Below, piece after piece: positions 1 to 50,577 of a stretch of 50,577 nucleotides of DNA. Under the pieces are notes generated by a model that ran no database searches, was not told where the DNA came from, and worked only from the letters and a program-made list of their open reading frames with translations. A program made the translations under genes and the position numbers. This DNA comes from Mariprofundaceae bacterium (lineage in GTDB: Bacteria; Pseudomonadota; Zetaproteobacteria; Mariprofundales; Mariprofundaceae). The stretch spans positions 1-50,577 of the forward strand of contig JBHHXG010000001.1 in assembly GCA_046756985.1 (NCBI GenBank), given 5' to 3'. The first letter of the stretch is position 1; every line of letters begins with the position of its first letter.

Positions 1-53
1 ATCGTGCCAATGTTTACATGCGGCTTCGTGCGCTCAAACTTTTCCTTAGACAT
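1..53 (-). CDS. tuf: Elongation factor Tu, 5' end only (gene runs off the window)
   Basis: Reverse complement of 1-53 translates MSKEKFERTKPHVNIGT, the conserved EF-Tu N-terminus. AAGGAG Shine-Dalgarno at about 60-65. It lies immediately after fusA, as in the str operon. Confidence 0.9.
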   Translation of the reverse strand, partial: MSKEKFERTKPHVNIGT

Positions 54-78
54 GATTTACTCCTTACCCTTTAACTTC

Positions 79-2157
79 TTATCCCTTCACCTGCGCAATG
101 ATCTCCTGCGCAATGTTATTGGGAACCTCTTCATAATGTTCAAACTGCATCGTGTAGTTGGCGCGACCCTGGCTCATTGAGCGCAGATTGGTGGCATAAC
201 CAAACATCTCGGCCAGTGGCACCTCGGCATCTACGACCTTGGCATTACCGCGATCAGTCATGCCCTGCACCTTGCCGCGGCGGCGATTCAGATCGCCGAC
301 GATATCGCCCATGTAATCTTCGGGGGTGACGACCTCAACTTTCATCATCGGCTCGAGCAGTACTGGACTGGCCTGCTCCGCACCGGCGCGGAAGCCCATA
401 GAGCCCGCGATTTTGAAGGCCATTTCAGACGAATCGACATCATGGTAAGAGCCGTCGTACAACGTCACCTTGATATCCACCATCGGATAACCGGCCATAA
501 CGCCATTTTCCATGGCTTCTTCAGCACCTTTGCCGACTGCAGGAATATATTCACGCGGCACCGCGCCACCAACAATCTTGTCAACAAATTCAAAGCCGGC
601 ACCAGGCTCCTGCGGCTCAATCTCCAGCCAGACATGACCATACTGGCCACGACCGCCACTTTGCCTGACAAATTTGCCCTCGGCCTTAACCGACTTGCGG
701 ATCGTTTCGCGATAAGCCACCTGTGGCTTGCCAACATTGGCATCCACGCTGAACTCACGCTGCATGCGGTCAACGAGGATTTCCAGATGCAGCTCGCCCA
801 TGCCGGAAATAATGGTCTGCCCCGTCTCATCATCCGTATGGACGCGGAAAGACGGATCTTCAGCAGCAAGCTTGCCCAGCGCCACACCCATCTTCTCCTG
901 ATCGGCCTTAGTCTTCGGCTCAATGGCTACGGAGATCACCGGATCAGGGAATTCCATACGCTCCAGCACGATCGGATCAGAATCCACGCAAAGCGTATCG
1001 CCTGTTGTCGTAGCCTTCAGACCTACGGCGGCGGCAATATCGCCGGCACGCACTTCCTTGATTTCCTTACGGTCATTGGCATGCATTTGCAGGATTCGGC
1101 CAATCCGCTCTTTTTTGCCCTTGGTTGAATTAACCACATAAGAGCCTGCGTCCAGAATACCGGAGTAAACACGGAAAAATGTCAGCGTACCAACAAACGG
1201 GTCGGTCATGACCTTGAATGCTAGCGCAGAAAAAGGCTTAACATCGGAACTTGGGCGCTCATCCTCTGCTCCAGTCTCAGGATGCACGCCCTTGATTGCC
1301 GGAACGTCCACAGGCGCCGGCATAAAGTCCACAACGGCATCCAGCAGGGTTTGTACACCTTTATTCTTGAAGGCAGTACCACACAACACCGGAATTACAT
1401 CAATCTCCAGTACAGCCTTGCGAATGCATTCCTTCAGCGCATCTTCATCGATTTCATTGCCTTCAAGATAGGCTTCCATCAGGTCATCGTCATGAACTAG
1501 TACGGCATCCAGGAGTTTTTCACGGTATTCCTCGGCCTGGCCTGTAAGCTCATCCGGAATATCGACAACATCGTACATTGCGCCCATGGCTTCGTTTTTC
1601 CAGACCACGGCTTTCATGCGCACCAGGTCCACGACGCCCTGGAAATTCTCTTCAGCACCGATTGGCAGATTCAGCGGAACGGCATTATGGCCTAGGCGCT
1701 CGCTGATCTCATCAACAACACGGAAATATTCAGCGCCGGTGCGATCCATCTTATTCACAAAGGCAATACGGGGAACATGATACTTGTCGGCCTGACGCCA
1801 TACGGTCTCGGACTGTGGCTCAACGCCACCCACGGCGCAGAATACTCCGACAGCGCCATCTAGCACGCGCAGGGAACGTTCTACCTCAATAGTAAAGTCC
1901 ACGTGGCCAGGCGTATCAATGATGTTAATCTGATGATCATTCCACTGACAGGTTGTCGCTGCGGAGGTGATGGTGATGCCGCGCTCCTGCTCCTGCGCCA
2001 TCCAGTCCATCGTCGCAGCGCCATCGTGCACCTCGCCGATTTTATGCGTTACACCTGCATAAAACAGGACGCGCTCGGTAGTTGTCGTCTTGCCGGCATC
2101 AATATGTGCCATGATGCCAATGTTGCGAACACGCTCTAACGGTGTCTTACGGGCCAC
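79..2157 (-). CDS. fusA: Elongation factor G
   Basis: 692 aa. N-terminal GTPase motifs [14 protein letters not shown] and NKMD. Full-length EF-G architecture in str operon context. Confidence 0.97.
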
Positions 2158-2214
2158 GATCCGCTACTCCTTCATCCAGTCAGTTAAAAGAACAAATAAA
2201 TAAAAACTAAACCA

Positions 2215-2685
2215 CTACCATCGGTAGTGTGAAAATGCCTTGTTAGCCTCAGCCATGCGATGCGTTTCATCGCGCTTCTTGAATGCTCCGCCACGCTCGG
2301 CGATTGCATCCGCGATTTCATTACCCAGACGCTCGGCCATCGTATGCTCCGAACGGTTACGGGCATATTCAACCAGCCAGCGTACCGCTAATGCAGCTTG
2401 GCGGCGCTCGGAAACCTCTATCGGCACCTGATACGTTGCACCGCCGACACGGCGAGACTTTACTTCCACAGCGGGCTTCACCGCTTCCAATGCCTTGTGC
2501 AGCGTTGACAGCGCCTCACTGCCTGCCTTTTTGGCAGCAATATCCATTGCCGTGTAAACAATACCTTCTGCAACAGACTTCTTTCCGTCCAACATTACCT
2601 TGTTCACAACATTGGACACCTGACGATCGCCATATTTGGCATCGGGCGTCACCGGACGGCGGCTGGGGGGACCTTTACGCGGCAT
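2215..2685 (-). CDS. rpsG: 30S ribosomal protein S7
   Basis: 156 aa starting MPRKGP and ending AFSHYRW, typical of S7. Lies between rpsL and fusA. Confidence 0.97.
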
Positions 2686-2701
2686 CTGCTATCTCCTCAA
2701 C

Positions 2702-3073
2702 TTACTTCGGACGCTTGGCGCCATACTTCGAGCGGGCCTGTTTGCGACCTTCAACGCCCGTTGTATCAAGCACACCACGGAGAATATGGTAGCGCACGCC
2801 CGGCAAATCCTTCACGCGGCCGCCACGGATCAACACCACGGAATGTTCCTGCAACTTATGCCCCTCACCTGGAATATAGGCTGTCACTTCCATGCCATTG
2901 GTCAGGCGCACACGTGCCACCTTACGAAGTGCCGAGTTTGGCTTCTTCGGCGTCGTCGTATACACGCGCGTGCATACGCCGCGACGCTGCGGACAGGCCT
3001 GCAGGGCCGGAACCTTGTTGATTTTTCGCTTGTCCTTGCGACTGTTGCGAATCAACTGATTAATCGTTGGCAT
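2702..3073 (-). CDS. rpsL: 30S ribosomal protein S12
   Basis: 123 aa starting MPTINQLIR and containing [12 protein letters not shown], the canonical S12 sequence. Confidence 0.97.
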
Positions 3074-3144
3074 CGTTACCTCATCTCCAAACTTTCACTT
3101 CACACGAATACACCCGGATGACGGGGTCCGGCGAAGGGTCGCGA

Positions 3145-3173
3145 ACCATAGTGTCGAGACCTGCCACTGTCAA
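3145..3173 (-). promoter_or_regulatory. Putative sigma70 promoter of the str operon
   Basis: The minus strand reads TTGACA (plus 3168-3173), a 17-nt spacer, then TATGGT (plus 3145-3150), followed by a GC-rich discriminator TCGCGACCC. It lies about 70 nt upstream of the rpsL ATG. Pattern match only. Confidence 0.4.
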
Positions 3174-3311
3174 CCGCCTTTCAGCCTGATTGTCTACATC
3201 CGGAGAACGATGGCATAGCAACGCTTTGCGCTACATGATGCAATACGGAACACACCATCGTTTCGGGGTTATGGCCGGCCGCCGAAAACAGAGGCCGGAT
3301 TGGATACCAGC

Positions 3312-4496
3312 TTACTCTGTGGGGGCGATGCGATGCAGGGAAATGTTACGGGTATCGCCCTTGGGCGGGCGTGCTCCAAGCCGCTGTTTTACCTGACTGA
3401 TTACCTTCTCAGCCGTGGCCCGATAGGTGGTCAGTTTGCCACCATATATGGTCACAAGTCTGGAGTCAGGTCCGCCATGCCAGTGAATCATCGTTTCGCG
3501 TGAACGGTAAAAAGCCGCACCTTCGGCCTTTGGCAATACGCGCAGGCCGGCGAAACTGTCAATCACAGTGCCGGCATATGATGGAAAATAGTGGTGCGTG
3601 GTTTCCAGTAAATAGTCGATCTCTTCCTGCAAAGGATGCACCTCTGCAGGATCACCGGTATACATCGTTTCCGTTGTGCCTATCAGTGTATGTCCATGCC
3701 ATGGTATGAACAGCACCGGTCGCCTGTCGCGCGGCGCCTCAACAAAAAATACACCCTGATGCATCGGCTGATCGACAATGATGTGCGTCCCCTGCACCAG
3801 ATCAACGGCCCGCTTGTCCACAGCCGGCGTGACCCGGTCAAGCACATCATTGGCCCAAGGCCCGCCCGCATTGATGAGTACCCGGCAATTCACCTGATAT
3901 TCTTCCTCATTGTGCAAATAGCTGACTTTATAAGCGGCATCTTCCCGACTGGCTGATATAAACCGAATCGGGCATTGCAGCTCCGTGCCCAGAGAAATAG
4001 CAGATTGCATGACAGCCCGGGTAAGCGCTGCATCATCGGTCTGGGCATCCTGATAGCGGAACACTTTCAGAAGGCCATCCGTATTGATGCCTCCAAGATT
4101 CTCCCACTGACTGCGGGGCACGGTTGTAAAGCGCACTTCCGGCGCCATGCCGGCAAAGATGGCGTAGATAGAAAGACCGATACGAATCTGCCAGGGGCTG
4201 CGTTTCGTCTGGTGGTAAACAGGTATATAGAAGTCAATACGATGCACCAGATCCGGCGCAAGTTTTAATAGTCGCTCCCGCTCATGCAGGGCTTCCCTGA
4301 CCAGGCTGAACTGGGCGGTTTCCAGATAGCGCAGGCCACCATGAATCAGCTTGCTTGATTTGCTCGATGTGCCGGCTGCCAGCGCAGTCTCTTCCAACAC
4401 AAGCACAGAGTAACCAGCCGCCGCGGCTGCCTGTGCAATACCACAACCGTGGATGCCACCGCCAATGATAACCACGTCATAATCCACGGTGGCCAC
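3312..4496 (-). CDS. FAD-dependent glycerol-3-phosphate dehydrogenase/oxidase family protein (short form)
   Basis: 394 aa. N-terminal dinucleotide fold DVVIIGGGIHGCG, and SSKSSKLIHGGLRYLE typical of the GlpD/GlpO family. The C-terminal extension of canonical GlpD appears absent. Confidence 0.8.
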   Translation of the reverse strand: MATVDYDVVIIGGGIHGCGIAQAAAAAGYSVLVLEETALAAGTSSKSSKLIHGGLRYLETAQFSLVREALHERERLLKLAPDLVHRIDFYIPVYHQTKRSPWQIRIGLSIYAIFAGMAPEVRFTTVPRSQWENLGGINTDGLLKVFRYQDAQTDDAALTRAVMQSAISLGTELQCPIRFISASREDAAYKVSYLHNEEEYQVNCRVLINAGGPWANDVLDRVTPAVDKRAVDLVQGTHIIVDQPMHQGVFFVEAPRDRRPVLFIPWHGHTLIGTTETMYTGDPAEVHPLQEEIDYLLETTHHYFPSYAGTVIDSFAGLRVLPKAEGAAFYRSRETMIHWHGGPDSRLVTIYGGKLTTYRATAEKVISQVKQRLGARPPKGDTRNISLHRIAPTE

Positions 4497-4499
4497 CCC

Positions 4500-5231
4500 T
4501 TACCCCTTTGCCGCCGCTTGCGCGGCCAGCATCTCGCCAATGGCAAAGGTTTCAACGAAATGGGCCCCCCGATGTCCAAGCTCCTGCGCCAGTGCCGGCC
4601 GGGTCACATCGTAGATGGCCAGTTTCATGCCGTTGATCTCCAGCGAACCGCTTTCAGGCAGCATGTCAATGTCACAGAACAGATATTGCGGTCGGACTTC
4701 TTTGACGATGCTCTGATTGCGCTCCTGCCAGTGTTTCAGAATAAACCCGGTTTGCCAGCCCTGTTGCCTGGCCTCGATCAGAATGTCTGGAGAAGATGAA
4801 ATAATGATACACTGACCTTCAATGGGCCGAAGCACGCGGGCCACCTGATCCAGAACGGCATGCAAGCCGAAATGGTCAATGCTGATTCTTTTCAGCTCGA
4901 CAAAGATATGCACCTGCGGATGGCGGCCCACGTATCCGGAAACCTCCTGTAAGGTGCTGATGGGTTCAGGATCATCGTCGTCGGCCTGATCCAGGAAGAC
5001 CTTAAGGCGCCTGAGCTGCTCGACAGTATGCTTGTGAATGTAGCCGCTCTGCCCGCACAGGCGCCCCATGCCACGGTCATGAAACAGCACAGGCACACGG
5101 TCAGCGCTTAACTGGATATCGATTTCTATATGGGATGCCCCGGCATCAATGGCAGCGGCTATGCTGGCAAGCGTGTTTTCGGGGAAACGCATCGGATATC
5201 CCCGGTGAGCAACAAGTGTTGGCCTGTCCAT
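4500..5231 (-). CDS. ugpQ: Glycerophosphodiester phosphodiesterase (cytoplasmic UgpQ-like)
   Basis: 243 aa. Contains AHRGYPMRFPENT and HIEIDIQLSADRVPVLFHD (GDPD domain catalytic His/Glu/Asp). No signal peptide. Its start lies 3 nt downstream of the stop of the G3P dehydrogenase-like gene. Confidence 0.8.
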   Translation of the reverse strand: MDRPTLVAHRGYPMRFPENTLASIAAAIDAGASHIEIDIQLSADRVPVLFHDRGMGRLCGQSGYIHKHTVEQLRRLKVFLDQADDDDPEPISTLQEVSGYVGRHPQVHIFVELKRISIDHFGLHAVLDQVARVLRPIEGQCIIISSSPDILIEARQQGWQTGFILKHWQERNQSIVKEVRPQYLFCDIDMLPESGSLEINGMKLAIYDVTRPALAQELGHRGAHFVETFAIGEMLAAQAAAKG

Positions 5232-5306
5232 ACTTCTAATCTAGCGCAAATCGCTCCCATTCGGGCGGAATTGACTGGCGATTTTTGATTTTCAGATACG
5301 AGTATC

Positions 5307-6701
5307 CTAACTCAGTGTCTGCACCATCTCCTCGCATGCCTTTTTGGCATCGGAAAAGAACATCATTGTTTTATCCATGAAGAACAGCTCATTTTGCAGG
5401 CCTGCATAGCCTGCCGCCATGGAACGTTTGATAAAGATCACGTGCTGTGCCTTGTCCACATCGAGTACCGGCATGCCGTAAATCGGACTGGAAGGATCGG
5501 TCTTTGCCGCCGGGTTTGTAACATCGTTGGCACCAATGACCAATGCCACATCGGCATCGGAAAATTCCGAGTTGATCTCATCCATCTCGTGCACAATGTC
5601 ATACGGCACATCTGCCTCGGCGAGCAACACATTCATATGTCCCGGCATGCGGCCGGCAACCGGGTGGATGGCAAAACGCACCTGTACACCTGCTTCGGAG
5701 AGCACATCCACAAGCTCCTTCAGGGCATGCTGTGCACGCGCTACAGCCAGACCATAACCGGGGACGATGATCACACTGCGCGAGTTTTTCAACAGAAAAC
5801 CGGCATCTTCGGCACTGCCTGCCTTGACCGGGCGATCTTCAGCGCCAGCCGTCGAAGCTGCTGCACTTTCACCACCAAAGCCGCCAAGCAGGACATTAAA
5901 CAGCGAACGGTTCATCGCTTTGCACATGATGTAGGACAGAATCGCACCGGATGAGCCGACCAGCGCACCTGCCACGATCAGCATGCTGTTGCCCAGTGTA
6001 AAGCCGATGCCCGCTGCCGCCCAGCCGGAATAGGAGTTCAACATGGATACGATCACCGGCATATCGGCACCGCCAATCGGCACAATCAACAATATGCCAA
6101 GCAGCAGCGCGATGGCGGTCATCATCAGAAAACTTGTCCAGTCCTGGTTGATGCAGAACATGATGCCGGCGCCAATCATCGCCAGACCAAGCGCCAGATT
6201 CAGCAAATGCTGGCCTTTGAACACCAGCGGAGCACCGGACAGAAGTCCCTGCAGTTTGCCGAAGGCAATCAGCGATGCAGTAAATGTGATGGCACCGATA
6301 AAGGTGCCGAGGAACAGTTCGATGCGGCTGGCCACGCCAAGTCCGCCGCCAGCCTGTGCAATGCCATACGCCGACGGCTCATACAGGGCTGATACAGCAA
6401 TCATGACTGCCGCCAGCCCGACCAGCGAATGCATGGCTGCAACCAGCTGCGGCATGTGCGTCATGGGAATCTTTCTGGCTACGGTAACACCTGCTATACC
6501 ACCAACGGCAACCAGCGCAAAAATCCAGGCGTAATTCTGCACCGTATCCAGTTGTAGCGTGACAACCACGGCAATCAGCATACCGGCCATGCCATAGATA
6601 TTGCCCCGGCGTGCGGTCTCCGGTGACGACAGGCCCTTGAGCGCCAGTATTAGCAATACCGAAGCGGCCAGATAGGCCAGCGCTACAAAATTTGCGCTCA
6701 T
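5307..6701 (-). CDS. pntB: NAD(P) transhydrogenase subunit beta
   Basis: 464 aa. Multi-TM N-terminal half plus a C-terminal NADP(H)-binding domain (IVPGYGLAVARAQH, GANDVTNPAA). Confidence 0.95.
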   Translation of the reverse strand: MSANFVALAYLAASVLLILALKGLSSPETARRGNIYGMAGMLIAVVVTLQLDTVQNYAWIFALVAVGGIAGVTVARKIPMTHMPQLVAAMHSLVGLAAVMIAVSALYEPSAYGIAQAGGGLGVASRIELFLGTFIGAITFTASLIAFGKLQGLLSGAPLVFKGQHLLNLALGLAMIGAGIMFCINQDWTSFLMMTAIALLLGILLIVPIGGADMPVIVSMLNSYSGWAAAGIGFTLGNSMLIVAGALVGSSGAILSYIMCKAMNRSLFNVLLGGFGGESAAASTAGAEDRPVKAGSAEDAGFLLKNSRSVIIVPGYGLAVARAQHALKELVDVLSEAGVQVRFAIHPVAGRMPGHMNVLLAEADVPYDIVHEMDEINSEFSDADVALVIGANDVTNPAAKTDPSSPIYGMPVLDVDKAQHVIFIKRSMAAGYAGLQNELFFMDKTMMFFSDAKKACEEMVQTLS

Positions 6702-6710
6702 CGTCTTCTC

Positions 6711-7052
6711 CTACTGCCGCTTTTTGTACATGCCCAGCATGCGCTGCGTAACCATGAAACCACCGAAGATATTGATCGACACCAGCCCCACAGCAATCAG
6801 GCCGAGCAATGTTCCCAGACCCATCTCCAGTGGGCCGGCTGCGAGAATGGCACCAACGATGATGATACTGGAAATCGCATTGGTCAGGCTCATCAAGGGC
6901 GTATGCAAGGCAGGAGTCACGTTCCAGACCACGTGATAGCCGATAAAAATCGCCAGCACGAAGACGGTAAATGCGATCACGAACGGATCGACCGTATCCT
7001 GTGTAGCTTGTGCCGCAAGCTCAGCTGCCTGAGCTGCTTCCGCATGATTCAT
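6711..7052 (-). CDS. pntAB: NAD(P) transhydrogenase subunit alpha part 2 (membrane part)
   Basis: 113 aa, three hydrophobic helices. ATGA overlap with the preceding pntAA stop. Split-alpha arrangement. Confidence 0.9.
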
Positions 7053-8185
7053 AGATCACCTCCTTTCCCTAACAATTGAGGCTTGAGAAATTCACCGTCC
7101 CGGCAGAGCAATGAACCTTCAACAATTTCGTCTTCAGTGTTGATGATCAGATCACCTGTCTCCTTATCCAGAAGCAGACTGATGAAATTGAATACATTGC
7201 GTGCAAACAGGCTGCTTGCATCCGTTGCCATCGTTGAAGGAATATTGCCAACACCAACAAGGGTCACGCCGTGCCTGACCACCACTTTATCCAACTCGGA
7301 TAAGGGACAGTTGCCACCCATCTCCACAGCCAGATCCACAATCACAGAACCCGGCTTCATCGCTTTGACCATGTCCTCGCTAATCAGTTCCGGCGCCGGC
7401 TTACCCGGAATCAACGCCGTTGTAATAATAATATCGGCAGCAGCAGCGCGCTGGGCAATCAGCTCAGCCTGCCTGCGCTTATAGTCTTCGCTCATTTCTT
7501 TTGCATAGCCGCCGGCATCTTCCGCATCTTCATCTGCTGGCACCTCAATAAACTTCGCCCCCAGACTCTCGACCTGCTCCTTGGCGGCAGCCCGCACATC
7601 GAAGACCTCAACCATGGCACCCAGCCTGCGTGCTGTCGCAATCGCCTGCAGACCAGCCACACCGGCGCCCATCACCAGCACCCTGGCTGGTTGTACTGTG
7701 CCGGCAGCCGTCATCAGCATCGGCATGAAACGGCTGTAATGCTCCAGCGCCAGCAATACGGCCTTGTAACCTGCGATGTTGGCCTGGGAAGAAAGTACAT
7801 CCATGCTTTGCGCACGGGAAATACGCGGAATCATCTCCAGCGAGAAACAGGTCAGGCCCCTCTTGCTGTATTCTTCCAGCAGAGGGTTGGTGAACGGCGA
7901 AAACAGCCCGACAACCGTGATGCCTTTCTTCAAATCGGATAATTCGGACTTTGACGGCGCACGGACCTTCAGCACAAGATCGGCACCTGCACAGGTTTTC
8001 GCAAAGCCATCGGCCAGTGTGGCGCCAGCTGCTTCATAGTCAGCGTCTGCAAACATACTGGCGATGCCAGCTCCCTGTTGGACAACAACATCACAGCCTG
8101 CAGCGGTAAGTTTTTTAACTGTTTCAGGAGTTGCGGCGACTCTGGCCTCATGCTCGTATGTCTCAGCAGAAACCGCGATGCGCAT
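7049..8185 (-). CDS. pntAA: NAD(P) transhydrogenase subunit alpha part 1
   Basis: Alanine-dehydrogenase/PNT fold with [22 protein letters not shown]. Start placed at the internal MRIAVSAE (track ORF extends to 8215) because AAGGGGGAA lies just upstream. Confidence 0.92.
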
Positions 8186-8265
8186 CTCATTCCCCCTTGT
8201 CCGGCTGCAGCGCATGGCTCCAGCACTGCTTAAAGAGAGCGGCAGTGTAGTCCGGCTGGATGGTT

Positions 8266-8691
8266 TTACAAGCTCAGAGCGACTTTTATCAGCTCACCTT
8301 TACCATTTTCCGGCAGTACCATCTCAATCAGTTCTGTAGTCGGCACATAGGCATGTGGGTAACGGAAAAGGTCATCATCGCGCACAGCTTCGTCATACAT
8401 CAGAAGATCAAGGTCCAGCGTGCGTGGCTGCCACGAGCCTTGGGAACGATTCCGCCCATGCACGTCCTCCAATCCTTTCAACCATGCGCGCAATATACTC
8501 TCATCCGGAACATCGGTGATCAGACAGCAGGCATTCAGGAAATCATCAGCATCCATACCAACGGCTGCGGAACGGTACACCGAAGAAAACCTGGCCTCAG
8601 GAAAACGCTTTCTGATTGCAGCCGCCGCTGAAGACATATGTCGCTCCGGCTCAATATTCGATCCCATGCCGATCAGCGCGCTGTGTATCAT
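8266..8691 (-). CDS. folK: 2-amino-4-hydroxy-6-hydroxymethyldihydropteridine pyrophosphokinase
   Basis: HPPK motifs IGMGSN, YRSAAVG and PRTLDLDLL. Start set at Met30 of the track ORF, which makes an ATGA overlap with the folB stop. Confidence 0.88.
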   Translation of the reverse strand: MIHSALIGMGSNIEPERHMSSAAAAIRKRFPEARFSSVYRSAAVGMDADDFLNACCLITDVPDESILRAWLKGLEDVHGRNRSQGSWQPRTLDLDLLMYDEAVRDDDLFRYPHAYVPTTELIEMVLPENGKGELIKVALSL

Positions 8692-9056
8692 CCCTCCCGG
8701 CTGCCTCGTTCGATGACCACAGCCACGTTCTCGCTGCCGCGCACGGCACCTGGCTTGGACATCTTCAGCCGCAGCCACGGCACATGAAACTCTTCGAGCA
8801 CAATGCTGGCACAGGCCTCGGCCAGCGACTCAATCAGCCCAAAGCTGGAGCCTTCAACAAAGGCAATCAGCCGTTTGGAAACTGCCTTATAATCCAGCGT
8901 ATCGTCGATATCGTCGGAGCCGGCTGCCTTTTTAATGTCCCAGCGCATTTCAAGATCCAGGCGTACGGTCTGACGAATTTCCCGTTCCCAGTCGAAAATG
9001 CCAATCACCGTGCGCACTTCCAGACCTTCAATCAGAATCAGATCATTTACAGTCAT
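8688..9056 (-). CDS. folB: Dihydroneopterin aldolase
   Basis: 122 aa. GIFDWEREIRQTVRLDLEM and DDTLDYKAVSKRL are typical of FolB. Translationally coupled to folK. Confidence 0.88.
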   Translation of the reverse strand: MTVNDLILIEGLEVRTVIGIFDWEREIRQTVRLDLEMRWDIKKAAGSDDIDDTLDYKAVSKRLIAFVEGSSFGLIESLAEACASIVLEEFHVPWLRLKMSKPGAVRGSENVAVVIERGSREG

Positions 9057-9154
9057 CGCATGCCCCTTTTTTTATGTCGGAAAGCCCAAGCTTGACACAT
9101 TGATGCGTCTTCACACAATTCGCCCCTCCTGAAAAGCCTGAGGAGGAATGATTC

Positions 9155-9331
9155 ATGGGTACAGATGTCATCAAAGTAACTGAAGAAGTTGTTTCATGCT
9201 CAGACAATGGCCAGCACCCGCTGGTTTACATCAGCCTGAAGAACGGCGAAGGCAGCTGCCAGTATTGTGGTCAGGTCTTCGTTCGCGTTAAAAACGATGA
9301 CGATCGCACATCTCAGCAGGAAGCCGCCTAA
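9155..9331 (+). CDS. Small zinc-finger protein (zf-CHCC / NDUFS6 C-terminal-like), 58 aa
   Basis: Not in the ORF track because it is under 60 aa. Translation: MGTDVIKVTEEVVSCSDNGQHPLVYISLKNGEGSCQYCGQVFVRVKNDDDRTSQQEAA. It carries the C..H..CxxC pattern. AGGAGG sits 8 nt upstream of the ATG. The stop overlaps the rlmB stop convergently. Confidence 0.75.
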   Translation: MGTDVIKVTEEVVSCSDNGQHPLVYISLKNGEGSCQYCGQVFVRVKNDDDRTSQQEAA

Positions 9332-10065
9332 ATACGATCCTTTTTCTGGCGTACAGCCTCAAACAGCGCCACGCCAGTAGCCACCGAAACATTCAGCGAT
9401 TCCATCATACCCGGCATCGGGATATGCGTCAGTTGATCGCAGGTTTCACGCACAAGCCTGCGCAGACCTTTATCCTCAGCACCCATTACCAGCCCGGTCG
9501 CACCATGTAAATCGAGGTGATACAGCGACTGCTCAGCTTCTCCGGCCAGCCCAATCAGCCAGAAACCTTTATCCTGTATCTGCTTCATGCTTCGTACCAG
9601 ATTGGTCACCACCAGCACGGGCAGGCGTGAGAGCGCGCCACAGGCGCTCTTGGCCACAACGGGAGAATGAATGTCCGCTGTATTGTCCTTGGGGACGACC
9701 ACACCTGCGCAACCGGCTGCCCCGGCAGTGCGGATACAGGCGCCGAGATTGTGCGGGTCGGTCACCTGATCCAACAGCAGAATCAGCGGCGCAGACGACA
9801 TGTCCAGCGCAGCAAGCCAGTCCTCAAAGCGTAACTTCTGCTGCGCTCCCGCCCTGGCCACCACGCCCTGATGCGATGCGCCTTCACTGAGGCGGTCCAG
9901 CACTTCTTTGGGAGTGAATGTCACACGCACCTTTACCTTTTTTGCCAGATGGATCAGCTCATTGATGCGCGGATGTTTTTTGCCTTTTTCAATCAGCAAC
10001 TCATCAATTGCTTCGCCAGCCTCAAGGGCATGTTTTACGGCATGGATGCCTGCCAGTGTGCTCAT
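9328..10065 (-). CDS. rlmB: 23S rRNA (guanosine-2'-O)-methyltransferase, SpoU/TrmH class (RlmB-like)
   Basis: IHAVKHALE N-terminal L30e-like domain, HQGVVA, and a SPOUT C-terminal domain (LVMGAEDKGL, IPMPGMMESLNVSVA). Start at Met21 of the track ORF, preceded by GGAGGAG. Confidence 0.88.
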   Translation of the reverse strand: MSTLAGIHAVKHALEAGEAIDELLIEKGKKHPRINELIHLAKKVKVRVTFTPKEVLDRLSEGASHQGVVARAGAQQKLRFEDWLAALDMSSAPLILLLDQVTDPHNLGACIRTAGAAGCAGVVVPKDNTADIHSPVVAKSACGALSRLPVLVVTNLVRSMKQIQDKGFWLIGLAGEAEQSLYHLDLHGATGLVMGAEDKGLRRLVRETCDQLTHIPMPGMMESLNVSVATGVALFEAVRQKKDRI

Positions 10066-10242
10066 AAGACTCCTCCTCTCCGCTCCAACCGGAGACTTTG
10101 TTTCCCGTTTGCACTTTGGCGGCACGTATCCCCTTTTGCAACGCAGGACGACATTGATCTGATTGGTAGATGAATAAGGCCCGGGAGGGACAATGATGCA
10201 ACGATCAAGACCTGAGGCTTTTTCTTTTGCAAGTCTGTTAAG

Positions 10243-11616
10243 CTATTTCACCCCATGATTATAAATCGCATCCATTAATTTATCCCCAAGGTACGCATTC
10301 GGTGGAGCGCCCTTTTCCTGCAGCTTTTTGATTCGGTCGGCGCTGCGAAGTGCTTCATCTTTTTTGCCTTCTTTAAGATAATTGATTCCCGATTTATAAA
10401 ACCAGTCGGTGGCAGCAGCAGCGTTTTGATCCACTCCCTTGCCTCCGGCGTACATCTCGCCAAGTTTGAACTGAGCCAGGGCGCTATTCTGATCGGCGGC
10501 CCTGCGATACCACTTCACTGCTTCGACATCATCCCTGGCGACGCCTGCGCCATGACTGTAGATTTCTCCAAGATAAATCTGGGCCAGGGCAAAGTCCTGT
10601 TCCGCTGACTTTCGATGTAATTTCATCGCTTCGGCATGGTTGCTTCGCACGCCAATCCCGGCATCATACATCAGGCCCAGATAGAAATTCGCTTCAGAGC
10701 TTTCCTGTTTCGATGCCAGGTAATACCACTTGAAAGCCTCATCATTATCCTGTGCAACACCGTCGCCAAATCTATACATGAAACCCAGACGCACTTGCGC
10801 CTGAAGGTTTCCCTGTTCAGCTGCCAGGCGATACCAGTGAGTGGCATTGGCATCATTCTTTTCGACTCCGATGCCCTTGTGGTACATATTGCCAAGACGG
10901 TATTGGGCTCCGGCATCACCCTGAATTGCCGATGACAATGTACGGCGAAAGGCGGTCGCATCATCACGGCCTGTTGCGGCACGCGCCTGACGCTGCTTAG
11001 TCCTGGAAGACTGTGGCCGCACCGAAGCTACCTTGCTCTTTTTTGCCGGCCGGGATTGATTCACGCCGGTGGTTTTGGGCCTTTTCCGGGCTGTACGCAG
11101 TTTCGCTTTCGCTTCATGCAAAGCTGCTTCTGTTTCATGCAGCTTTGCCGCAGAAACACTGGCGCTGCTCATGACGTAGTAATCAATGAAGTCGAGTGAG
11201 TTGATATCGCTGACAGCCTGGCCGAATGATTCGGTATTATGCCCCAGGGTATCCAGGCTCCAGAAGTTGAGCCAGTACCATTTCCCTGCCTCCATCTGAA
11301 TTTTTTGGGTATGTTTCGTTCCCAGTCGGACGCCGAGTGCCACCCAGGTGTGCTCAACGGTATGAACCCCCGGTGACAATTCGATGACGAAATAGCCATC
11401 ATCGCTTACCTCAATGGTGCGTTTGCCATCAATGGAAACCTGATCATACCCCACGATGCCGCCAATGCCTTCCCGGTACAAATACAGCAGTGAATGGCCT
11501 TCCGGAACCTTGAAGTTTCTGGCGATATCTTCATACCGGCTCACAGGCGTGGATGCGCAACTTGCAAGCAACAGCAGTGCGGCCAGACAGTATGCAACCC
11601 TGCTGTTTTTCACCAT
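10243..11616 (-). CDS. Sel1-repeat (SLR) lipoprotein with N-terminal beta-rich domain
   Basis: Lipobox LLLLASC. Basic linker, then about 6 Sel1 repeats (AQYRLGNMYHKGIGVEKN, AQVRLGFMYRFGDGV, and so on). The start is ambiguous among 11616, 11637 and 11658. Confidence 0.8.
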   Translation of the reverse strand: MVKNSRVAYCLAALLLLASCASTPVSRYEDIARNFKVPEGHSLLYLYREGIGGIVGYDQVSIDGKRTIEVSDDGYFVIELSPGVHTVEHTWVALGVRLGTKHTQKIQMEAGKWYWLNFWSLDTLGHNTESFGQAVSDINSLDFIDYYVMSSASVSAAKLHETEAALHEAKAKLRTARKRPKTTGVNQSRPAKKSKVASVRPQSSRTKQRQARAATGRDDATAFRRTLSSAIQGDAGAQYRLGNMYHKGIGVEKNDANATHWYRLAAEQGNLQAQVRLGFMYRFGDGVAQDNDEAFKWYYLASKQESSEANFYLGLMYDAGIGVRSNHAEAMKLHRKSAEQDFALAQIYLGEIYSHGAGVARDDVEAVKWYRRAADQNSALAQFKLGEMYAGGKGVDQNAAAATDWFYKSGINYLKEGKKDEALRSADRIKKLQEKGAPPNAYLGDKLMDAIYNHGVK

Positions 11617-11702
11617 GCTATGTATCAATCGCCCCATGACGGATAACCGTATCCCCAATGTATGGCCTTGGCAAAATCAGCCACCAGGTCGGAGACAGGT
11701 AT

Positions 11703-12389
11703 TCAATACCAGCCCCGTTCCTTGAACGACAATACTTCCTTGCCGGCAATGAGAAAATGATCGAGCACCTTGATGTCCAGTGGCCTGCCGGCCTCGCTCA
11801 TCTGCCGGGTCAGCCGGATATCCTCTTCACTGGCTCGAGCCGTACCGCCCGGATGATTGTGAAACAGGATCATGCCCTTGGCGTCCAGTTCCAGCGCGCG
11901 CTTCATCAGGTTGCGCGGGTACACCACCGCGCGGTCCACCGTGCCCTCGGACATGATCTGTGTGGCGATGTGGCGATGCTGCTGGTCGGTAAAGATAGCA
12001 CCGAAACATTCCATGCCACGGCCCTGCACCAGCAGCCTTAAATGCGCCCGAACTTTTTCCGGCCGGTCAAACACCGATTTTCCCGGCAGATCAGAGGCCA
12101 GATAACGCACTTCCACCTGCCGGACCAGCGCCAGGAATACCGCGCCTTTCTCGCCAATACCCTTGATCTGCGAAAGCTCGGCAACGGGCGCATCGAATAC
12201 GCCAGCCAGCGTCCCGAATGCCTTCAGCAACTGTTTGGCGACCGGTTTGACGTCCACACGCGGCAAGGCATAGGTCAGCAGCAGTTCAAGCACTTCATAG
12301 TCATGAAAGCCCTCAAAACCATGTTCGGCGAAGCGTTGGCGCAGGCGCTCCCGATGTCCTTTCACTGTATCCTTGCTTGGCGTCATCAC
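11703..12389 (-). CDS. radC: RadC-family JAB/MPN domain protein
   Basis: 228 aa. Helix-hairpin-helix N-terminus (LSQIKGIGEKGA) and a C-terminal JAMM motif (FHNHPGG, SEEDIRLT). Confidence 0.9.
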   Translation of the reverse strand: MMTPSKDTVKGHRERLRQRFAEHGFEGFHDYEVLELLLTYALPRVDVKPVAKQLLKAFGTLAGVFDAPVAELSQIKGIGEKGAVFLALVRQVEVRYLASDLPGKSVFDRPEKVRAHLRLLVQGRGMECFGAIFTDQQHRHIATQIMSEGTVDRAVVYPRNLMKRALELDAKGMILFHNHPGGTARASEEDIRLTRQMSEAGRPLDIKVLDHFLIAGKEVLSFKERGWY

Positions 12390-12480
12390 AGTGCCGATTT
12401 ATACACGGTCATGCGCGAGCACGCACCTGTCCGCCAACGGTAACCCGCGATCATGTCTGCACATCCATCTTCCCTCGCCT

Positions 12481-13323
12481 ATGATTTACAACATGGGCTG
12501 GGTATTATCGAGGCTTTTAATCATTCTTGCCGGCAGTGTTGCCCTTGTCAGCGGGTGGATGTTGATGTTTGAAGATGGCTATATCTATTTTCCCAGCCGG
12601 GACATGCTGCATACGCCTGCGGATGTCGGCCTGTCATTCACAGAACACCGGTTTACGACCCAAGATGATGTTTCATTGCATGGCTGGCATATGCCCCATA
12701 CCGCTGCCCGGCACACCGTGCTGCACTTTCATGGCAATGCGGGCAACATCAGTCACCGCCTGCATCTGTACCAGCGCTGGCATAAAATGGGACTTGGGGT
12801 CTTTGCCGTGGACTATCGGGGATACGGCAAAAGCAGTGGAAAGCCTTCCGAAGACGGTCTGTATGAAGATGCCCGTGCAAGCTGGCAACACCTGACGGCC
12901 AAGCTCGGCATTCCCGCATCGCAGGTCATCATTGCAGGCAGAAGTTTGGGATGCGCCGTTGCTGCCCAGCTTGCCGTTAATCTGGGAGACAGAACCAGAC
13001 CCGCAGGCATTGCATTGGAAACACCCTTTACCAATGCACCGGCTCTGGCCCGGATCTTCTATCCGTGGCTGCCTGTCAGTCTTCTGATGCGTACAAAACT
13101 GGAAACCCTGGGCCGGGTAGGCCAGATACGTCTCCCATTGCTATTGATTAGCGCAGAAAACGATGAAATTGTGCCTGCCGGTATGGGGAAGACAATTTAC
13201 GCTGCCGCCAACGAGCCCAAGACTTTTGTTACATTACCCGGCGGACATAACGGCTTTGATACTTTCTCTGAAAAAGCCTATGTCACCGCCTGGAAAAAGT
13301 GGCTCACAACACTTTCAGAATAG
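12481..13323 (+). CDS. Alpha/beta hydrolase (BEM46/lysophospholipase-like), membrane anchored
   Basis: N-terminal TM helix, HGNAGN oxyanion region, nucleophile elbow GRSLG, C-terminal GGHNG. Start taken at ATG 12481 (or 12493). The track ORF start at 12373 overlaps radC. Confidence 0.8.
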   Translation: MIYNMGWVLSRLLIILAGSVALVSGWMLMFEDGYIYFPSRDMLHTPADVGLSFTEHRFTTQDDVSLHGWHMPHTAARHTVLHFHGNAGNISHRLHLYQRWHKMGLGVFAVDYRGYGKSSGKPSEDGLYEDARASWQHLTAKLGIPASQVIIAGRSLGCAVAAQLAVNLGDRTRPAGIALETPFTNAPALARIFYPWLPVSLLMRTKLETLGRVGQIRLPLLLISAENDEIVPAGMGKTIYAAANEPKTFVTLPGGHNGFDTFSEKAYVTAWKKWLTTLSE

Positions 13324-13363
13324 CTTCATTGCAAATGCAACCATGCAAAAGTTTGGTGGCTAA

Positions 13364-13540
13364 TTAGACGCCCTTGAAGGCCGTGGCCGCGGCCAGCAGG
13401 CCCAGGCCGCCGGCTTCAAGCCAGAAGGTGTATTTGCTCAAAACGGGAATGACCACCCATCCCATGTGCATGGCCAGCCCGAGCAGGCCGGCAAGGACCG
13501 CGATCCACCAGATAATCTGTTTTGGAGCAGATAACCTCAT
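13364..13540 (-). CDS. Small hydrophobic membrane protein, 58 aa
   Basis: Not in the ORF track. Translation: MRLSAPKQIIWWIAVLAGLLGLAMHMGWVVIPVLSKYTFWLEAGGLGLLAAATAFKGV (two TM helices). Strong GGGAGGA Shine-Dalgarno 5 nt upstream. Starts 15 nt after the stop of the preceding membrane-protein gene. Confidence 0.6.
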   Translation of the reverse strand: MRLSAPKQIIWWIAVLAGLLGLAMHMGWVVIPVLSKYTFWLEAGGLGLLAAATAFKGV

Positions 13541-13555
13541 CGTTTCCTCCCTTTG

Positions 13556-13972
13556 TTAGTCCACTGAATGCAGCCGCATGATGCCCCAGGCCATCAGCAG
13601 CATCGTGGTAATCAGCGAAATGGCGCCGACGATCGTCAGGTTGAACGCCACCACCAGCCCGGAGCCAGTCAGCATGCCAATGCCACCCAGATACAGCATA
13701 CCGGAATGAAAGACGGCGCCGACCATCAGCAATACGGACACGGCCTTGGCCATCCATACATCCAGCGACAGGCGACAAAGTAAATAGCCGATTACGATAT
13801 TGAGCACTGATTCCAGATTACCATGCGCATGCGCCGCGCGCAGGATGCCGCGCACCTGACTGTCAACAAACTCTTTATCACCGCTGCCTAGTCTGTTGGC
13901 CAGATACATGCCAAGCCCCAGCGTTGTCAGAAAATACAGAAAACCAAACACCATGTTCTTTTTACCAATCAT
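13556..13972 (-). CDS. Integral membrane protein, unknown function (4 TM, AHAHG motif)
   Basis: 138 aa with four hydrophobic segments. No family recognised by eye. Confidence 0.65.
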   Translation of the reverse strand: MIGKKNMVFGFLYFLTTLGLGMYLANRLGSGDKEFVDSQVRGILRAAHAHGNLESVLNIVIGYLLCRLSLDVWMAKAVSVLLMVGAVFHSGMLYLGGIGMLTGSGLVVAFNLTIVGAISLITTMLLMAWGIMRLHSVD

Positions 13973-14094
13973 CGTTCAACCTCCTTGTGAAATACAGGAT
14001 ATCCTCTATGTAAGTGAATCCGGAGCCAAACGTCAAATTGTGAGTGGGTTATCAGGCTAGGCATACACAATGACAGTGGGCTACACTTGCAAAC

Positions 14095-17000
14095 ATGCGG
14101 ATCTTGCGTAAACAACTGATCGAACTTCTGGACCAGGCAAGACTGCAAAATCGTCTGGATGAACTTGCCCCCCGTTTGCTGGCCGCGCTGGTGCATGATT
14201 TCTTCTCGCTGCTTCCGGCCGCATGGAACAAGCACCGCCACAAAAACATTGCGCTGACCTCGCGCACAGTCAGTCATGCCAATTTGCACCGCCATATCAT
14301 CGCCGTGCGCTGTCCTGATCAGGCGTTTTATCTCGATGCCATCAAGGGCTATCTGCTTCGCCGCGGTATTCAGCCGCTGGCTCAACAGACCATGGTTGCC
14401 CGTATGGACTGTGATGACAGTGGTTGCACGCTAAGCCTGCGCAAGCCGGATAAACATGATGAAGACAATTTTATGTTTATCGCCCTGCATATTTCCGCCA
14501 CGCTGGAACCGGACCGGGACAGGCTGTCGAGAGATATCCGTGCTATTATGCAGGCTGTTGATCTGTCCGTGACCGACTTCGCCCCTATGCGCGAAATCAT
14601 TACTTCCTGTGCCGGTAAGCTGGTCGGTGAAGATTCTGATGCGGCTGCCCTGCTTGAATGGATGAATGACGACAAATACCTGTACTTCGGCATGCAAACG
14701 GAGGCAAAAAAGCTGGGGCTTGTTCGCAATCAGCAGGTTTTATCACATATCGCCCGGGGCTTGAAAGAAGAAATTGCCGCACTTGAAAGGCCCAAAAAGA
14801 CGGGGGTTGAATGGCTGCAGCTGGCGGCCAGCCAGCATTATTTATACAGCGCCGCCAGCCTGGAAGTCATGCGTATCAGCTGGCGCAACAGCAAACGGAA
14901 CAGGCTGCAAAGCACCATCGTCATCGGGCACTTTTCGCGCAGCGCCCGTCATGCCAATGCCAGCCGCATCCCGCTTCTTGAACGGTATTGGCAGGTGCTT
15001 GCCGATACCCCTCTGCTGCAGCAGTCGGCCTTCTATCGCCGTGAAATCCGCACGCTTTTTGACCGTCTGCCCAAACCAGCGCTGCTTGCCATCCCACCCA
15101 AGAGATGGCTGGAGCCGCTTAAGGCAATCGTCGATTTGGCCGGGCCCGTACAGACCATGACCAGGCAGCTGATCCCTTCTTCCGGCAATATCTCGATATT
15201 GCTTGTTGCACTGCCAGCCAACCGCTTTGGCCCCAATATCCTCGGCCAAATCCTGGAGGCGGCCCGGACCGCACACCATTTTACCGTACAAAGTCATGAA
15301 GGCTTTGGCGTAGGACCACATCGACTGCTGCTGATCAGCGCTAACAATACGCTGGCAAACGGTGAGCCTATCAAGGAAACCCACATCACCGCACTGGGAA
15401 AAACCATTCAGCAATGCGTCACTTTCTGGAAGGACAGGGCCAAAGTCGGAGTCCTGGATGCAGCCCGAAACCTTAATCTTCCTGACACCCTGAAAGAGCT
15501 CGAGCAGATATCGCCGCTCTACCAGCAACTTTTCCCACCGCATCAATTTATCGAGGACATCCGCATCAGGGATAAGGTGATCGCCAGCGGGCGGACACTG
15601 GTGCGGGCCCATGCACATGATGCCGGCATAGAGCTGCATATCTTTACACAGGCACCGCTACTGCTGGGTGAACTCGTCACCATTGTACAGGCCTTCGGCC
15701 TGACTGCCATTCAGGAGGCCGTCGTCGACTTTGGCCCCCATGACAGGCAGGTGCATCTAAGCAGCATCCGTTGCCAGACAGCGCAGGCATTTCGTGCTGA
15801 CGATGAAAAACGGCTGATGGAAGGCATGGAGCGCGTACTCAACGACGAGGCCGACAACGACCCTGTCAATGCGTTACTGCTTGCCGCCGGACTTAATATT
15901 GATCAGGTCGCTATCATCATCACGCTGCGCAATCATCTGATTCAACTGCTTGCCGATGCAGCTCCCACGCCGCTGACCGATATGCTGCGGCGACACCCGC
16001 TTGTTGCCGCAAAACTGTACCGCCTGTTTGAGGCGCGGCACCGTCCGGCAATGCCTGTAAGCTTTGAGGCCCAGTCCAGGCTTGAATTTGATAAGGCCAT
16101 GACCGGCGTACAAAACCTGACTGACGACCGCTGGTTCAGGGCGCTGGCCGAGATCGTCGATGCCAGCCTGCGCAGCAATTCATTTATGCGCGAGGCCGGC
16201 GAACCTGTTGCGATAAAGATCGATCCTTCCAGGCTCAGCTTCGCCCCCAGGCCTGCGCCCTACCGTGAGATGTTTGTGCATGGTGTGCATGTCGAGGGTG
16301 TGCACCTGCGGGCCGGACCCGTGGCCCGGGGCGGTATTCGTTATTCGGACCGCCCCGCTGATTTCCGTACCGAAGTACTTGAACTGATGGCAACCCAAGT
16401 CGTGAAAAACGGCCAGATCGTTCCGACCGGCGCCAAGGGCGGATTTGTTGTCAGAAATGGCGATGGCGAGCCCTTTGTTCGTCAGCAGTATCGCACCTTC
16501 ATTCGTGCGCTTCTGGGCCTGACAGATAACCTGGTTCATAATGAAGCCTCTCCACCCACCGGCATTCGTATCCATGAGGGAGACAGTCATGACCCCTATC
16601 TGGTCGTTGCAGCCGACAAGGGAACGGCGCGGTATTCCGATGTCGCCAATGAAGAATCCCGTCTGGCCGGATTCTGGCTGGATGATGCCTTCGCCAGCGG
16701 AGGTAAGCATGGCTATGACCACAAAGAAGTCGGCATCACGGCCAGGGGGGCGTGGATTTGCGCCGCTCATCATTTTACCCTGTTGGGTCGGAATGCATAC
16801 ACCGACCCGGTTAGCGTCGTTGGCATTGGTGATATGAGCGGGGATGTGTTCGGCAACGGCATGCTGCTGAATCCGAATATACGCCTGGTCGGCGCATTCA
16901 ATCACCGGCATATTTTTCTAGATCCGGATCCTGACCCTGAACGTTCCTATGCTGAGCGCAGACGGCTGTTTGAAGAGGCTGCTGGATGGGAGCAATACGA

Positions 17001-18714
17001 TCCGGCATACATCAGCCAGAGTGGCGGGATTTTCAAACGCCAAGCCAAAAGCATTCCTATTTCGGCGGAGGCCCAGCAGGTATTGGGCATTACGGAAACT
17101 TCATTATCAGGAGAAGCGCTGATCAAGGCCCTACTGACCGCTGATGTGGACCTTCTCTATAACGGCGGCATTGGCACCTATGTCAAGGCAAGTACTGAGA
17201 CTCACGCTGATGTTCGCGACCCGGCAAATAATGCCGTTCGTGTCGATGCCGATCAGCTCAGAGCGACAGTCATCTGTGAAGGAGGCAACCTTGGCCTGAC
17301 ACAGCAGGCGAGACTGCAATATGCTGCCAGTGGCGGGCACATCAATACGGATGCCATTGATAATTCCGCCGGCGTGGATATGTCCGATCATGAGGTTAAC
17401 CTGAAAATTCTTTTTGCATCCCGGGCAGATGACATCACACCGGCAAAGAGAAACCGTATTCTGAAAGACCTGACGGAAAAAATAACCGCCCAGTGTCTGG
17501 ATAATAACCTGTTGCAGTCACAGGCACTGACATTGGCCAGTCTGGATGCAGTGGTTCACCCGCCCCGAATCCAGCGCCTTCGCGATGAGCTATTAAGGAC
17601 AGAGCGTATAGACCCGCATACGGATCCTGATATCTGCAATGATGAATCGCTTGTCTTGCGGCCCCAGCTGGCAGTGCTTTTTGGACACGAAAAAAACCGT
17701 ATCCACGACCGACTCTCGGAAGAAGGCTTTGACCAGCATACATGTTTTCGTAGCCAGCTATTGCTTTCCTATTTTCCTGCCTCGATTCAGCGCCGTTTTA
17801 CAGAGGATATCACCGGGCATCCGCTGAGCCGCGACATTATCAATACCCGGGCCGTCAATGACATCGTCAATCATATGGGGCTGGGTGCCGTACACCATCT
17901 GGAAACACTGCTAGATAACCCGCTCTCCGACATCGTACAGGCCTTGCTGCTGACCGATGTCATCATGGACTCGGACACGCTTCGTGAGGCTATTTGGCAG
18001 CATACTTCAGACCCTGAAATTGCCAGCCAGATGCAGCGTTCATTACAGGAGCATTTGATGCATTTTGCCGAAGAGTTGTTGCGGTTGTGCACAGTGGAGC
18101 CACTGAATCAGCAGTGGGTCTTGCAACAGCGCACCGGCATGCGGCGCTTCAGGCATTCGCTGGCCGCGCAGGGCATTGGCGGTATGGAAAGCAGCCGGTA
18201 TCTGGATCTGCTCAAGACCGTCGCTCAGGCAGGCTTATCATCCGAGCATGCTGCCCATCTGGCCACCATGCCGGAGTTGGCGCAAACTGCAGCTGCCGTC
18301 CACCTGAGCGCAGACATGAATATTCCTCTGCTGCGCTGCCTCAAGGCCAGCCAGGCATGTCTGCATCTGTTGCCAATCTCCGAGGTGGAAGCGCCGCTAC
18401 GCTCGTCAGGCTGGGGAGAAGAGGAAACGCATGAATTGCGTCGCGAGTGGCTGCACCGGCTGACCCTGCTGAAAAGCCGCGCCATTGAAGACCTGTTGCG
18501 CAGTGGTTCCACAAACTTTATACGCACCGGTGAGAAATTATGGTGCTCTCACAAGCACTGGCCGGATATTGAACCCCTGCGTAAGCCTCAACTGGATGCG
18601 GTCGAGGAAGAAGGTGAAGCAAGCATGGAAATCAGCCAAATGCAGTTGTTGTTGGCATTGACACGGCTTGAGTCCATCATTGATGAAAGTGACGCCCGGT
18701 CCAAAGCAGATTGA
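14095..18714 (+). CDS. gdhB: NAD-specific glutamate dehydrogenase, large (about 180 kDa) class
   Basis: 1539 aa. The central catalytic region (GGIRYSDR, VPTGAKGGF, ADKGTA, GDMSGDVFGNGML) matches the Bac_GDH family. Confidence 0.92.
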   Translation: MRILRKQLIELLDQARLQNRLDELAPRLLAALVHDFFSLLPAAWNKHRHKNIALTSRTVSHANLHRHIIAVRCPDQAFYLDAIKGYLLRRGIQPLAQQTMVARMDCDDSGCTLSLRKPDKHDEDNFMFIALHISATLEPDRDRLSRDIRAIMQAVDLSVTDFAPMREIITSCAGKLVGEDSDAAALLEWMNDDKYLYFGMQTEAKKLGLVRNQQVLSHIARGLKEEIAALERPKKTGVEWLQLAASQHYLYSAASLEVMRISWRNSKRNRLQSTIVIGHFSRSARHANASRIPLLERYWQVLADTPLLQQSAFYRREIRTLFDRLPKPALLAIPPKRWLEPLKAIVDLAGPVQTMTRQLIPSSGNISILLVALPANRFGPNILGQILEAARTAHHFTVQSHEGFGVGPHRLLLISANNTLANGEPIKETHITALGKTIQQCVTFWKDRAKVGVLDAARNLNLPDTLKELEQISPLYQQLFPPHQFIEDIRIRDKVIASGRTLVRAHAHDAGIELHIFTQAPLLLGELVTIVQAFGLTAIQEAVVDFGPHDRQVHLSSIRCQTAQAFRADDEKRLMEGMERVLNDEADNDPVNALLLAAGLNIDQVAIIITLRNHLIQLLADAAPTPLTDMLRRHPLVAAKLYRLFEARHRPAMPVSFEAQSRLEFDKAMTGVQNLTDDRWFRALAEIVDASLRSNSFMREAGEPVAIKIDPSRLSFAPRPAPYREMFVHGVHVEGVHLRAGPVARGGIRYSDRPADFRTEVLELMATQVVKNGQIVPTGAKGGFVVRNGDGEPFVRQQYRTFIRALLGLTDNLVHNEASPPTGIRIHEGDSHDPYLVVAADKGTARYSDVANEESRLAGFWLDDAFASGGKHGYDHKEVGITARGAWICAAHHFTLLGRNAYTDPVSVVGIGDMSGDVFGNGMLLNPNIRLVGAFNHRHIFLDPDPDPERSYAERRRLFEEAAGWEQYDPAYISQSGGIFKRQAKSIPISAEAQQVLGITETSLSGEALIKALLTADVDLLYNGGIGTYVKASTETHADVRDPANNAVRVDADQLRATVICEGGNLGLTQQARLQYAASGGHINTDAIDNSAGVDMSDHEVNLKILFASRADDITPAKRNRILKDLTEKITAQCLDNNLLQSQALTLASLDAVVHPPRIQRLRDELLRTERIDPHTDPDICNDESLVLRPQLAVLFGHEKNRIHDRLSEEGFDQHTCFRSQLLLSYFPASIQRRFTEDITGHPLSRDIINTRAVNDIVNHMGLGAVHHLETLLDNPLSDIVQALLLTDVIMDSDTLREAIWQHTSDPEIASQMQRSLQEHLMHFAEELLRLCTVEPLNQQWVLQQRTGMRRFRHSLAAQGIGGMESSRYLDLLKTVAQAGLSSEHAAHLATMPELAQTAAAVHLSADMNIPLLRCLKASQACLHLLPISEVEAPLRSSGWGEEETHELRREWLHRLTLLKSRAIEDLLRSGSTNFIRTGEKLWCSHKHWPDIEPLRKPQLDAVEEEGEASMEISQMQLLLALTRLESIIDESDARSKAD

Positions 18715-18717
18715 ATC

Positions 18718-19860
18718 TTAATGCGGCCGACGCACAAGCAGCAGAGACGCTCCCTCCCGTAAAAACTGCCAGCCGGCTTTAAGTAACTGCTTCAGGCGTT
18801 TGCGGATAAAGTTGCATTTCACACAGCCACCCTGCGCCATCTGCTGGCGCACTTCATAACGTGGATAAATGGTTTCGCACCAGAAGGCCAGCCGATGCGA
18901 AAAATCCGGCTGCATGCGTGCAAACAACCGCTCGGCCAGATATGGGATGACTTCATGATTCATATGCCGCGCAAACAGCCGCCGCTCGATAAAGCCCATA
19001 TCCGGCCTGATATCATTCAGCAGACGCTCCGGCACAGAGGCCCCCAGATATTCCCCAACGTAGGCCAGCGCATAATAACAGGGCCGCTGTAGCCGGTATT
19101 CGCGGATGCCTGCCAGTACCTCATCCCATTGCCCTGCAGCATCAATGCTGTTCGCCAACAGTGCAATATCATACAGCCAGATCAGCCGCTCAAAGGAATG
19201 TTTCAGGGCATGAAAACACAGGTACGGCAGATGGACGCGTGGCGAAACAAGCAATGCCTTCTCACCTGCCAGTTCACCCTCTTCGGCATATTTGAAAAAG
19301 TCACTCGCGCGTAGCGGTGTCAGATATTGCCACGCCCGGATACGCTCCATCCCCAGGGGCTCATGATGTAAATCAAGCATGATATCGCCACGAAAATAGA
19401 TATTTCGGTAGCTCTGGTGTGGCCTGAAACCGATGTCCCACAATGCCTGCTTGGCATCGAGCATGCGTGCTTCACTCAGCAGCAGATCAATATCGCTCTG
19501 TGGACGCAGCGGCGCATTTTCACCATACAACGGTTCGGAAACCGCCAGACCACGCATACAAAGCACAGGAATACCGGTTCGCCGCAAGGCCGAAAGCACC
19601 TGTCCGCAGGCATGGCGTCGGCGCAGAAACTGGGCTGCCTGATGATACTGATTTGCTTCCGATGCTTCGCGGAACTCATGATCTGCAGCAATTTCCCGCT
19701 GTTGCTGCATGGCGGACCATAGCAACTGATCCATGCCTTCACGCATCGCCGCGCCCCATAACTGGCCGTCTTTCAGGTCTTCGGAAGACGGGGCACGGCT
19801 GGACAACAACTGGCAAAGACGACTGCGAGGCGCTAGAATTTTCATTGCTGGGACAGACAT
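18718..19860 (-). CDS. Nucleotidyltransferase family protein (PF14907-like, RiPP-associated type)
   Basis: 380 aa. MRGLAVSEPLYGENAPLRPQSDIDLLL gives the G..(n)..DxD nucleotidyltransferase-fold signature. Divergent from the Cys-rich precursor gene. Confidence 0.75.
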   Translation of the reverse strand: MSVPAMKILAPRSRLCQLLSSRAPSSEDLKDGQLWGAAMREGMDQLLWSAMQQQREIAADHEFREASEANQYHQAAQFLRRRHACGQVLSALRRTGIPVLCMRGLAVSEPLYGENAPLRPQSDIDLLLSEARMLDAKQALWDIGFRPHQSYRNIYFRGDIMLDLHHEPLGMERIRAWQYLTPLRASDFFKYAEEGELAGEKALLVSPRVHLPYLCFHALKHSFERLIWLYDIALLANSIDAAGQWDEVLAGIREYRLQRPCYYALAYVGEYLGASVPERLLNDIRPDMGFIERRLFARHMNHEVIPYLAERLFARMQPDFSHRLAFWCETIYPRYEVRQQMAQGGCVKCNFIRKRLKQLLKAGWQFLREGASLLLVRRPH

Positions 19861-19953
19861 TGATTCATAAAGCTATTCCAAAGTGAATTGTCCTGCCAGC
19901 CGGAAGGGGCCGAAAAGAACTGAAAAGGTTATTTGGCCTTGCGAGGTGAACAC

Positions 19954-20352
19954 ATGCATAAGGATAAACAGGCGGAAACAGAAAACAGTGAGTTGCATGC
20001 CCGCCGCAAGCTGCTGAAGATGGCCGCCTATGTGCCCCCAGCTATTCTCGGCGTGATGATCGCCGGCAACAAACCAGCCATGGCGGGCAAGCCACCGATT
20101 CCGGGTTCAACCAAGGTCTGCAAGGGTGGTGGCACCATTGTAATTTCTGCCGGCGGCACCGCGTGTTGTCCCTGTGTACCTACCGATCCGAAATATGACC
20201 CTTACAAGTGCGCATTGAAGAAGTGTCAGCTGGGCAATTGTGCTGCCTGTCCGGCCGTATTTGTGAAAAAGAAACACTGTCAGATCGCCGCCGCTGCATG
20301 CGGCTGCACCTGTGTTAAGGATCCCGTGACCAAGCTCTGGAGCTGCAATTAG
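19954..20352 (+). CDS. Cys-rich precursor peptide/miniprotein with twin-arginine-type signal peptide (132 aa)
   Basis: GAGGTG Shine-Dalgarno 5 nt before ATG 19954. N-terminus HARRKLLK, a 16-residue hydrophobic stretch, then NKPAMA|G. The C-terminal 88 aa carry 13 Cys (CCPC, CALKKCQLGNCAAC, CGCTC). Lies immediately upstream of a radical SAM gene. Confidence 0.75.
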   Translation: MHKDKQAETENSELHARRKLLKMAAYVPPAILGVMIAGNKPAMAGKPPIPGSTKVCKGGGTIVISAGGTACCPCVPTDPKYDPYKCALKKCQLGNCAACPAVFVKKKHCQIAAAACGCTCVKDPVTKLWSCN

Positions 20353-20369
20353 TCCTGCATTGACTATCT

Positions 20370-21530
20370 ATGCCGCACATCGCTAACTCTGTACCGGCAA
20401 TGCAATCATCGCCGCTACCGCTGTTTCTTCCCAATGGACAAGCCCTGCTGCTGCAAGCACTGGATGGGCATGTACTGAATCTGACTGGTACAGGCGAAAC
20501 CGCCCGCATAGACGGCTCGCTCGCGACCAGTGTTTCGGCATTAGCCCATGGCAAGGCGGAGACCAGAGACCGGCAACGCCTTGCCGTCCTTGAACGCCAG
20601 CATGCCTGGCTGCAGGGCCTGAGCCGGGCACAAACGACGCCGCCGCAGGGCCTTGCCCGCACACTGCTTCGCTCAGAACTGGGTATGCTATTTGTCGAAG
20701 TCACGGCAAAATGCAATGAGCGCTGCATCCATTGTTATGCCGATTCCGACCCGGATCGGACCGACTTTCTGAGCCTTGATGAAATCATCGCTGCACTGGA
20801 TCAGGCGCGTGAGTTTGGACGCGCCTTTGTCCAGTTTACCGGCGGCGATCCGCTGCTTCATTCACAGCTTCCCGAGGCTGTTGCACATGCTGCCGGGCTC
20901 GATTTTGACGGCATTGAAATCTATACAAACGGCCTGTTGCTCAATGACCGTCTGCTCGACAAACTTGCCGAATACCAGCCGCGCTTTTCGTTCTCAATTT
21001 ACGGCGATTTGCCGGATATTCATGATGCCATTACTAAGGTTCCGGGCAGCTGGAGGCGCACGCTCGACGCCATGCGACGTGCCATGCAAGCCGGACTTGA
21101 AGTCCGTGCAGGAATTGCGCTGATGCCCGAGAACATTGCCCGCGCCGAACATATGAGCGCTTTCCTTGAAAACGAACTGGGCCTGGATGAGCGCCAAATC
21201 CGTTTTGACCCGGTCAAACAGACCGGCCGTGGTCGTTTTATGGACGAAGTCACGCAGGTGCTGGTTTCACCAAACGCGCACAGCAGCAACAAGGGCTCCC
21301 GCGGCAAGCTCTGCATCAGTGCGGATGGCAATGTTTACCCCTGCATCTTCGCCCGCCACAATGTACTCGGAAATGTTCGTCAGCAGCCGCTTGCAACCAT
21401 CATGACTGCGCTGGACAGCCGTCCCCCCGTCGTACCTTCGCCTGAACGCTGGCAGCGGTGTCAACAATCGTTAAGCTGTGGCGATTGCCAGATCATTTCC
21501 TACATCATCGGAGAAGATGGCCATGAATGA
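20370..21530 (+). CDS. Radical SAM peptide-modifying enzyme with abbreviated SPASM/twitch C-terminus
   Basis: 386 aa. CNERCIHC (CxxxCxxC) at about residue 115, GGDPLL SAM-binding motif. C-terminal Cys motifs are CISADGNVYPC then CQQSLSCGDC. The N-terminal start is uncertain (20370 or 20400). Confidence 0.85.
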   Translation: MPHIANSVPAMQSSPLPLFLPNGQALLLQALDGHVLNLTGTGETARIDGSLATSVSALAHGKAETRDRQRLAVLERQHAWLQGLSRAQTTPPQGLARTLLRSELGMLFVEVTAKCNERCIHCYADSDPDRTDFLSLDEIIAALDQAREFGRAFVQFTGGDPLLHSQLPEAVAHAAGLDFDGIEIYTNGLLLNDRLLDKLAEYQPRFSFSIYGDLPDIHDAITKVPGSWRRTLDAMRRAMQAGLEVRAGIALMPENIARAEHMSAFLENELGLDERQIRFDPVKQTGRGRFMDEVTQVLVSPNAHSSNKGSRGKLCISADGNVYPCIFARHNVLGNVRQQPLATIMTALDSRPPVVPSPERWQRCQQSLSCGDCQIISYIIGEDGHE

Positions 21531-21816
21531 AATGACCGCTATCAAGGTTCCACAGCATCCAAAAAAGAAAGATGGCCTGATCGCTGAAGAGCTGGAAGGC
21601 ATGGATGAAGTAATTTTTGTAGACACTGAGTCAGGCTCAAACTTTTCGCTGAACACCATGGCCTCAGCCATTCTGGAGCTTTGTGACGGCGAACATACGG
21701 CAGACGACATTGCTACGCTGGTCTGTGATACATTCAACGGTGATATGCAGCAAATCAGCAAGGATACGCGTGCCATACTGATGGAGTTTGCCGCCTACGG
21801 CCTGTTCGCCGAATAA
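21523..21816 (+). CDS. PqqD-family protein (RiPP recognition element-like peptide chaperone)
   Basis: About 97 aa. LIAEELEGMDEVIFVDTESGSNFSLNTMASAILELCDGEHTADDI fits the PqqD fold pattern. Candidate starts at 21517/21523/21532 overlap the radical SAM stop (21528-21530). GGAG at 21509-21512. Confidence 0.8.
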   Translation: MNEMTAIKVPQHPKKKDGLIAEELEGMDEVIFVDTESGSNFSLNTMASAILELCDGEHTADDIATLVCDTFNGDMQQISKDTRAILMEFAAYGLFAE

Positions 21817-21817
21817 T

Positions 21818-22666
21818 ATGGCATGGAAACACGCCTTTCGTGTCGGTCATGTCACTGTCGGCATTGTTTCAGAGCATCCCGGGTGCAGTGATATCATTCG
21901 AACACTGATTTGCCTCTATGCAGAGACAAATGCCTCACCTGATATTCCGTTTTTCATTCGCTGCAAGGGCGATACAATCGAGCTGGCCGTGGATGACACG
22001 GTACTGTGGTCAGGTACGGATGCAGGCGAAATCGTGGCGGGCTTTGAGGTGCATCTTTATACCCGCATCCTGCAGCATCTGTCGCCTGCCTATAGCTCAA
22101 TCCATGCCTCAGCCATCAATATCGGCAACCAAGCCTGTATCTTTGCGGGCGAATCCAATGCCGGCAAAAGTAGCCTGTGTACAGCGGCTTTGCTGGATGG
22201 GGCGGACTATTTATCAGACGAATTCGCCTTACTGGATGAAAACGGCCTGATCGAGCCGTTCCCGCGTCCGTTGCAATGGGGAAAGGCCCGACATCCGGCC
22301 TTTCCCCACCATGCCATGCTTTCTGGTCATTTGTTTGCGAAAGCATATTTCCGCTTCCCCGATCATCAGGGAAAAACCGTCTGCAATCTGCTGTGGCTTC
22401 CAGCCAATGTTGAACATCAAGCGCTGCCATTGCGCTACCTATTGCTGCCGTGCTACCGGCGTAATGCACCACCTGCCGAATTAACGTCCATCCGCCGCGG
22501 CGAGGCATTGATGGCACTTCCCGAACATCTGCATCATCGCGATACGCCCGAAGCCATGTTAAAAACACTGAATCACCGCCTGCCAGAAGCCACCGAGTTT
22601 TTCCGCCTCGAATTTTCCGATGCGCATGCTGCTTACAAGGCGGTCAAGCAACACCTTTGTGCCTGA
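21818..22666 (+). CDS. HPr kinase/phosphorylase C-terminal-domain-like P-loop protein (HprK-related)
   Basis: 282 aa from the ATG 1 nt after the PqqD stop. P-loop GESNAGKSS followed by YLSDEFALLD, as in the HprK catalytic domain. Confidence 0.75.
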   Translation: MAWKHAFRVGHVTVGIVSEHPGCSDIIRTLICLYAETNASPDIPFFIRCKGDTIELAVDDTVLWSGTDAGEIVAGFEVHLYTRILQHLSPAYSSIHASAINIGNQACIFAGESNAGKSSLCTAALLDGADYLSDEFALLDENGLIEPFPRPLQWGKARHPAFPHHAMLSGHLFAKAYFRFPDHQGKTVCNLLWLPANVEHQALPLRYLLLPCYRRNAPPAELTSIRRGEALMALPEHLHHRDTPEAMLKTLNHRLPEATEFFRLEFSDAHAAYKAVKQHLCA

Positions 22667-23846
22667 CCCTGCCAATCTTCCAGACGCGTACAATGCTGCG
22701 CCAGAGCAGCGTCAGGCTGGCATGCAAATCACGCCCGTCCCATGCACCTAGACTCGCATCCAAGGCCCTGTCCCGATAACGGCGTAAGGCAGCGGTAATC
22801 ATGCTGATCTTGCGCCATAGGCCATGACAGCGTGAGGCATCTGCATCCCAATCCGGATCATGATAACAGGTGCCAATTATGCGCGTATATTCGGCTCTTG
22901 ATCGTTGCAGACAGGCCTCATCCAGTTGGGCATCTTCGGCGCACATCCTGTAATAGGCCTGCAGGAACCCTGCTCCGTCGGCCTCGGCCAGACATGTCCA
23001 GCCCGACAGGCGGGGGTTGATTTCCAGCAATTGCCATTCTCCGTTGGCATCCTGTTTGCATTCCACTTCGGCAAAGCCCTTCCAGCCAAGATGGCTCAAC
23101 AGCTCGCATGCGCCTGCATACAGCTCCGGAATCCATTCGGCCTTCGCTGCGGTGGTCTCGCCAAATGGACCATGGTGTGTTTGTGCCACCCGCTGGCGAC
23201 GACCGGTAAAGCCGCGTACCGGCCGCCCATTGTCATCAAACAGTACAATGGCTGAGGCCATACGTTCTGTTTCTCCTGCAATATAACTTTGGACGATTTC
23301 CATCTGCTCGCCATGACCTGCTTCAATCATCGGCTGCAGAAATTTTCTGAGCGCCCCTGCATCATCAAAGCGGACAAAACCATTCCTGCGGGTCTTGATG
23401 ACAACCGGAAAGGCGCAACCGCACTTTTCGTCATACAGCTCCTGCATGCTGATGACTTCGCAATCGGGCATGCGGATGATCCCTTGCGGTTGCAATTCAT
23501 GCGTCGTGATTGCCCGTCTGACCGTTTCTTGATCGGCTGAGAGAAAACGCATGCCAATATTGCGCAGCAAAGGCGCATATTCAGCCGTAAATTCCGCCAT
23601 ATCATCAACACATGGCAGCCATACGCCTTGCAGGCCTGATTTTTTCAGATTCATCGCATAGACGCCGTTGACCACCTCACCCAGGCACGGAAGTTCCACA
23701 GCTTTCTGGATATAGCGGCTTTTTTTCACCCATGGCTCCATCGGCCAACTGGTACCAATCACCGGAATGCCGGCACGCCCTGCTGCCTGTGCCAGAGCAA
23801 ACATCTGCGAATCCTGCAAATCGTGAATGACCATCGGCATGCTCAT
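22644..23846 (-). CDS. ATP-grasp superfamily ligase (COG3919-like)
   Basis: 400 aa from MSMPMVIHD. FPVVIKTRRNG, VQSYIAGE and LLEINPRLSG are ATP-grasp signatures. The start ATG overlaps the MFS stop (ATGA). The 3' end overlaps the HprK-like gene convergently by 23 nt. Confidence 0.8.
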   Translation of the reverse strand: MSMPMVIHDLQDSQMFALAQAAGRAGIPVIGTSWPMEPWVKKSRYIQKAVELPCLGEVVNGVYAMNLKKSGLQGVWLPCVDDMAEFTAEYAPLLRNIGMRFLSADQETVRRAITTHELQPQGIIRMPDCEVISMQELYDEKCGCAFPVVIKTRRNGFVRFDDAGALRKFLQPMIEAGHGEQMEIVQSYIAGETERMASAIVLFDDNGRPVRGFTGRRQRVAQTHHGPFGETTAAKAEWIPELYAGACELLSHLGWKGFAEVECKQDANGEWQLLEINPRLSGWTCLAEADGAGFLQAYYRMCAEDAQLDEACLQRSRAEYTRIIGTCYHDPDWDADASRCHGLWRKISMITAALRRYRDRALDASLGAWDGRDLHASLTLLWRSIVRVWKIGRVRHKGVA

Positions 23847-24979
23847 GGTTTTGTGGGTAACCCCCTGACCAGAAACATACCCAACAGGGCCATAGCTGCA
23901 CAGACGTAGAACGCGGCTGAATAACCCGAAGACTCGGCAATCACACCGCATCCCATGATACCCACAGCGCTGCCCAAACCAAAGCCGGATGCTGAATACC
24001 AGCCTTGCGCGGTGGCATGTCTGCCAGCCGGCGCCAGACGCTTGACCCATGTCACGGCGGAAAGATGAAAGGCTGCAAAGCTGGCTGCATGCAGAAGCTG
24101 CAGCAGGATAAGAGGCAACCAGTGCTCAAACAAACCAATGCCAAGCCAGCGCAATGAAGCCAGCAGTAAACTGCCGCCCAACACCCAGGCCGGTGCGGCC
24201 CGCTGCAACCGCCCACCCCACATCCACATCAGCACTATCTCGGCCAGCACACCTAGAACCCAGAAGGTGCCGATCTGCCAACCGAAATAACCAATCTCGA
24301 CAAGATAAAGACTATAAAAACCGTAATAGGCGCCATGCGAGACCTGCATGACAAAACTGGCTGCCAAAAGTGCGAAGAACGGCGAGCTAAACCCGGTTTG
24401 CACGCCATCCGGAAGGGTTTCTGCGTCGCTATGATCAGGAAATCCGCGCGCCGCCATTGCGGTCACAAACATCAGGCCAGCCAGCCAGTACGGAAACTGC
24501 TCCATGGCGACACCAGCCAGCCAGACCCCTCCCGCCAGAGACGCCGCAACAAATCCAACCGACCCCCAGACGCGCAAGCGGCCGTAATCGGCAAGGGCGG
24601 CTTCGGATACCGATACCGACAGCCCATCGGTCAACGGCAAGATGGCCGCCCACAATACTCCAAATATGAATATAACCGTCGCCAGCAGGTACAGATCATG
24701 CACATAGGCCATGCCCACGGCAAAGGCAGCTGCCACAACCGATGCCAGAACGATAAAGCGTTGCGACTGCTTGCCGCTGCTTCGATCCAGCACATGACCT
24801 GCCCATGGTGGCGCGATGACTTTGGCTGCTGCCAGCAGGCCAGTCATAATACCAATGGCGCTGACATCCAGCCCCTGATCCGCCAGATAAACGGGAAAAT
24901 AGGGAAGAATCAGCCCCATCGCGGCAAAATAGGCAGCGTAAAAAAGCCGGATGTGGTGCAATGAGACTGAGCTAACCAT
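23843..24979 (-). CDS. MFS transporter (MFS_1_like / HcaT-type, 12 TM)
   Basis: 378 aa. N-terminus RLFYAAYFAAMGLILPYFPVYLADQGL and about 12 hydrophobic helices. Confidence 0.85.
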   Translation of the reverse strand: MVSSVSLHHIRLFYAAYFAAMGLILPYFPVYLADQGLDVSAIGIMTGLLAAAKVIAPPWAGHVLDRSSGKQSQRFIVLASVVAAAFAVGMAYVHDLYLLATVIFIFGVLWAAILPLTDGLSVSVSEAALADYGRLRVWGSVGFVAASLAGGVWLAGVAMEQFPYWLAGLMFVTAMAARGFPDHSDAETLPDGVQTGFSSPFFALLAASFVMQVSHGAYYGFYSLYLVEIGYFGWQIGTFWVLGVLAEIVLMWMWGGRLQRAAPAWVLGGSLLLASLRWLGIGLFEHWLPLILLQLLHAASFAAFHLSAVTWVKRLAPAGRHATAQGWYSASGFGLGSAVGIMGCGVIAESSGYSAAFYVCAAMALLGMFLVRGLPTKP

Positions 24980-25053
24980 ATGGCAAGCATAACGGGGTGG
25001 ACGTGACTGTCACTGCCGCTTGCAGCACAAGCCCCTTCTGCACATATTAACGT

Positions 25054-26079
25054 ATGCCAAGCCGCTTTCTTGCCCTGCTGATCTCATGCCCATTGATGCT
25101 TCTGACTGCCTGCGGCAATGGCCATGGCCTGAATATGGCACTCGGATGGAAGGCTGAAATCATCACGGAATGGGATGATTTCCTGCCAGATATGCTGGTC
25201 CTTTCGGATGACGGACGATTTCTGTTCGCCAGCTGTGAAACCAGAGCCAATATGCTTTCACCATCGCTGGCCCGTATTGATCTGACAACAGGCACAGCAG
25301 ATATTTTGCTGTATGGCCTCGAACGTGCCGACGGACTGAAGCTGGATCAGGGCGGCAGCCTGTGGCTTGGCGAGGAAAGCAGCGATGGATTGATCTGGAA
25401 AGTCCCCGATCCTCACGCTTTTCCCGCCGGGCAGCGTATCGACCGTGTCCGCCTGACCCGAAGCAATAGCACTGTTACGCCTGTCCTTGAAGCCGGGCGG
25501 TTTGCACACGAAGGACTCTCGTTTTCAAGGAATGGCACTTATCTCTACCTTGCCGATGAGTGGATCGAAGGCTGCCTGTACCGGCTGAGTCTGCAAAGCT
25601 GGCAATTACAGGTGCTGCACAAATCCAGCGGGTGGCTTGATATCAACAGGACAGAAGAAGCGCGCCTATATGCTGAGAAAAGACATGGCCGTATCTTCAG
25701 GCGGCTGGAGGACATGGAAATGCTGCCGGATGGCCGCATTCTTCTAGCCGAAACAGGCGCCGGGGCTGAAGCCGGCCGCATTCTAGTGCTGGATGACCGG
25801 GGAGTTGCCCCTGCTATCTCAGTTTTTCTCGAGGATGCCCGCCTGCATCATCCGGACAATCTCGAATGGGACAGCAAACGAAACTGGCTGTGGATCACTG
25901 ACGACGATGAGCCTTCTGCCTTGTGGGTCTGGAATGGCAAGGACCTGCAGCGCATCGCCATGCATGACCATGCCGAAATCACCGGTGTGGAAAGCGCTAC
26001 CAACGGCGACATCTATATCAACCTACAACACCGCCGCTTCGGCTCCGACCTGACATTACGGCTGATACGGACGCACTGA
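25054..26079 (+). CDS. Lipoprotein, predicted beta-propeller fold
   Basis: 341 aa. Lipobox LLTAC. Repeated Asp/Gly/Trp-rich blade-like segments (DGRFLF, GSLWLGEE, GTYLYLADE, DGRILLAE, NWLWITDDD). Confidence 0.6.
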   Translation: MPSRFLALLISCPLMLLTACGNGHGLNMALGWKAEIITEWDDFLPDMLVLSDDGRFLFASCETRANMLSPSLARIDLTTGTADILLYGLERADGLKLDQGGSLWLGEESSDGLIWKVPDPHAFPAGQRIDRVRLTRSNSTVTPVLEAGRFAHEGLSFSRNGTYLYLADEWIEGCLYRLSLQSWQLQVLHKSSGWLDINRTEEARLYAEKRHGRIFRRLEDMEMLPDGRILLAETGAGAEAGRILVLDDRGVAPAISVFLEDARLHHPDNLEWDSKRNWLWITDDDEPSALWVWNGKDLQRIAMHDHAEITGVESATNGDIYINLQHRRFGSDLTLRLIRTH

Positions 26080-26687
26080 TGGAAGAGTGGCTGCAAATCG
26101 TTATCCGGCAGATCACGCTGTACAGTCTTCCAGTTGTGATATCCCTGTCGCTAATTGGCATGTTCGAAGCATGGCGCGCAATCCCCGAAGCATCATCCGA
26201 CCATCCGTTTTTCGCCCTGGCCTGGCAAGGAAGCTGGATGCCACTGTTGGCATCCATCGCCTTTACACGCGCAGTCATCATCGCCTTGCCACGACCCATG
26301 AACCATCATCCGCGTGCAGCCGCCAGGCGTTGTCTGGGACATATTGTACTGTGCATTGCAGGCTGGCTGATGTATGCATGGGCGCTTGGCCATCAGCCTC
26401 CGGCAGGCCTGCCCCCTTTACACCACTGGTGGGCCAAGGTCTTCATGTTTTTTAATCTGTGCATGGCCTTGATGCACCTGTTGCCGCTGCCTGGCATGTG
26501 GCTGGGTGAAATGCTGTTGGCATCCAGATTTGGAGCACCATTCTCGATGTATATAACCAGCCGGCGCAGCGTCTGGTTATATGCCCTGCTGGCGGCATCC
26601 CCGTTGCTTGATATGTCGGTCGGAGCGATTGCGATCTTTCCGGTTTACGAAGCCATGGCAGATGCCGCCTTCCATCTGGCATCCTGA
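26079..26687 (+). CDS. Membrane protein, degenerate site-2-protease (M50)-like
   Basis: 202 aa, about 6 TM. FFNLCMALMHLLPLPGMWLGEM resembles the M50 NxxxxxxNLLPxxPLDGG helix, but FEAWRA sits where HExxH is expected. TGATG overlap with the upstream lipoprotein gene. Confidence 0.5.
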   Translation: MEEWLQIVIRQITLYSLPVVISLSLIGMFEAWRAIPEASSDHPFFALAWQGSWMPLLASIAFTRAVIIALPRPMNHHPRAAARRCLGHIVLCIAGWLMYAWALGHQPPAGLPPLHHWWAKVFMFFNLCMALMHLLPLPGMWLGEMLLASRFGAPFSMYITSRRSVWLYALLAASPLLDMSVGAIAIFPVYEAMADAAFHLAS

Positions 26688-26696
26688 GATGGCGGC

Positions 26697-27452
26697 TCAT
26701 TCACACTTGGTTCGCCAGTCCACCCGTGACGCCACGACATCGCCAATGACTACAATGGCCGGGGATTGTGCTGTCAAATTTCCATCCAGCACGTCGGCAA
26801 GCGTGCCTGATGTGATCTCTTCCTGCGGCCATGTGGCGGCATAAATCACCGCAACTGGCGTCATCGTATTCAGGCCGGCTTCCAGCAGTCGCTGGCTAAT
26901 ATCGGGCAGAGAACGAGCGCCCATATAAAAGACCAGCACAGGAAAGGCCGCAACCATGGCCTTCCAGTCGATACGGCTTTCTTTACTGGCTTCATGGCCT
27001 GTCAGAAAGGCCAGTGTGCTGTTTACCGAACGATCCGTCAGGGGAATCCCCGCCATGGCCGGGGCGGCCATGCCCGAAGTGATACCGGGAATCACACGAA
27101 AACGGATACCGGCTTTTGCCAGTGTTCTGATTTCTTCGCCGCCGCGGCCAAACACAAACGGGTCGCCCCCTTTGAGACGAACCACCCGTTTATCCTCGTT
27201 CGCCAGTTCGATCAGTGTATCACAAATGTCAGCCTGATCCGCTGATTCCCTGCCGCCACGCTTTCCGGCCGGAATCAACTCGGCACCAATCGCAGCCAGA
27301 TTCAGCACCTCTTCGGACACCAGCGCGTCAAAAACGATGGCATCGCAATCACCAATCAGCTTGGCCGCCGCCAGCGTCAGTAAATCCGCAGCACCCGGCC
27401 CTGAACCGACCAGCGCCACCTCCCCGGGGCCCAACGAATCAGACAGCTTCAT
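26697..27452 (-). CDS. cobA: Uroporphyrinogen-III C-methyltransferase (SUMT)
   Basis: 251 aa. VALVGSGPGAADLLTL, RLKGGDPFVFGRGGEE and VIPGITS are canonical TP-methylase motifs. Confidence 0.92.
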   Translation of the reverse strand: MKLSDSLGPGEVALVGSGPGAADLLTLAAAKLIGDCDAIVFDALVSEEVLNLAAIGAELIPAGKRGGRESADQADICDTLIELANEDKRVVRLKGGDPFVFGRGGEEIRTLAKAGIRFRVIPGITSGMAAPAMAGIPLTDRSVNSTLAFLTGHEASKESRIDWKAMVAAFPVLVFYMGARSLPDISQRLLEAGLNTMTPVAVIYAATWPQEEITSGTLADVLDGNLTAQSPAIVVIGDVVASRVDWRTKCE

Positions 27453-28066
27453 GCTGCCTCCTTGAACAGGGATGTAATTAATTCGGCAAAATCCGAACCT
27501 TTTGAGAGCGCCGGCAGGATTTCAACATCCTCCCCTCTCGCCATGGTTGCCATCTCGTCCATGCTTTTGCCATCGAAGAGCAGCATCGGCTGCAGGCGGA
27601 TCGCGCCGACGCCATCCTCACGCCACAGCCGGATCACCGAGGCGATCGTCGGTTCGGCATGCAGGGCACCGTGCGCGACCAGCGTGCAGCGTTTGTTGCG
27701 CTCGTGCAATGCTGCATTTAGGGCCTCAAAACCGGCATAGCAGTAAAGACCAAACAGCGCGTTGACCCGCCGACCTTCTGCCGTCATCCGGTCGTAGGCA
27801 AGCTCGGCGATGCGATCCGCATGCGCGGCCAGTGACGGCAGCAGCATAGCCTGTGACTTTTCCGCCAGCTTTGGCGCATCCACCGCCCCGTGCTGTCCAT
27901 AACCAAGGAACAGCGGCAGCACCCGTGTGCCTTTGGGTAGCCACTCATCAGACAAAAACGCCGCCTTTACCTCCTCACTCAGCCGTTGCGAAACACCCGC
28001 CGCCAAAGCCCGCACCTGCTCACCGTGGCGTTGATCCGAGGAACCATGCGCCAGCAGCACAAACAT
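27449..28066 (-). CDS. cbiX: CbiX/SirB class II chelatase (sirohydrochlorin cobalto- or ferrochelatase)
   Basis: 205 aa. VLLAHGSSD and PLFLGYGQHGAVDAP in the first lobe, a second lobe LVAHGA. ATGA-type overlap with cobA. Confidence 0.75.
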   Translation of the reverse strand: MFVLLAHGSSDQRHGEQVRALAAGVSQRLSEEVKAAFLSDEWLPKGTRVLPLFLGYGQHGAVDAPKLAEKSQAMLLPSLAAHADRIAELAYDRMTAEGRRVNALFGLYCYAGFEALNAALHERNKRCTLVAHGALHAEPTIASVIRLWREDGVGAIRLQPMLLFDGKSMDEMATMARGEDVEILPALSKGSDFAELITSLFKEAA

Positions 28067-28626
28067 CAGAATTCGATTCCCTGCGTGGCCTTGATGCCCT
28101 GATCAAAGGCATGCTTGATCTTCTTCATTTCTGTCACGGTGTGCGCCATGGCGATCACTTCATCTGCAGCATTGCGGCCGGTCAGAATCACATGCATCCA
28201 TTCGGGTCGCTCCTGACGCAAAAACTCGGCAATCTCCGCGCCGCTAATCCAGCCGTAGTCACAGCAATAATTGATCTCATCCCAGACAACCAGATCATAG
28301 GCTTGTGAACGCACCTTATCCTTGCATAGCGCCCATATTTCACGGCTGGTTTGCCTGTCCTGCTCTGGGTTTTTCGTATCCCAGGTAAAGCCTTCGCCAA
28401 GCGCATGCCACTCAATTTTCTCAAAGCGTTCGGCTGCTTTCTGTTCCCCTGTCTGCCATTTGCCCTTGATAAACTGGATAACGCACACTTTCATACCCCA
28501 GGCGGCTGCACGGAATACCATACCAAAGGCAGAGGACGATTTACCCTTGCCCTCCCCGGTATTCACCACAATCAATCCCTGCCGCTTGTCACGCTGTTTC
28601 AAGTGTTCTCCTGTAGTCGGGCACAA
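28066..28626 (-). CDS. cobO: Cob(I)yrinic acid a,c-diamide adenosyltransferase
   Basis: 186 aa. GLIVVNTGEGKGKSSSAFG, VIQFIKGKW and LVVWDEINY are typical of CobO/BtuR. Confidence 0.92.
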   Translation of the reverse strand: MCPTTGEHLKQRDKRQGLIVVNTGEGKGKSSSAFGMVFRAAAWGMKVCVIQFIKGKWQTGEQKAAERFEKIEWHALGEGFTWDTKNPEQDRQTSREIWALCKDKVRSQAYDLVVWDEINYCCDYGWISGAEIAEFLRQERPEWMHVILTGRNAADEVIAMAHTVTEMKKIKHAFDQGIKATQGIEF

Positions 28627-29341
28627 TCAGTTGGCCCTCTTCCAGGCGCAGGATCGGCATATGAAACAATGCCTCAAGCCTGTCCGGAACCAGCATCGCC
28701 TCCGCATCGCCGTGAGCCACACGCCCATCGCCATAGATAAACACGACTATGTCCGCCGCACAAGCCGCCTGCTGCACATCATGCAGCACAGAAACGACGG
28801 CTTTGCCCATATCAGCCTGTTCACGCATCAGTGCAAGCCATGTGGACTGATGCCTGAGATCCAGGTGAGCCGTCGGTTCATCAAGCAGCAATACCGGACA
28901 GTCGCGCAACAGGACAGCCGCCAACTCGGCGCGCTGCCGCTCGCCGGTGGACAATTCACCCAACATGCGTGTCAGCAAATGGTCTATATCCAGTTCGGCC
29001 GCCACCTGTTGCAAGGCTTCACATTGGCCATCCTGCATGGCCAGCTCCAACCGCTGTTTCACGGTGAGGCCGAACTCTGTGGGTGGCAGCTCCCCCTGCC
29101 ATGCCAGATGCCTGGCAATATGCCTGCGGGATAATTCCCTGATATTGCTCTCTCCCAATTCGATACGCCCCGACTGAACCGGAAGCATACCGGCCAGAGC
29201 CAGCAACAGGCTCGATTTTCCCGCGCCATTTGGCCCCAATACAGCAATCACCTTGCCGGCGTCTATATTCATACTCAGCGCTTCGGCAATTGCATGACTG
29301 CCACGTGCCAGATACAGATCGTGTAGCCTGAGCATACTCAT
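28589..29341 (-). CDS. btuD: ABC transporter ATP-binding protein, cobalamin/iron-chelate type
   Basis: Walker A GPNGAGKSS, signature LSTGERQR, Walker B LLLDEP. Start at MSMLRL gives an ATGA overlap with the permease stop. Confidence 0.85.
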   Translation of the reverse strand: MSMLRLHDLYLARGSHAIAEALSMNIDAGKVIAVLGPNGAGKSSLLLALAGMLPVQSGRIELGESNIRELSRRHIARHLAWQGELPPTEFGLTVKQRLELAMQDGQCEALQQVAAELDIDHLLTRMLGELSTGERQRAELAAVLLRDCPVLLLDEPTAHLDLRHQSTWLALMREQADMGKAVVSVLHDVQQAACAADIVVFIYGDGRVAHGDAEAMLVPDRLEALFHMPILRLEEGQLIVPDYRRTLETA

Positions 29342-30282
29342 CCCCGCTTCAGCAGCAGCCACAAAAATACAGGTACGCCAATCAGGGCGGTGATCACACC
29401 TACCGGCAGTTCAGCAGGGGCAATGACAGTTCTCGCACCGGTATCAGCCAGCATAAGCAGTATGCCGCCGCCAAGGGCCGAAGAAGGCAGAACCATGCGG
29501 TGCAGACTGCCGAATAGCAGGCGCATGATGTGCGGCACGATAAGACCAACAAAGCCAATCGTGCCCGCCGCAGCTACGGCTATTGAGGTCACCGCCGAGG
29601 CAAGAAAGAGCAACATCAGGCGAAGCCGCCGGATATCAATACCCAGTGCCACAGCATGGGCTTCACCCAAAAGTAACATGTCCAGTGATCGTGAAAGAGC
29701 CATACCGCAGGCCAGCGATGCTGTCCATATAGCCAACAGACCTGCTACCGGAATTTCCGATGCAGACAGATCTCCCATCATCCAACCAAATGCCATACCC
29801 AGTTGCTGCGCAGGCAGCAGGGCCAGCAGTAGTGCTACGCATGCGCCCCAGAAGGCGGCCAGCACAACGCCTGCCAGCAACAGGCGTGATGGGCCAAGAT
29901 GTGAAAAAGCCATAATCAGAATGATGCCGATCCATGCACCGGCGAAGGCGCCAGCTGACATCGACCATGCCGATGCTGGCATCAGAGCAACGCTGCATAT
30001 GGCTCCGACGGCGCTGCTTCCCGCCACACCGAGTACGTAAGGCTCAGCCAGTGGATTCCCCAACAGCACCTGAAACCATGCACCGGCCAAGGCCAGCAGG
30101 CCTCCGACAACAAAGGCAATCAGTATGCGGGGCATGCGTAATTCCCACAGAATCGTCTGTTCAAGTGCTGACTGGGGGCTGAAGGGGTTGATCCAGCCAT
30201 CGCCGGAACCAAGGCTGATGATGCCGACAAGGGCAGCAAGCACCAGTAAAACCACTGCCAGAGTCCAGTGATTAAATGTCAT
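29338..30282 (-). CDS. btuC: FecCD-family ABC permease (BtuC-like)
   Basis: About 314 aa and about 10 TM. LRMPRILIAFVVGGLLALAG and the C-terminal GVITALIGVPVFLWLL are typical of FecCD/BtuC. Confidence 0.85.
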   Translation of the reverse strand: MTFNHWTLAVVLLVLAALVGIISLGSGDGWINPFSPQSALEQTILWELRMPRILIAFVVGGLLALAGAWFQVLLGNPLAEPYVLGVAGSSAVGAICSVALMPASAWSMSAGAFAGAWIGIILIMAFSHLGPSRLLLAGVVLAAFWGACVALLLALLPAQQLGMAFGWMMGDLSASEIPVAGLLAIWTASLACGMALSRSLDMLLLGEAHAVALGIDIRRLRLMLLFLASAVTSIAVAAAGTIGFVGLIVPHIMRLLFGSLHRMVLPSSALGGGILLMLADTGARTVIAPAELPVGVITALIGVPVFLWLLLKRG

Positions 30283-31069
30283 TGGCCACCTTGCGAAGCC
30301 GGGCAGACAAAATCTCAATACCGTCAATCAACCGCGGGCCCGGCCGGCTGATCATATCCTGCGGTACCGGAACAACTTTCACACTGTCTCCGAAATATTG
30401 ATGCCAGAACCGTCTGCGGACCGGGACATGCCCCGGCATATCGGGAACCAGAATCGCCACTGGGCGCGCCTTGATCACCGACTCTACACTGATGCGCGGG
30501 CTTTCGACGGCCACGTGGTCAAACACGTTTTTTGCCCCGGATGCGCGCAATACATCGGTGATAAAACTTCTGGCACCCGAGCTCACCAGCGGTTCGCTCC
30601 ATGCCTCGTAAAATACCGGTATCGGCTCTGCGATCTGCTGATGAATCCGTTTCAGTCTCATTGTAAAATTATCTGCCAGCACCCGCGCCTGTCTGATATG
30701 GCCTGTCAGGTGCCCCAGATTCAGGATATCATGCACCACGTCCTGCACGGTCCGCGGATGACTTTGTATGACCTTGACACGAAAGGATTCCAGTTTCAGA
30801 AGGCCGGACATATGCCGGTCAAACACTACCGCCATCGTGGGTTCAAGACGGAGCGCGACCTCGATATTGACGCGTTTGAAATCCCCTACGCTCGGCAACT
30901 GCTGCACGGCTTCCGGATAGTCACAGGCATCAGCAACGCCAACCACATCTTTTCCTGCCCCGACGGCAAACAGAATTTCGCAGGCATGTGGCGATAACGC
31001 CAGAATGCGTTCTGCCGACTGCGCCAGCGGCGCAATCAACAGTAATATCGACAGAACGACAATTCTCAC
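30272..31069 (-). CDS. btuF: Periplasmic substrate-binding protein, BtuF/cluster A type
   Basis: ILALSPHACEILFAVGAG and VVGVADACDYP are typical of BtuF-like binding proteins. I place the start at GTG (Val30 of the track ORF 30272..31156). This gives a Sec signal ending AQSA and a GTGA overlap with the tonB-like stop. The start is uncertain. Confidence 0.75.
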   Translation of the reverse strand: MRIVVLSILLLIAPLAQSAERILALSPHACEILFAVGAGKDVVGVADACDYPEAVQQLPSVGDFKRVNIEVALRLEPTMAVVFDRHMSGLLKLESFRVKVIQSHPRTVQDVVHDILNLGHLTGHIRQARVLADNFTMRLKRIHQQIAEPIPVFYEAWSEPLVSSGARSFITDVLRASGAKNVFDHVAVESPRISVESVIKARPVAILVPDMPGHVPVRRRFWHQYFGDSVKVVPVPQDMISRPGPRLIDGIEILSARLRKVANDI

Positions 31070-31779
31070 AGTTTTCTGAAACGCAGCCGAAAGTGGAACG
31101 ATCTTTCGGCGGCGGGAAATGGCTGGGCGCGCTTGACCGTTTCCTTCGCCGCCCAATCAAGCAAATCATAACCTGAGCTGGCCAGCACCATGATTTCAGC
31201 GGCCATACCAAGCTGATCAAGCATGAATCCAACTTCAACCTCGCCTGCAATTCCCCGCCTGCGGGCGCTGGCAGGATAGAACTTGTGGGCTTCCAGATGC
31301 TGCCTGACCCGCTCGCCGGCTTCCCCCCTGACATCCCCGCTTTGTACAGAATCCGCCGACAAATGTTCTGCCACACCCATGCCGTTATTCAAACCAGGGT
31401 GATTTACCACTTCCGAGGCGGATACCGGAAGCGGTATTTCTGCTCTGGCAATTTTGGGAGCCTGGTTGATGGCCGTTCCGGTTTTTGACGGCTCCCGAAG
31501 TGACTTGTCTGGCTGTACCGATTCTGTTTCCAGACTGGCATCTGCATGAACATTGACGGCCAGCATTTCAACCTCGACCATCATTCGGCCTGCGGCAGCC
31601 TGGGGGACCTGAACCACATCCCAGAGGCACAACACGATCAGGCCGTGGATGACAACACTTGCTGCCAGCCACGGGCAGAAGCGAAAAATATCAGAACCTA
31701 TAGCCGGCTCCGGCACGAACGCCAATTTCCGGTGAAGGGTAGAAATTGTCGGTTCCAGAGAATGATGAGAACACACCAT
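31066..31779 (-). CDS. tonB: TonB-family energy transducer
   Basis: 237 aa. One N-terminal TM helix, a linker, and the C-terminal TonB domain YPASARRRGIAGEVEVGFMLDQLG. The ATG at 31779 lies 89 nt inside the upstream receptor gene. Confidence 0.75.
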   Translation of the reverse strand: MVCSHHSLEPTISTLHRKLAFVPEPAIGSDIFRFCPWLAASVVIHGLIVLCLWDVVQVPQAAAGRMMVEVEMLAVNVHADASLETESVQPDKSLREPSKTGTAINQAPKIARAEIPLPVSASEVVNHPGLNNGMGVAEHLSADSVQSGDVRGEAGERVRQHLEAHKFYPASARRRGIAGEVEVGFMLDQLGMAAEIMVLASSGYDLLDWAAKETVKRAQPFPAAERSFHFRLRFRKL

Positions 31780-33625
31780 AACTGCTGTATTTCTTATTTG
31801 TCAGATTGTCGATGCGGGCAAAAATTTCCATGTCTTTCCAACGATAGCTGGCCACCGCATCGAGCACCAGATAGGAAGGCAGCTGCGATCTCGCATTTGC
31901 CTGATCACTGATCAGGAACGACTGGCCGACATACGTCAGGTTCAGTGTCGTGGAAAAGCCATGTCCCCAATCAGCCAGCCAGGACGCGCCAACGCGATTT
32001 TTTGCCACGGCAGGGATTTCATTGCCGGAAAACACGCCACCATGGAATGTTGCTTTTGTGTAAGCGTAGTTAGCACTCAGGATGGCCCGGTCATGGGCCC
32101 GCCAGTGGCCGGACACGGCAATGACATCATGCCGCGTTGGGTCCGCATAATTCTCATTGGCGAATGCCAGCGGATTGAAAAATATTTCATGATCCAGATC
32201 GGCGCGGCTCAGCGATGCCTCCAGCCATACACGATTCCAGTCTTGGCGCAGACTGATGGCATAATGCTGGCCAGTTTGCGCCAGTAGCGATGTGTTGACC
32301 GCTCCGGTAAAGAAATCAAAGCGTTCATCCAGCAATGGGAAACGTACCGAACTGGCAGCATTCAGTCGCAGGCGGAGCTGTTCGGTAATGCCAAAGGAAA
32401 TTCCGCTCTCCCATACAGTCTCGCGCTGCGAAACAGAGTTTGTTGCCGTCTGGGTAAATATATCCTCAACCTTCTCGGTACGGACCCCGCCACTGACATG
32501 CCAGCGATGATCGGCGCTTCCTGCCTCCACAAGGCCATAATAGCCATCCCGTTTGCGATCAAAAAATGTTGTCGGCAGCGGGAAGGCGCCGCCAAAGACA
32601 AAAGAGCCATCGCCACGGTCAATATCGGCCCCTGTAACCAGATGCCAGCGGACATCATTACCGGCCGCATAACTCAGCTTGGGTCGGAAAGACCGATTCT
32701 GCTGAACGAAATCGCTGTTGGATGAAAAAAACCCAAAAAACTCGGAATGCACATCCCGCCTGCGAAAACCACCAGCAAGATCAAGCGTCAGACCAGATAT
32801 GCCACTCCATACCAGACCGCCATCAATAAAATCATCCGTTGACCGGCTGAAGTCCTGTGGATTTGCTGCCTGCCTACGATCGACGATAATTTGTGCCGCC
32901 GTCAGCGCACCCGGCAGACCCGCACGGTCCCGATGATGATTGCCGCTGATATTCAGGCTGATATTAGCAGGCAAATCGGCCTCGGCCCGTACACCGCCGT
33001 CGAAACGGTCGAAGAAACTGTTGTCGCGATACCCGTCTGTCGTGGTGCCCGAGAAATTCGTCTCAACGCGCACCTTGCCAGCATCCGCGCCGATACGTCC
33101 CGCACCCTCAAACGTACCGAAGCTGCCGCCTGACAGACTGATATTGCCGCCTGACTCCGGAATACGGGTAATGATGTTAATCACACCACCGACTGCGCCA
33201 TCCCCATACAGCACCGAGCCACCACCATGAACAATTTCAATACGCTCAATCTGATCAACAGGAATCTGGCTCCAGTCCACACCGGAAAGATCGGGGCTGT
33301 TGACTCGCCTGCCATCAATCAGAACAATACTGTTTGCGGCTGCTGTCTCACCGTAACCGCCCAGATCAACACGTGATTTTGCACCCACGCCGGTAATGTC
33401 ACTGACGACAATATTGGCCTGCCCCTTGAGTAGATCGACAACATTCCCGGCGTGGCTACCCTCAATGGTTTGCCTGTCGATGATGGTAACCGCCCGGGAT
33501 GATGTGATCGATGGCGCCTGTGTACGTGTGGCTGTTACGTTAATGGTACCCAGATCTTCCTGAGCATGTGCAATCAGAGGCATGCCGAGCATGACCACAA
33601 CTACGAATTTGATCTGTTTTGTCAT
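31691..33625 (-). CDS. btuB: TonB-dependent outer-membrane receptor, cobalamin type (BtuB-like)
   Basis: 644 aa. Signal peptide, TonB box-like INVTATRT, plug domain, C-terminal GAGYRF. Directly preceded by a cobalamin riboswitch. Confidence 0.85.
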   Translation of the reverse strand: MTKQIKFVVVVMLGMPLIAHAQEDLGTINVTATRTQAPSITSSRAVTIIDRQTIEGSHAGNVVDLLKGQANIVVSDITGVGAKSRVDLGGYGETAAANSIVLIDGRRVNSPDLSGVDWSQIPVDQIERIEIVHGGGSVLYGDGAVGGVINIITRIPESGGNISLSGGSFGTFEGAGRIGADAGKVRVETNFSGTTTDGYRDNSFFDRFDGGVRAEADLPANISLNISGNHHRDRAGLPGALTAAQIIVDRRQAANPQDFSRSTDDFIDGGLVWSGISGLTLDLAGGFRRRDVHSEFFGFFSSNSDFVQQNRSFRPKLSYAAGNDVRWHLVTGADIDRGDGSFVFGGAFPLPTTFFDRKRDGYYGLVEAGSADHRWHVSGGVRTEKVEDIFTQTATNSVSQRETVWESGISFGITEQLRLRLNAASSVRFPLLDERFDFFTGAVNTSLLAQTGQHYAISLRQDWNRVWLEASLSRADLDHEIFFNPLAFANENYADPTRHDVIAVSGHWRAHDRAILSANYAYTKATFHGGVFSGNEIPAVAKNRVGASWLADWGHGFSTTLNLTYVGQSFLISDQANARSQLPSYLVLDAVASYRWKDMEIFARIDNLTNKKYSSYGVFSSFSGTDNFYPSPEIGVRAGAGYRF

Positions 33626-33682
33626 TTATATTCCTTTTTGCGCCCGCCGCGCATTTCAATTGCGGGCTGGAACGCTTCAAGG

Positions 33683-33960
33683 AAAAAACTGGTTGTCAGA
33701 GAAGCCATTCACAGTAGTGGCCAGTCCACGACCAGCCTCCCGCCGAGGCCCAATCCCGTTTGGAATCCGTGGATTCCCTGTTTCGGGCCGGTCTCCTGGC
33801 TTGCCGTCATACTCTGCTGCTCATCCCTTCCCGGTTTTCCAGTGGTGTTGGAACAGCATTGTCAGGCTTACAGTAGCGGGGGCTGCGCCGGAATTGGTAT
33901 TTTTTACCGCACCGGACTTCCCGTTTCACCCTGCTGCCGGAATAGCAGACAGAGCACCCA
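33683..33960 (-). promoter_or_regulatory. Cobalamin (AdoCbl) riboswitch in the btuB-like leader
   Basis: The minus-strand RNA contains GGGAAGUCCGGUGCGG, then AAUUCCGGCGCAGCCCCCGCUACUGUAAGC, then the B12 box AAGCCAGGAGACCGGCC (plus 33786-33802). Downstream is an imperfect hairpin ending in U6 (plus A-run 33683-33688). A GCCCGC/GCGGGC stem lies next to the AAAGGAA ribosome-binding site. Confidence 0.88.
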
Positions 33961-34046
33961 AAACGGGAAGCACTCTACTTTACATTAAAATAAAATCCAG
34001 CTTGAAAGGGTGTGCTTAGATGAGTTGCTTAAATGCTAAACGTGCT

Positions 34047-35993
34047 TTACAGACTGACCTGGCGATACACATCCAGCCATTTGGCCAGATTAACCGGCTC
34101 CTGGGTCAATAAGGTTGCCCGTACATGGCTATCGATCGCCTGACTTATAAGTGCATAGCTTTCTTTCTTTTTCTGATCATTTTTCCGGGCAAGCACGGTT
34201 AGGTTTTTACGCGCCATATCCATACCCTGATCGGCAGCTTTCTGGAACCATCGCCGGGCTTTGTTATGGTCGTGGCCGACACCACGGCCCAGAGCATACA
34301 TATAACCCAGTGAGTTTTGAGCGGCGGCAAGGCCCTGTTCGGCAGCCTTCTGATACCACAGGGCCGCCATGCGATCATTTTGTTCCACACCTTCACCCTT
34401 GCGATACATGTTTCCCAGATTGAATTGTCCTTTGGCATCGCCATTGTTAGCGGCCTTGCGAAACCATGTAACGGCTTTTACAGGATCAAAAGCCACGCCT
34501 TTGCCTTCATGGTACATCGAACCCAGCATATTCTGGGCGGTTACATCACCACCTAAAGCTGCCTGCTCAAATAATGCGGCTGCCCTGGCCAAGTCTCTTG
34601 TGATACCCCTGCCATTGTAATGCAGCACCGCCATATTGAAGATGGCATCCATATCACCCTGTGCCGCCGCCTTTTCATACCAGTTAGCCGCTTCCTCCGC
34701 ATTGCGGCCAACACCACGACCCAGATCGTAAAACAGGCCCAGCATCAGCTTGGCCCGGGCATTACCGTTTTTCTCTGCCTTGTAGAGCCATTTTGCAGAT
34801 GCTTCATCATTGGGTGTAACCCCAACCCCTCGGGCATAAATCAGCCCCAGATTGAACTGTGCCTTGGCATTGTCTCCGGAAGCATGATCAAGCCAGTAAA
34901 ACATTTGCCTCATATTTTTTACAATGCCCCGCCCCAGCGCATGCATGGCTGCAATATTATTCTGCGCATCCGACAATCCAGCTCTCGCTGCTTTCAAGAA
35001 CCACTCCGATGCCTTTGTTTCATCTTTTGGAACACCCATGCCTTCAGCATGGAGAATACCCAGATTGCACTGTGCCCGTGCTATACCTGCATCGGCCGCC
35101 TTGCGTAACCAGAAAATTGCCTTTTGATAATTTTTTGCAACACCCCGCCCCAATGCATACATGGCACCAATCGCCGCCGCCGCCCGCATTTGCCCCTGCC
35201 TTGCGGCCTCCAGAAAGTGACGGGCAGCCTCTTCATCATGGCCGGCTTCTCCAGCTTCCAGCGCCAGATATTTTGCCAATTGGTAGCGCGCTTCTCTGTG
35301 GCCCGTCACGGCCGCCTTGCGTAGCCAGGACACATAGGCCGTTTTGTCCTTTTCAACGCCCAGCCCCTGCTTATACAGCAAGGCCAGACTATACTGCGCC
35401 TGATTGCCGCCTTCCTGTGCCTTGGCCTTCATTCGGCTAATCAGTTGCTGTAGATATGGCGCCGCTTCCCGGATCCCTTTTTGCGCGGCTTTTACTGCCC
35501 AGATCAGGGCCGTTTCATCACTTTGGGGACCCCCCCTGCCCTCGGCATACATCACCGCCACACGGTACTGAGCCATGCCATAGCCCTGCTCAGCCGCCTT
35601 AAGGTACCACCTAAGAGCCTCTGTATCGTTAACAGCCTCCACACCGCGGCCGGTTTCAAACTGACGTCCGAAATAATATTGCGCCGCGCTGTGTCCCTGC
35701 CGTGCTGCAAGGCGGAGCCAGCGAGCAGCCTGCCCGTCATCACGGTCCACGCCTTTGCCTTCAAGGTAAAGCATGCCGAATCTGAAGCGCCCTTCTGCTT
35801 CTCCCTGACGGGCCGACTGCGCAAACCACTTGGCCGCATCCTCAAAACGATTGTCCTCGTAAGCTGATTGCCCCAGCGCCAGCAAATCGGCGTCTGTAGC
35901 ACTATAGTCGGAACCGGACACAACAAAATAGACGATGCCTCCGCCCAGCAGCACGAAGGCAACCACGCCTATAAGCACTTTCATCATCTGCAT
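34047..35993 (-). CDS. Large Sel1-repeat (SLR/TPR-like) protein, N-terminally membrane anchored
   Basis: 648 aa. One N-terminal TM helix followed by about 15 Sel1 units of about 36 aa (pattern A..W..KAA.QG...AQ..LG.MY..G.GV). Confidence 0.85.
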   Translation of the reverse strand: MQMMKVLIGVVAFVLLGGGIVYFVVSGSDYSATDADLLALGQSAYEDNRFEDAAKWFAQSARQGEAEGRFRFGMLYLEGKGVDRDDGQAARWLRLAARQGHSAAQYYFGRQFETGRGVEAVNDTEALRWYLKAAEQGYGMAQYRVAVMYAEGRGGPQSDETALIWAVKAAQKGIREAAPYLQQLISRMKAKAQEGGNQAQYSLALLYKQGLGVEKDKTAYVSWLRKAAVTGHREARYQLAKYLALEAGEAGHDEEAARHFLEAARQGQMRAAAAIGAMYALGRGVAKNYQKAIFWLRKAADAGIARAQCNLGILHAEGMGVPKDETKASEWFLKAARAGLSDAQNNIAAMHALGRGIVKNMRQMFYWLDHASGDNAKAQFNLGLIYARGVGVTPNDEASAKWLYKAEKNGNARAKLMLGLFYDLGRGVGRNAEEAANWYEKAAAQGDMDAIFNMAVLHYNGRGITRDLARAAALFEQAALGGDVTAQNMLGSMYHEGKGVAFDPVKAVTWFRKAANNGDAKGQFNLGNMYRKGEGVEQNDRMAALWYQKAAEQGLAAAQNSLGYMYALGRGVGHDHNKARRWFQKAADQGMDMARKNLTVLARKNDQKKKESYALISQAIDSHVRATLLTQEPVNLAKWLDVYRQVSL

Positions 35994-36098
35994 GTCCTTC
36001 CTCCGCTCATCCGCTCATCCGCTGTACAGCAGATCTACGCCCCAGTATAGCAGAATAGCCGCCTGTGCAAGAAACAGCGGAGGAGCCGTCGCATGTCC

Positions 36099-37559
36099 CT
36101 AAAGTCCCAGTTCGTTCCACATGACGTCAACGCGCTGTTTGATCTCCGCAGACATGTGGACAGGACGACCCCATTCCCGGCTGCTTTCGCCCGGCCACTT
36201 GTTTGTTGCATCAATGCCAACCTTGGAACCAAGTCCGGCAACAGGTGAAGCAAAATCGAGATAATCAATCGGCGTATTTTCAGCAAATGTGAAATCACGC
36301 GCCGGGTCGCAGCGCGTGGACACCGCCCAGATGACCTCGGGCCATACGCGGCAATCGATATCCTCATCCACAACAATGATGAACTTCGTGTACATGAACT
36401 GACGCAAATAGGACCATATGCCAAACATCACTCGTTTGGCATGGCCTGCATAGCCCTTCTTAATCGAAACGACCGCCACCCGGTACGGGCACCCCTCCAT
36501 CGGCAGATAGAAATCCACAATCTCGGGAAACTGCTTTTGCAGAATCGGCACAAACACCTCATTCAGGGCAAGCCCCAGTACGGCAGGCTCATCCGGTGGC
36601 TTACCGGTGTATGTCGTATGGTAAATGGCATCGCTGCGCATGCTCATCGTTTCCACGGTGAATACCGGAAAGCGCTCTACCTCGTTGTAATAGCCGGTAT
36701 GATCTCCAAACGGACCTTCCTCGGCATATTCATCGAGAGAAACATGGCCTTCCAGTACGATCTCGGCTGAGGCCGGAACCTGCAACGGCACTGAAACCGC
36801 GTCGGTTAACACGGTTTTCTCGCCTCGCAAAAGACCTGCAAACTGATATTCGGACAGCGTATCGGGTATGGGTGTCACTGCCGCCAGTATGGTGGCGGGA
36901 TCAACACCTATGACGACGGCACACGGAAATGACTCGGCTCCTGCCTGCTTTGCTTCCCGGTGATCCTGTGCGCCACCGCGATGTTTCAGCCAGCGCATAA
37001 TCAGCTTGTTCCTGCCGATGACCTGCTGACGATAAATACCAAGGTTCTGCCGCTCCTTATTCGGCCCCCTGGTCACCACCAGACCCCAGGTAACAAGCGG
37101 CGCTGCATCCTCAGGCCAGCAGTGCTGGACAGGCAACTTCGCCAGATCCACTTCATCGCCTTGAAGAATGACTTCCTTCCATGGCGCTTTTTTGACCTGT
37201 TTCGGCGCCATATGCAGCACCTTTTTCAATACCGGCCATTTGTCCCAGACATCTTTCAGCCCCTTGGGTGGCTCCGGCTCCTTCAGATAGGCCAGCAGCT
37301 CGCCAACCTCGCGCAACTCCTCCACCGATTCCCGGCCCATACCCAGCGCAATGCGCTCAGCTGTACCAAACAGGTTCGCCAGCACCGGTCTATCGCTGCC
37401 TTTGATCTGCTCAAACAACAATGCCGGGCCACCTTGTTGCAGTACACGATCGGCAATTTCGGTTATTTCAAGTCTAGAACTTACAGGAATGGAAATGCGC
37501 GCCAATAGCCCGCGGCGCTCGAGATCAGCAATGAAGTCATGCAGATCAGAATAACTCAT
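36099..37559 (-). CDS. ubiD: 4-hydroxy-3-polyprenylbenzoate decarboxylase (UbiD family)
   Basis: 486 aa. N-terminus [15 protein letters not shown], plus [16 protein letters not shown] and [10 protein letters not shown], typical of UbiD. Confidence 0.93.
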
Positions 37560-37891
37560 GCCGCCGGTTCGTCATCCTCGATTTCAAAAACCGTATCCAG
37601 CTTGGAAAGGATAAATACATCGCGCACGGTATCAGTGAGACCGGAGAGTACAAACTTCCCTCCCGTTTCACGGCTCCACTGCAGGCCTTCAATCAGCGTT
37701 GCAATCCCGGACGAATCCATGAAATGGACGCCATCAAGGGCAACATGAATCGTTTTCTGCTGTTCTGTCAGCAGCGGCTTCAGCCGTTTGCGAAGCTCTG
37801 TAGAGGTATGAATATTGACTTCGCCATTGATACGCAGCAGCACCTCATTTTCTGACTGCCGCTCTTCCGACACATCAATTGTTATGCCCAT
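37556..37891 (-). CDS. STAS-domain protein (anti-sigma-factor antagonist / MlaB-like)
   Basis: 111 aa from Met22 of the track ORF, preceded by [26 protein letters not shown] retains the phosphorylatable DSSG serine. The stop overlaps the ubiD ATG (ATGA). Confidence 0.82.
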
Positions 37892-38363
37892 GTTTATCTC
37901 CCCCGTTGATATATGAGACCAGAAGCCAGCGGTTTCCATCCGGTAGCGCTTCATGATGCACCTCGTCCATCACCGCACGGATCAGATGCAGCCCGAGTCC
38001 ACCCGGTGTCACATCATCCATGCATCTGCCTTGTAAGGTGTCCGCATTTTCAATGCCGGGGGCAAAGTCACGGAACGCAAAGCGAAGCTGCCTGCTGCCA
38101 TCTTCATTATGGTGAATACTCGCTTCCATCTCCACTGTTCCCGGTTTGCCGCCGTAGCCGTGTCGGGCGATATTGGCAAACAGCTCATCCACCGCCAACA
38201 CCATGCGGCTGCTTTCAATTTCATTCAGGCCAGCCCGCGCGCCCACGACTTCAACCATCGACTTCAGCACATGAATACAGTCATTGCAGCAATTCAGCTT
38301 GCAGCTGAGCCTGTCTGCATGACTGTCATCAATGTGATTCGCTGCCGCTTTATCTGTGTGCAT
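37875..38363 (-). CDS. RsbW/SpoIIAB-like anti-sigma serine kinase (HATPase_c_2)
   Basis: 162 aa. N-box DELFANIARH, G1-like FRDFAPGIE, G2 GGLGLHLI. Confidence 0.8.
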   Translation of the reverse strand: MHTDKAAANHIDDSHADRLSCKLNCCNDCIHVLKSMVEVVGARAGLNEIESSRMVLAVDELFANIARHGYGGKPGTVEMEASIHHNEDGSRQLRFAFRDFAPGIENADTLQGRCMDDVTPGGLGLHLIRAVMDEVHHEALPDGNRWLLVSYINGGDKHGHNN

Positions 38364-38372
38364 ATGATCCGG

Positions 38373-39299
38373 TCACGGCGTACTTGTTTCAGGAGCAGAC
38401 AGGGGCGCCACTTCAGGCCTGATTTCTGCAGGAAGCTTATCAAGCCGCTGCCGCCAGTACTCTGCCTGATCATCTTCTCCGGCATCCTCTGCCAGTGAAA
38501 CCAAGGCTTCCAGACTCACACGCTGCCCCTTTCTGTCTTTCAGCGCGCGATAGATGGACAACGACCTTTCCAGACTGTCCTGCCTTTCCGACACGCCGAT
38601 GTCTAGCCTCGAACGCAACAGCAATGTATGGGCCGCCAGCCTAGGGGCTCCCACCTGACGGCACAGGCGAAGCACATGTTCTGTTTCCTTCCGGGCCGCC
38701 TCATCGTCTGCAGATGCATGCGCCAGCATGGCCAGACCCATATGCGCTTCAGCCCGATAGGTCAGACCAATCCGTGTCTTTTTATCACTTTGGTTTGCGG
38801 CCCGTTCATATTCCTCGCGCGCAACATCCATACGGGCCTGGTACTGGGCCAGGCGGGCGGCGCTTAAGTGCACATCAACAGACCATTTCTTTTCCAGAGG
38901 CGGCGGTGTCCAAGCCTGCTGTCCTGCACGGGCCCTGGACATGGCGAGCCCCAGTTTTGCCCGCATATGCGTCAATTCGTGCTCATGCCGCTCGGCAACG
39001 GTCATGGATTGCAGAAATGCCTCTTCCGCCTTCTGTCTGTCACCCATAGCTGAACGTGCGATTGCCAGGTTGTACCAGGATTGTGCGGTCAGGGCGGTAT
39101 CATCAGCCAGCTGGGAAGCCAATAGAGCCCGCTGAAATGTCTTTTCTGCTGATGACCAGCGTTCTCGCTGCATCATAGCCACGCCGCTGCTGTTTAATGT
39201 CTGAACCCTGTCGACATAGGGGTTTTCAACCTCCGGCTGCTGTTTCCCACCGCCACAGCCATACAACAGTAAAAGCAACAGCAAAATTGCATATCTCAT
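38373..39299 (-). CDS. TPR-repeat lipoprotein
   Basis: 308 aa. Lipobox LLLYGCGGG. Alpha-helical TPR-like repeats (WYNLAIARSAMGDRQKAEEAF and others). Its ATG overlaps the MlaD-like stop. Confidence 0.75.
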   Translation of the reverse strand: MRYAILLLLLLLYGCGGGKQQPEVENPYVDRVQTLNSSGVAMMQRERWSSAEKTFQRALLASQLADDTALTAQSWYNLAIARSAMGDRQKAEEAFLQSMTVAERHEHELTHMRAKLGLAMSRARAGQQAWTPPPLEKKWSVDVHLSAARLAQYQARMDVAREEYERAANQSDKKTRIGLTYRAEAHMGLAMLAHASADDEAARKETEHVLRLCRQVGAPRLAAHTLLLRSRLDIGVSERQDSLERSLSIYRALKDRKGQRVSLEALVSLAEDAGEDDQAEYWRQRLDKLPAEIRPEVAPLSAPETSTP

Positions 39300-40300
39300 G
39301 GCCGCAAATCCAGTGCGGGTGGCGCCACTGTTTCATTTTCATCTGTTTCTATATCAGCATTATCGCCAAACAGCCATGAGCCGCGAAGCCCTTTCAACAG
39401 GCCACGCATCTCCTCGATCACGCTTCTCGATTCCCTCGCCAATCCCGGCAATTCAGGCGTCAACTCAGATAAATCTGCAGCCACGATGTCCAGCGATCGC
39501 GTTAGCTGGTCCACGTGGCCCAGTAGCATATTGATACGCGTGAAAGTCTCCGGCCCCTCTGCTCCCAGGCCTTTTGCCAGCGGCTGCAAATCATCCAGAA
39601 TGTTGGTTGTCAACTTCAGGGAATCTGACAGGCGTTCTACGACATGATGCTTGTCAATTTGCTCGGCAGTGGATTGCAAATGCAGCATGACCCTGGAAAA
39701 GCGTTCCAGGGCCTGCTGAATATCGGCACCCTTCACTTCTGAACTCAAGGCATTCAGTCTTGCGAAAGCCAGGCGAAGATCGCCATCCGGCTTATTCATC
39801 CATGTAGATAATTCTGCCAATTCGCGCAACAGCGTGTTGGCATTGGAGACTGCCGGCTTGATATCCAGCAACAGCTGTTCGATGCTCGCTTCTGTTTCGT
39901 AGGCAATCGTATCCCCGTCATTGACCACAGATCTTTCTGCATCCCCGGCAGATATCTCCAGCGCCTGCTCGCCGATCCATCCCTCCTTGATCAGCCGCAC
40001 CTTGGCACCGTAATGCACCATATGGCGGTACCGGTCCAGCAGCTGCATATCGATGCGGACTTTGCCCTCGTCAAGCAATTCCATACGATAGACACGGCCG
40101 ATGACAAAACCCTGGAACCTCACCGGTTGCCCCTCATAAAAAGAAGTGGCTGACGGCGGCGATGTATACAGATGAAACTTCTTGGCAAACACATCGGTGC
40201 GCACACTGATCACCAGTAGCAACAGAATGATGGTTCCTATGCCAATCATGACGAACCAGCCCACCTGGCGGCTCATGCCGGAAACAAAGTCCCGCTGCAC
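39296..40300 (-). CDS. MCE/MlaD-family protein with long coiled-coil C-terminus
   Basis: 334 aa. N-terminal TM helix, MCE domain (GQPVRFQGFVIGRVYRMELLDEGKVRIDMQL), then about 180 aa of helical extension. Confidence 0.82.
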   Translation of the reverse strand: MQRDFVSGMSRQVGWFVMIGIGTIILLLLVISVRTDVFAKKFHLYTSPPSATSFYEGQPVRFQGFVIGRVYRMELLDEGKVRIDMQLLDRYRHMVHYGAKVRLIKEGWIGEQALEISAGDAERSVVNDGDTIAYETEASIEQLLLDIKPAVSNANTLLRELAELSTWMNKPDGDLRLAFARLNALSSEVKGADIQQALERFSRVMLHLQSTAEQIDKHHVVERLSDSLKLTTNILDDLQPLAKGLGAEGPETFTRINMLLGHVDQLTRSLDIVAADLSELTPELPGLARESRSVIEEMRGLLKGLRGSWLFGDNADIETDENETVAPPALDLRP

Positions 40301-40320
40301 TTACATATCCCTCCCCGATC

Positions 40321-40971
40321 TCATGCCTTCCCCGGTATATCCAGTGACAGCGTGCGTGAAAACTCGACGCCTGATCCTTCGTGTTCTGTCGCTGTTAAAT
40401 ATAATATCCCTGAACCCAGGACATTCAATGCCTCAACAGCCAGCGCACGAAAATGCGTCAGCCGGTCGGGTGGCATGCCGACGTGCACTTCCTGAGCAAT
40501 GATGATGTCGGGGCGCCGCAACAGACAGCGGCCCAGACTTACCAGCGCATGGGTATAAGCGGAACGCTCTCCTGCCTGCTCGTTCAGTGAGGATGCCAAC
40601 CCTATAAACTCTGCCACCTCATTCACCTCATCTTCGGCTTTTTGCAGCCTCTCATCCTCACCCCGGTAAAGAAAGGGCAGTAAAAGATTCTCGCGTAGGC
40701 TCAGATTGGCCAACAACCCACGATGCCGGATCATACTCCCCACTTCTTCAATGAACTCCGGCGTCCCGGCCTGGATACTGGCCGTATCCGTCTCCAGCCA
40801 CATTTGCCATGCTTCTTCGCCCGGTCTGGGTTCGAAAAATAAATGCCGCATAAAATCATACTGACACCGCCCGTCAATGACCAGACGTACATATTCGCCA
40901 AAAGCCACTTTTCCTGACTGTATGATGCCATTCCCTAACTGCAGCTGACGCCAGCGCAGCGTGCCACTCAT
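40321..40971 (-). CDS. Degenerate ABC nucleotide-binding-domain homologue (MlaF position, catalytic motifs lost)
   Basis: 216 aa from MSGTLRW, with GAGGTG upstream. It aligns by eye to MlaF. Walker A is replaced by IDGRCQYD, the Q-loop by IRHRG, LSGGM by RSAYT, and Walker B FDEP by AQEV. Confidence 0.65.
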   Translation of the reverse strand: MSGTLRWRQLQLGNGIIQSGKVAFGEYVRLVIDGRCQYDFMRHLFFEPRPGEEAWQMWLETDTASIQAGTPEFIEEVGSMIRHRGLLANLSLRENLLLPFLYRGEDERLQKAEDEVNEVAEFIGLASSLNEQAGERSAYTHALVSLGRCLLRRPDIIIAQEVHVGMPPDRLTHFRALAVEALNVLGSGILYLTATEHEGSGVEFSRTLSLDIPGKA

Positions 40972-40981
40972 GGCCTGCACC

Positions 40982-41803
40982 TCACAACAGGCCGCCCAGA
41001 AGCACAAACAGCACATCAAGCAGAATCACGGTCATCAGCGAGCCCAGCACACCAAACGTGGCGCGCACTGGAATCTGATTCGGATCCCGCCCGACCCGGC
41101 ATCCCTGATCCAGCAACATGACGCAACAGAGCAGCGGATACAACATGCCCTTGCCAATCATCATCAGCACTTCTCCGATGCTGGTACCGCGGCGGACTTC
41201 GACAAGAAAATCTATTAAGTTCAACTGATGGGTCCAGGCAGAAATAAGCCCTCCGACCCAGATGGAAATGGCGACAAACATGAAGGTCAGAATCAGGCCG
41301 CATACTGCAAATGCCATGACGCGCGGCCAGAACAGGTATTCCTTGATATTGATGCCAAGGCTACGCAACGTCATGTCCTCACCGCGAATATGCATATGGG
41401 CGACTTCTGTCACCACAGCCACGCCGGAGCGGGCCAGCAGAAAAATCGTGACAAACAGCGGCGCAATCTCCTGCACCAGCACGTTGCTGATCAGGCTGCC
41501 AATCAGCGACATATCCTGAATGCTCTTGGCAAAGATAACTATGTTGTAGACGGCAAGCACGCCTGCCCCGAGCGAAATCAGCACCACCCAGGGCACACTT
41601 TGCACGCCGGTGAAATAAATCTGCCGTACCATCACGTATTTTACAGCCACATGCGAAAGCCACTGCAGCCGCAGCCCGATACCAAGCACCGATATCGTCA
41701 GACCATAAAACCGACGTATGCTATCGAACAGGCGCAGACTTGCTTCGCCGATGCGATCCGCCCGCCAGTGCCAGCCCTCCAAACGATACTGCCATCCCTG
41801 CAT
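40982..41803 (-). CDS. mlaE: MlaE-family ABC permease
   Basis: 273 aa. FYGLTISVLGIGLR and RQIYFTGVQSVPWVVLISLGAGVLAV, with about 5-6 TM, typical of MlaE/Ttg2B. Confidence 0.85.
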   Translation of the reverse strand: MQGWQYRLEGWHWRADRIGEASLRLFDSIRRFYGLTISVLGIGLRLQWLSHVAVKYVMVRQIYFTGVQSVPWVVLISLGAGVLAVYNIVIFAKSIQDMSLIGSLISNVLVQEIAPLFVTIFLLARSGVAVVTEVAHMHIRGEDMTLRSLGINIKEYLFWPRVMAFAVCGLILTFMFVAISIWVGGLISAWTHQLNLIDFLVEVRRGTSIGEVLMMIGKGMLYPLLCCVMLLDQGCRVGRDPNQIPVRATFGVLGSLMTVILLDVLFVLLGGLL

Positions 41804-41966
41804 ACCGTCTTTATAGGCTCGTACGGGAGAAAATCAAGCCATCTATTGCTGCGGAAAACCACAGACCCCAAATACCTGCGAGCACCGGCTTGCACCCATC
41901 ATTGCGCTTGGGTAGCGTCCCGCATCCGCCGAAAAAGCACGAAATAGCAACTCATCTGGGGGCATT

Positions 41967-43880
41967 ATGCTTGAAACCATGCGCAATCAGGCCCAATCAT
42001 GGATCGCCAAACTTATCCTTGGTGGTATTGCGCTGTCATTCGCATTGTGGGGCATTGGCGACTACTTCATGGGTGGCAGTCTGGTAACTGTTGCCGAAGT
42101 CGATGGCAAGCCGGTCAGCGAAGCTGAATTCTACCAAGCCTACGAACGCCAACTGAACACCTACCGGGCCATGCTTGGCAAGCAGTTTTCAAAGAGCACC
42201 ATTGACGCCATGGGCATCAAGCAGGATACCATACAAACCATCATCAACCGCCGTCTGATGCTGGATGAGGCCACGCATTTGGGATTGACAGCACCGGAAA
42301 CAACCGTTCTGGCGCGCGTCCGTTCCAACCCGGCATTCCAGTCCGCTGGCAGCTTCGATGCCCAGCGTTACCGCATCCTGACGCGTAACATGGGCTTCCG
42401 CACCCCTGCAGATTACGAAACCGATCTGCGGCTTAATCTGATGGTTGATGCCTTGCAGCAATCCATCATAAGCTCTGCAAACGTCAATGAACAGGAAATC
42501 CGTGACCGCTTTGCTGTGGAGTATGAGCAGCGGGAGATTGCCGCCATTATTATTGATCCCGATAGCCTGAGGGCAAAGGCAAACGTATCAGATGAACAGG
42601 CTCGGGCCTACTATGAGGCGCACAAGGAAAATTATCGCTCGCCGCTCAGGCTTAAGCTGACAGCGGTGGATATTTCTCCCGCGGCACTGGCTGTAGATAT
42701 CGCCGTTGATGACGAAGAAGTGCGCGCAGCCTATGAATCCAGAAAAGAGGAATTTTTCAAGCCGGAGGAGCGACAGGCTCGTCACATCCTGATACGCGTC
42801 AATGACAGTGCAACGGATGCGATGCGTACCGAGGCGCGTAACAAGATCGAGTCCGCACAGGCCCGTATCAAAGCCGGGGAAGGTTTCGCAGCGGTGGCCC
42901 GGGATGTCTCCGAGGATGTCACAGCCGACAAAGGCGGAGACCTGGGCTTTTTTGTACGTGGCGTCATGGTGCCGGCTTTTGATGAAGTTGCCTTTTCAAT
43001 GCAAAAAGGCGATATCAGTGATATTATTGAAACCCAGTTCGGATACCACCTGATCCAGCTTGTAGACATCAGGGCAGCCTCCGAAACGCCGTTTGAAGAA
43101 GTGCGCGAAACGCTTGCGGCTGAAATCAAATCAGCGCGCGCGGCGGAAGAAGCCTACAGGCTGTCCCAGGATCTGGATGATGCATTGGGTATGGAAGATT
43201 CACTGAAGGCGGCTGCCGAAAGCCTGAACCTGACCGTACACGAAATCGGCCCCATCAGTCAGGATGAAGCGCTTGCAAACAAGCTGTTGTCATCCGATCC
43301 GGCTTTGCGAGCGCAGACGTTTGCTATCCAGCCTGGCCAGGCCATCGAAATTACAGAACTTGATAACGGCCATTTTGCTGCTATCGAGGTGCTGGAGCGA
43401 ATCGAGCCGGATGTACTACCCTATGCCAAGGTCGCCGCTGCGGTGCATGAAGACGCACGGCATGCCGAAGCCATACGGCTGGCACGCGATCTGGCCGGCA
43501 AGATACTGGCCGAGACAGCCGGCAAAACACTGGATGCGCTGGTCCAGGCTTATGGACAGCCAAAATACATTTCCAAACCTGTGCGCAAGAGCGGCATTGG
43601 TGATGATGCCAGCTGGCTGACCTCATCTGTTCTGGATGCGGCCTTCCGGACCGCAAAAGGGCAATGGGTATCAAACATCCTGGAAGTGCCGCAAGGCCTG
43701 GCCATTGTGCGGGTACAGAGCGTGATTGCTCCATCCGAGGAAGAATACATCAGGCAGCGAAATGAACTCGCCGGGGAAGTCGAAAAGGCCAAGGGTGCCG
43801 TACGCTTTGCGCGCTGGATGGCATCCGTTCGCAACCGGCATGAAATCACCATTGACCAGACGGTGCTTGAGCGCTTTTAG
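41967..43880 (+). CDS. ppiD: Periplasmic chaperone / peptidyl-prolyl isomerase PpiD
   Basis: 637 aa. N-terminus MLETMRNQAQSWIAKLILGGIALSFALWG, and a central parvulin domain (ARHILIRV, GGDLGFF, FGYHLIQL). Confidence 0.92.
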   Translation: MLETMRNQAQSWIAKLILGGIALSFALWGIGDYFMGGSLVTVAEVDGKPVSEAEFYQAYERQLNTYRAMLGKQFSKSTIDAMGIKQDTIQTIINRRLMLDEATHLGLTAPETTVLARVRSNPAFQSAGSFDAQRYRILTRNMGFRTPADYETDLRLNLMVDALQQSIISSANVNEQEIRDRFAVEYEQREIAAIIIDPDSLRAKANVSDEQARAYYEAHKENYRSPLRLKLTAVDISPAALAVDIAVDDEEVRAAYESRKEEFFKPEERQARHILIRVNDSATDAMRTEARNKIESAQARIKAGEGFAAVARDVSEDVTADKGGDLGFFVRGVMVPAFDEVAFSMQKGDISDIIETQFGYHLIQLVDIRAASETPFEEVRETLAAEIKSARAAEEAYRLSQDLDDALGMEDSLKAAAESLNLTVHEIGPISQDEALANKLLSSDPALRAQTFAIQPGQAIEITELDNGHFAAIEVLERIEPDVLPYAKVAAAVHEDARHAEAIRLARDLAGKILAETAGKTLDALVQAYGQPKYISKPVRKSGIGDDASWLTSSVLDAAFRTAKGQWVSNILEVPQGLAIVRVQSVIAPSEEEYIRQRNELAGEVEKAKGAVRFARWMASVRNRHEITIDQTVLERF

Positions 43881-43930
43881 CCGGATTTGACTATGCAATC
43901 TCTGATTACTGCCCATGTTCATTTGCTGGC

Positions 43931-43960
43931 ATAAAAATACCGAGCGGAAACCGCTCGGTA
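43931..43960 (-). terminator. Rho-independent terminator downstream of tRNA-Ala
   Basis: Perfect 10-bp stem TACCGAGCGG / CCGCTCGGTA (43938-43947 and 43951-43960) with a 3-nt loop. On the minus-strand RNA it is followed by UUUUUAU. It may also attenuate ppiD read-through on the plus strand. Confidence 0.75.
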
Positions 43961-43979
43961 TGTATTGCTGTGTGGAATC

Positions 43980-44055
<76 letters not shown>

Positions 44056-44086
44056 GGTTTTGCTCACTCAAATCATGAGGCCGCGC

Positions 44087-44115
44087 ATTGAGCCACAGCC
44101 AGATAGCGATGTCAA
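44087..44115 (-). promoter_or_regulatory. Putative tRNA-Ala promoter
   Basis: The minus strand reads TTGACA (plus 44110-44115), a 17-nt spacer, then CTCAAT (plus 44087-44092), followed by the GC-rich discriminator GCGCGGCC. It lies about 30 nt upstream of the tRNA 5' end. Pattern match only. Confidence 0.35.
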
Positions 44116-44116
44116 T

Positions 44117-45547
44117 ATGAGTGGCACATACCAACTGTTCCGCCGCACGTTGTCAGCTGATTGCCTGACACCGCCGGCCGTATTTTCACGACTTGTGAAC
44201 CGTGGCGACTGTTTCCTGCTTGAATCGGCCGAGGGCAGCGAACGCTGGGGACGCTACAGCATTCTTGCCATCAGTCCGGCCTGTCGTGCCACGGCGCAGG
44301 GGGATAAAACCCTGCTGCATCACCGTGATGGCGAATGTGAAACCTTCGATGGCGACATCCTCGCCTGGCTGCGCAAAAACGTGCTGTCACAGCCTTATCT
44401 GGCCGTTGATGATCTGCCGTTTGCCGGCGGTGCAGTGGGCTATTTCGGTTATCAGCTGGTCTCCCGCTTTGAAGACATTCCGGATGATTTGACCGATCCC
44501 GTTGATACGCCTGAATCGGCCTTTCTGCTTGTGGACCGCTTTATCGTCTTTGACAGCCTGCTCGGCACGCTCACCTGCTGCGTCCGCCTGCCGGCGGGTG
44601 AAGATGAAGAAGCGCAAGCCGTGCTTGATCGCATGCAGGCCAGCCTCGAGGAAGGAGAGCCGGCGGGCGTGATGAAGCTGGATGCGGACACATCACAGGT
44701 CCCGTCGCCGGAAGCCCAAACGGCGCAGGGCGATTATGAAGCCGCTGTCGCGAAAGCCATCGAATACATCCATGCCGGAGATATCTTTCAGGTTGTACTC
44801 TCCCAGCGCTTCTCCAGGCCGCTTTCCTGCGCGCCGTTTGACGTGTATCGCGCCGTGCGCCATATCAACCCGTCGCCCTACCTGTTTTACCTGCATATTG
44901 GCGATACGATTCTGGTCGGTTCATCGCCGGAAATCCTCGTACGCCGTGAAGAGAACAGGGCTGTGGTCCGCCCCATTGCCGGCACCCGCCCGCGTGGAAA
45001 AACGGAGACGGAAGACGCAGCACTTGAGTCCGATTTATTGCAGGATACGAAAGAACTTGCTGAACATGTCATGCTGGTGGATCTTGGCCGCAACGACCTG
45101 GGGCGCGTCTGCAAATACGGGACTGTTACACTGACCGAGTCCATGACCATCGAGCGCTATTCACATGTCATGCATATCGTCTCGCAGGTCGAGGGAGAGC
45201 TGCGCGATGATGTTGATGTCCTTGACCTCTTGGCAGCCACCTTCCCCGCTGGCACGGTATCCGGCGCACCGAAAGTGCGGGCCATGCAGATTATCCACGA
45301 GCTTGAGCCCGTCGCACGCGGCCCTTATGCCGGTACCGTCGGCTATATCGGATTCGGTGGCCAGCGCATGGATACGGCGATCGCCATCCGTACAGCGGTC
45401 ATTCACGGTGGGCAGGTCCATATCCAGGCCGGTGCCGGTATTGTCGCCGATTCGGTTCCGGCCAAGGAACATGCCGAATGCGTCAACAAGGCCACCGCTA
45501 TGTTCCGTGCTGTTGCACTCGCCGAGGCGCAGCAGGAGACGTCATGA
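44117..45547 (+). CDS. trpE: Anthranilate synthase component I
   Basis: Start at MSGTYQLF (Met24 of the track ORF). [14 protein letters not shown], and the chorismate-binding C-terminus ([30 protein letters not shown]). Confidence 0.93.
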
Positions 45548-46122
45548 TCCTCGTTATCGACAACTACGATTCCTTTACCTTCAATCTCGTACAGTATCTC
45601 GGCGAGCTTGGCGAAGAACCCAAGGTCTTCCGCAATGATAAAATTGATCCCGATGGCATTGCCGCACTGAATCCTGACCGTATCCTGATTTCGCCGGGTC
45701 CATGCACGCCGCATGAAGCAGGCATTTCGATGGATGTGATCCGGCGTTTTTCCGGCCAGATCCCGATTCTGGGCGTCTGCCTTGGCCATCAAGCCATTGC
45801 CGAAGTGTTCGGCGGCAAGGTCGTGCGGGCAGACAGGCTGATGCACGGCAAGACAAGCCTGATTGAGCACCATGGAGAACACGATTCCAGCAGCATGTTC
45901 TCAGGCATACCGTCGCCGTTTACGGCCACACGCTACCACTCACTGATCGTGCCCGAGCCACTGCCGGATTGCCTGCTGCGTACAGCCTGGACAGCGGAGG
46001 GAGAACTGATGGCGCTCAATCATCGTGAACATCCGACTTTCGGCGTGCAGTTTCATCCCGAATCCATCCTCACCGAGCACGGACACCGGTTGCTCAGGAA
46101 TTTCCTGGAGGTGCAGGCATGA
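45544..46122 (+). CDS. trpG: Anthranilate synthase component II (glutamine amidotransferase)
   Basis: Start at [19 protein letters not shown] (ATGA overlap with the trpE stop). Catalytic GVCLGHQ and a C-terminal HPES. Confidence 0.93.
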
Positions 46123-47144
46123 GCGATACGATTCAACAGGCCATTCGCCAGATTCAGACCGGTGATGAAATCAGCGGCGAGCAGAGTGAGGTGGTCTTCA
46201 CCGCCATCATGAGCGGCGAAGCAACGCCGGCCCAGATTGGCGCGCTTCTGCTGGGACTTTCCATTCGGGGCGAAACGGCGGAGATCATTGCCGGGGCGGC
46301 AAAGGCCATGCGGGCCGCTGCCACGCATATCAACCCCAAAGCGAAAGATTTACTCGATACCTGCGGCACCGGCGGTGATGGAGCCAGCACCTTCAACATT
46401 TCCACGGCCGTTGCCATTGTGACTGCCGCCTGCGGCCAACCAGTCGCCAAACATGGCAACCGTGCTATCTCGTCAAAATCCGGCAGTGCTGATGTCCTGG
46501 AAGCTTTGGGTGTCAGGCTCGATATTCCGCCTGAGCGGGTTGCCGATTGCATTGATGAGGTGGGCATCGGCTTTCTGTTTGCGCCGGGACATCATCCGGC
46601 CATGAAGCACGCCGCACCTGTCCGCCGCGAACTGGGCGTGCGCAGCATTTTCAATCTGCTGGGGCCGCTGACAAACCCTGCCGGCGCTGCTTATCAGGTA
46701 CTTGGCGTCTATGCCAAAGACCGCCTTGAACTGGTTGCCGGCGCTTTGCAACAGCTTGGCATCCAGCGAGCGCTCGTGGTGCATGGACGTGATGGCCTGG
46801 ATGAAATTACCACGACGGGCATTACTGATGCGATCCGGGTCGAGCAGGGAAAATCTCTGCAGAGTTTCGAGATTGATCCGGCGGCCTTTGGCATGCCGTA
46901 TGCCACGCCGGAAGCGCTCAAGGGCGGTGATGCCAAAGACAACGCATCCATTCTCAGGCATATTCTTGCCGGCCAGAAAGGTGCGGGCCGGGATATCGTG
47001 CTGCTCAATGCCGCTGCCGCGTTGTGGGTCTGTGGCCGGGTTGATGGTATCCCAGAAGGTCTGGAAATGGCCGCCGATGCCATTGATTCAGGTAAGGCAG
47101 CAACTACGCTGGATGCATTGATCCGCTTTACACAACAGCAATGA
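46119..47144 (+). CDS. trpD: Anthranilate phosphoribosyltransferase
   Basis: 341 aa. [30 protein letters not shown] and [10 protein letters not shown] are canonical TrpD motifs. Confidence 0.95.
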
Positions 47145-47926
47145 GCTCGATTCTGAATGACATTGCGGCCTACAAGAGAGACTGGCTCGCGGCATGCAAA
47201 CAGCACATATCTGAAGACACACTGACGGAGCGGGCGCGGAACTACATGCCGCTGGATTTTGCCGGGGCCTTAAGCAAGCGTATCGCCAACAGACAGAATG
47301 CCGTCATTGCCGAGATCAAAAAGGCATCGCCATCGAAAGGTGTGATCCGGGCTGATTTCGATCCGGTGGCCATCGCCAAATCCTACGAACAGGGTGGCGC
47401 CACATGCCTGTCGGTACTGACCGACGAAAAATATTTTCAGGGCTCGAACCAGTATCTTGAGGCGATTCGTGCAGCGGTTTCACTTCCGATCCTGCGCAAG
47501 GATTTCATGCTTGATCCGTATCAGGTGATCGAAGCGCGCAGCCTGGGCGCCGATGCGATTCTCGTCATTATGGCCATGGTGGATGATGCGCTGGCGGCCG
47601 AATTATGTGCTGTGGCACGCGAGCAGGGACTGGGCGTGCTGCCGGAGGTGCACAACAGTTCCGAGCTGGAGCGGGCGCTGGTTCTTGATACAACACTGAT
47701 CGGTATCAATAACCGCAATCTGCACACGTTTGAGACGAGCCTGCAGACGACGATGGATATGTTGCCGGATATCCCGAAGGGCCGCACAGTGATTACCGAG
47801 TCCGGCATTTTTACCACCGATGACATTCAGGCCATGAATAGTGTCGGCGTCTACGGCTTCCTGATCGGTGAGTCCCTGATGCGTGCAGCCGATCCGGGCG
47901 CTGCGCTGCGGGAGTTACTGAGCTAA
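47141..47926 (+). CDS. trpC: Indole-3-glycerol phosphate synthase
   Basis: 261 aa. [30 protein letters not shown] and GINNRNL are canonical TrpC motifs. Confidence 0.95.
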
Positions 47927-48655
47927 GCTCTCTTCCCCGATGACTGCAGCGCCGGGCGCAGGAACCGGCTCATGGCGGGCAAGCTGTTCCCCGGTGGCAA
48001 CAAACAGTTCCTCGGCTACGTTGCGTTTGACCTGCCGGTTTACCCAGTGGCGGTTGATATAGACCTGACCCAGCGTGCGGACCTGCAACTGCGTCTTATC
48101 ACCGTCTTCCGTCTTCAGACGCAGTACGCGCACCACAAAGCGGTGCCGGGATGCCAGCACGTTCTCGCCGCCAAACATATTGCTTAATCCGGAAGCAAAC
48201 ACGTTTTTCGTATTGGCATCGTGGCGGACCCATTCGGTCGTGACCGTGCCGCTCGGTGAATCCACGCTCTGCACCGGCAGGTTCAGCGCCGTCATCGCAT
48301 CGACAACAGCGGAGAAAACCACATCGGCAGGCTGATCATAGGCACGCGCATCCAGCGATACGGCCTGACCGGCCACCGAGGGCTTCTGAACAGAAGCGCC
48401 TCCGGCCTGCGGCTGGCTGGCGATATTCTCCGGCATCGGCACAGCCACCTCGCCTCTGAGTTCGGGCGGCACATCCAGCGGTGCGCGCCGTGCTGCGCCT
48501 GAAGAACCAGCGCCGGATTGTGTATAGGCGGGCTGTTTTTCGGCGTCGTCATGCGTCATAATCAATGGTGGCATATCAGCACAGGCGGATAATATGCATG
48601 CGGCCATGGCAGCCAGGATCAGATGGAACAGGATATTATACTGACGTTTTCTCAT
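47915..48655 (-). CDS. Lipoprotein of unknown function (possibly BamC/NlpB-like domain)
   Basis: Start at [10 protein letters not shown]. Lipobox ILSAC. A low-complexity Pro/Ala/Gly linker, then a roughly 130-aa mixed alpha/beta domain. The 3' end overlaps trpC convergently by 12 nt. Confidence 0.6.
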
Positions 48656-48732
48656 AGGGGCCGCATTCAATCGGGGATAACCCCACAGGTCAATAGCCAG
48701 ATAGCGGAGCCCGGACAACTCAGTGAGCAGGC

Positions 48733-48763
48733 AAAAAAAGAGGGAGGCGTGAGCCTCCCTCTT
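48733..48763 (-). terminator. Rho-independent terminator of the cyc2-like gene
   Basis: 10-bp GC-rich stem AGAGGGAGGC / GCCTCCCTCT with loop GTGA. The minus-strand RNA stem is followed by U7 (plus A-run 48733-48739). It lies 27 nt downstream of the stop at 48790. Confidence 0.85.
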
Positions 48764-48789
48764 CTGTTGTAAAGAATCCCGAAGGAATC

Positions 48790-50067
48790 TTAGTACACGT
48801 ACTCCAGTACCAGCGTTGTGCTGTTTGCACTTGCAACAGCAGGTAGGCCGGCAGGCACGCCGAACTTCGTCGAGTTGTACTCGAGGTCGAGCTCAACGTT
48901 CTGCGCAACCGAATACCATGCGCCAGCTACGAGCGTCTTGGCGGTTGAGGAAACAGCGACAGGGCCGCCACTGACTTCAACCTTGCTGTAGTCGTAGCCG
49001 AAACGGACGCCGAAGTGACCGAAGGCAACGGTAACAAGCGGATAGTAGCCGGTGTTGTCAACCTTAGCCAAAGGTGTAGAGAGGAACGGATCCTCACCCT
49101 TGAACTGGGCCAGCAGATAGAAGCCGAGAGAGGCATCGCCGATATCGCCCTGCACCTGCAAGTCAACACCGATGTTCTGGCCAGCGCCGCCACCGGTCGG
49201 GTCAAGAGCACCCAGCGCAACAGCGTTCGGCGCCTTCAGGTTGATGTCGGCATAGTACACACCGCCAACAACATCAAATCCGCCGAACTCAACCGTGGCT
49301 GCAATGCGTGCATACAGAGACAGATCAAGCGCAGCTGCGTTGGTTGCCGAAGTCGTATTACCGGACAGCGCGCCCAGGTTCGGGATGATGCCGCCGATAG
49401 CGATATAGGCCATGTCGTTCAGGTAGGCATACACACCGATACCACTGACACCATCGCTCAGGATGTGAGCGGCGTCAGAGAAGGCAGCACGGTGCTGCCA
49501 GCCGCGGATGTTACGGCCGGTGGTGTTGGACGGATCGTTGAACAGGTAAGGAGCGCCAAGGCCGTCGGTCGAACCGCCAGCGATGGCAATAGAACCCATG
49601 TCGGTGTCAAATACATAGGCGAGCTTGTAGGACAGCGGACCACCGCCAGCCCACTCGGTCAGACCACCGACGTGCTCGCCGTAACGGCCACCGATCAGGA
49701 TGGCAGTCTCGTCCGGCCACTGGATAGCAGTGTTCTTGCCGGTGCCGAATGCGCCGCCAGTCAGAGCAGCATCACCGTTCTGGTCCTTGATACGGGCCTT
49801 GAACAGCAGTGCAGCATTGAACACGGCCGGCAGGGACAGGTGATCGTCTTCGATCAGAGCCTGCTCACCCATGTCACGGAAAGCGTTCATACGGAAATTA
49901 CGGCCAAATGCGGTCAAACGCGGGATGGCCTGGAAATGGCAGCTATAGCAAGCTGCGCCAGTCTGGCGTGCAAACGCCGGTACAGCCTCAGCAGTGGTCG
50001 GTGCAACCGCAACAGCGGAAACAGCAACAACAGCGAAGGCAGCAGCAGAAAGAAGAAGTTTCTTCAT
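48790..50067 (-). CDS. cyc2: Fused monoheme cytochrome c / outer-membrane beta-barrel porin (Cyc2-like candidate iron oxidase)
   Basis: 425 aa. Sec signal ending TAEA. PAFARQTGAACYSCH gives a single CXXCH about 15 aa into the mature protein. The rest is Gly/Ala/aromatic-rich with alternating beta-strand periodicity, ending in the OMP-type C-terminus LVLEYVY. GGAGGA Shine-Dalgarno 9 nt upstream. Confidence 0.7.
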   Translation of the reverse strand: MKKLLLSAAAFAVVAVSAVAVAPTTAEAVPAFARQTGAACYSCHFQAIPRLTAFGRNFRMNAFRDMGEQALIEDDHLSLPAVFNAALLFKARIKDQNGDAALTGGAFGTGKNTAIQWPDETAILIGGRYGEHVGGLTEWAGGGPLSYKLAYVFDTDMGSIAIAGGSTDGLGAPYLFNDPSNTTGRNIRGWQHRAAFSDAAHILSDGVSGIGVYAYLNDMAYIAIGGIIPNLGALSGNTTSATNAAALDLSLYARIAATVEFGGFDVVGGVYYADINLKAPNAVALGALDPTGGGAGQNIGVDLQVQGDIGDASLGFYLLAQFKGEDPFLSTPLAKVDNTGYYPLVTVAFGHFGVRFGYDYSKVEVSGGPVAVSSTAKTLVAGAWYSVAQNVELDLEYNSTKFGVPAGLPAVASANSTTLVLEYVY

Positions 50068-50392
50068 GTTGGAATATCCTCCGAATAAAATTGACTCGTA
50101 TTCATAAAGAATGAATCGAGCCTTGTTAAATGTGTCTCCCCTGTCAGTTGCCGTCCTTCTCTTCGACCTGCCGCCGGCCTTGTTAAATCACCAGTCGGCT
50201 GAGAATACATGACGGTTCCCTTCCGGGAGGACTGACGAACAATGCGTGAGAGCCGTCACAGGGTCAAGATGACACACACTGAATGTGTCGTTTTGACACA
50301 TGATGGAATGTTTTACGTCCGGGCAGCTATATGACTATGTCTTACAGGCGCAAGACTTGGAGTTAAATTCGATTATCGTGGACCTTGCAGGA

Positions 50393-50577
50393 TCAGACAA
50401 GCCCACCCAGCGCCGCCTTGCAAGCATCCATCAGCGGATCCGGGAAAATGCCAATGGCTACAATCACAATGGCAGTCACTACCACTGTTGCCTGCATCAG
50501 TCGATTATCGGCAAAATTGAAGGCCACGCGCTCTTCATCAAAGTAAATGTATTTGACCACGCGGATGTAATAGAACG
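50393..50577 (-). CDS. nuoN: NADH-quinone oxidoreductase subunit N, 3' end only
   Basis: Reverse-complement frame gives FYYIRVVKYIYFDEERVAFNFADNRLMQATVVVTAIVIVAIGIFPDPLMDACKAALGGLV-stop. YY(I/L)RVVK..YFDE is the conserved NuoN C-terminus. Confidence 0.8.
   Translation of the reverse strand, partial: FYYIRVVKYIYFDEERVAFNFADNRLMQATVVVTAIVIVAIGIFPDPLMDACKAALGGLV

Follow-up and report, generated by a model that had tools for sequence, protein, structure and literature searches.

A candidate five-gene maturation cassette for Cys-rich, exported peptides in a Mariprofundaceae bacterium

Five adjoining genes in the window, the whole 50,577-nt stretch of DNA analysed here, encode a nucleotidyltransferase, a Cys-rich precursor, a radical-SAM (rSAM) enzyme, a PqqD chaperone and an HPr-kinase-like kinase (Table 1), and the question they raise is what product such a set would make. 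No description of this five-gene combination was found in the searchable literature. Our reading, to which we give a probability of roughly 0.7, is that the cassette is a self-contained maturation set for ribosomally made, exported, Cys-rich peptides with the 132-aa open reading frame as its substrate, the chemistry being inferred. Because the cassette recurs at about 90 loci with very different cores, mainly in iron-oxidising Zetaproteobacteria, it probably represents a family of secreted peptides, made on ribosomes and modified by enzymes, that has not been described before.

Table 1. Features of the locus, in window positions
Feature	Position	Strand	Details or basis
PF14907 (NTP_transf_5) nucleotidyltransferase-fold protein	18718..19860	-	380 aa; ATG at 19860-19858
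Divergent intergenic region	19861..19953	.	93 nt; Shine-Dalgarno GAGGTG at 19943-19948
Precursor leader, residues 1-44	19954..20085	+	Sequence and conservation
Precursor core, residues 45-132 and stop codon	20086..20352	+	Alignments A1, A4
Radical SAM enzyme, 386 aa	20370..21530	+	Pfam Radical_SAM and SPASM
Discrete PqqD-family protein, 97 aa (RiPP recognition element)	21523..21816	+	Pfam PqqD
HprK/PEPCK-fold P-loop kinase-like protein, 282 aa	21818..22666	+	TIGR04352, AlphaFold, Foldseek
Divergent ATP-grasp protein, 400 aa	22644..23846	-	Weak ATP-grasp matches
MFS transporter (MFS_1_like, HcaT-like)	23843..24979	-	Pfam PF12832, 206.5 bits

The gene content is observed directly, and when genes were called independently on five Logan contigs of identical DNA, the same five resulted. 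The precursor gene (132 aa, 13 Cys) opens with an ATG at 19954, 5 nt downstream of its GAGGTG, and stops at 20350-20352, 17 nt before the rSAM ATG (20370). The PqqD ATG at 21523, with GGAG 9 nt upstream, overlaps the rSAM stop (TGA, 21528-21530) by 8 nt (ATGAATGA), a coupling also present at loci L006, L010 and L023, and 1 nt separates the PqqD stop (TAA, 21814-21816) from the kinase-like ATG at 21818 (TAA-T-ATG). An earlier note had described tightly packed plus-strand genes with a nucleotidyltransferase gene diverging across a 93-bp region; its coordinates are right to the base, and positions 19861-19953 do count 93 nt. Some 55 nt upstream of the precursor ATG is a partly conserved box (CCAGCC-GRAA), whose CCAGCC varies little or not at all across 10 loci (alignment A5), and a promoter scan of the 93-nt divergent region gave no signal above shuffled background. 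Neither an Asn-synthetase-like nor a transglutaminase-like gene was found within ~8 kb on either side of the cassette, in agreement with the same note's statement that a lasso cyclase and leader protease are absent, and the cassette itself contains no dedicated protease or exporter.

The enzymes can be placed in families, and their catalytic motifs are intact. In hmmscan, the nucleotidyltransferase scored 123.4 bits against PF14907 (cut-off 31.2), and a G...DID motif was read in its translation; gene callers start this protein 5 codons later, giving 375 aa. The rSAM enzyme scored 95.4 bits against PF04055 (Radical_SAM) and 29.7 bits against PF13186 (SPASM, cut-off 21.5), and it combines a family-specific N-terminal domain of ~100 aa with a C115-x3-C119-x2-C122 motif and a reduced SPASM/twitch-like tail, in which five conserved Cys (C315-x9-C325, C364-x5-C370-x2-C373; alignment A3) stand against seven in a full SPASM domain, a shortfall that counts against our main reading. 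The PqqD protein matched PF05402 (48.1 bits) and, weakly and with similar strength, the lasso, PQQ, ScmD and GeoRSP PqqD proteins of NCBIfam. The kinase-like protein had no Pfam match in hmmscan, and its only NCBIfam match, TIGR04352 (HprK_rel_A), was sub-threshold (54.8 bits, cut-off 200); it carries a Walker A motif GESNAGKSS (G-E-S-N-A-G116-K117-S118) and an invariant D134-E135 (alignment A2), and its AlphaFold model (pLDDT 95.9) retrieved ATP-PEPCK (E ~4e-7) and HprK/P (E ~5e-4) in Foldseek. The domains proposed from the sequence earlier (PF14907, rSAM with SPASM, PqqD, HprK-like) are upheld by hmmscan, the kinase by way of its fold, its P-loop and the sub-threshold match, and none of the components scores above cut-off for a named NCBIfam family, consistent with the suggestion that no characterised RiPP class fits. 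The rSAM enzyme reached no NCBIfam cut-off in hmmscan, its best scores lying 4-8 times under them (TIGR04053, 86.6 vs 395; AhbC, 85.4 vs 650; StsB, 84.9 vs 625), with 58.6-67.8 against MoaA (cut-offs 231-325) and 47.3 against PqqE (cut-off 381); the original proposal, which membership of a family with another substrate would have undone, survives on this point. The closest PDB sequences are BlsE (52 bits) and SkfB (39 bits). A weak pointer to the chemistry is that the three best matches include StsB, which matures a sactipeptide and has a separate PqqD protein as its partner, and sequence scores of this kind cannot separate thioether formation from other radical chemistry.

Residues 1-44 of the precursor appear to serve two roles, as a Tat signal peptide and as a PqqD recognition sequence, the latter placed in an invariant YVPPAILG segment of the h-region. 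A long, polar n-region leads to a twin-arginine motif (A-R17-R18-K-L-L-K), followed by a moderately hydrophobic h-region, MAAYVPPAILGVMIAG (hydropathy maximum ~2.1), that contains an invariant Y26-x-x-P29, and by a c-region, N-K-P-A42-M-A44, with a basic residue and an AxA site. Judged by its residues, the N-terminus thus seems to unite all features of a twin-arginine signal with a YxxP of the kind bound by PqqD-type recognition elements. Recognition elements of the lasso, PqqD and StsC groups bind YxxP, or in broader terms W/Y/LxxP/L/I (PMC12710340), and the Sec-dependent bufferins are an earlier case of RiPP precursors with a signal peptide (PMC11626156, PMC12710340). A Tat-signal HMM did not match the precursor, and the inferred Tat export rests on motif reading alone.

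Conservation of the leader and divergence of the core are observed throughout the family, for which a profile search of 1.84 billion protein representatives gave 66 matches. What members have in common is limited to the leader (ARRxLLKxxAYVPPAILG, then the AxA site) and Cys-x-Pro units, and the core is otherwise highly variable; in distant members ARRRLLKLGAYVPPAI.G and the AxA site are retained, R17, R18, L21, Y26, P29 and G33 are invariant, and the cores are unrelated, the AxA site keeping a constant position across core classes. The window core is Cys-rich (13 Cys) and Lys/Gly-rich, and its family-wide motif C71-C72-P73-C74-V-P76 (nt 20164-20181), preceded by an invariant S65-A-G-G, consists of two overlapping Cys-x-Pro units. 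All 129 unique database sequences contain at least one CxP unit (range 1-10 per sequence), and C-x-P-C occurs in 197 of 222 unique precursor sequences. Distant cores read GSCxPSACxPC with Lys-, His- or Asp-rich tails, SCCPSACxPC, or CxPxxC runs, and some are short and of a classical-looking RiPP type. The AlphaFold model of the window precursor is confident over residues 80-132 (pLDDT 78-93) but not over residues 49-80, and it found no fold match in the PDB. The C-terminal half of the core is thus predicted to fold alone, and the product may resemble a small protein more than a peptide natural product. Of the 132-aa exported substrate proposed earlier, the export-signal features hold, but the picture of a single odd miniprotein does not, since the protein belongs to a family that is defined by its leader and whose highly variable cores include short, classical-looking ones.

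The co-occurrence of these genes is likewise a matter of observation. Among non-redundant loci with enough downstream sequence, the rSAM gene directly follows the precursor in 41 of 49, so that the Cys-rich frame proved syntenic in related genomes, as the earlier note required of it; where an rSAM gene and enough sequence were available, the kinase was present in 27/27 loci and PqqD in 25/27, and a nucleotidyltransferase homologue adjoins the precursor, upstream on the opposite strand, at 49 of 58 informative loci. The arrangement recurs at dozens of independent loci with 40-70 % protein identity, far beyond chance, and high-GC, mostly soil-derived contigs also carry cassette genes at 25-43 % identity. 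Part of this synteny reflects shared ancestry, because most loci come from one bacterial class. In one genome, locus L111 has exactly the five genes between unrelated ones, which confirms the five-gene boundary drawn beforehand. Metagenome and genome loci hold 1-4 precursor genes in tandem, and orphan precursor copies occur elsewhere in the genome without enzymes nearby, both being usual for RiPP precursors. The ATP-grasp gene, which is convergent with the kinase-like gene (3' ends overlapping by 23 nt), is found in 11/19 loci, is missing from L023 and L111, and is duplicated at L008, where two additional precursor genes lie next to it; it stands outside the core cassette, as a lineage-specific neighbour or accessory gene.

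Under our main reading, in which the relations between substrate and enzymes and the types of reaction are inferred, PqqD would bind the leader in the cytoplasm and hand the core to the radical SAM/SPASM-like enzyme, which would modify the Cys-x-Pro units (CCPCVP in the window). The reaction is most likely Cys-derived thioether cross-linking, again an inference, with no mass-spectrometric or other experimental evidence of modification. The HprK-like kinase would then phosphorylate a hydroxyl side chain. The C-terminal Ser targeted by lasso kinases is not conserved (8/129 precursor sequences), and the phosphorylation site must therefore differ from theirs; the invariant Ser65, six residues ahead of the CCPCVP motif, is only a guess. 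In lasso pathways, HPr-kinase homologues phosphorylate the precursor in its linear form, and PsmN, a protein with a nucleotidyltransferase annotation, attaches hexose to the phosphate (PMC8498205, PMC9266682); by analogy with PsmK/PsmN, the PF14907 enzyme might add a nucleotidyl or glycosyl group to the phosphate. The leader would finally be freed from PqqD, and the finished, partly folded product would pass through Tat and be cut by signal peptidase I, which would explain a cassette without its own protease or transporter.

That last step is where a related reading departs from ours, namely that the N-terminus is only a recognition leader, with no Tat signal, and that the peptide is exported and its leader removed by different means, such as the MFS transporter next door and a protease encoded elsewhere. 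The silent Tat-signal HMM would fit, as would an h-region far more conserved than those of ordinary signal peptides, as expected of a binding epitope, and the MFS gene, whose translation is coupled to that of the ATP-grasp gene, comes after the kinase in 13/19 loci and could encode the exporter. It is a conserved neighbour in marine loci only, however, and is missing from L111 and the high-GC loci; MFS_1_like/HcaT-type carriers move small molecules, and no protease travels with the cassette. Since RR-x-L-L-K, a 14-16-residue h-region, a basic c-region residue and an AxA site all occur together and keep their positions while their surroundings change, we regard this reading as unlikely.

Two further readings would take the peptide out of the product's role or the enzymes out of the peptide's. 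PqqD together with a SPASM-type rSAM enzyme typifies PQQ and mycofactocin synthesis, to both of which the rSAM enzyme has weak matches, and the precursor might be a sacrificial scaffold in which this pair cross-links a few residues before the kinase and nucleotidyltransferase process an excised piece into a small redox cofactor; across the family nothing but the tiny CxP(C) motif is constant in the core, other positions varying freely, and the locus holds a fixed, housekeeping-like core-genome position in many Zetaproteobacteria. Yet no excision enzyme, whether peptidase, oxidase or another, belongs to the cassette, a leader resembling a cleavable export signal would be superfluous on a cytoplasmic scaffold, the PqqE, MftC and PqqD scores are far under cut-off, and the 1-10 CxP units, in cores that have a confidently folded domain or tails rich in His, Lys or Asp, suggest that the whole peptide is the product, which leaves this route improbable in our judgement. 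We give very little credence to an ordinary Tat-exported metal- or Fe-S-binding Cys-rich protein whose four neighbours are unrelated or act elsewhere, for instance on a cell-envelope polymer: the genes stay adjacent, in the same strand order and translationally coupled, at identities of 25-70 % and in differing genomic surroundings, PqqD proteins are not known to do anything but present peptides, and a conserved leader, highly variable cores and tandem gene copies together mark a RiPP precursor and not a metalloprotein. Such a protein is not without support, as Tat is a common export route for cofactor-loaded Cys-rich proteins, one high-GC locus adjoins a Wzc-type polysaccharide tyrosine kinase, and orphan precursor genes lack nearby enzymes.

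Taken as a peptide maturation set, the cassette resembles several known systems in part. The HPr-rel-A system (TIGR04352 HprK-related kinase A with TIGR04353 PqqD chaperone) and SynChlorMet (ScmC/ScmD/ScmE/ScmF), both uncharacterised and bioinformatically defined, pair an HprK-like protein with PqqD, SynChlorMet also having rSAM/SPASM enzymes. The only NCBIfam match of the window kinase belongs to HPr-rel-A, and some of its homologues are annotated as PF27840 (ScmC) in precomputed annotation, but the window scores lie well under cut-off (54.8 vs 200; 18.0 vs 35; ScmD, 24.8 vs 100; ScmE/F, 52-57 vs 400), and ScmC gave no match at all to the window kinase-like protein. The anSME enzymes are SPASM-type rSAM proteins that act on Cys in a C-x-P-x-R motif, which recalls the universal C-x-P unit and the many short cores reading C-x-P-S-A; the family lacks the sulfatase-motif Arg, however, and anSME is absent among the 25 best rSAM matches listed, so this resemblance is a lead only. 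In bufferins, copper-binding RiPPs made with MNIO/DUF692 and DUF2063 proteins, the Cys-containing precursors likewise carry a general-secretion signal peptide at the N-terminus in place of a classical leader, their destination is the periplasm, and their conservation is wide and not confined to particular strains. Some cores of the window family are His-rich, a hint of metal binding, although a part for the product in metal binding or redox chemistry is inference only. Bufferins, however, rely on Sec signals and on an MNIO enzyme, whereas the window family has a Tat-type signal with a recognition motif, an rSAM enzyme, a kinase and a nucleotidyltransferase, and no DUF692 or DUF2063 gene at the cassette. 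Sactipeptide and ranthipeptide systems in which PqqD is a separate protein, among them that of streptosactin (StsB/StsC), share an rSAM enzyme with a C-terminal Fe-S domain, the PqqD-like partner, which in the StsC group binds W/Y/LxxP/L/I, and an adjoining Cys-containing precursor; the window rSAM enzyme is far from StsB (84.9 vs 625) and has only five conserved tail Cys, and its cassette adds the kinase and nucleotidyltransferase, lacks a peptidase and ABC exporter and has a twin-arginine-type leader. Lasso peptides bearing phosphate or phosphoglycosyl groups (the paeninodin kinase; pseudomycoidin PsmK/PsmN) share the discrete PqqD-type element, the leader YxxP and the tailoring pair of an HPr-kinase homologue with an annotated nucleotidyltransferase. 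In contrast to these, the window cassette has no lasso cyclase or B2 protease and its precursors no conserved C-terminal Ser for the kinase; it has a radical SAM enzyme instead, and its leader appears to double as an export signal.

The earlier note had described four plus-strand genes packed as one unit (precursor, radical SAM enzyme (rSAM), PqqD and HprK-like kinase) with a nucleotidyltransferase gene transcribed divergently. This layout, with its gaps and overlaps, was borne out by the sequence and by the calling of the same genes on five independent Logan metagenome contigs carrying identical DNA.

Coordinates of the cassette and of other features in the window
Feature	Position	Strand	Remarks
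Sel1-repeat protein gene	10243-11658	-	large protein
NAD-specific glutamate dehydrogenase (NAD-GDH) gene	14095-18714	+	1539 aa; abuts the nucleotidyltransferase gene
PF14907 nucleotidyltransferase gene	18718-19860	-	read from the sequence
Divergent gap	19861-19953		93 nt
Precursor gene	19954-20352	+	GAGGTG before ATG; 132 aa, 13 Cys
Precursor-rSAM gap	20353-20369		17 nt
rSAM gene	20370-21530	+	
rSAM N-terminal domain	20370-20680		residues 1-100
PqqD gene	21523-21816	+	ATG within ATGAATGA, overlapping the rSAM stop
Kinase-like gene	21818-22666	+	ATG 1 nt past the PqqD stop
Overlapping 3' ends, kinase-like (+) and ATP-grasp (-) genes	22644-22666		23 nt; same overlap in loci L006 and L010
Cobalamin-related genes	26697-31779	-	TP_methylase, CbiX-like, CobA/CobO, ABC ATPase; downstream of the island
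TonB-dependent receptor gene	31691-33625	-	
Cobalamin riboswitch RF00174	33769-33976	-	109.6 bits; upstream of the TonB-dependent receptor gene
Sel1-repeat protein gene	34047-35993	-	large protein

As the kinase-like and ATP-grasp genes overlap at their 3' ends, there is no space for a terminator between them, and a promoter and terminator scan of the island gave nothing exceeding the shuffled background. In the alignment of the divergent region (A5), a CCAGCC-GAAA box was conserved, and a TTTAG-N-CTAAA palindrome was present in most other loci and weak in the window; from the alignment, these elements may constitute a shared regulatory site. Elsewhere in the window, the riboswitch and cobalamin genes form an ordinary B12 uptake and salvage locus, and the two Sel1-repeat proteins, one of which also carries DUF2846, appear unrelated to the island.

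Co-occurrence was assessed by tblastn of the window proteins against all homologous loci fetched from genomes and metagenomes (numbered with the prefix L), counting non-redundant loci with enough sequence on the relevant side. The rSAM gene followed the last precursor in 41 of 49 loci, the PqqD gene followed the rSAM gene in 25 of 27, the kinase gene followed the PqqD gene in 27 of 27, and the PF14907 gene lay upstream on the opposite strand in 49 of 58. The proposed maturation system was to fail if the Cys-rich ORF were not syntenic in related genomes, and its position directly before the rSAM gene in those 41 loci met this check. Each locus carried 1-4 tandem precursor copies, and the exceptions to co-occurrence were mostly orphan precursor genes such as that of L109. 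Orphans remote from any cassette were seen in L109 (7001-7916), L110, L018, L021, L026, L047, L055, L064 and L099; those of L109 and L110 have gatCAB on one side and, on the other, a convergent gene for a cytochrome c of 126 aa. High-GC (66-71 %) contigs, several of them from soil, kept the same gene order at only 25-43 % identity, with cores made of Cys-x-Pro (CxP) repeats, and L111 (GCA_964635775.1) held exactly the five genes, flanked by Lnt and GpsA on one side and by endonuclease III and PilP on the other. In many Zetaproteobacteria, the cassette is a stable part of the genome.

The upstream flank varied, with the NAD-GDH gene in the window and L023, and PBP1A plus pilins in others. The junction between the NAD-GDH and nucleotidyltransferase genes was repeated in L023, L044, L051, L063, L072, L074, L095 and L107, and its association with different precursor classes indicates that the cores diversified where they stand, at a single site in the chromosome. 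In the window, the genes for ATP-grasp and MFS are convergent with the operon; they were found in 11 of 19 and 13 of 19 loci, respectively. Both were considered as core parts of the system, given the extra precursors interleaved with them in one genome, and were ruled out by their absence from L111 and the high-GC loci and by the lack of an ATP-grasp gene in L023; they are classed as lineage-specific neighbours. The only PDB match to the ATP-grasp sequence was D-Ala-D-Ala ligase (E 4e-4). A Zetaproteobacterial MAG (L008, 8001-15724, on a contig shared with L009 and L019) carries three precursor and two ATP-grasp paralogues, two of the precursor genes being flanked by the ATP-grasp genes on one side and by the MFS gene on the other, an arrangement which hints that ATP-grasp may act on the peptides in some lineages. 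In L101 (214-2858), the precursor gene is followed directly by the kinase-like gene and then ATP-grasp, with no rSAM or PqqD gene detected between them by tblastn, and this locus may have arisen by deletion or be an artefact of assembly. In L086 (1605-3773, minus strand), the high-GC cassette adjoins a polysaccharide tyrosine autokinase and chain-length determinant of the Wzc/EpsG type (TIGR01007, 195 bits); a PqqD-kinase fusion suspected there from a long ORF was dismissed, as the two tblastn matches lie in different frames.

There were 76 close homologues of the precursor, the named ones coming from Zetaproteobacteria, Mariprofundaceae or Ghiorsea MAGs, and the 12 loci obtained from a scan of GTDB species representatives all belonged to the same class (Zetaproteobacteria). 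In the close set, the leader RRxLLKMAAYVPPAILGVMI was nearly invariant, and about twelve Cys and the segment S65-A-G-G-x-A-C-C-P-C were conserved. Among 1.84 billion representative proteins, a profile found only 66 hits; in the metagenome collection, a degenerate DNA pattern designed by hand to encode RRxLLK-x3-Y-x-PP-x3-G picked out 85 loci, about 78 of them with genuine family members (false loci, n = 8: L025, L056, L058, L066, L075, L079, L093 and L096). Distant precursors retained the leader and the AxA site and had quite different cores, namely short GSCxPSACxPC with Lys-, His- or Asp-rich tails, SCCPSACxPC, or CxPxxC runs; R17, R18, L21, Y26, P29, G33, C71 and P73 were invariant across them. 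C-x-P-C was present in 197 of 222 unique precursor sequences, and all 129 unique database precursors contained 1-10 C-x-P units each. With its conserved leader, highly variable cores and short repeated motif, the family shows the sequence pattern of RiPP precursors. The AlphaFold model of the precursor showed a confident helix-helix-hairpin domain at residues 80-132 and was not confident at residues 49-80, which hold the motif; Foldseek of this model against the PDB found nothing better than E 3.9. Across the precursor family, neither Tat-signal models nor those of Pfam and NCBIfam gave a consistent match, and one member of the broad precursor alignment (A4) reached E 0.029, not significant, against TIGR04117, 'Cys-Xaa-Xaa-Xaa repeat radical SAM target protein'.

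Judged by eye against the consensus S/T-R-R-x-F-L-K, an h-region, a basic c-region and AxA, the leader displays every Tat-type sequence feature: its n-region is long and polar, the twin-arginine motif reads A-R-R-K-L-L-K, the h-region spans 14-16 residues and is only mildly hydrophobic (hydropathy not above about 2.1), the c-region contains K40, and the AxA site is A42-M-A44. This pattern was kept family-wide, and the AxA site held a constant position across core classes with varying residues. The Tat-signal models TIGR01409 and PF10518 did not match the precursors, so the Tat assignment is an inference from motifs; one A4 member scored E 0.097, not significant, against the formate-dehydrogenase TAT-target model. 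The h-region is much more conserved than in usual signal peptides and contains the invariant Y26-V-P-P29 (the segment spanning RR, Y26 and P29 is ARRKLLKMAAYVPPAILGVMIAG), and Y-x-x-P is the recognition sequence of the lasso, PqqD and StsC recognition-element groups (PMC12710340). On the strength of this conservation and this motif, we suggest a stretch within the signal peptide as the binding site of PqqD. Since the five-gene unit has no protease or transporter, leader removal and export must use general machinery, for which Tat plus signal peptidase I would fit, the export route being inferred.

By hmmscan, the nucleotidyltransferase matched Pfam PF14907 (123.4 bits), the rSAM matched Radical_SAM PF04055 (95.4 bits), and PqqD matched PF05402 (48.1 bits), while the kinase-like protein had no Pfam match. 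The CX3CX2C motif of the rSAM (C115, C119 and C122) was invariant across 32 homologues. A full SPASM domain has a seven-Cys motif and two auxiliary clusters; the rSAM scored 29.7 bits against SPASM PF13186 (cut-off 21.5) with only five conserved tail Cys (C315-x9-C325, then C364-x5-C370-x2-C373), and its tail is predicted to be twitch-like or a SPASM domain in reduced form. At the N-terminus, about 100 conserved aa (consensus ...SGxFAxSL...RLxxLExQHPWLxGLSxA) form a domain that had no match in Pfam or NCBIfam and could serve as a second module for binding the peptide or PqqD. The kinase-like protein scored 54.8 bits (28-64 bits in other loci) against TIGR04352, HprK-related kinase A (cut-off 200), and carries a Walker A motif, GESNAGKSS, with G116, K117, S118, D134 and E135 invariant among homologues. 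A sequence search of the PDB found nothing for it, whereas its AlphaFold model (pLDDT 95.9) matched ATP-dependent PEPCK (E about 4e-7, TM 0.5-0.62) and HprK/P (E about 5e-4) by Foldseek; the L039 homologue matched Pfam Hpr_kinase_C at 22.9 bits. The TIGR04352 match, the Walker A motif and Asp-Glu pair, the model and its PEPCK and HprK matches together place the protein in the HprK/PEPCK kinase fold; such a pair of matches is what an HprK kinase fold should give.

In the mechanism that we propose, PqqD would bind the leader within the signal-peptide h-region and the rSAM would act on the Cys-x-Pro units. A thioether cross-link at these units is our first choice of chemistry, given a Cys-rich substrate, a SPASM-like enzyme and a pairing of an rSAM with a discrete PqqD like that of StsB/StsC; this is inferred without product data, and we hold it at slightly short of even odds. 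The kinase would phosphorylate the peptide and the PF14907 enzyme would add to the phosphate, roles inferred from lasso systems, in which HPr-kinase homologues phosphorylate the linear precursor and PsmN adds a hexose to the phosphate (PMC8498205; PMC9266682). The C-terminal Ser targeted by lasso kinases was present in only 8 of 129 precursor sequences; the candidate phosphorylation site offered here is Ser65, chosen for its conservation, as it does not vary within the window's subfamily and overall is kept in at least 90 % of sequences.

Our most far-reaching reading, which as a whole remains doubtful (probability roughly 0.3), is that the cassette represents a new RiPP class in which the PqqD-recognised leader is itself the Tat signal, PqqD serves as an export gate, and general Tat and signal peptidase replace a dedicated protease and transporter, yielding a periplasmic or secreted product that is cross-linked at Cys-x-Pro, bears a phosphodiester-linked group and is metal- or redox-active in iron-oxidising Zetaproteobacteria. 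The gate is proposed by analogy with TorD- and NapD-type chaperones, which withhold Tat substrates until maturation is done. A metal or redox role is speculation from the His-rich cores of relatives and the fixed core-genome position in iron-oxidisers. Zetaproteobacteria are hard to culture and important in marine iron cycling, and with several cores being His-rich, the products may bear on metal handling. If the cassette has been read correctly, this would be an uncharacterised RiPP family whose recognition leader doubles as a twin-arginine export signal, with maturation tied to export proofreading, which would explain a RiPP cassette lacking a protease and transporter of its own. A tailoring pair so far known only in lasso peptides, the kinase and the nucleotidyltransferase, would have been recruited to an rSAM pathway, and Cys-x-Pro would be the minimal modification unit, occurring 1-10 times in cores that are otherwise unrelated. 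The leader motif also provides a simple mining handle, as the yield from one degenerate DNA pattern illustrates.

Membership in known systems was weighed for each enzyme. The cassette has in common with lasso clusters the PqqD-like recognition element (B1) and the YxxP leader motif, but lacks their cyclase and leader peptidase: no Asn-synthetase-like lasso cyclase was found among the genes at 14095-28066 or in homologous loci, and the transglutaminase-like peptidase (B2) was absent from the island and from the minimal cassette L111; the earlier note had inferred the lack of both enzymes in the window's set. The best NCBIfam match of PqqD was lasso_PqqD_Strm, at 26.2 bits against a cut-off of 70, and its matches to lasso, PQQ, ScmD and GeoRSP chaperone models were weak and about equal. 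The rSAM, likewise expected to belong to no family with a known unrelated substrate such as MoaA, PqqE or anSME, scored far under the NCBIfam cut-offs: TIGR04053 (86.6 bits, cut-off 395), AhbC (85.4, 650), StsB (84.9, 625), MoaA (58.6-67.8, 231-325), MftC (52.5, 265), PqqE (47.3, 381) and AlbA (46.9, 850), with anSME absent among its best 25 matches. Its nearest PDB sequences were BlsE (52 bits) and SkfB (39 bits). None of the five cassette proteins reached curated family membership in NCBIfam release 20. The interpretation in the earlier note, an rSAM-modified, possibly phosphorylated or nucleotidylated secreted miniprotein, is supported and extended, with its chemistry and export route only inferred.

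NCBIfam HPr-rel-A, which is uncharacterised, is the closest system in sequence for the kinase, although the TIGR04352 cut-off was missed, and the window PqqD scored 18.0 bits against 35 for its PqqD_rel_X (TIGR04353). For the SynChlorMet system, PqqD fell below ScmD (24.8 bits against 100) and the rSAM below ScmE and ScmF (52.6 and 57.4 bits, each against 400); ScmC gave no match for the window kinase and 22.8 bits against 125 in L086, and some kinase homologues bear Pfam PF27840 ScmC in precomputed annotation. Bufferins are closest for the idea of a signal-peptide-bearing RiPP precursor, but theirs are Sec-dependent (PMC11626156; PMC12710340), and neither of their enzyme domains, DUF692/MNIO and DUF2063, occurs in the island or in the genes of related loci. 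In full-text literature searches, we found no paper on the combination of rSAM, PqqD, HPr kinase and nucleotidyltransferase, and PqqD with HPr kinase only in lasso-peptide papers. By these sequence comparisons, membership fails for lasso, HPr-rel-A, Scm, PQQ, MoaA, the curated sactipeptide maturases and bufferins. In working logic, the rSAM-PqqD pair comes closest to sactipeptide and ranthipeptide maturation, and the kinase and nucleotidyltransferase come closest to the enzymes that tailor paeninodin and pseudomycoidin. Collectively, the cassette is a RiPP-type system, a kind already known, and what is new is the joint occurrence, without a dedicated protease or exporter, of the CxP unit, a Tat-type leader that has a recognition motif within it, and a kinase and nucleotidyltransferase recruited to an rSAM pathway.

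Follow-up and report, generated by a model that had tools for sequence, protein, structure and literature searches.

A Cys-rich precursor with a proposed docking motif inside a putative twin-arginine-type export signal, encoded beside a radical SAM enzyme in Zetaproteobacteria

The analysis of a stretch of 50,577 nucleotides from a Mariprofundaceae bacterium (hereafter the window) points to the precursor of a new RiPP-type family, the 44-residue leader of which would dock the modifying enzymes and would then export the product in a Tat-type manner; we give this reading an even chance of being correct. A more far-reaching formulation is put forward tentatively, namely a novel RiPP class, kept in the core chromosome of iron-oxidising Zetaproteobacteria, in which the leader bound by the RiPP recognition element (RRE) is itself the Tat signal, a PqqD-type protein performs proofreading by letting the product go for export only once it is mature, and this product is a cross-linked, phosphorylated, periplasmic metal-handling protein. 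RiPP precursors normally possess a private leader and are served by a dedicated protease and exporter. The host lineage of the cluster is that of the iron-oxidising Zetaproteobacteria, and the peptide-modifying cluster is previously undescribed.

The precursor gene and its homologues

19954..20352, plus strand: precursor gene, 132 aa, with a GAGG ribosome-binding site at 19943-19946 and with homologues

The GAGG ribosome-binding site is located 7 nt 5' of the ATG, and re-translation yielded a protein identical to the one given in the preliminary description. The residue count bore out its distribution of Cys residues, with none in residues 1-55 and all 13 (positions 56, 71, 72, 74, 86, 91, 96, 99, 109, 116, 118, 120 and 131) within the last 77 residues, and the arrangements CCPC, Cx4Cx4CxxC and CxCxC were all found in the translation. 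The tail described as Lys-rich is indeed so: the predicted mature part (residues 45-132) contains 12 Lys and no Arg and has a computed pI of 9.0.

Close homologues of the precursor number 76, a profile search of 1.84 billion representative proteins returned 65 matches, and the superfamily comprises about 135 relatives. The preliminary description had proposed looking for a homologous family and for conserved Cys spacing. Such a family was found, and in 41 aligned homologues (44-65% identity) seven of the 13 Cys are invariant (56, 71, 72, 74, 86, 91 and 99), while the remaining six are kept in 34-37 of the 41. Judged by these comparisons, 19954-20352 is a genuine gene with features beyond chance. 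Searches of Pfam and NCBIfam with the precursor and with the leader alone gave no match even at E<=10. A promoter and terminator scan produced weak consensus matches and nothing stronger. The idea of a horizontally acquired island was rejected, with a flat GC content of 0.52-0.60 and housekeeping genes on the flanks.

Gene neighbourhood and modifying enzymes

18718..19860, minus strand: NTP_transf_5 nucleotidyltransferase, divergent from the precursor (PF14907, E=1.6e-35)
20370..21530, plus strand: radical SAM maturase (Pfam Radical_SAM 95 bits, SPASM 29.7 bits)
21517..21816, plus strand: discrete PqqD-type RiPP recognition element (Pfam PqqD 48.6 bits, cutoff 23.4)
21818..22666, plus strand: HprK-like P-loop kinase with GESNAGKS (TIGR04352, E=6e-15, 55 bits, under the cutoff of 200)
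22644..23846, minus strand: ATP-grasp-like protein, 400 aa (weak ATPgrasp_Ter match; syntenic)
23843..24979, minus strand: MFS_1_like transporter (PF12832, E=8.7e-61; syntenic)
25054..26687, plus strand: two downstream genes conserved by synteny, for a 341-aa predicted lipoprotein and a 202-aa hydrophobic protein

The start of the radical SAM gene is 18 nt past the stop codon of the precursor gene. The maturase is composed of an N-terminal RRE-like domain, a CX3CX2C motif (C115/119/122) and a C-terminus resembling SPASM/Twitch, in which 5 Cys are conserved; five conserved Cys have been described for the Twitch domain of SkfB (PMC6231123). No NCBIfam model reached its cutoff and no curated equivalog was obtained; the homologue list was filled by close Zetaproteobacteria relatives. 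The best folds for the AlphaFold2 model (pLDDT 89) were the RiPP maturases SkfB and CteB, both of which form thioethers, and SuiB, over the full length including the N-terminal RRE-like domain, with Foldseek matches to SkfB and CteB at E=1e-14 to 1e-11 and 14-18% identity. For the discrete PqqD-type protein, the top NCBIfam match was the lasso PqqD chaperone and the top PDB match the lasso recognition protein TbiB1 (E=0.0025). The kinase has an orthologue in locus L004 with a weak ScmC match, and an HprK-like homologue was also present in the deltaproteobacterial locus L030.

The NTP_transf_5 gene is syntenic in all Zetaproteobacteria loci. The ATP-grasp-like gene and the MFS_1_like gene are probably both part of the cluster, and the membership of the two genes at 25054..26687 is uncertain. 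Their products gave at most faint Pfam matches; the 341-aa protein has the lipobox LLTAC and may be a beta-propeller, and the 202-aa protein, judged by eye, has a membrane-spanning look. As a side observation that counts against a dual role of the leader, the syntenic MFS transporter of the Zetaproteobacteria could be the exporter.

In about 30 Zetaproteobacteria loci, the precursor gene adjoins orthologues of the radical SAM, PqqD and HprK-like genes. The same gene set was found in deltaproteobacterial and other metagenome loci, among them L040 with a different gene order, and the adjacency of the partners holds in every locus with enough DNA. The earlier proposal that the protein is the substrate of a radical SAM enzyme is thus supported by a pairing kept in >30 loci and two bacterial lineages, and a homologous open reading frame next to orthologous radical SAM genes, suggested as a further check, was found wherever the DNA sufficed. 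A single cluster can hold as many as three copies of the precursor gene; L004 has two additional ones, situated between the ATP-grasp-like gene and the MFS gene. A 662-aa neighbour in L040 has no Pfam match on record. Neither a leader peptidase nor an ABC exporter could be recognised in the window cluster or L030, the latter being the sole locus outside the Zetaproteobacteria with domain-scanned neighbours, and minimal clusters outside the Zetaproteobacteria are without the MFS gene.

Leader conservation and the proposed docking motif

19954..19998, plus strand: n-region, residues 1-15, polar and acidic, poorly conserved (pairwise identity 0.30)
19999..20019, plus strand: twin-arginine motif A-R-R-K-L-L-K, residues 16-22, conserved over 134 members
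20020..20067, plus strand: uncharged h-region MAAYVPPAILGVMIAG, residues 23-38, which holds YVPPAI at 20029-20046

The best-conserved segment of the precursor is not the core: leader residues 16-37 have a pairwise identity of 0.79, as compared with 0.61 for the core and 0.30 for the n-region. Over 134 members, the pattern RRxLLKxxxYxPPAILG is conserved at 76-100% per position, and the cores of the same members are unalignable. Within the motif, RR is kept in 99%, the two L in 98% and 99% and K in 76%; in the 41 aligned homologues, R17 and R18 are kept in 40. Further downstream, P28 is found in 96%, P29 in 100% and G33 in 98% of the members, and Y in 100%, as it was a requirement of the search pattern, to which 134 of 136 sequences conformed. 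The +5 position of Y-x-x-P-x-Φ is occupied by I (80%), V (9%) or M (8%). The number of residues preceding RR ranges from 2 to 37 across the superfamily.

The motif [Y/W]xxPx[L/V/I/F/A] has been defined experimentally as the one bound by the discrete recognition elements of lasso and linear polyphosphorylated peptide (LPP) systems (PMC13381572). The leader fits it with Y26-V-P-P29-A-I31, so that YVPPAI, inside the h-region, is where the recognition protein is proposed to bind. The alternative named in the preliminary description, in which the RR segment is the leader bound by the PqqD protein, thereby gains support from the top conservation of the segment, from Y26-x-x-P29-x-I31 and from a PqqD-type protein nearest to TbiB1. 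The docking and export readings of the N-terminus overlap and are not mutually exclusive.

Docking might nevertheless be the only function of the leader, an explanation that we consider unlikely. According to it, RRxLLK...YxPPAILG would serve solely as a binding site for the PqqD protein and for the RRE-like domain of the radical SAM enzyme, a protease would remove the leader, and the product would stay in the cytoplasm or leave through the MFS transporter. The strong conservation of the segment with its near-invariant Pro-Pro and the YxxPxΦ motif inside it agree with this explanation, as do the silence of generic Tat HMMs (see below) and the synteny of the MFS gene. RRxLLK could be a second docking motif instead of a Tat motif because the radical SAM enzyme has an RRE-like domain of its own, and two RRE-like modules could account for two conserved leader motifs. 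Against it, no YxxP leader of lasso and LPP systems has been described as having RRxLLK upstream or AxA downstream (PMC13381572). It also leaves unexplained the uncharged stretch of typically 15-20 residues, the long, variable polar n-region, and an A-x-A that is conserved in position, with a variable middle and no Pro at +1; nor does it fit well with the want of a recognisable protease in the window cluster or L030 and with the minimal clusters outside the Zetaproteobacteria that have no MFS gene.

A resemblance of the leader segment AILGVMIAG to S46-IMGVMSLG of HPr was considered as possible HPr mimicry and abandoned; phmmer with the leader against all PDB sequences returned nothing at E<=10.

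Predicted export signal and route

20077..20085, plus strand: A42-M43-A44, predicted signal peptidase I site with cleavage before G45, supported by A.A conservation

The RR motif, the mildly hydrophobic stretch and the AxA site claimed in the preliminary description are present as ARRKLLK, the uncharged segment given above and AMA↓G (the arrow marks the predicted cleavage), and they are conserved throughout the superfamily. An A.A at a conserved offset of 21-29 residues past RR was found in 70 of 89 non-redundant members, as compared with an expectation of 10.3 +/- 2.9 (maximum 22) from shuffled sequences; the middle residue is variable and Pro never occurs at +1. The uncharged stretch of the precursor, from K22 to K40, comprises 17 residues, and in the superfamily it usually has 15-20 or more. 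The c-region, NKPAMA↓G, is basic via NK. Taken together, export of the precursor with cleavage by signal peptidase I appears fairly well supported.

The wording of the preliminary description, a near-consensus Tat signal, holds at the level of motifs and does not extend to the profiles PF10518 and TIGR01409, which matched neither the precursor leader nor one short-core relative at E<=10. This negative result is weakly informative, since the models also miss known Tat controls: each reported four of six known Tat signals, and only one (PF10518) and three (TIGR01409) of the six scored above the curated cutoff. Moreover, the invariant Pro-Pro in the middle of the h-region is atypical for a Tat signal, and AlphaFold2 confidence was low at residues 28-48. 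As an observation that counts against a dual role, the h-region is far more conserved than those of ordinary signal peptides, as in a pure docking leader. No tat genes were found within the 50-kb window; tat genes have been reported in Zetaproteobacteria MAGs (PMC8042907).

With regard to the route, the precursor could alternatively carry a Sec-type signal and be exported unfolded in the manner of bufferins, the precursors of which carry Sec signal peptides (PMC11626156), with RR serving only as a positive n-region or as a docking determinant. The missing match to Tat HMMs would agree with this explanation; the basic residue of the c-region that is associated with Sec avoidance is present in 83 of 134 members and missing in 38%, and disulfides could arise among the numerous Cys of the C-terminal domain once it has been exported. 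Several features speak for Tat instead. RR is 99% invariant and set in RRxΦΦK, and the predicted signal length (median 46 residues) and the hydrophobicity of the h-region are nearer to those of Tat controls. The maximum 12-residue Kyte-Doolittle value is 1.89 for the precursor and 1.6-2.0 for the family, mostly under the range of Sec controls (2.0-2.6) and comparable to Tat controls (1.4-2.05), in a small control set. A net positive charge was found on 17 of 70 predicted mature N-termini (e.g. ADA↓KKYQG). Additionally, the modifying enzymes are cytoplasmic Fe-S proteins, and cross-linking by a radical SAM enzyme in the cytoplasm would tend to hinder passage through Sec. A Sec-type signal is thus regarded as improbable, and Tat as the export route is moderately supported by these sequence features.

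The core motif and the C-terminal domain

20146..20181, plus strand: universal core motif S65-AGGTA-C71-C72-P73-C74-V-P76 (S-x5-C-x-P), proposed site of radical SAM modification and Ser phosphorylation
20191..20349, plus strand: accessory C-terminal Cys-rich folded domain, residues 80-132, missing from short-core relatives

The motif S-x5-C-x-P was found in 129 of 134 members, the cores of which are otherwise hypervariable, and S65, C71, C72, P73 and C74 are invariant in the alignment of 41 homologues. The Ser of the C-terminal WSCN, earlier put forward as a possible kinase site, was rejected because Ser is not conserved there, position 130 being T, V, R, I or a gap in the homologues. The invariant Ser65 is a better candidate for the kinase target, a guess from its conservation.

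The C-terminal domain was modelled by AlphaFold2 with a pLDDT of 78-94 as two helices and a small hairpin, and in Foldseek no PDB entry matched the model of the precursor at E<=0.001 (best E=5). The domain is lost in four relatives (P0062, P0065, P0067 and P0080), and the cores of the superfamily vary widely in size, the smallest being (CxPxx)n peptides of some 25 aa and the largest Cys-rich domains of 180 aa. Several relatives (P0104, P0109 and P0129) have His- and Cys-rich cores, a hint at metal, and a metal-binding role of the exported product is plausible. Short cores with C-x-P-S-A resemble the C-x-P-S-R of sulfatases modified by anSME; this analogy was kept as a minor chemical alternative, as anSME ranked only 22nd by fold and was not among the PDB sequence hits.

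The 13 Cys, the Tat-like N-terminus and the confidently predicted small C-terminal fold would also suit a conventional metalloprotein exported by Tat (with Fe-S or Cu, as in HiPIP or Csp1) that is adjacent to the radical SAM operon by coincidence, or a protein with an uncleaved membrane anchor. Both are considered very unlikely. The precursor gene is adjacent to the radical SAM, PqqD and kinase genes in every locus with sufficient DNA, across lineages and gene orders; the C-terminal domain is dispensable, and the 25-40-residue cores of relatives share just S-x5-C-x-P; the precursor matches nothing in Pfam, NCBIfam or the PDB folds. As for an anchor, an uncharged stretch of typically 15-20 residues with Pro-Pro inside is short.

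Proposed maturation and export

That the gene is genuine, which genes accompany it, how leader and core are conserved, and to which folds and families the partner proteins belong are results of the analysis; the steps of docking, modification and export are inferred from them. According to the reading in which the leader both docks the enzymes and exports the product, the discrete PqqD-type protein would bind Y26-x-x-P29-x-I31 and the following residues in the cytoplasm, and the RRE-like N-terminal domain of the radical SAM enzyme would perhaps bind the leader too, so that docking would present the core to the modifying enzymes. The SkfB/CteB-like radical SAM enzyme would modify Cys in S-x5-C-x-P(C), most likely with a Cys-derived thioether cross-link as the product. 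The HprK-like kinase would phosphorylate a Ser, with Ser65 as the best candidate; in LPP and paeninodin-type systems, kinases of this kind act on Ser residues of precursors that are bound to an RRE (PMC13381572). Further groups may be attached in Zetaproteobacteria by the NTP_transf_5 and ATP-grasp-like proteins. Upon release of the leader from the recognition protein, the same segment would work as a twin-arginine-type signal, composed of RRxLLK, the moderately hydrophobic stretch, and AxA with its basic c-region. The product, by then modified and possibly folded, would cross the inner membrane, housekeeping signal peptidase I would cut after A44, and a basic protein of 88 residues with 13 Cys would result in the periplasm or extracellularly. 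Since the docking site is located within the h-region, a bound recognition protein would keep the export signal covered for as long as modification is in progress.

Novelty and implications

Literature searches for Tat, RiPP and radical SAM, for Tat signal and SPASM, and for HprK, radical SAM and RiPP retrieved no description of the system and no Tat signal on a radical SAM RiPP precursor; none of the papers searched describes a leader that combines enzyme docking with a Tat-type export signal. Sec or lipoprotein signal peptides are known from some RiPP precursors (PMC11626156, PMC13056109); these signal-peptide-bearing precursors, the bufferins and DAG-RiPPs, have been recognised recently and involve MNIO enzymes and Sec or lipoprotein signals only. 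If true, the present reading would add a radical SAM system in which an RR-type signal overlaps the enzyme-docking motif, and it would connect radical SAM chemistry with a module, made up of RRE, HprK kinase and nucleotidyltransferase, that is familiar from lasso and LPP systems. The rules for genome mining would be widened, and small secreted 'hypothetical proteins' should not be discarded. Moreover, a testable coupling of cytoplasmic peptide maturation to Tat export would be provided. S-x5-C-x-P with its (CxPxx)n variants would be a new substrate motif for an uncharacterised radical SAM subfamily. The product would be a conserved, probably periplasmic, Cys-, Lys- or His-rich protein in Fe(II)-oxidising bacteria, for which periplasmic metal handling is central.

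Comparison with known systems

Close parallels are the LPP and paeninodin-type lasso systems, which likewise have a discrete PqqD/RRE protein, an HprK-like P-loop kinase and a nucleotidyltransferase, and also a conserved leader with [Y/W]xxPx[L/V/I/F/A], hypervariable cores of 35-200 aa and a conserved Ser near the core start (PMC13381572). Domain scans of the cluster genes revealed neither a lasso macrolactam synthetase (Asn-synthetase-like C) nor a transglutaminase-like B2 peptidase, and in Pfam and NCBIfam scans no SpI-type peptidase or ABC exporter was found; SipW-type peptidases and MsbA-like exporters, present there, are absent here as well. In contrast to those systems, the central enzyme here is a radical SAM enzyme, which LPP clusters have not been reported to contain (PMC13381572), the leader has RRxLLK, a hydrophobic stretch and AxA in addition, and the hosts are Zetaproteobacteria instead of Bacillota.

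With the sactipeptide and ranthipeptide enzymes SkfB and CteB, the maturase shares the N-terminal RRE, CX3CX2C, the SPASM/Twitch region with five C-terminal Cys and a Cys-rich substrate. However, these systems have not been described with an extra discrete PqqD protein, a kinase or a leader resembling a signal peptide.

Bufferins and DAG-RiPPs are similar in their unusually long Cys-rich precursors, in the conservation of their clusters in the core chromosome and, on the proposed reading, in an N-terminal signal peptide of a general pathway and in periplasmic, metal-related products (PMC11626156, PMC13056109). Due to the general-pathway signal peptide, no dedicated exporter or peptidase is needed in those systems, nor would one be needed here. 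They differ in using an MNIO/DUF692 enzyme and a Sec or lipoprotein signal, as opposed to a radical SAM enzyme and an RR-type signal; no MNIO (DUF692), DUF2063, DUF2282 or BUF_6/12Cys was detected in the cluster, and the precursor has no Pfam match. Bufferins can be modified without their signal peptide, whereas in the present precursor the recognition motif lies within the signal region.

The analogy drawn earlier to the gamma subunit of quinohemoprotein amine dehydrogenase stands as a functional likeness: QhpC is a small Cys-containing protein that is cross-linked in the cytoplasm by the SPASM-type radical SAM enzyme QhpD and then acts in the periplasm. It does not extend to the genes, as no QHNDH genes, that is neither the subunits qhpA and qhpB nor the QhpE protease or the QhpF exporter, are nearby, and no sequence relationship to QhpC was found. 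The leader of QhpC is removed by a dedicated protease, and export takes place by an ABC transporter and not by Tat.

The SynChlorMet (ScmC/ScmD/ScmE/ScmF; TIGR04248-04251) and HPr-rel-A (TIGR04352/04353) systems likewise combine a radical SAM/SPASM enzyme with a PqqD-family chaperone and an HprK/ScmC-like protein. Their models gave weak matches far under the curated cutoffs (e.g. 55 vs 200 bits). They are themselves uncharacterised, and we know of no described precursor; the literature search yielded no paper on SynChlorMet.

Finally, Tat proofreading chaperones of the TorD, DmsD and NapD type bind signal peptides and hold back export until maturation is complete. The PqqD/RRE fold is unrelated to theirs, and the likeness would be a functional one that lies in the proposed logic.

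Precursor gene and homologues

The 132-residue translation of 19954-20352(+) was identical to that in the preliminary description: 13 Cys (residues 56, 71, 72, 74, 86, 91, 96, 99, 109, 116, 118, 120 and 131) follow a Cys-free stretch of residues 1-55, and the CCPC, Cx4Cx4CxxC and CxCxC patterns were all found. Downstream of A44 the protein contains 12 Lys and no Arg (pI 9.0). The ATG is preceded 7 nt upstream by a GAGG ribosome-binding site, and a longer TTG-initiated ORF (from 19933) is unnecessary because the homologues begin at the same Met. A search of 5.8 billion proteins yielded 76 homologues, all unannotated, the named ones originating from Mariprofundaceae/Zetaproteobacteria MAGs, and 65 profile matches among 1.84 billion representatives (E≤1e-3) added a wider superfamily. 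In the alignment of 41 sequences (44-65% identity) seven Cys as well as S65, A66, G68 and P73 are invariant and RR is present in 40; scans of the Pfam and NCBIfam model sets gave no match to the precursor. The precursor is a real, conserved gene.

One metagenomic relative (P0083, 213 aa) lacks the RR leader: its mature domain of the window type is preceded by some 120 residues of unrelated, Lys/Ala-rich sequence, which could reflect an error of gene calling or assembly, or else a true leaderless variant.

Gene neighbourhood and distribution

Genes of the window cluster and its downstream flank
18718-19860 (-): NTP_transf_5 protein
19954-20352 (+): precursor
20370-21530: radical SAM/SPASM enzyme
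21517-21816: PqqD, a discrete protein of the RiPP recognition element (RRE) type
21818-22666 (+): HprK-like P-loop protein
22644-23846 (-): ATP-grasp-like protein
23843-24979 (-): MFS_1_like transporter
25054-26079 (+): predicted lipoprotein, lipobox LLTAC
26079-26687 (+): 202-aa hydrophobic protein, membrane-spanning by eye

The precursor stop codon lies 18 nt before the next gene, and a 66-aa relative has no intergenic gap at all to its own radical SAM gene. The HprK-like and ATP-grasp-like genes are convergent with 3' ends sharing 23 nt (22644-22666), and the MFS stop and the ATP-grasp-like start overlap by 4 nt. The gene order was found again in about 30 species-level Zetaproteobacteria genomes, often adjoined, as in the window, by a large NAD-glutamate dehydrogenase gene. 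The precursor, radical SAM, PqqD and HprK-like genes occur as a minimal set in two 'delta proteobacterium' MAGs (loci L030 and L032) and, in a different order, at locus L040. One locus (L004) carries three precursor paralogues (8001-8414, 13563-13976 and 14184-14561), two of them between the ATP-grasp-like and MFS genes, and both genes are therefore tied to the system. An additional unlinked 'orphan' copy (L011, 4693-5124) is neighboured by gatCAB and a cytochrome c gene; it has the same leader as the L004 paralogues.

An even GC content and flanking housekeeping genes place the cluster in the core chromosome and rule out an island. Almost every Zetaproteobacteria locus with sufficient downstream DNA has, past the cluster, genes for the lipoprotein, which gave faint matches of the beta-propeller type (SGL, PhoX, SdiA-regulated), and for the 202-aa protein; both could have a periplasmic role, acting on the product once it is exported. 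Immediately beyond lies an apparent block for the uptake and salvage of B12: a cobalamin riboswitch (33769-33976(-); Rfam RF00174 at 109.6 bits) upstream of a TonB-dependent receptor gene, and the genes at 26697-33625(-) for TonB, a periplasmic binding protein, FecCD, an ABC ATPase, corrinoid adenosyltransferase, CbiX and TP_methylase. A tRNA gene (RF00005, 61.7 bits; 43983-44055(-)) is flanked by trpE and by a gene for a SurA-like PPIase.

Leader conservation and proposed docking

Residue frequencies in the leader (134 sequences anchored on ARRxLLKxxxYxPPAILG; x positions omitted)
-1: A, 77%
0 and +1: R and R, 99% and 99%
+3 and +4: L and L, 98% and 99%
+5: K, 76%
+9: Y, fixed by the search pattern, which 134 of 136 sequences matched
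+11 and +12: P and P, 96% and 100%
+13: A, 90%
+14: I, 80%
+15: L, 84%
+16: G, 98%

Pairwise identity along the precursor
1-15, n-region: 0.30
16-37, RR to end of h-region: 0.79
38-44, c-region: 0.54
45-55: 0.34
56-99, core: 0.61
100-132, C-terminal third: 0.35

The only members lacking RR (P0099 and P0118) are truncated fragments. Conservation is highest in residues 16-37, a profile that is typical of a RiPP leader, unlike that of an ordinary signal peptide. Y26-x-x-P29-x-I31 matches the [Y/W]xxPx[L/V/I/F/A] motif bound by the discrete recognition elements of lasso and LPP systems, as established by structure and mutagenesis (PMC13381572). The closest solved structure to the cluster PqqD is TbiB1 (E=0.0025), a recognition protein from a lasso system, and the closest NCBIfam model is the lasso PqqD chaperone. 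Residues 1-105 of the radical SAM protein (window 20370-20680) form an RRE-like domain of four strands and two to three helices alongside the separate PqqD gene; two potential leader-binding modules are thus present, as are two conserved leader blocks, RRxLLK and YxPPAILG.

Signal-peptide features and probable export

Docking would leave the conserved signal-peptide features of the leader unexplained. An A-x-A 21-29 residues past RR was found in 70 of 89 non-redundant members (shuffles: 10.3 ± 2.9, maximum 22, n=1000), with 16 different residues at its middle position and no Pro at +1 in any member. The polar n-region before RR comprises 2 to 37 residues, the uncharged stretch 15-20 residues or more in most members, and the predicted signal a median of 46 residues; in the smallest relatives the core begins immediately past A-x-A, e.g. 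AQA followed by SCMPATCMPATCMPINCMPLACMPND. No recognisable peptidase or ABC exporter is encoded in the window cluster or at L030, the sole non-Zetaproteobacteria locus with scanned neighbours, and a 662-aa neighbour at L040 has no Pfam match on record. The conserved A-x-A, uncharged stretch, signal length and lack of a cluster peptidase or exporter argue that the precursor is probably exported and cleaved by signal peptidase I.

If it is exported, the Tat route is slightly more likely than Sec. The leader fits the RRxΦΦK motif and the TatP pattern RR.[FGAVML][LITMVF], and both the n-region and the total signal are long. Its h-region hydrophobicity (1.6-2.0) compares with 1.4-2.05 in six Tat controls and 2.0-2.6 in six Sec controls, five of the six Tat controls (not HiPIP) having been verified by own-family matches. 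A basic c-region residue is present in the window precursor and 62% of members, the predicted mature N-terminus carries positive charge in some of them, and a cytoplasmic Fe-S enzyme acting before export fits this route. Tat genes and predicted Tat substrates have been reported in Zetaproteobacteria (PMC8042907, PMC3603346). Against Tat, however, neither PF10518 nor TIGR01409, each of which detects four of the six Tat controls, matched the leader even at E≤10, an invariant Pro-Pro breaks the h-region, and RRxLLK could instead be read by the modelled RRE-like domain of the radical SAM enzyme. The preliminary interpretation is partly supported; its two alternatives, a Tat signal and a PqqD-bound leader, most likely both apply to one overlapping segment.

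Core peptides and predicted modifying enzymes

The cores share S-x5-C-x-P (129 of 134 members) and are otherwise unalignable, with S65-A-G-G-T-A-C71-C72-P73-C74 as the window-type and S-C-x-P-x-x-C-x-P-C as the short-type motif. The smallest relatives (P0130-P0135, P0125, P0117; near 6001-6200 in L030 and L032) have cores of 25-40 residues built of C-x-P-x-x units, such as SCMPATCMPATCMPINCMPLACMPND, those of P0130-P0135 being pure (CxPxx)n repeats. C-x-P-S-A of other short cores resembles the sulfatase motif C-x-P-S-R, the target of the radical SAM enzyme anSME. Strongly His- and Cys-rich cores (P0104, P0109, P0110, P0129; e.g. HEHQDHGHHGHGHH and HHHDDHHHCRPHHH) hint at metal binding. Residues 80-132 of the precursor form a confidently predicted accessory domain (pLDDT 78-94) that is missing from short variants and for which a PDB fold match was not found.

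The radical SAM protein contains CX3CX2C at residues 115/119/122 and five conserved C-terminal Cys (315, 325, 364, 370 and 373; window 21310-21490). This C-terminus is called SPASM by Pfam, but with only five conserved Cys it is closer to a SkfB-like Twitch arrangement than to SPASM domains with seven or eight Cys; the Twitch domain of SkfB has five conserved Cys (PMC6231123). The best full-length structural alignment of the model (pLDDT 89) was with SkfB, followed by CteB and SuiB, all three being RiPP maturases with an N-terminal RRE. The protein scores below all curated NCBIfam cutoffs (best 87 bits vs 395). Because of the likeness to these maturases and the conserved C-terminal Cys, a Cys-derived thioether cross-link is the leading candidate chemistry, as a guess only.

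In the HprK-like protein, which matches TIGR04352 (E=6e-15), the Walker A motif (GESNAGKS) is retained. The C-terminal Ser suggested earlier as a kinase site is not conserved in position. The corresponding kinase of LPP systems adds several phosphates to a Ser close to the beginning of the core (PMC13381572), and by analogy the universally conserved S65 is a candidate phosphorylation site.

Comparison with known systems

By their defining features, the cluster belongs to none of the lasso, LPP, bufferin and QHNDH systems, and it lies far under the cutoffs of the SynChlorMet and HPr-rel-A models, whose systems are themselves uncharacterised. A full-text literature search, covering few subscription journals, turned up neither the cluster nor any radical SAM RiPP precursor described as having a Tat- or RR-type leader. 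The cluster is a recombination of known modules: it shares the RRE, HprK kinase and nucleotidyltransferase module with paeninodin-type lasso and LPP clusters and the type of radical SAM maturase with SkfB/CteB, while the sole RiPP precedents found for its signal-peptide-type leader are two MNIO systems, the bufferins with a Sec signal (PMC11626156) and the DAG-RiPPs with a lipoprotein signal (PMC13056109).

Follow-up and report, generated by a model that had tools for sequence, protein, structure and literature searches.

Among described trans-envelope MCE systems, those closest in kind to the locus reported here are PA3211-PA3214 of Pseudomonas aeruginosa and the Brucella Mpc system (chimeric Mla-Pqi; PMC13631591, PMC12436622), in which, as here, genes for an MlaE-like permease and an NBD are followed by those for a single-MCE protein, ~310-340 aa long and with a helical needle as its C-terminal part, and for an outer-membrane lipoprotein. 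In both PA3213 and PqiB, the C-terminal tail docks on the outer-membrane lipoprotein (PMC13631591). The Veillonella parvula MlaEFD system likewise pairs MlaE with an NBD, and its elongated MlaD, of a long-MlaD 'bridge' type that its authors describe as widespread, replaces the need for MlaC and MlaA (PMC10665443). The E. coli MlaFEDB system (PMC7367683, PMC5016091) resembles the present locus in that one operon encodes an MlaE permease together with an MCE protein, an NBD-fold subunit, and MlaB, a small single-domain STAS protein; its short MlaD cooperates with the MlaC shuttle and MlaA, and its MlaF, an active ATPase, has a C-terminal extension that helps to hold MlaB. At the SpoIIAA phosphorylation position MlaB has Thr52, which sits centrally in the MlaF interface and whose replacement in T52E weakens binding, and Kolich et al. 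2020 proposed phosphoregulation through this residue by a kinase that was then not known (PMC7367683). In the RsbW-RsbV and SpoIIAB-SpoIIAA pairs, an HATPase_c_2 kinase gene lies directly 5' of, and overlaps, the gene for a DSSG-containing STAS protein, an arrangement that the present locus shares.

The locus lies in a window of 50,577 nucleotides, the whole stretch of Mariprofundaceae DNA that was analyzed. It differs from PA3211-PA3214 and Mpc in having a pseudo-ATPase as its NBD, a TPR lipoprotein instead of a PqiC-like or DUF330 one, and, following these, genes for a STAS protein, a kinase, and UbiD. In the literature searched we found no description of a system of this composition, in which a pseudo-ATPase MCE transporter is combined with a STAS protein, usually a kinase, and UbiD. 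Seven minus-strand genes are packed between 41803 and 36099, and the identities and spacings given for them in the earlier note are borne out exactly by the coordinates and domain matches. The features are as follows.

40982..41803, minus strand: MlaE-family permease (MlaE2), 273 aa, first gene of the operon; PF02405, E = 2.8e-36
40321..40971, minus strand: pseudo-NBD (NBDx), 216 aa, after a 10-nt gap from MlaE2; no Pfam hit
39296..40300, minus strand: long single-MCE protein (MCE2), 334 aa, GTG start, after a 20-nt gap; PF02470, TIGR00996
38373..39299, minus strand: TPR lipoprotein, 308 aa, 4-nt overlap with MCE2 by coordinates; TPR_12, E = 2.1e-12
37875..38363, minus strand: RsbW/SpoIIAB-type serine kinase, 162 aa, after a 9-nt gap; HATPase_c_2 PF13581, E = 1.3e-18
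37556..37891, minus strand: STAS protein, 111 aa, DSSG (Ser60), 17-nt overlap with the kinase; PF01740, E = 4.5e-17
36099..37559, minus strand: UbiD, 4-hydroxy-3-polyprenylbenzoate decarboxylase, 486 aa, ATGA overlap with STAS read directly; NF008175
34047..35993, minus strand: membrane-anchored Sel1-repeat protein, 648 aa, downstream of ubiD; Sel1, E = 4.7e-100
41804..41966, no strand: mlaE2/ppiD divergent intergenic region, 163 nt, presumed promoter region

The ATG at 40971 taken as the NBDx start agrees with the N-termini of its orthologues (MS[DG]xLxW), and the STAS gene has GGGGGAG 6 nt 5' of its ATG. The 163-nt mlaE2/ppiD region is the sole non-coding gap of more than 20 nt upstream of the block, and a promoter consensus scan of this region gave no signal beyond shuffled expectation. 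The block is conserved in ~45 Zetaproteobacterial loci with GC contents of 43-67% and persists to 31% NBDx identity, with loci L048, L049, and L050 at 31-35%. Gene order and tight spacing recur in each related locus of sufficient length, and the upstream neighbors of the block fall into at least five different contexts, an arrangement that is more than chance, although, with every full example drawn from a single bacterial class, the synteny may partly be inherited order rather than selection. We interpret the block from mlaE2 to ubiD as a probable operon, conserved in the iron-oxidizing Zetaproteobacteria, that encodes a second lipid transporter of the Mla type, one that spans the envelope.

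The oddest feature of the block, to which the earlier note gave too little weight, is that its NBD is a pseudo-ATPase that has been conserved and has co-evolved with MlaE2 and MCE2. NBDx has no Pfam hits and gives weak partial ABC-ATPase matches at residues 70-190 only, but its AlphaFold2 model (74-sequence alignment) has a pLDDT of 91, and with Foldseek the whole chain superposes on ABC NBDs (TMq ~0.7, 15-21% identity). The Walker A motif GxxGxGK[ST], LSGGQ, and the Walker B Asp are found in no member of the 74-sequence NBDx family, which confirms the initial reading of a degenerate NBD. In place of the usual ABC motifs, the family alignments contain the conserved motifs RENLLLPFLY, GERSxYTHALVSLGRC, and AQEVHxGM, and in an hhalign alignment with canonical Zetaproteobacterial MlaF, ELSGGM stands opposite GERSAYT and FDEPTSGLD opposite AQEVHVGMP. 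The family is small and distinct, with just 24 representatives at E < 1e-10 among 1.84 billion and a cliff in search E-values from 1e-24 to 1e-7. Mirror-tree partial correlations among MlaE2, NBDx, and MCE2 are 0.60-0.72, compared with at most 0.38 for every other pair, and NBDx appears to be under strong constraint despite the loss of each ATP-binding and catalytic motif. Without these motifs, ATP hydrolysis at NBDx presumably cannot drive the system, in contrast to Veillonella, where MlaF is a normal ATPase.

The loss of all ATPase motifs with retention of the fold and co-evolution with MlaE2 and MCE2, the attachment of the core to a signaling-type module, and the presence of intact canonical Mla in the same genomes would each suit an envelope sensor, in which MlaE2, the pseudo-NBD, MCE2, and the TPR protein transport nothing and report outer-membrane or periplasmic lipid status, with STAS and kinase as the output. 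We regard this as improbable, because distant cores (L046, the Nitrospirota locus L047, and the P0270 locus) have pseudo-NBDs but neither STAS nor kinase, and the core therefore functions without a signaling output; moreover, the PqiABC and LetAB bridges move lipids without an ABC ATPase (see PMC13631591).

The remaining core proteins point to a bridge-type transporter. MlaE2, 58-66% identical across the Zetaproteobacterial loci, has as its nearest PDB sequences MlaE of P. aeruginosa, E. coli, and Acinetobacter. MCE2, which at 334 aa is unlike the short E. coli MlaD, matches MlaD PF02470 (E = 7.9e-7) and TIGR00996 Mce (E = 5.6e-15 over residues 19-287) and consists of a TM anchor, an MCE domain, a helical region of ~170 residues, and a conserved C-terminal tail, in which S308, W309, G312, and P334 are invariant; a low-confidence single-sequence AF2 model places helices at 140-312, and 'Helical_needle' hits were obtained on MCE2 orthologues. 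The MCE2 profile aligns over positions 14-315 with PDB 13hr_I (E = 1.6e-10), a 312-aa 'Mce/MlaD domain-containing protein' that, from its length and name, is probably PA3213 itself, and the conservation of the tail here parallels the docking of the PA3213 tail on its lipoprotein. In the TPR lipoprotein, the lipobox Cys (G/S/A at +2) and an ENPY motif are kept in ~40 orthologues, and the MCE to TPR gene order is also present in the distant module copies L046 and L047. The block would thus be a bridge-type MCE system with a needle-forming MCE protein and an outer-membrane lipoprotein, the latter separate from the MCE protein, unlike Veillonella MlaD, which ends in its own outer-membrane beta-barrel. 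An Mla system in which MlaC has been swapped for the TPR lipoprotein, as the earlier note proposed from gene position, was rejected, since MCE2 aligns along its whole length with needle-forming MCE proteins; the TPR lipoprotein would therefore replace the PqiC/PA3214-type outer-membrane cap and not a periplasmic shuttle. M. micogutta is among the genomes in which an intact canonical mlaFEDC-yhdP adjoins the block.

The STAS protein scores 72.6 bits against TIGR00377 (cut-off 53.45), its top PDB matches are TM1442, RsbV, and SpoIIAA, and by sequence it is of the SpoIIAA/RsbV type; an MlaB-type identity was rejected (NF033618, 25 bits against a cut-off of 90). It retains the phosphorylatable serine of DSSG, as first noted. 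The kinase matches PDB RsbW 6m36 (E = 5.7e-4) and RsbW NF003144 (E = 1e-8, under cut-off) without reaching the RsbW and SpoIIAB equivalog cut-offs; its N-box (AVDELFANIxxHGY) and G2 motif (PGGLGL) are conserved, as in RsbW and SpoIIAB, and its G1 box is atypical (RD[FY]A). The order TPR-kinase-STAS is present in every kinase-bearing locus, including L048, L049, and L050, and across the class, with varying flanks and no nearby sigma factor, kinase and STAS genes stay with the transporter genes. The kinase gene is missing, however, from 9 of the 33 loci scored for STAS, with losses in one clade and independently in L037 that left zero remnants, and was thus lost at least twice. Ser60 and helix a2 (GIATLVEGLQWSR) are invariant whether the kinase is present or absent, whereas I27, K38, and F57, among the predicted kinase-facing positions, are invariant or nearly so (at least 23 of 24) in kinase-bearing loci and share no residue with the nine kinase-less loci. 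Constraint at such positions only where the kinase is present is a point of resemblance to the RsbW-RsbV and SpoIIAB-SpoIIAA modules. Since the kinase was lost while the STAS protein and its serine were kept, the STAS protein would have a kinase-independent role, possibly MlaB-like, with the kinase as a modulator. Of the earlier proposal of partner-switching control of an MCE transporter, then, the conserved linkage, whose absence the earlier note had named as grounds for refutation, stands, but the core function of the STAS protein must be something other than partner switching. No PP2C phosphatase gene was found in the window or any locus, which leaves a complete partner switch hypothetical.

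A conventional partner-switching pair, whose target sigma factor or regulator is encoded elsewhere and which the operon merely co-expresses with envelope genes, would account for the match of the STAS protein to an anti-sigma-factor-antagonist model and for RsbW as the best match of the kinase, and Proteobacterial partner switches with distant or non-sigma targets (BtrW/BtrV, SypE/SypA, HsbA) are precedents. We think this quite unlikely. Neither a sigma factor nor a PP2C gene occurs in the window or the ~45 neighborhoods, in contrast to RsbW-RsbV loci; the pair lies within a transporter operon, where it holds a fixed slot between the TPR gene and ubiD despite deep divergence and changing flanks; and it is the kinase, the would-be anti-sigma factor, that was dispensable in two lineages while the antagonist kept an invariant surface, the reverse of the pattern expected for an effector kinase. 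A dedicated kinase and a STAS protein at an MCE-transporter locus instead fit the MlaB phosphoregulation idea of Kolich et al., although NBDx lacks the MlaF extension that aids MlaB binding, and the binding mode therefore cannot be identical.

UbiD scores 821.3 bits against NF008175 (cut-off 788), is 72-84% identical in all related loci, and is a bona fide, ordinary housekeeping orthologue. Its coupling is conserved class-wide, with a STAS/ubiD overlap of -4 or -1 in most loci and an overlap also in L048 and L050, making this the most uniformly coupled junction of the block. The functional unit could on this basis be kinase-STAS-UbiD, in which a kinase-toggled STAS protein would act on UbiD or the ubiquinone pathway as regulator or chaperone and the MCE genes would be mere upstream neighbors. 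The locus L046, where the four core genes end at a tRNA-Leu and kinase, STAS, and ubiD are absent together, and L052, where these three are intact beside a degraded, fragmented core, both fit such a separable unit. Mirror-tree partial rate correlations lean the same way (STAS-UbiD 0.30 and kinase-UbiD 0.37, against 0.21 for STAS-NBDx), but are weak and non-independent. L052, moreover, is 98-100% identical to L050, which makes its intact genes uninformative on selection, and the locus could also be an assembly artefact. With UbiD an ordinary enzyme ~80% identical class-wide, and with no precedent known to us for STAS regulation of any UbiD-family enzyme, we consider this reading unlikely. The quinone cargo that the earlier note drew from the ubiD coupling has nothing beyond gene adjacency to support it, and ubiD does not accompany the core module in its more distant copies.

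With moderate confidence, we favor a second trans-envelope MCE conduit with a pseudo-NBD gate or scaffold, a STAS partner, a kinase switch, and co-expressed ubiD. In the predicted scheme of contacts, phosphorylation, transport direction, and cargo, homology with MlaFEDB and PA3211-PA3214 suggests an inner-membrane MlaE2 dimer that would bind two pseudo-NBD subunits on the cytoplasmic side and an MCE2 hexamer on the periplasmic side. The C-terminal helices of MCE2 would span the periplasm as a needle, and the co-translated TPR lipoprotein would cap it at the outer membrane, probably gripping the conserved MCE2 tail as PA3214 and PqiC do. The assembly would most likely conduct lipids in a gated, equilibrative manner, with NBDx as cytoplasmic scaffold or gate and the STAS protein as a constitutive partner of the cytoplasmic module, comparable to MlaB on MlaF, making contact through the invariant helix a2 that begins at Ser60. 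In most lineages, phosphorylation of Ser60 by the RsbW-type kinase would detach or re-partner the STAS protein and so switch the conduit, and co-transcription and translational coupling of ubiD may tie conduit expression to ubiquinone synthesis. The operon offers a natural test of phosphorylation switching in such transporters.

The Sel1-repeat protein, whose membership of the operon is uncertain, is a frequent, non-universal neighbor: its gene is missing from L019 and L041 and follows ubiD in most loci, at 44-55% identity and with a gap of 22-139 nt.

The seven genes of the block lie on the minus strand, and the ORF list together with direct reading of the sequence reproduces exactly the map and spacings claimed in the earlier note, with each gene identity confirmed by Pfam and NCBIfam matches:

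40982-41803 (-), mlaE-like gene (MlaE2), the first of the block
40321-40971 (-), NBD-like gene (NBDx), after a 10-nt gap from the mlaE-like gene
39296-40300 (-), MCE gene (MCE2), GTG start, after a 20-nt gap from the NBD-like gene
38373-39299 (-), TPR lipoprotein gene, ATGA overlap with the MCE gene
37875-38363 (-), RsbW/SpoIIAB-type kinase gene, after a 9-nt gap from the TPR lipoprotein gene
37556-37891 (-), STAS gene, 17-nt overlap with the kinase gene, GGGGGAG upstream of its ATG
36099-37559 (-), ubiD, ATGA overlap with the STAS gene

The NBDx protein (216 aa) has no Pfam match and only partial, weak ABC-ATPase matches in NCBIfam, and the degeneracy claimed for it from the window sequence holds for the whole family, with Walker A, the signature and the Walker B Asp missing in 74 of 74 members. 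The canonical MlaF of Mariprofundus micogutta has intact Walker A, Q-loop, LSGGQ-type signature (LSGGM), Walker B D-E and H-loop, whereas NBDx is, judged by its motifs, not catalytically competent. Its P-loop position reads VxxxxxQYxF, without the Gly-Lys-Ser/Thr, and an hhalign alignment with the same MlaF places GERSAYT opposite ELSGGM and AQEVHVGMP opposite FDEPTSGLD. The AlphaFold2 model from the 74-sequence alignment has a pLDDT of 91, and with Foldseek the whole chain matches ABC NBDs (MalK, LptB, FtsE, MlaF and MceG) with a TMq of ~0.7 at 15-21% identity. The motif substitutions are themselves conserved (26 invariant columns over the 74 sequences), and an HMM profile run exhaustively against 1.84 billion cluster representatives returns only 24 members at E < 1e-10, followed by generic ABC ATPases at ~1e-7; this conservation and the sharp drop in E-value indicate a small, distinct and constrained family. 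The mirror-tree partial r among MlaE2, NBDx and MCE2 is 0.60-0.72, far above other gene pairs in the operon, and the invariant columns, the confident fold and this coevolution with its neighbors rule out a decaying pseudogene. We also considered the C-terminal VPDVSGIW tail of NBDx as a marker of kinase loss and rejected it, since a kinase-bearing sister clade has the tail too. The case bears on the energization of MCE bridges, being an ABC-type MCE system in which the NBD fold has persisted over long evolution without any catalytic motif. Either MCE-bridge transport requires no ATP at the NBD site, or the fold itself serves a structural or gating purpose.

The permease MlaE2 matches the MlaE family (PF02405, E = 2.8e-36, 125.6 bits) and does not reach the NCBIfam MlaE equivalog cut-offs (73 versus 212 bits). 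In the case of MCE2, the protein of 334 aa is about twice the length of MlaD, has a long helical C-terminus, and scores 41.5 bits against the MlaD model TIGR04430 (cut-off 135). Its profile positions 14-315 align end to end with PDB 13hr_I, a 312-aa "Mce/MlaD domain-containing protein" (E = 1.6e-10), residues 19-287 match mycobacterial Mce proteins (TIGR00996), and its orthologues give faint "Helical_needle" matches; the single-sequence AF2 monomer, a low-confidence model (pLDDT 52), places helices at 140-312. By these sequence features MCE2 is a single-MCE protein with a C-terminal helical domain predicted to form a needle and with a putative docking tail, the conserved SWLFG...VAPPxLDxRP. 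Whereas canonical Mla (MlaFEDCB) uses a short MlaD and the MlaC shuttle, the block has the long MCE2 and no MlaC (PF05494), which in relatives is confined to a canonical operon apart from the block. The closer comparison is with PA3211-PA3214 of Pseudomonas aeruginosa. In a 2026 study (PMC13631591) that system is made up of an MlaE-like permease, an ATPase, PA3213, which has 312 residues and forms the needle, and a lipoprotein of the outer membrane that holds both the tip of the needle and the C-terminal peptide of the MCE protein; Brucella Mpc is similar (PMC12436622). The block has the same layout, a likeness drawn here from genes and profiles. These systems have a PqiC-like (DUF330) lipoprotein, whereas the lipoprotein of the block gives TPR matches only, with no DUF330 domain found in it. 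Its lipobox is conserved, with G/S/A at +2, and because the MCE2 tail is conserved and the MCE2 gene overlaps the gene of this lipoprotein, we infer by analogy that the TPR protein is an outer-membrane cap in the functional place of PqiC/PA3214. The proposal that a TPR lipoprotein has replaced MlaC is accordingly set aside in favor of a needle-type MCE2 with a PqiC/PA3214-like cap.

The earlier note had made its case depend on conservation of the gene set elsewhere, and in a set of 37 species-representative genome loci together with contigs from metagenomes, the order MlaE2-NBDx-MCE2-TPR-(kinase)-STAS-UbiD is kept in every locus on a long enough contig. Most junctions are overlaps or gaps of less than 30 nt, and the STAS-ubiD junction is usually -4. 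This holds for divergent loci as well, with the full set including ubiD present in L048 (NBDx 35% identical) and in L050 (GC 44%; identities of 31% for NBDx, 29% for TPR, 42% for the kinase, 67% for STAS and 80% for UbiD), and in L049 the contig ends inside the STAS gene. The block holds together while its surroundings vary, the upstream neighbor being ppiD-trpE in the window as in many other loci, canonical mlaFEDC-yhdP in M. micogutta and its relatives, thioredoxin-glyQS in L045, DAO-rotamase-CxxCxxCC in L049 and FBPase-UDG in L046. In M. micogutta and relatives (L001:1243-7065, L004:1274-7126) the block directly follows mlaF-mlaE-mlaD-mlaC-yhdP, a cluster without mlaB; of the 13 genes in the region, only the one preceding ubiD encodes a STAS protein. 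The source-named homologues are all Mariprofundus, Mariprofundaceae or Zetaproteobacteria, and in a search for STAS relatives outside the Zetaproteobacteria (71 matches) every source-named one is Mariprofundus or Mariprofundaceae. As far as seen, the system is limited to a single class, iron oxidizers that are difficult to grow; since the complete examples all appear to belong to this class, inherited gene order contributes to the synteny. The MCE-TPR pairing also occurs in two remote modules with degenerate NBDs and without STAS, kinase or ubiD, L046 and L047, which makes the core of four genes older and more widespread than the genes appended to it. In L047 (8001-11005; Nitrospirota MAG GCA_016212095.1) a degenerate NBD that lacks the Walker A Lys overlaps purL at its end. 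Next come an MCE protein of 341 aa, a RelB/ParE toxin-antitoxin pair as an insertion and then a TPR protein, and no MlaE gene is adjacent. Another related locus, P0270, has an MlaE, an NBD whose motifs are degenerate (GDPWASTN, LLDDP) and an MCE protein of 334 aa. Because such weaker relatives, in Nitrospirota and other lineages, have degenerate motifs too, pseudo-NBD MCE systems may be a wider, overlooked class extending beyond Zetaproteobacteria.

The 111-aa STAS protein passes the anti-sigma-factor-antagonist model TIGR00377 (72.6 bits, cut-off 53.45) and does not pass the MlaB model NF033618 (25.3 bits, cut-off 90), though the STAS domain itself is present. Its best PDB matches are TM1442, RsbV and SpoIIAA, and no MlaB chain is among those at E < 0.01. 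The phosphorylatable serine of the DSSG motif, a feature first claimed for the window protein, is retained as Ser60 in all 33 orthologues, and it aligns with Ser58 of SpoIIAA. The 162-aa kinase matches HATPase_c_2 (PF13581, E = 1.3e-18), has RsbW as its only PDB sequence match, and scores 34.7 bits against the RsbW equivalog (cut-off 145). Its N-box (AVDELFANIxxHGY) and G2 box (PGGLGL) are conserved, and its G1 box is atypical, with RD[FY]A rather than DxGxG. As a separate observation, the kinase has a Cys-rich stretch, C..LNC..DC[IV]HVL, at residues ~12-38 (38250-38330, minus strand), in which the Cys of the DC pair is kept in most sampled orthologues, and which could be redox- or metal-sensitive.

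The kinase is missing in nine loci, which in the concatenated tree comprise one nested clade and the separate L037 and thus imply at least two losses; a search of their TPR-STAS gaps found no kinase remnants (best E = 0.2). In these kinase-less loci STAS keeps Ser60 and the whole of helix α2 (16 residues). By contrast, I27, K38 and F57 of STAS are each present in at least 23 of 24 kinase-bearing sequences, with no residue in common with the kinase-less ones. The simplest reading of this pattern is that I27, K38 and F57 would serve kinase contact, and that the invariant Ser and helix surface would serve another, constitutive partner. In the MlaFEDB complex, Thr52 of MlaB and the helix that follows it lie at the center of the MlaF interface, the T52E change weakens binding, and phosphoregulation of Thr52 has been proposed, by a kinase that is not known (PMC7367683). 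By analogy with MlaB, the constitutive partner may be the pseudo-NBD, which phosphorylation of STAS would release. Several observations count against such a partnership: STAS is not MlaB-like by sequence, MlaF has a C-terminal extension whereas NBDx has none, no PP2C phosphatase was found in the 50.6-kb window or the listed neighborhoods of related loci, and STAS rate covariation is weak (mirror-tree values of 0.21 with NBDx, 0.30 with UbiD and 0.02 with the kinase). A sigma factor gene is likewise absent from the 50.6-kb window and the same listed neighborhoods.

These mirror-tree values are no stronger with NBDx than with UbiD, and the main rival explanation is that STAS acts on UbiD. The UbiD protein (486 aa) has all of the UbiD_N, UbiD and UbiD_C domains and passes the 4-hydroxy-3-polyprenylbenzoate decarboxylase equivalog NF008175 (821.3 bits, cut-off 788), and the translational coupling of STAS to ubiD has proved real and conserved class-wide; nothing supports the idea that the cargo is a quinone. 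The rival draws on the separability of kinase-STAS-ubiD from the core, since L046 has the core only, ending at tRNA-Leu, and L052 has a fragmented core beside an intact kinase-STAS-ubiD. In L052 (1425-3389, on a metagenome contig) the kinase, STAS and UbiD share 98-100% identity with those of L050, while the core has shrunk to fragments fused together: an N-terminal stretch without a match that may come from MlaE, residues ~177-298 of the MCE protein and a TPR part with a frameshift. NBDx is missing. The arrangement represents a natural deletion variant or else an assembly artefact. The two loci suggest that kinase-STAS-ubiD can behave as a unit separate from the core. We regard an action of STAS on UbiD as improbable and retain the pseudo-NBD as the candidate partner.

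None of the component families is new, and relatives of the core architecture have been described; the two unusual features are the conserved dead NBD and the embedded STAS/kinase pair. Searches of full-text literature, which covers few subscription journals so that absence is not proof, returned no description of the operon and none of a kinase beside an Mla-type STAS or a pseudo-ATPase MCE system. We put forward tentatively, as a possibility less likely than not, an ABC/MCE lipid conduit without ATP hydrolysis at its NBD, gated by a phosphorylation-controlled STAS and coupled in expression to ubiquinone synthesis. If true, this would be a partner-switching module with an ABC pseudo-ATPase rather than a sigma factor as its target, and a natural counterpart of the MlaB-Thr52 phosphoregulation hypothesized for Escherichia coli. 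For MCE-transporter regulation, the operon supplies a STAS with a Ser equivalent to MlaB Thr52 and a dedicated kinase beside the transporter. The proteins are small and expressible in E. coli and the kinase-less loci are natural controls, so that both phosphoregulation of an Mla-type STAS and MCE-bridge energization, for which the mechanism here is an inferred one, become directly testable.

The flanks of the block hold the following features:

43983-44055 (-), tRNA gene (Rfam, 61.7 bits), between ppiD and trpE, on the opposite strand
34047-35993 (-), membrane-anchored Sel1-repeat protein, 648 aa, 105 nt beyond ubiD and a frequent ubiD neighbor in other Zetaproteobacteria
33769-33976 (-), cobalamin riboswitch (109.6 bits), heading a B12 uptake/salvage operon
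26697-33625 (-), the B12 uptake/salvage operon: TonB-dependent receptor, TonB, periplasmic binding protein, FecCD permease, ABC ATPase, CobO adenosyltransferase, CbiX and tetrapyrrole methylase

Upstream there is a divergent ppiD, then the tRNA, then trpEGDC. The riboswitch marks the downstream end of the Mla-like/ubiD/Sel1 unit, because an unrelated B12-uptake operon opens there. A promoter and terminator scan of 33500-42100 gave counts equal to the shuffled expectation and is thus uninformative on transcription units. A second Sel1-repeat protein in the window (10243-11658, minus strand, 471 aa) also has a DUF2846 domain. Elsewhere, positions 18718-24050 encode an NTP_transf_5 nucleotidyltransferase, a radical SAM/SPASM protein, a 292-aa protein without a Pfam match and a weak ATP-grasp match, a cluster that may be a peptide-modification locus.
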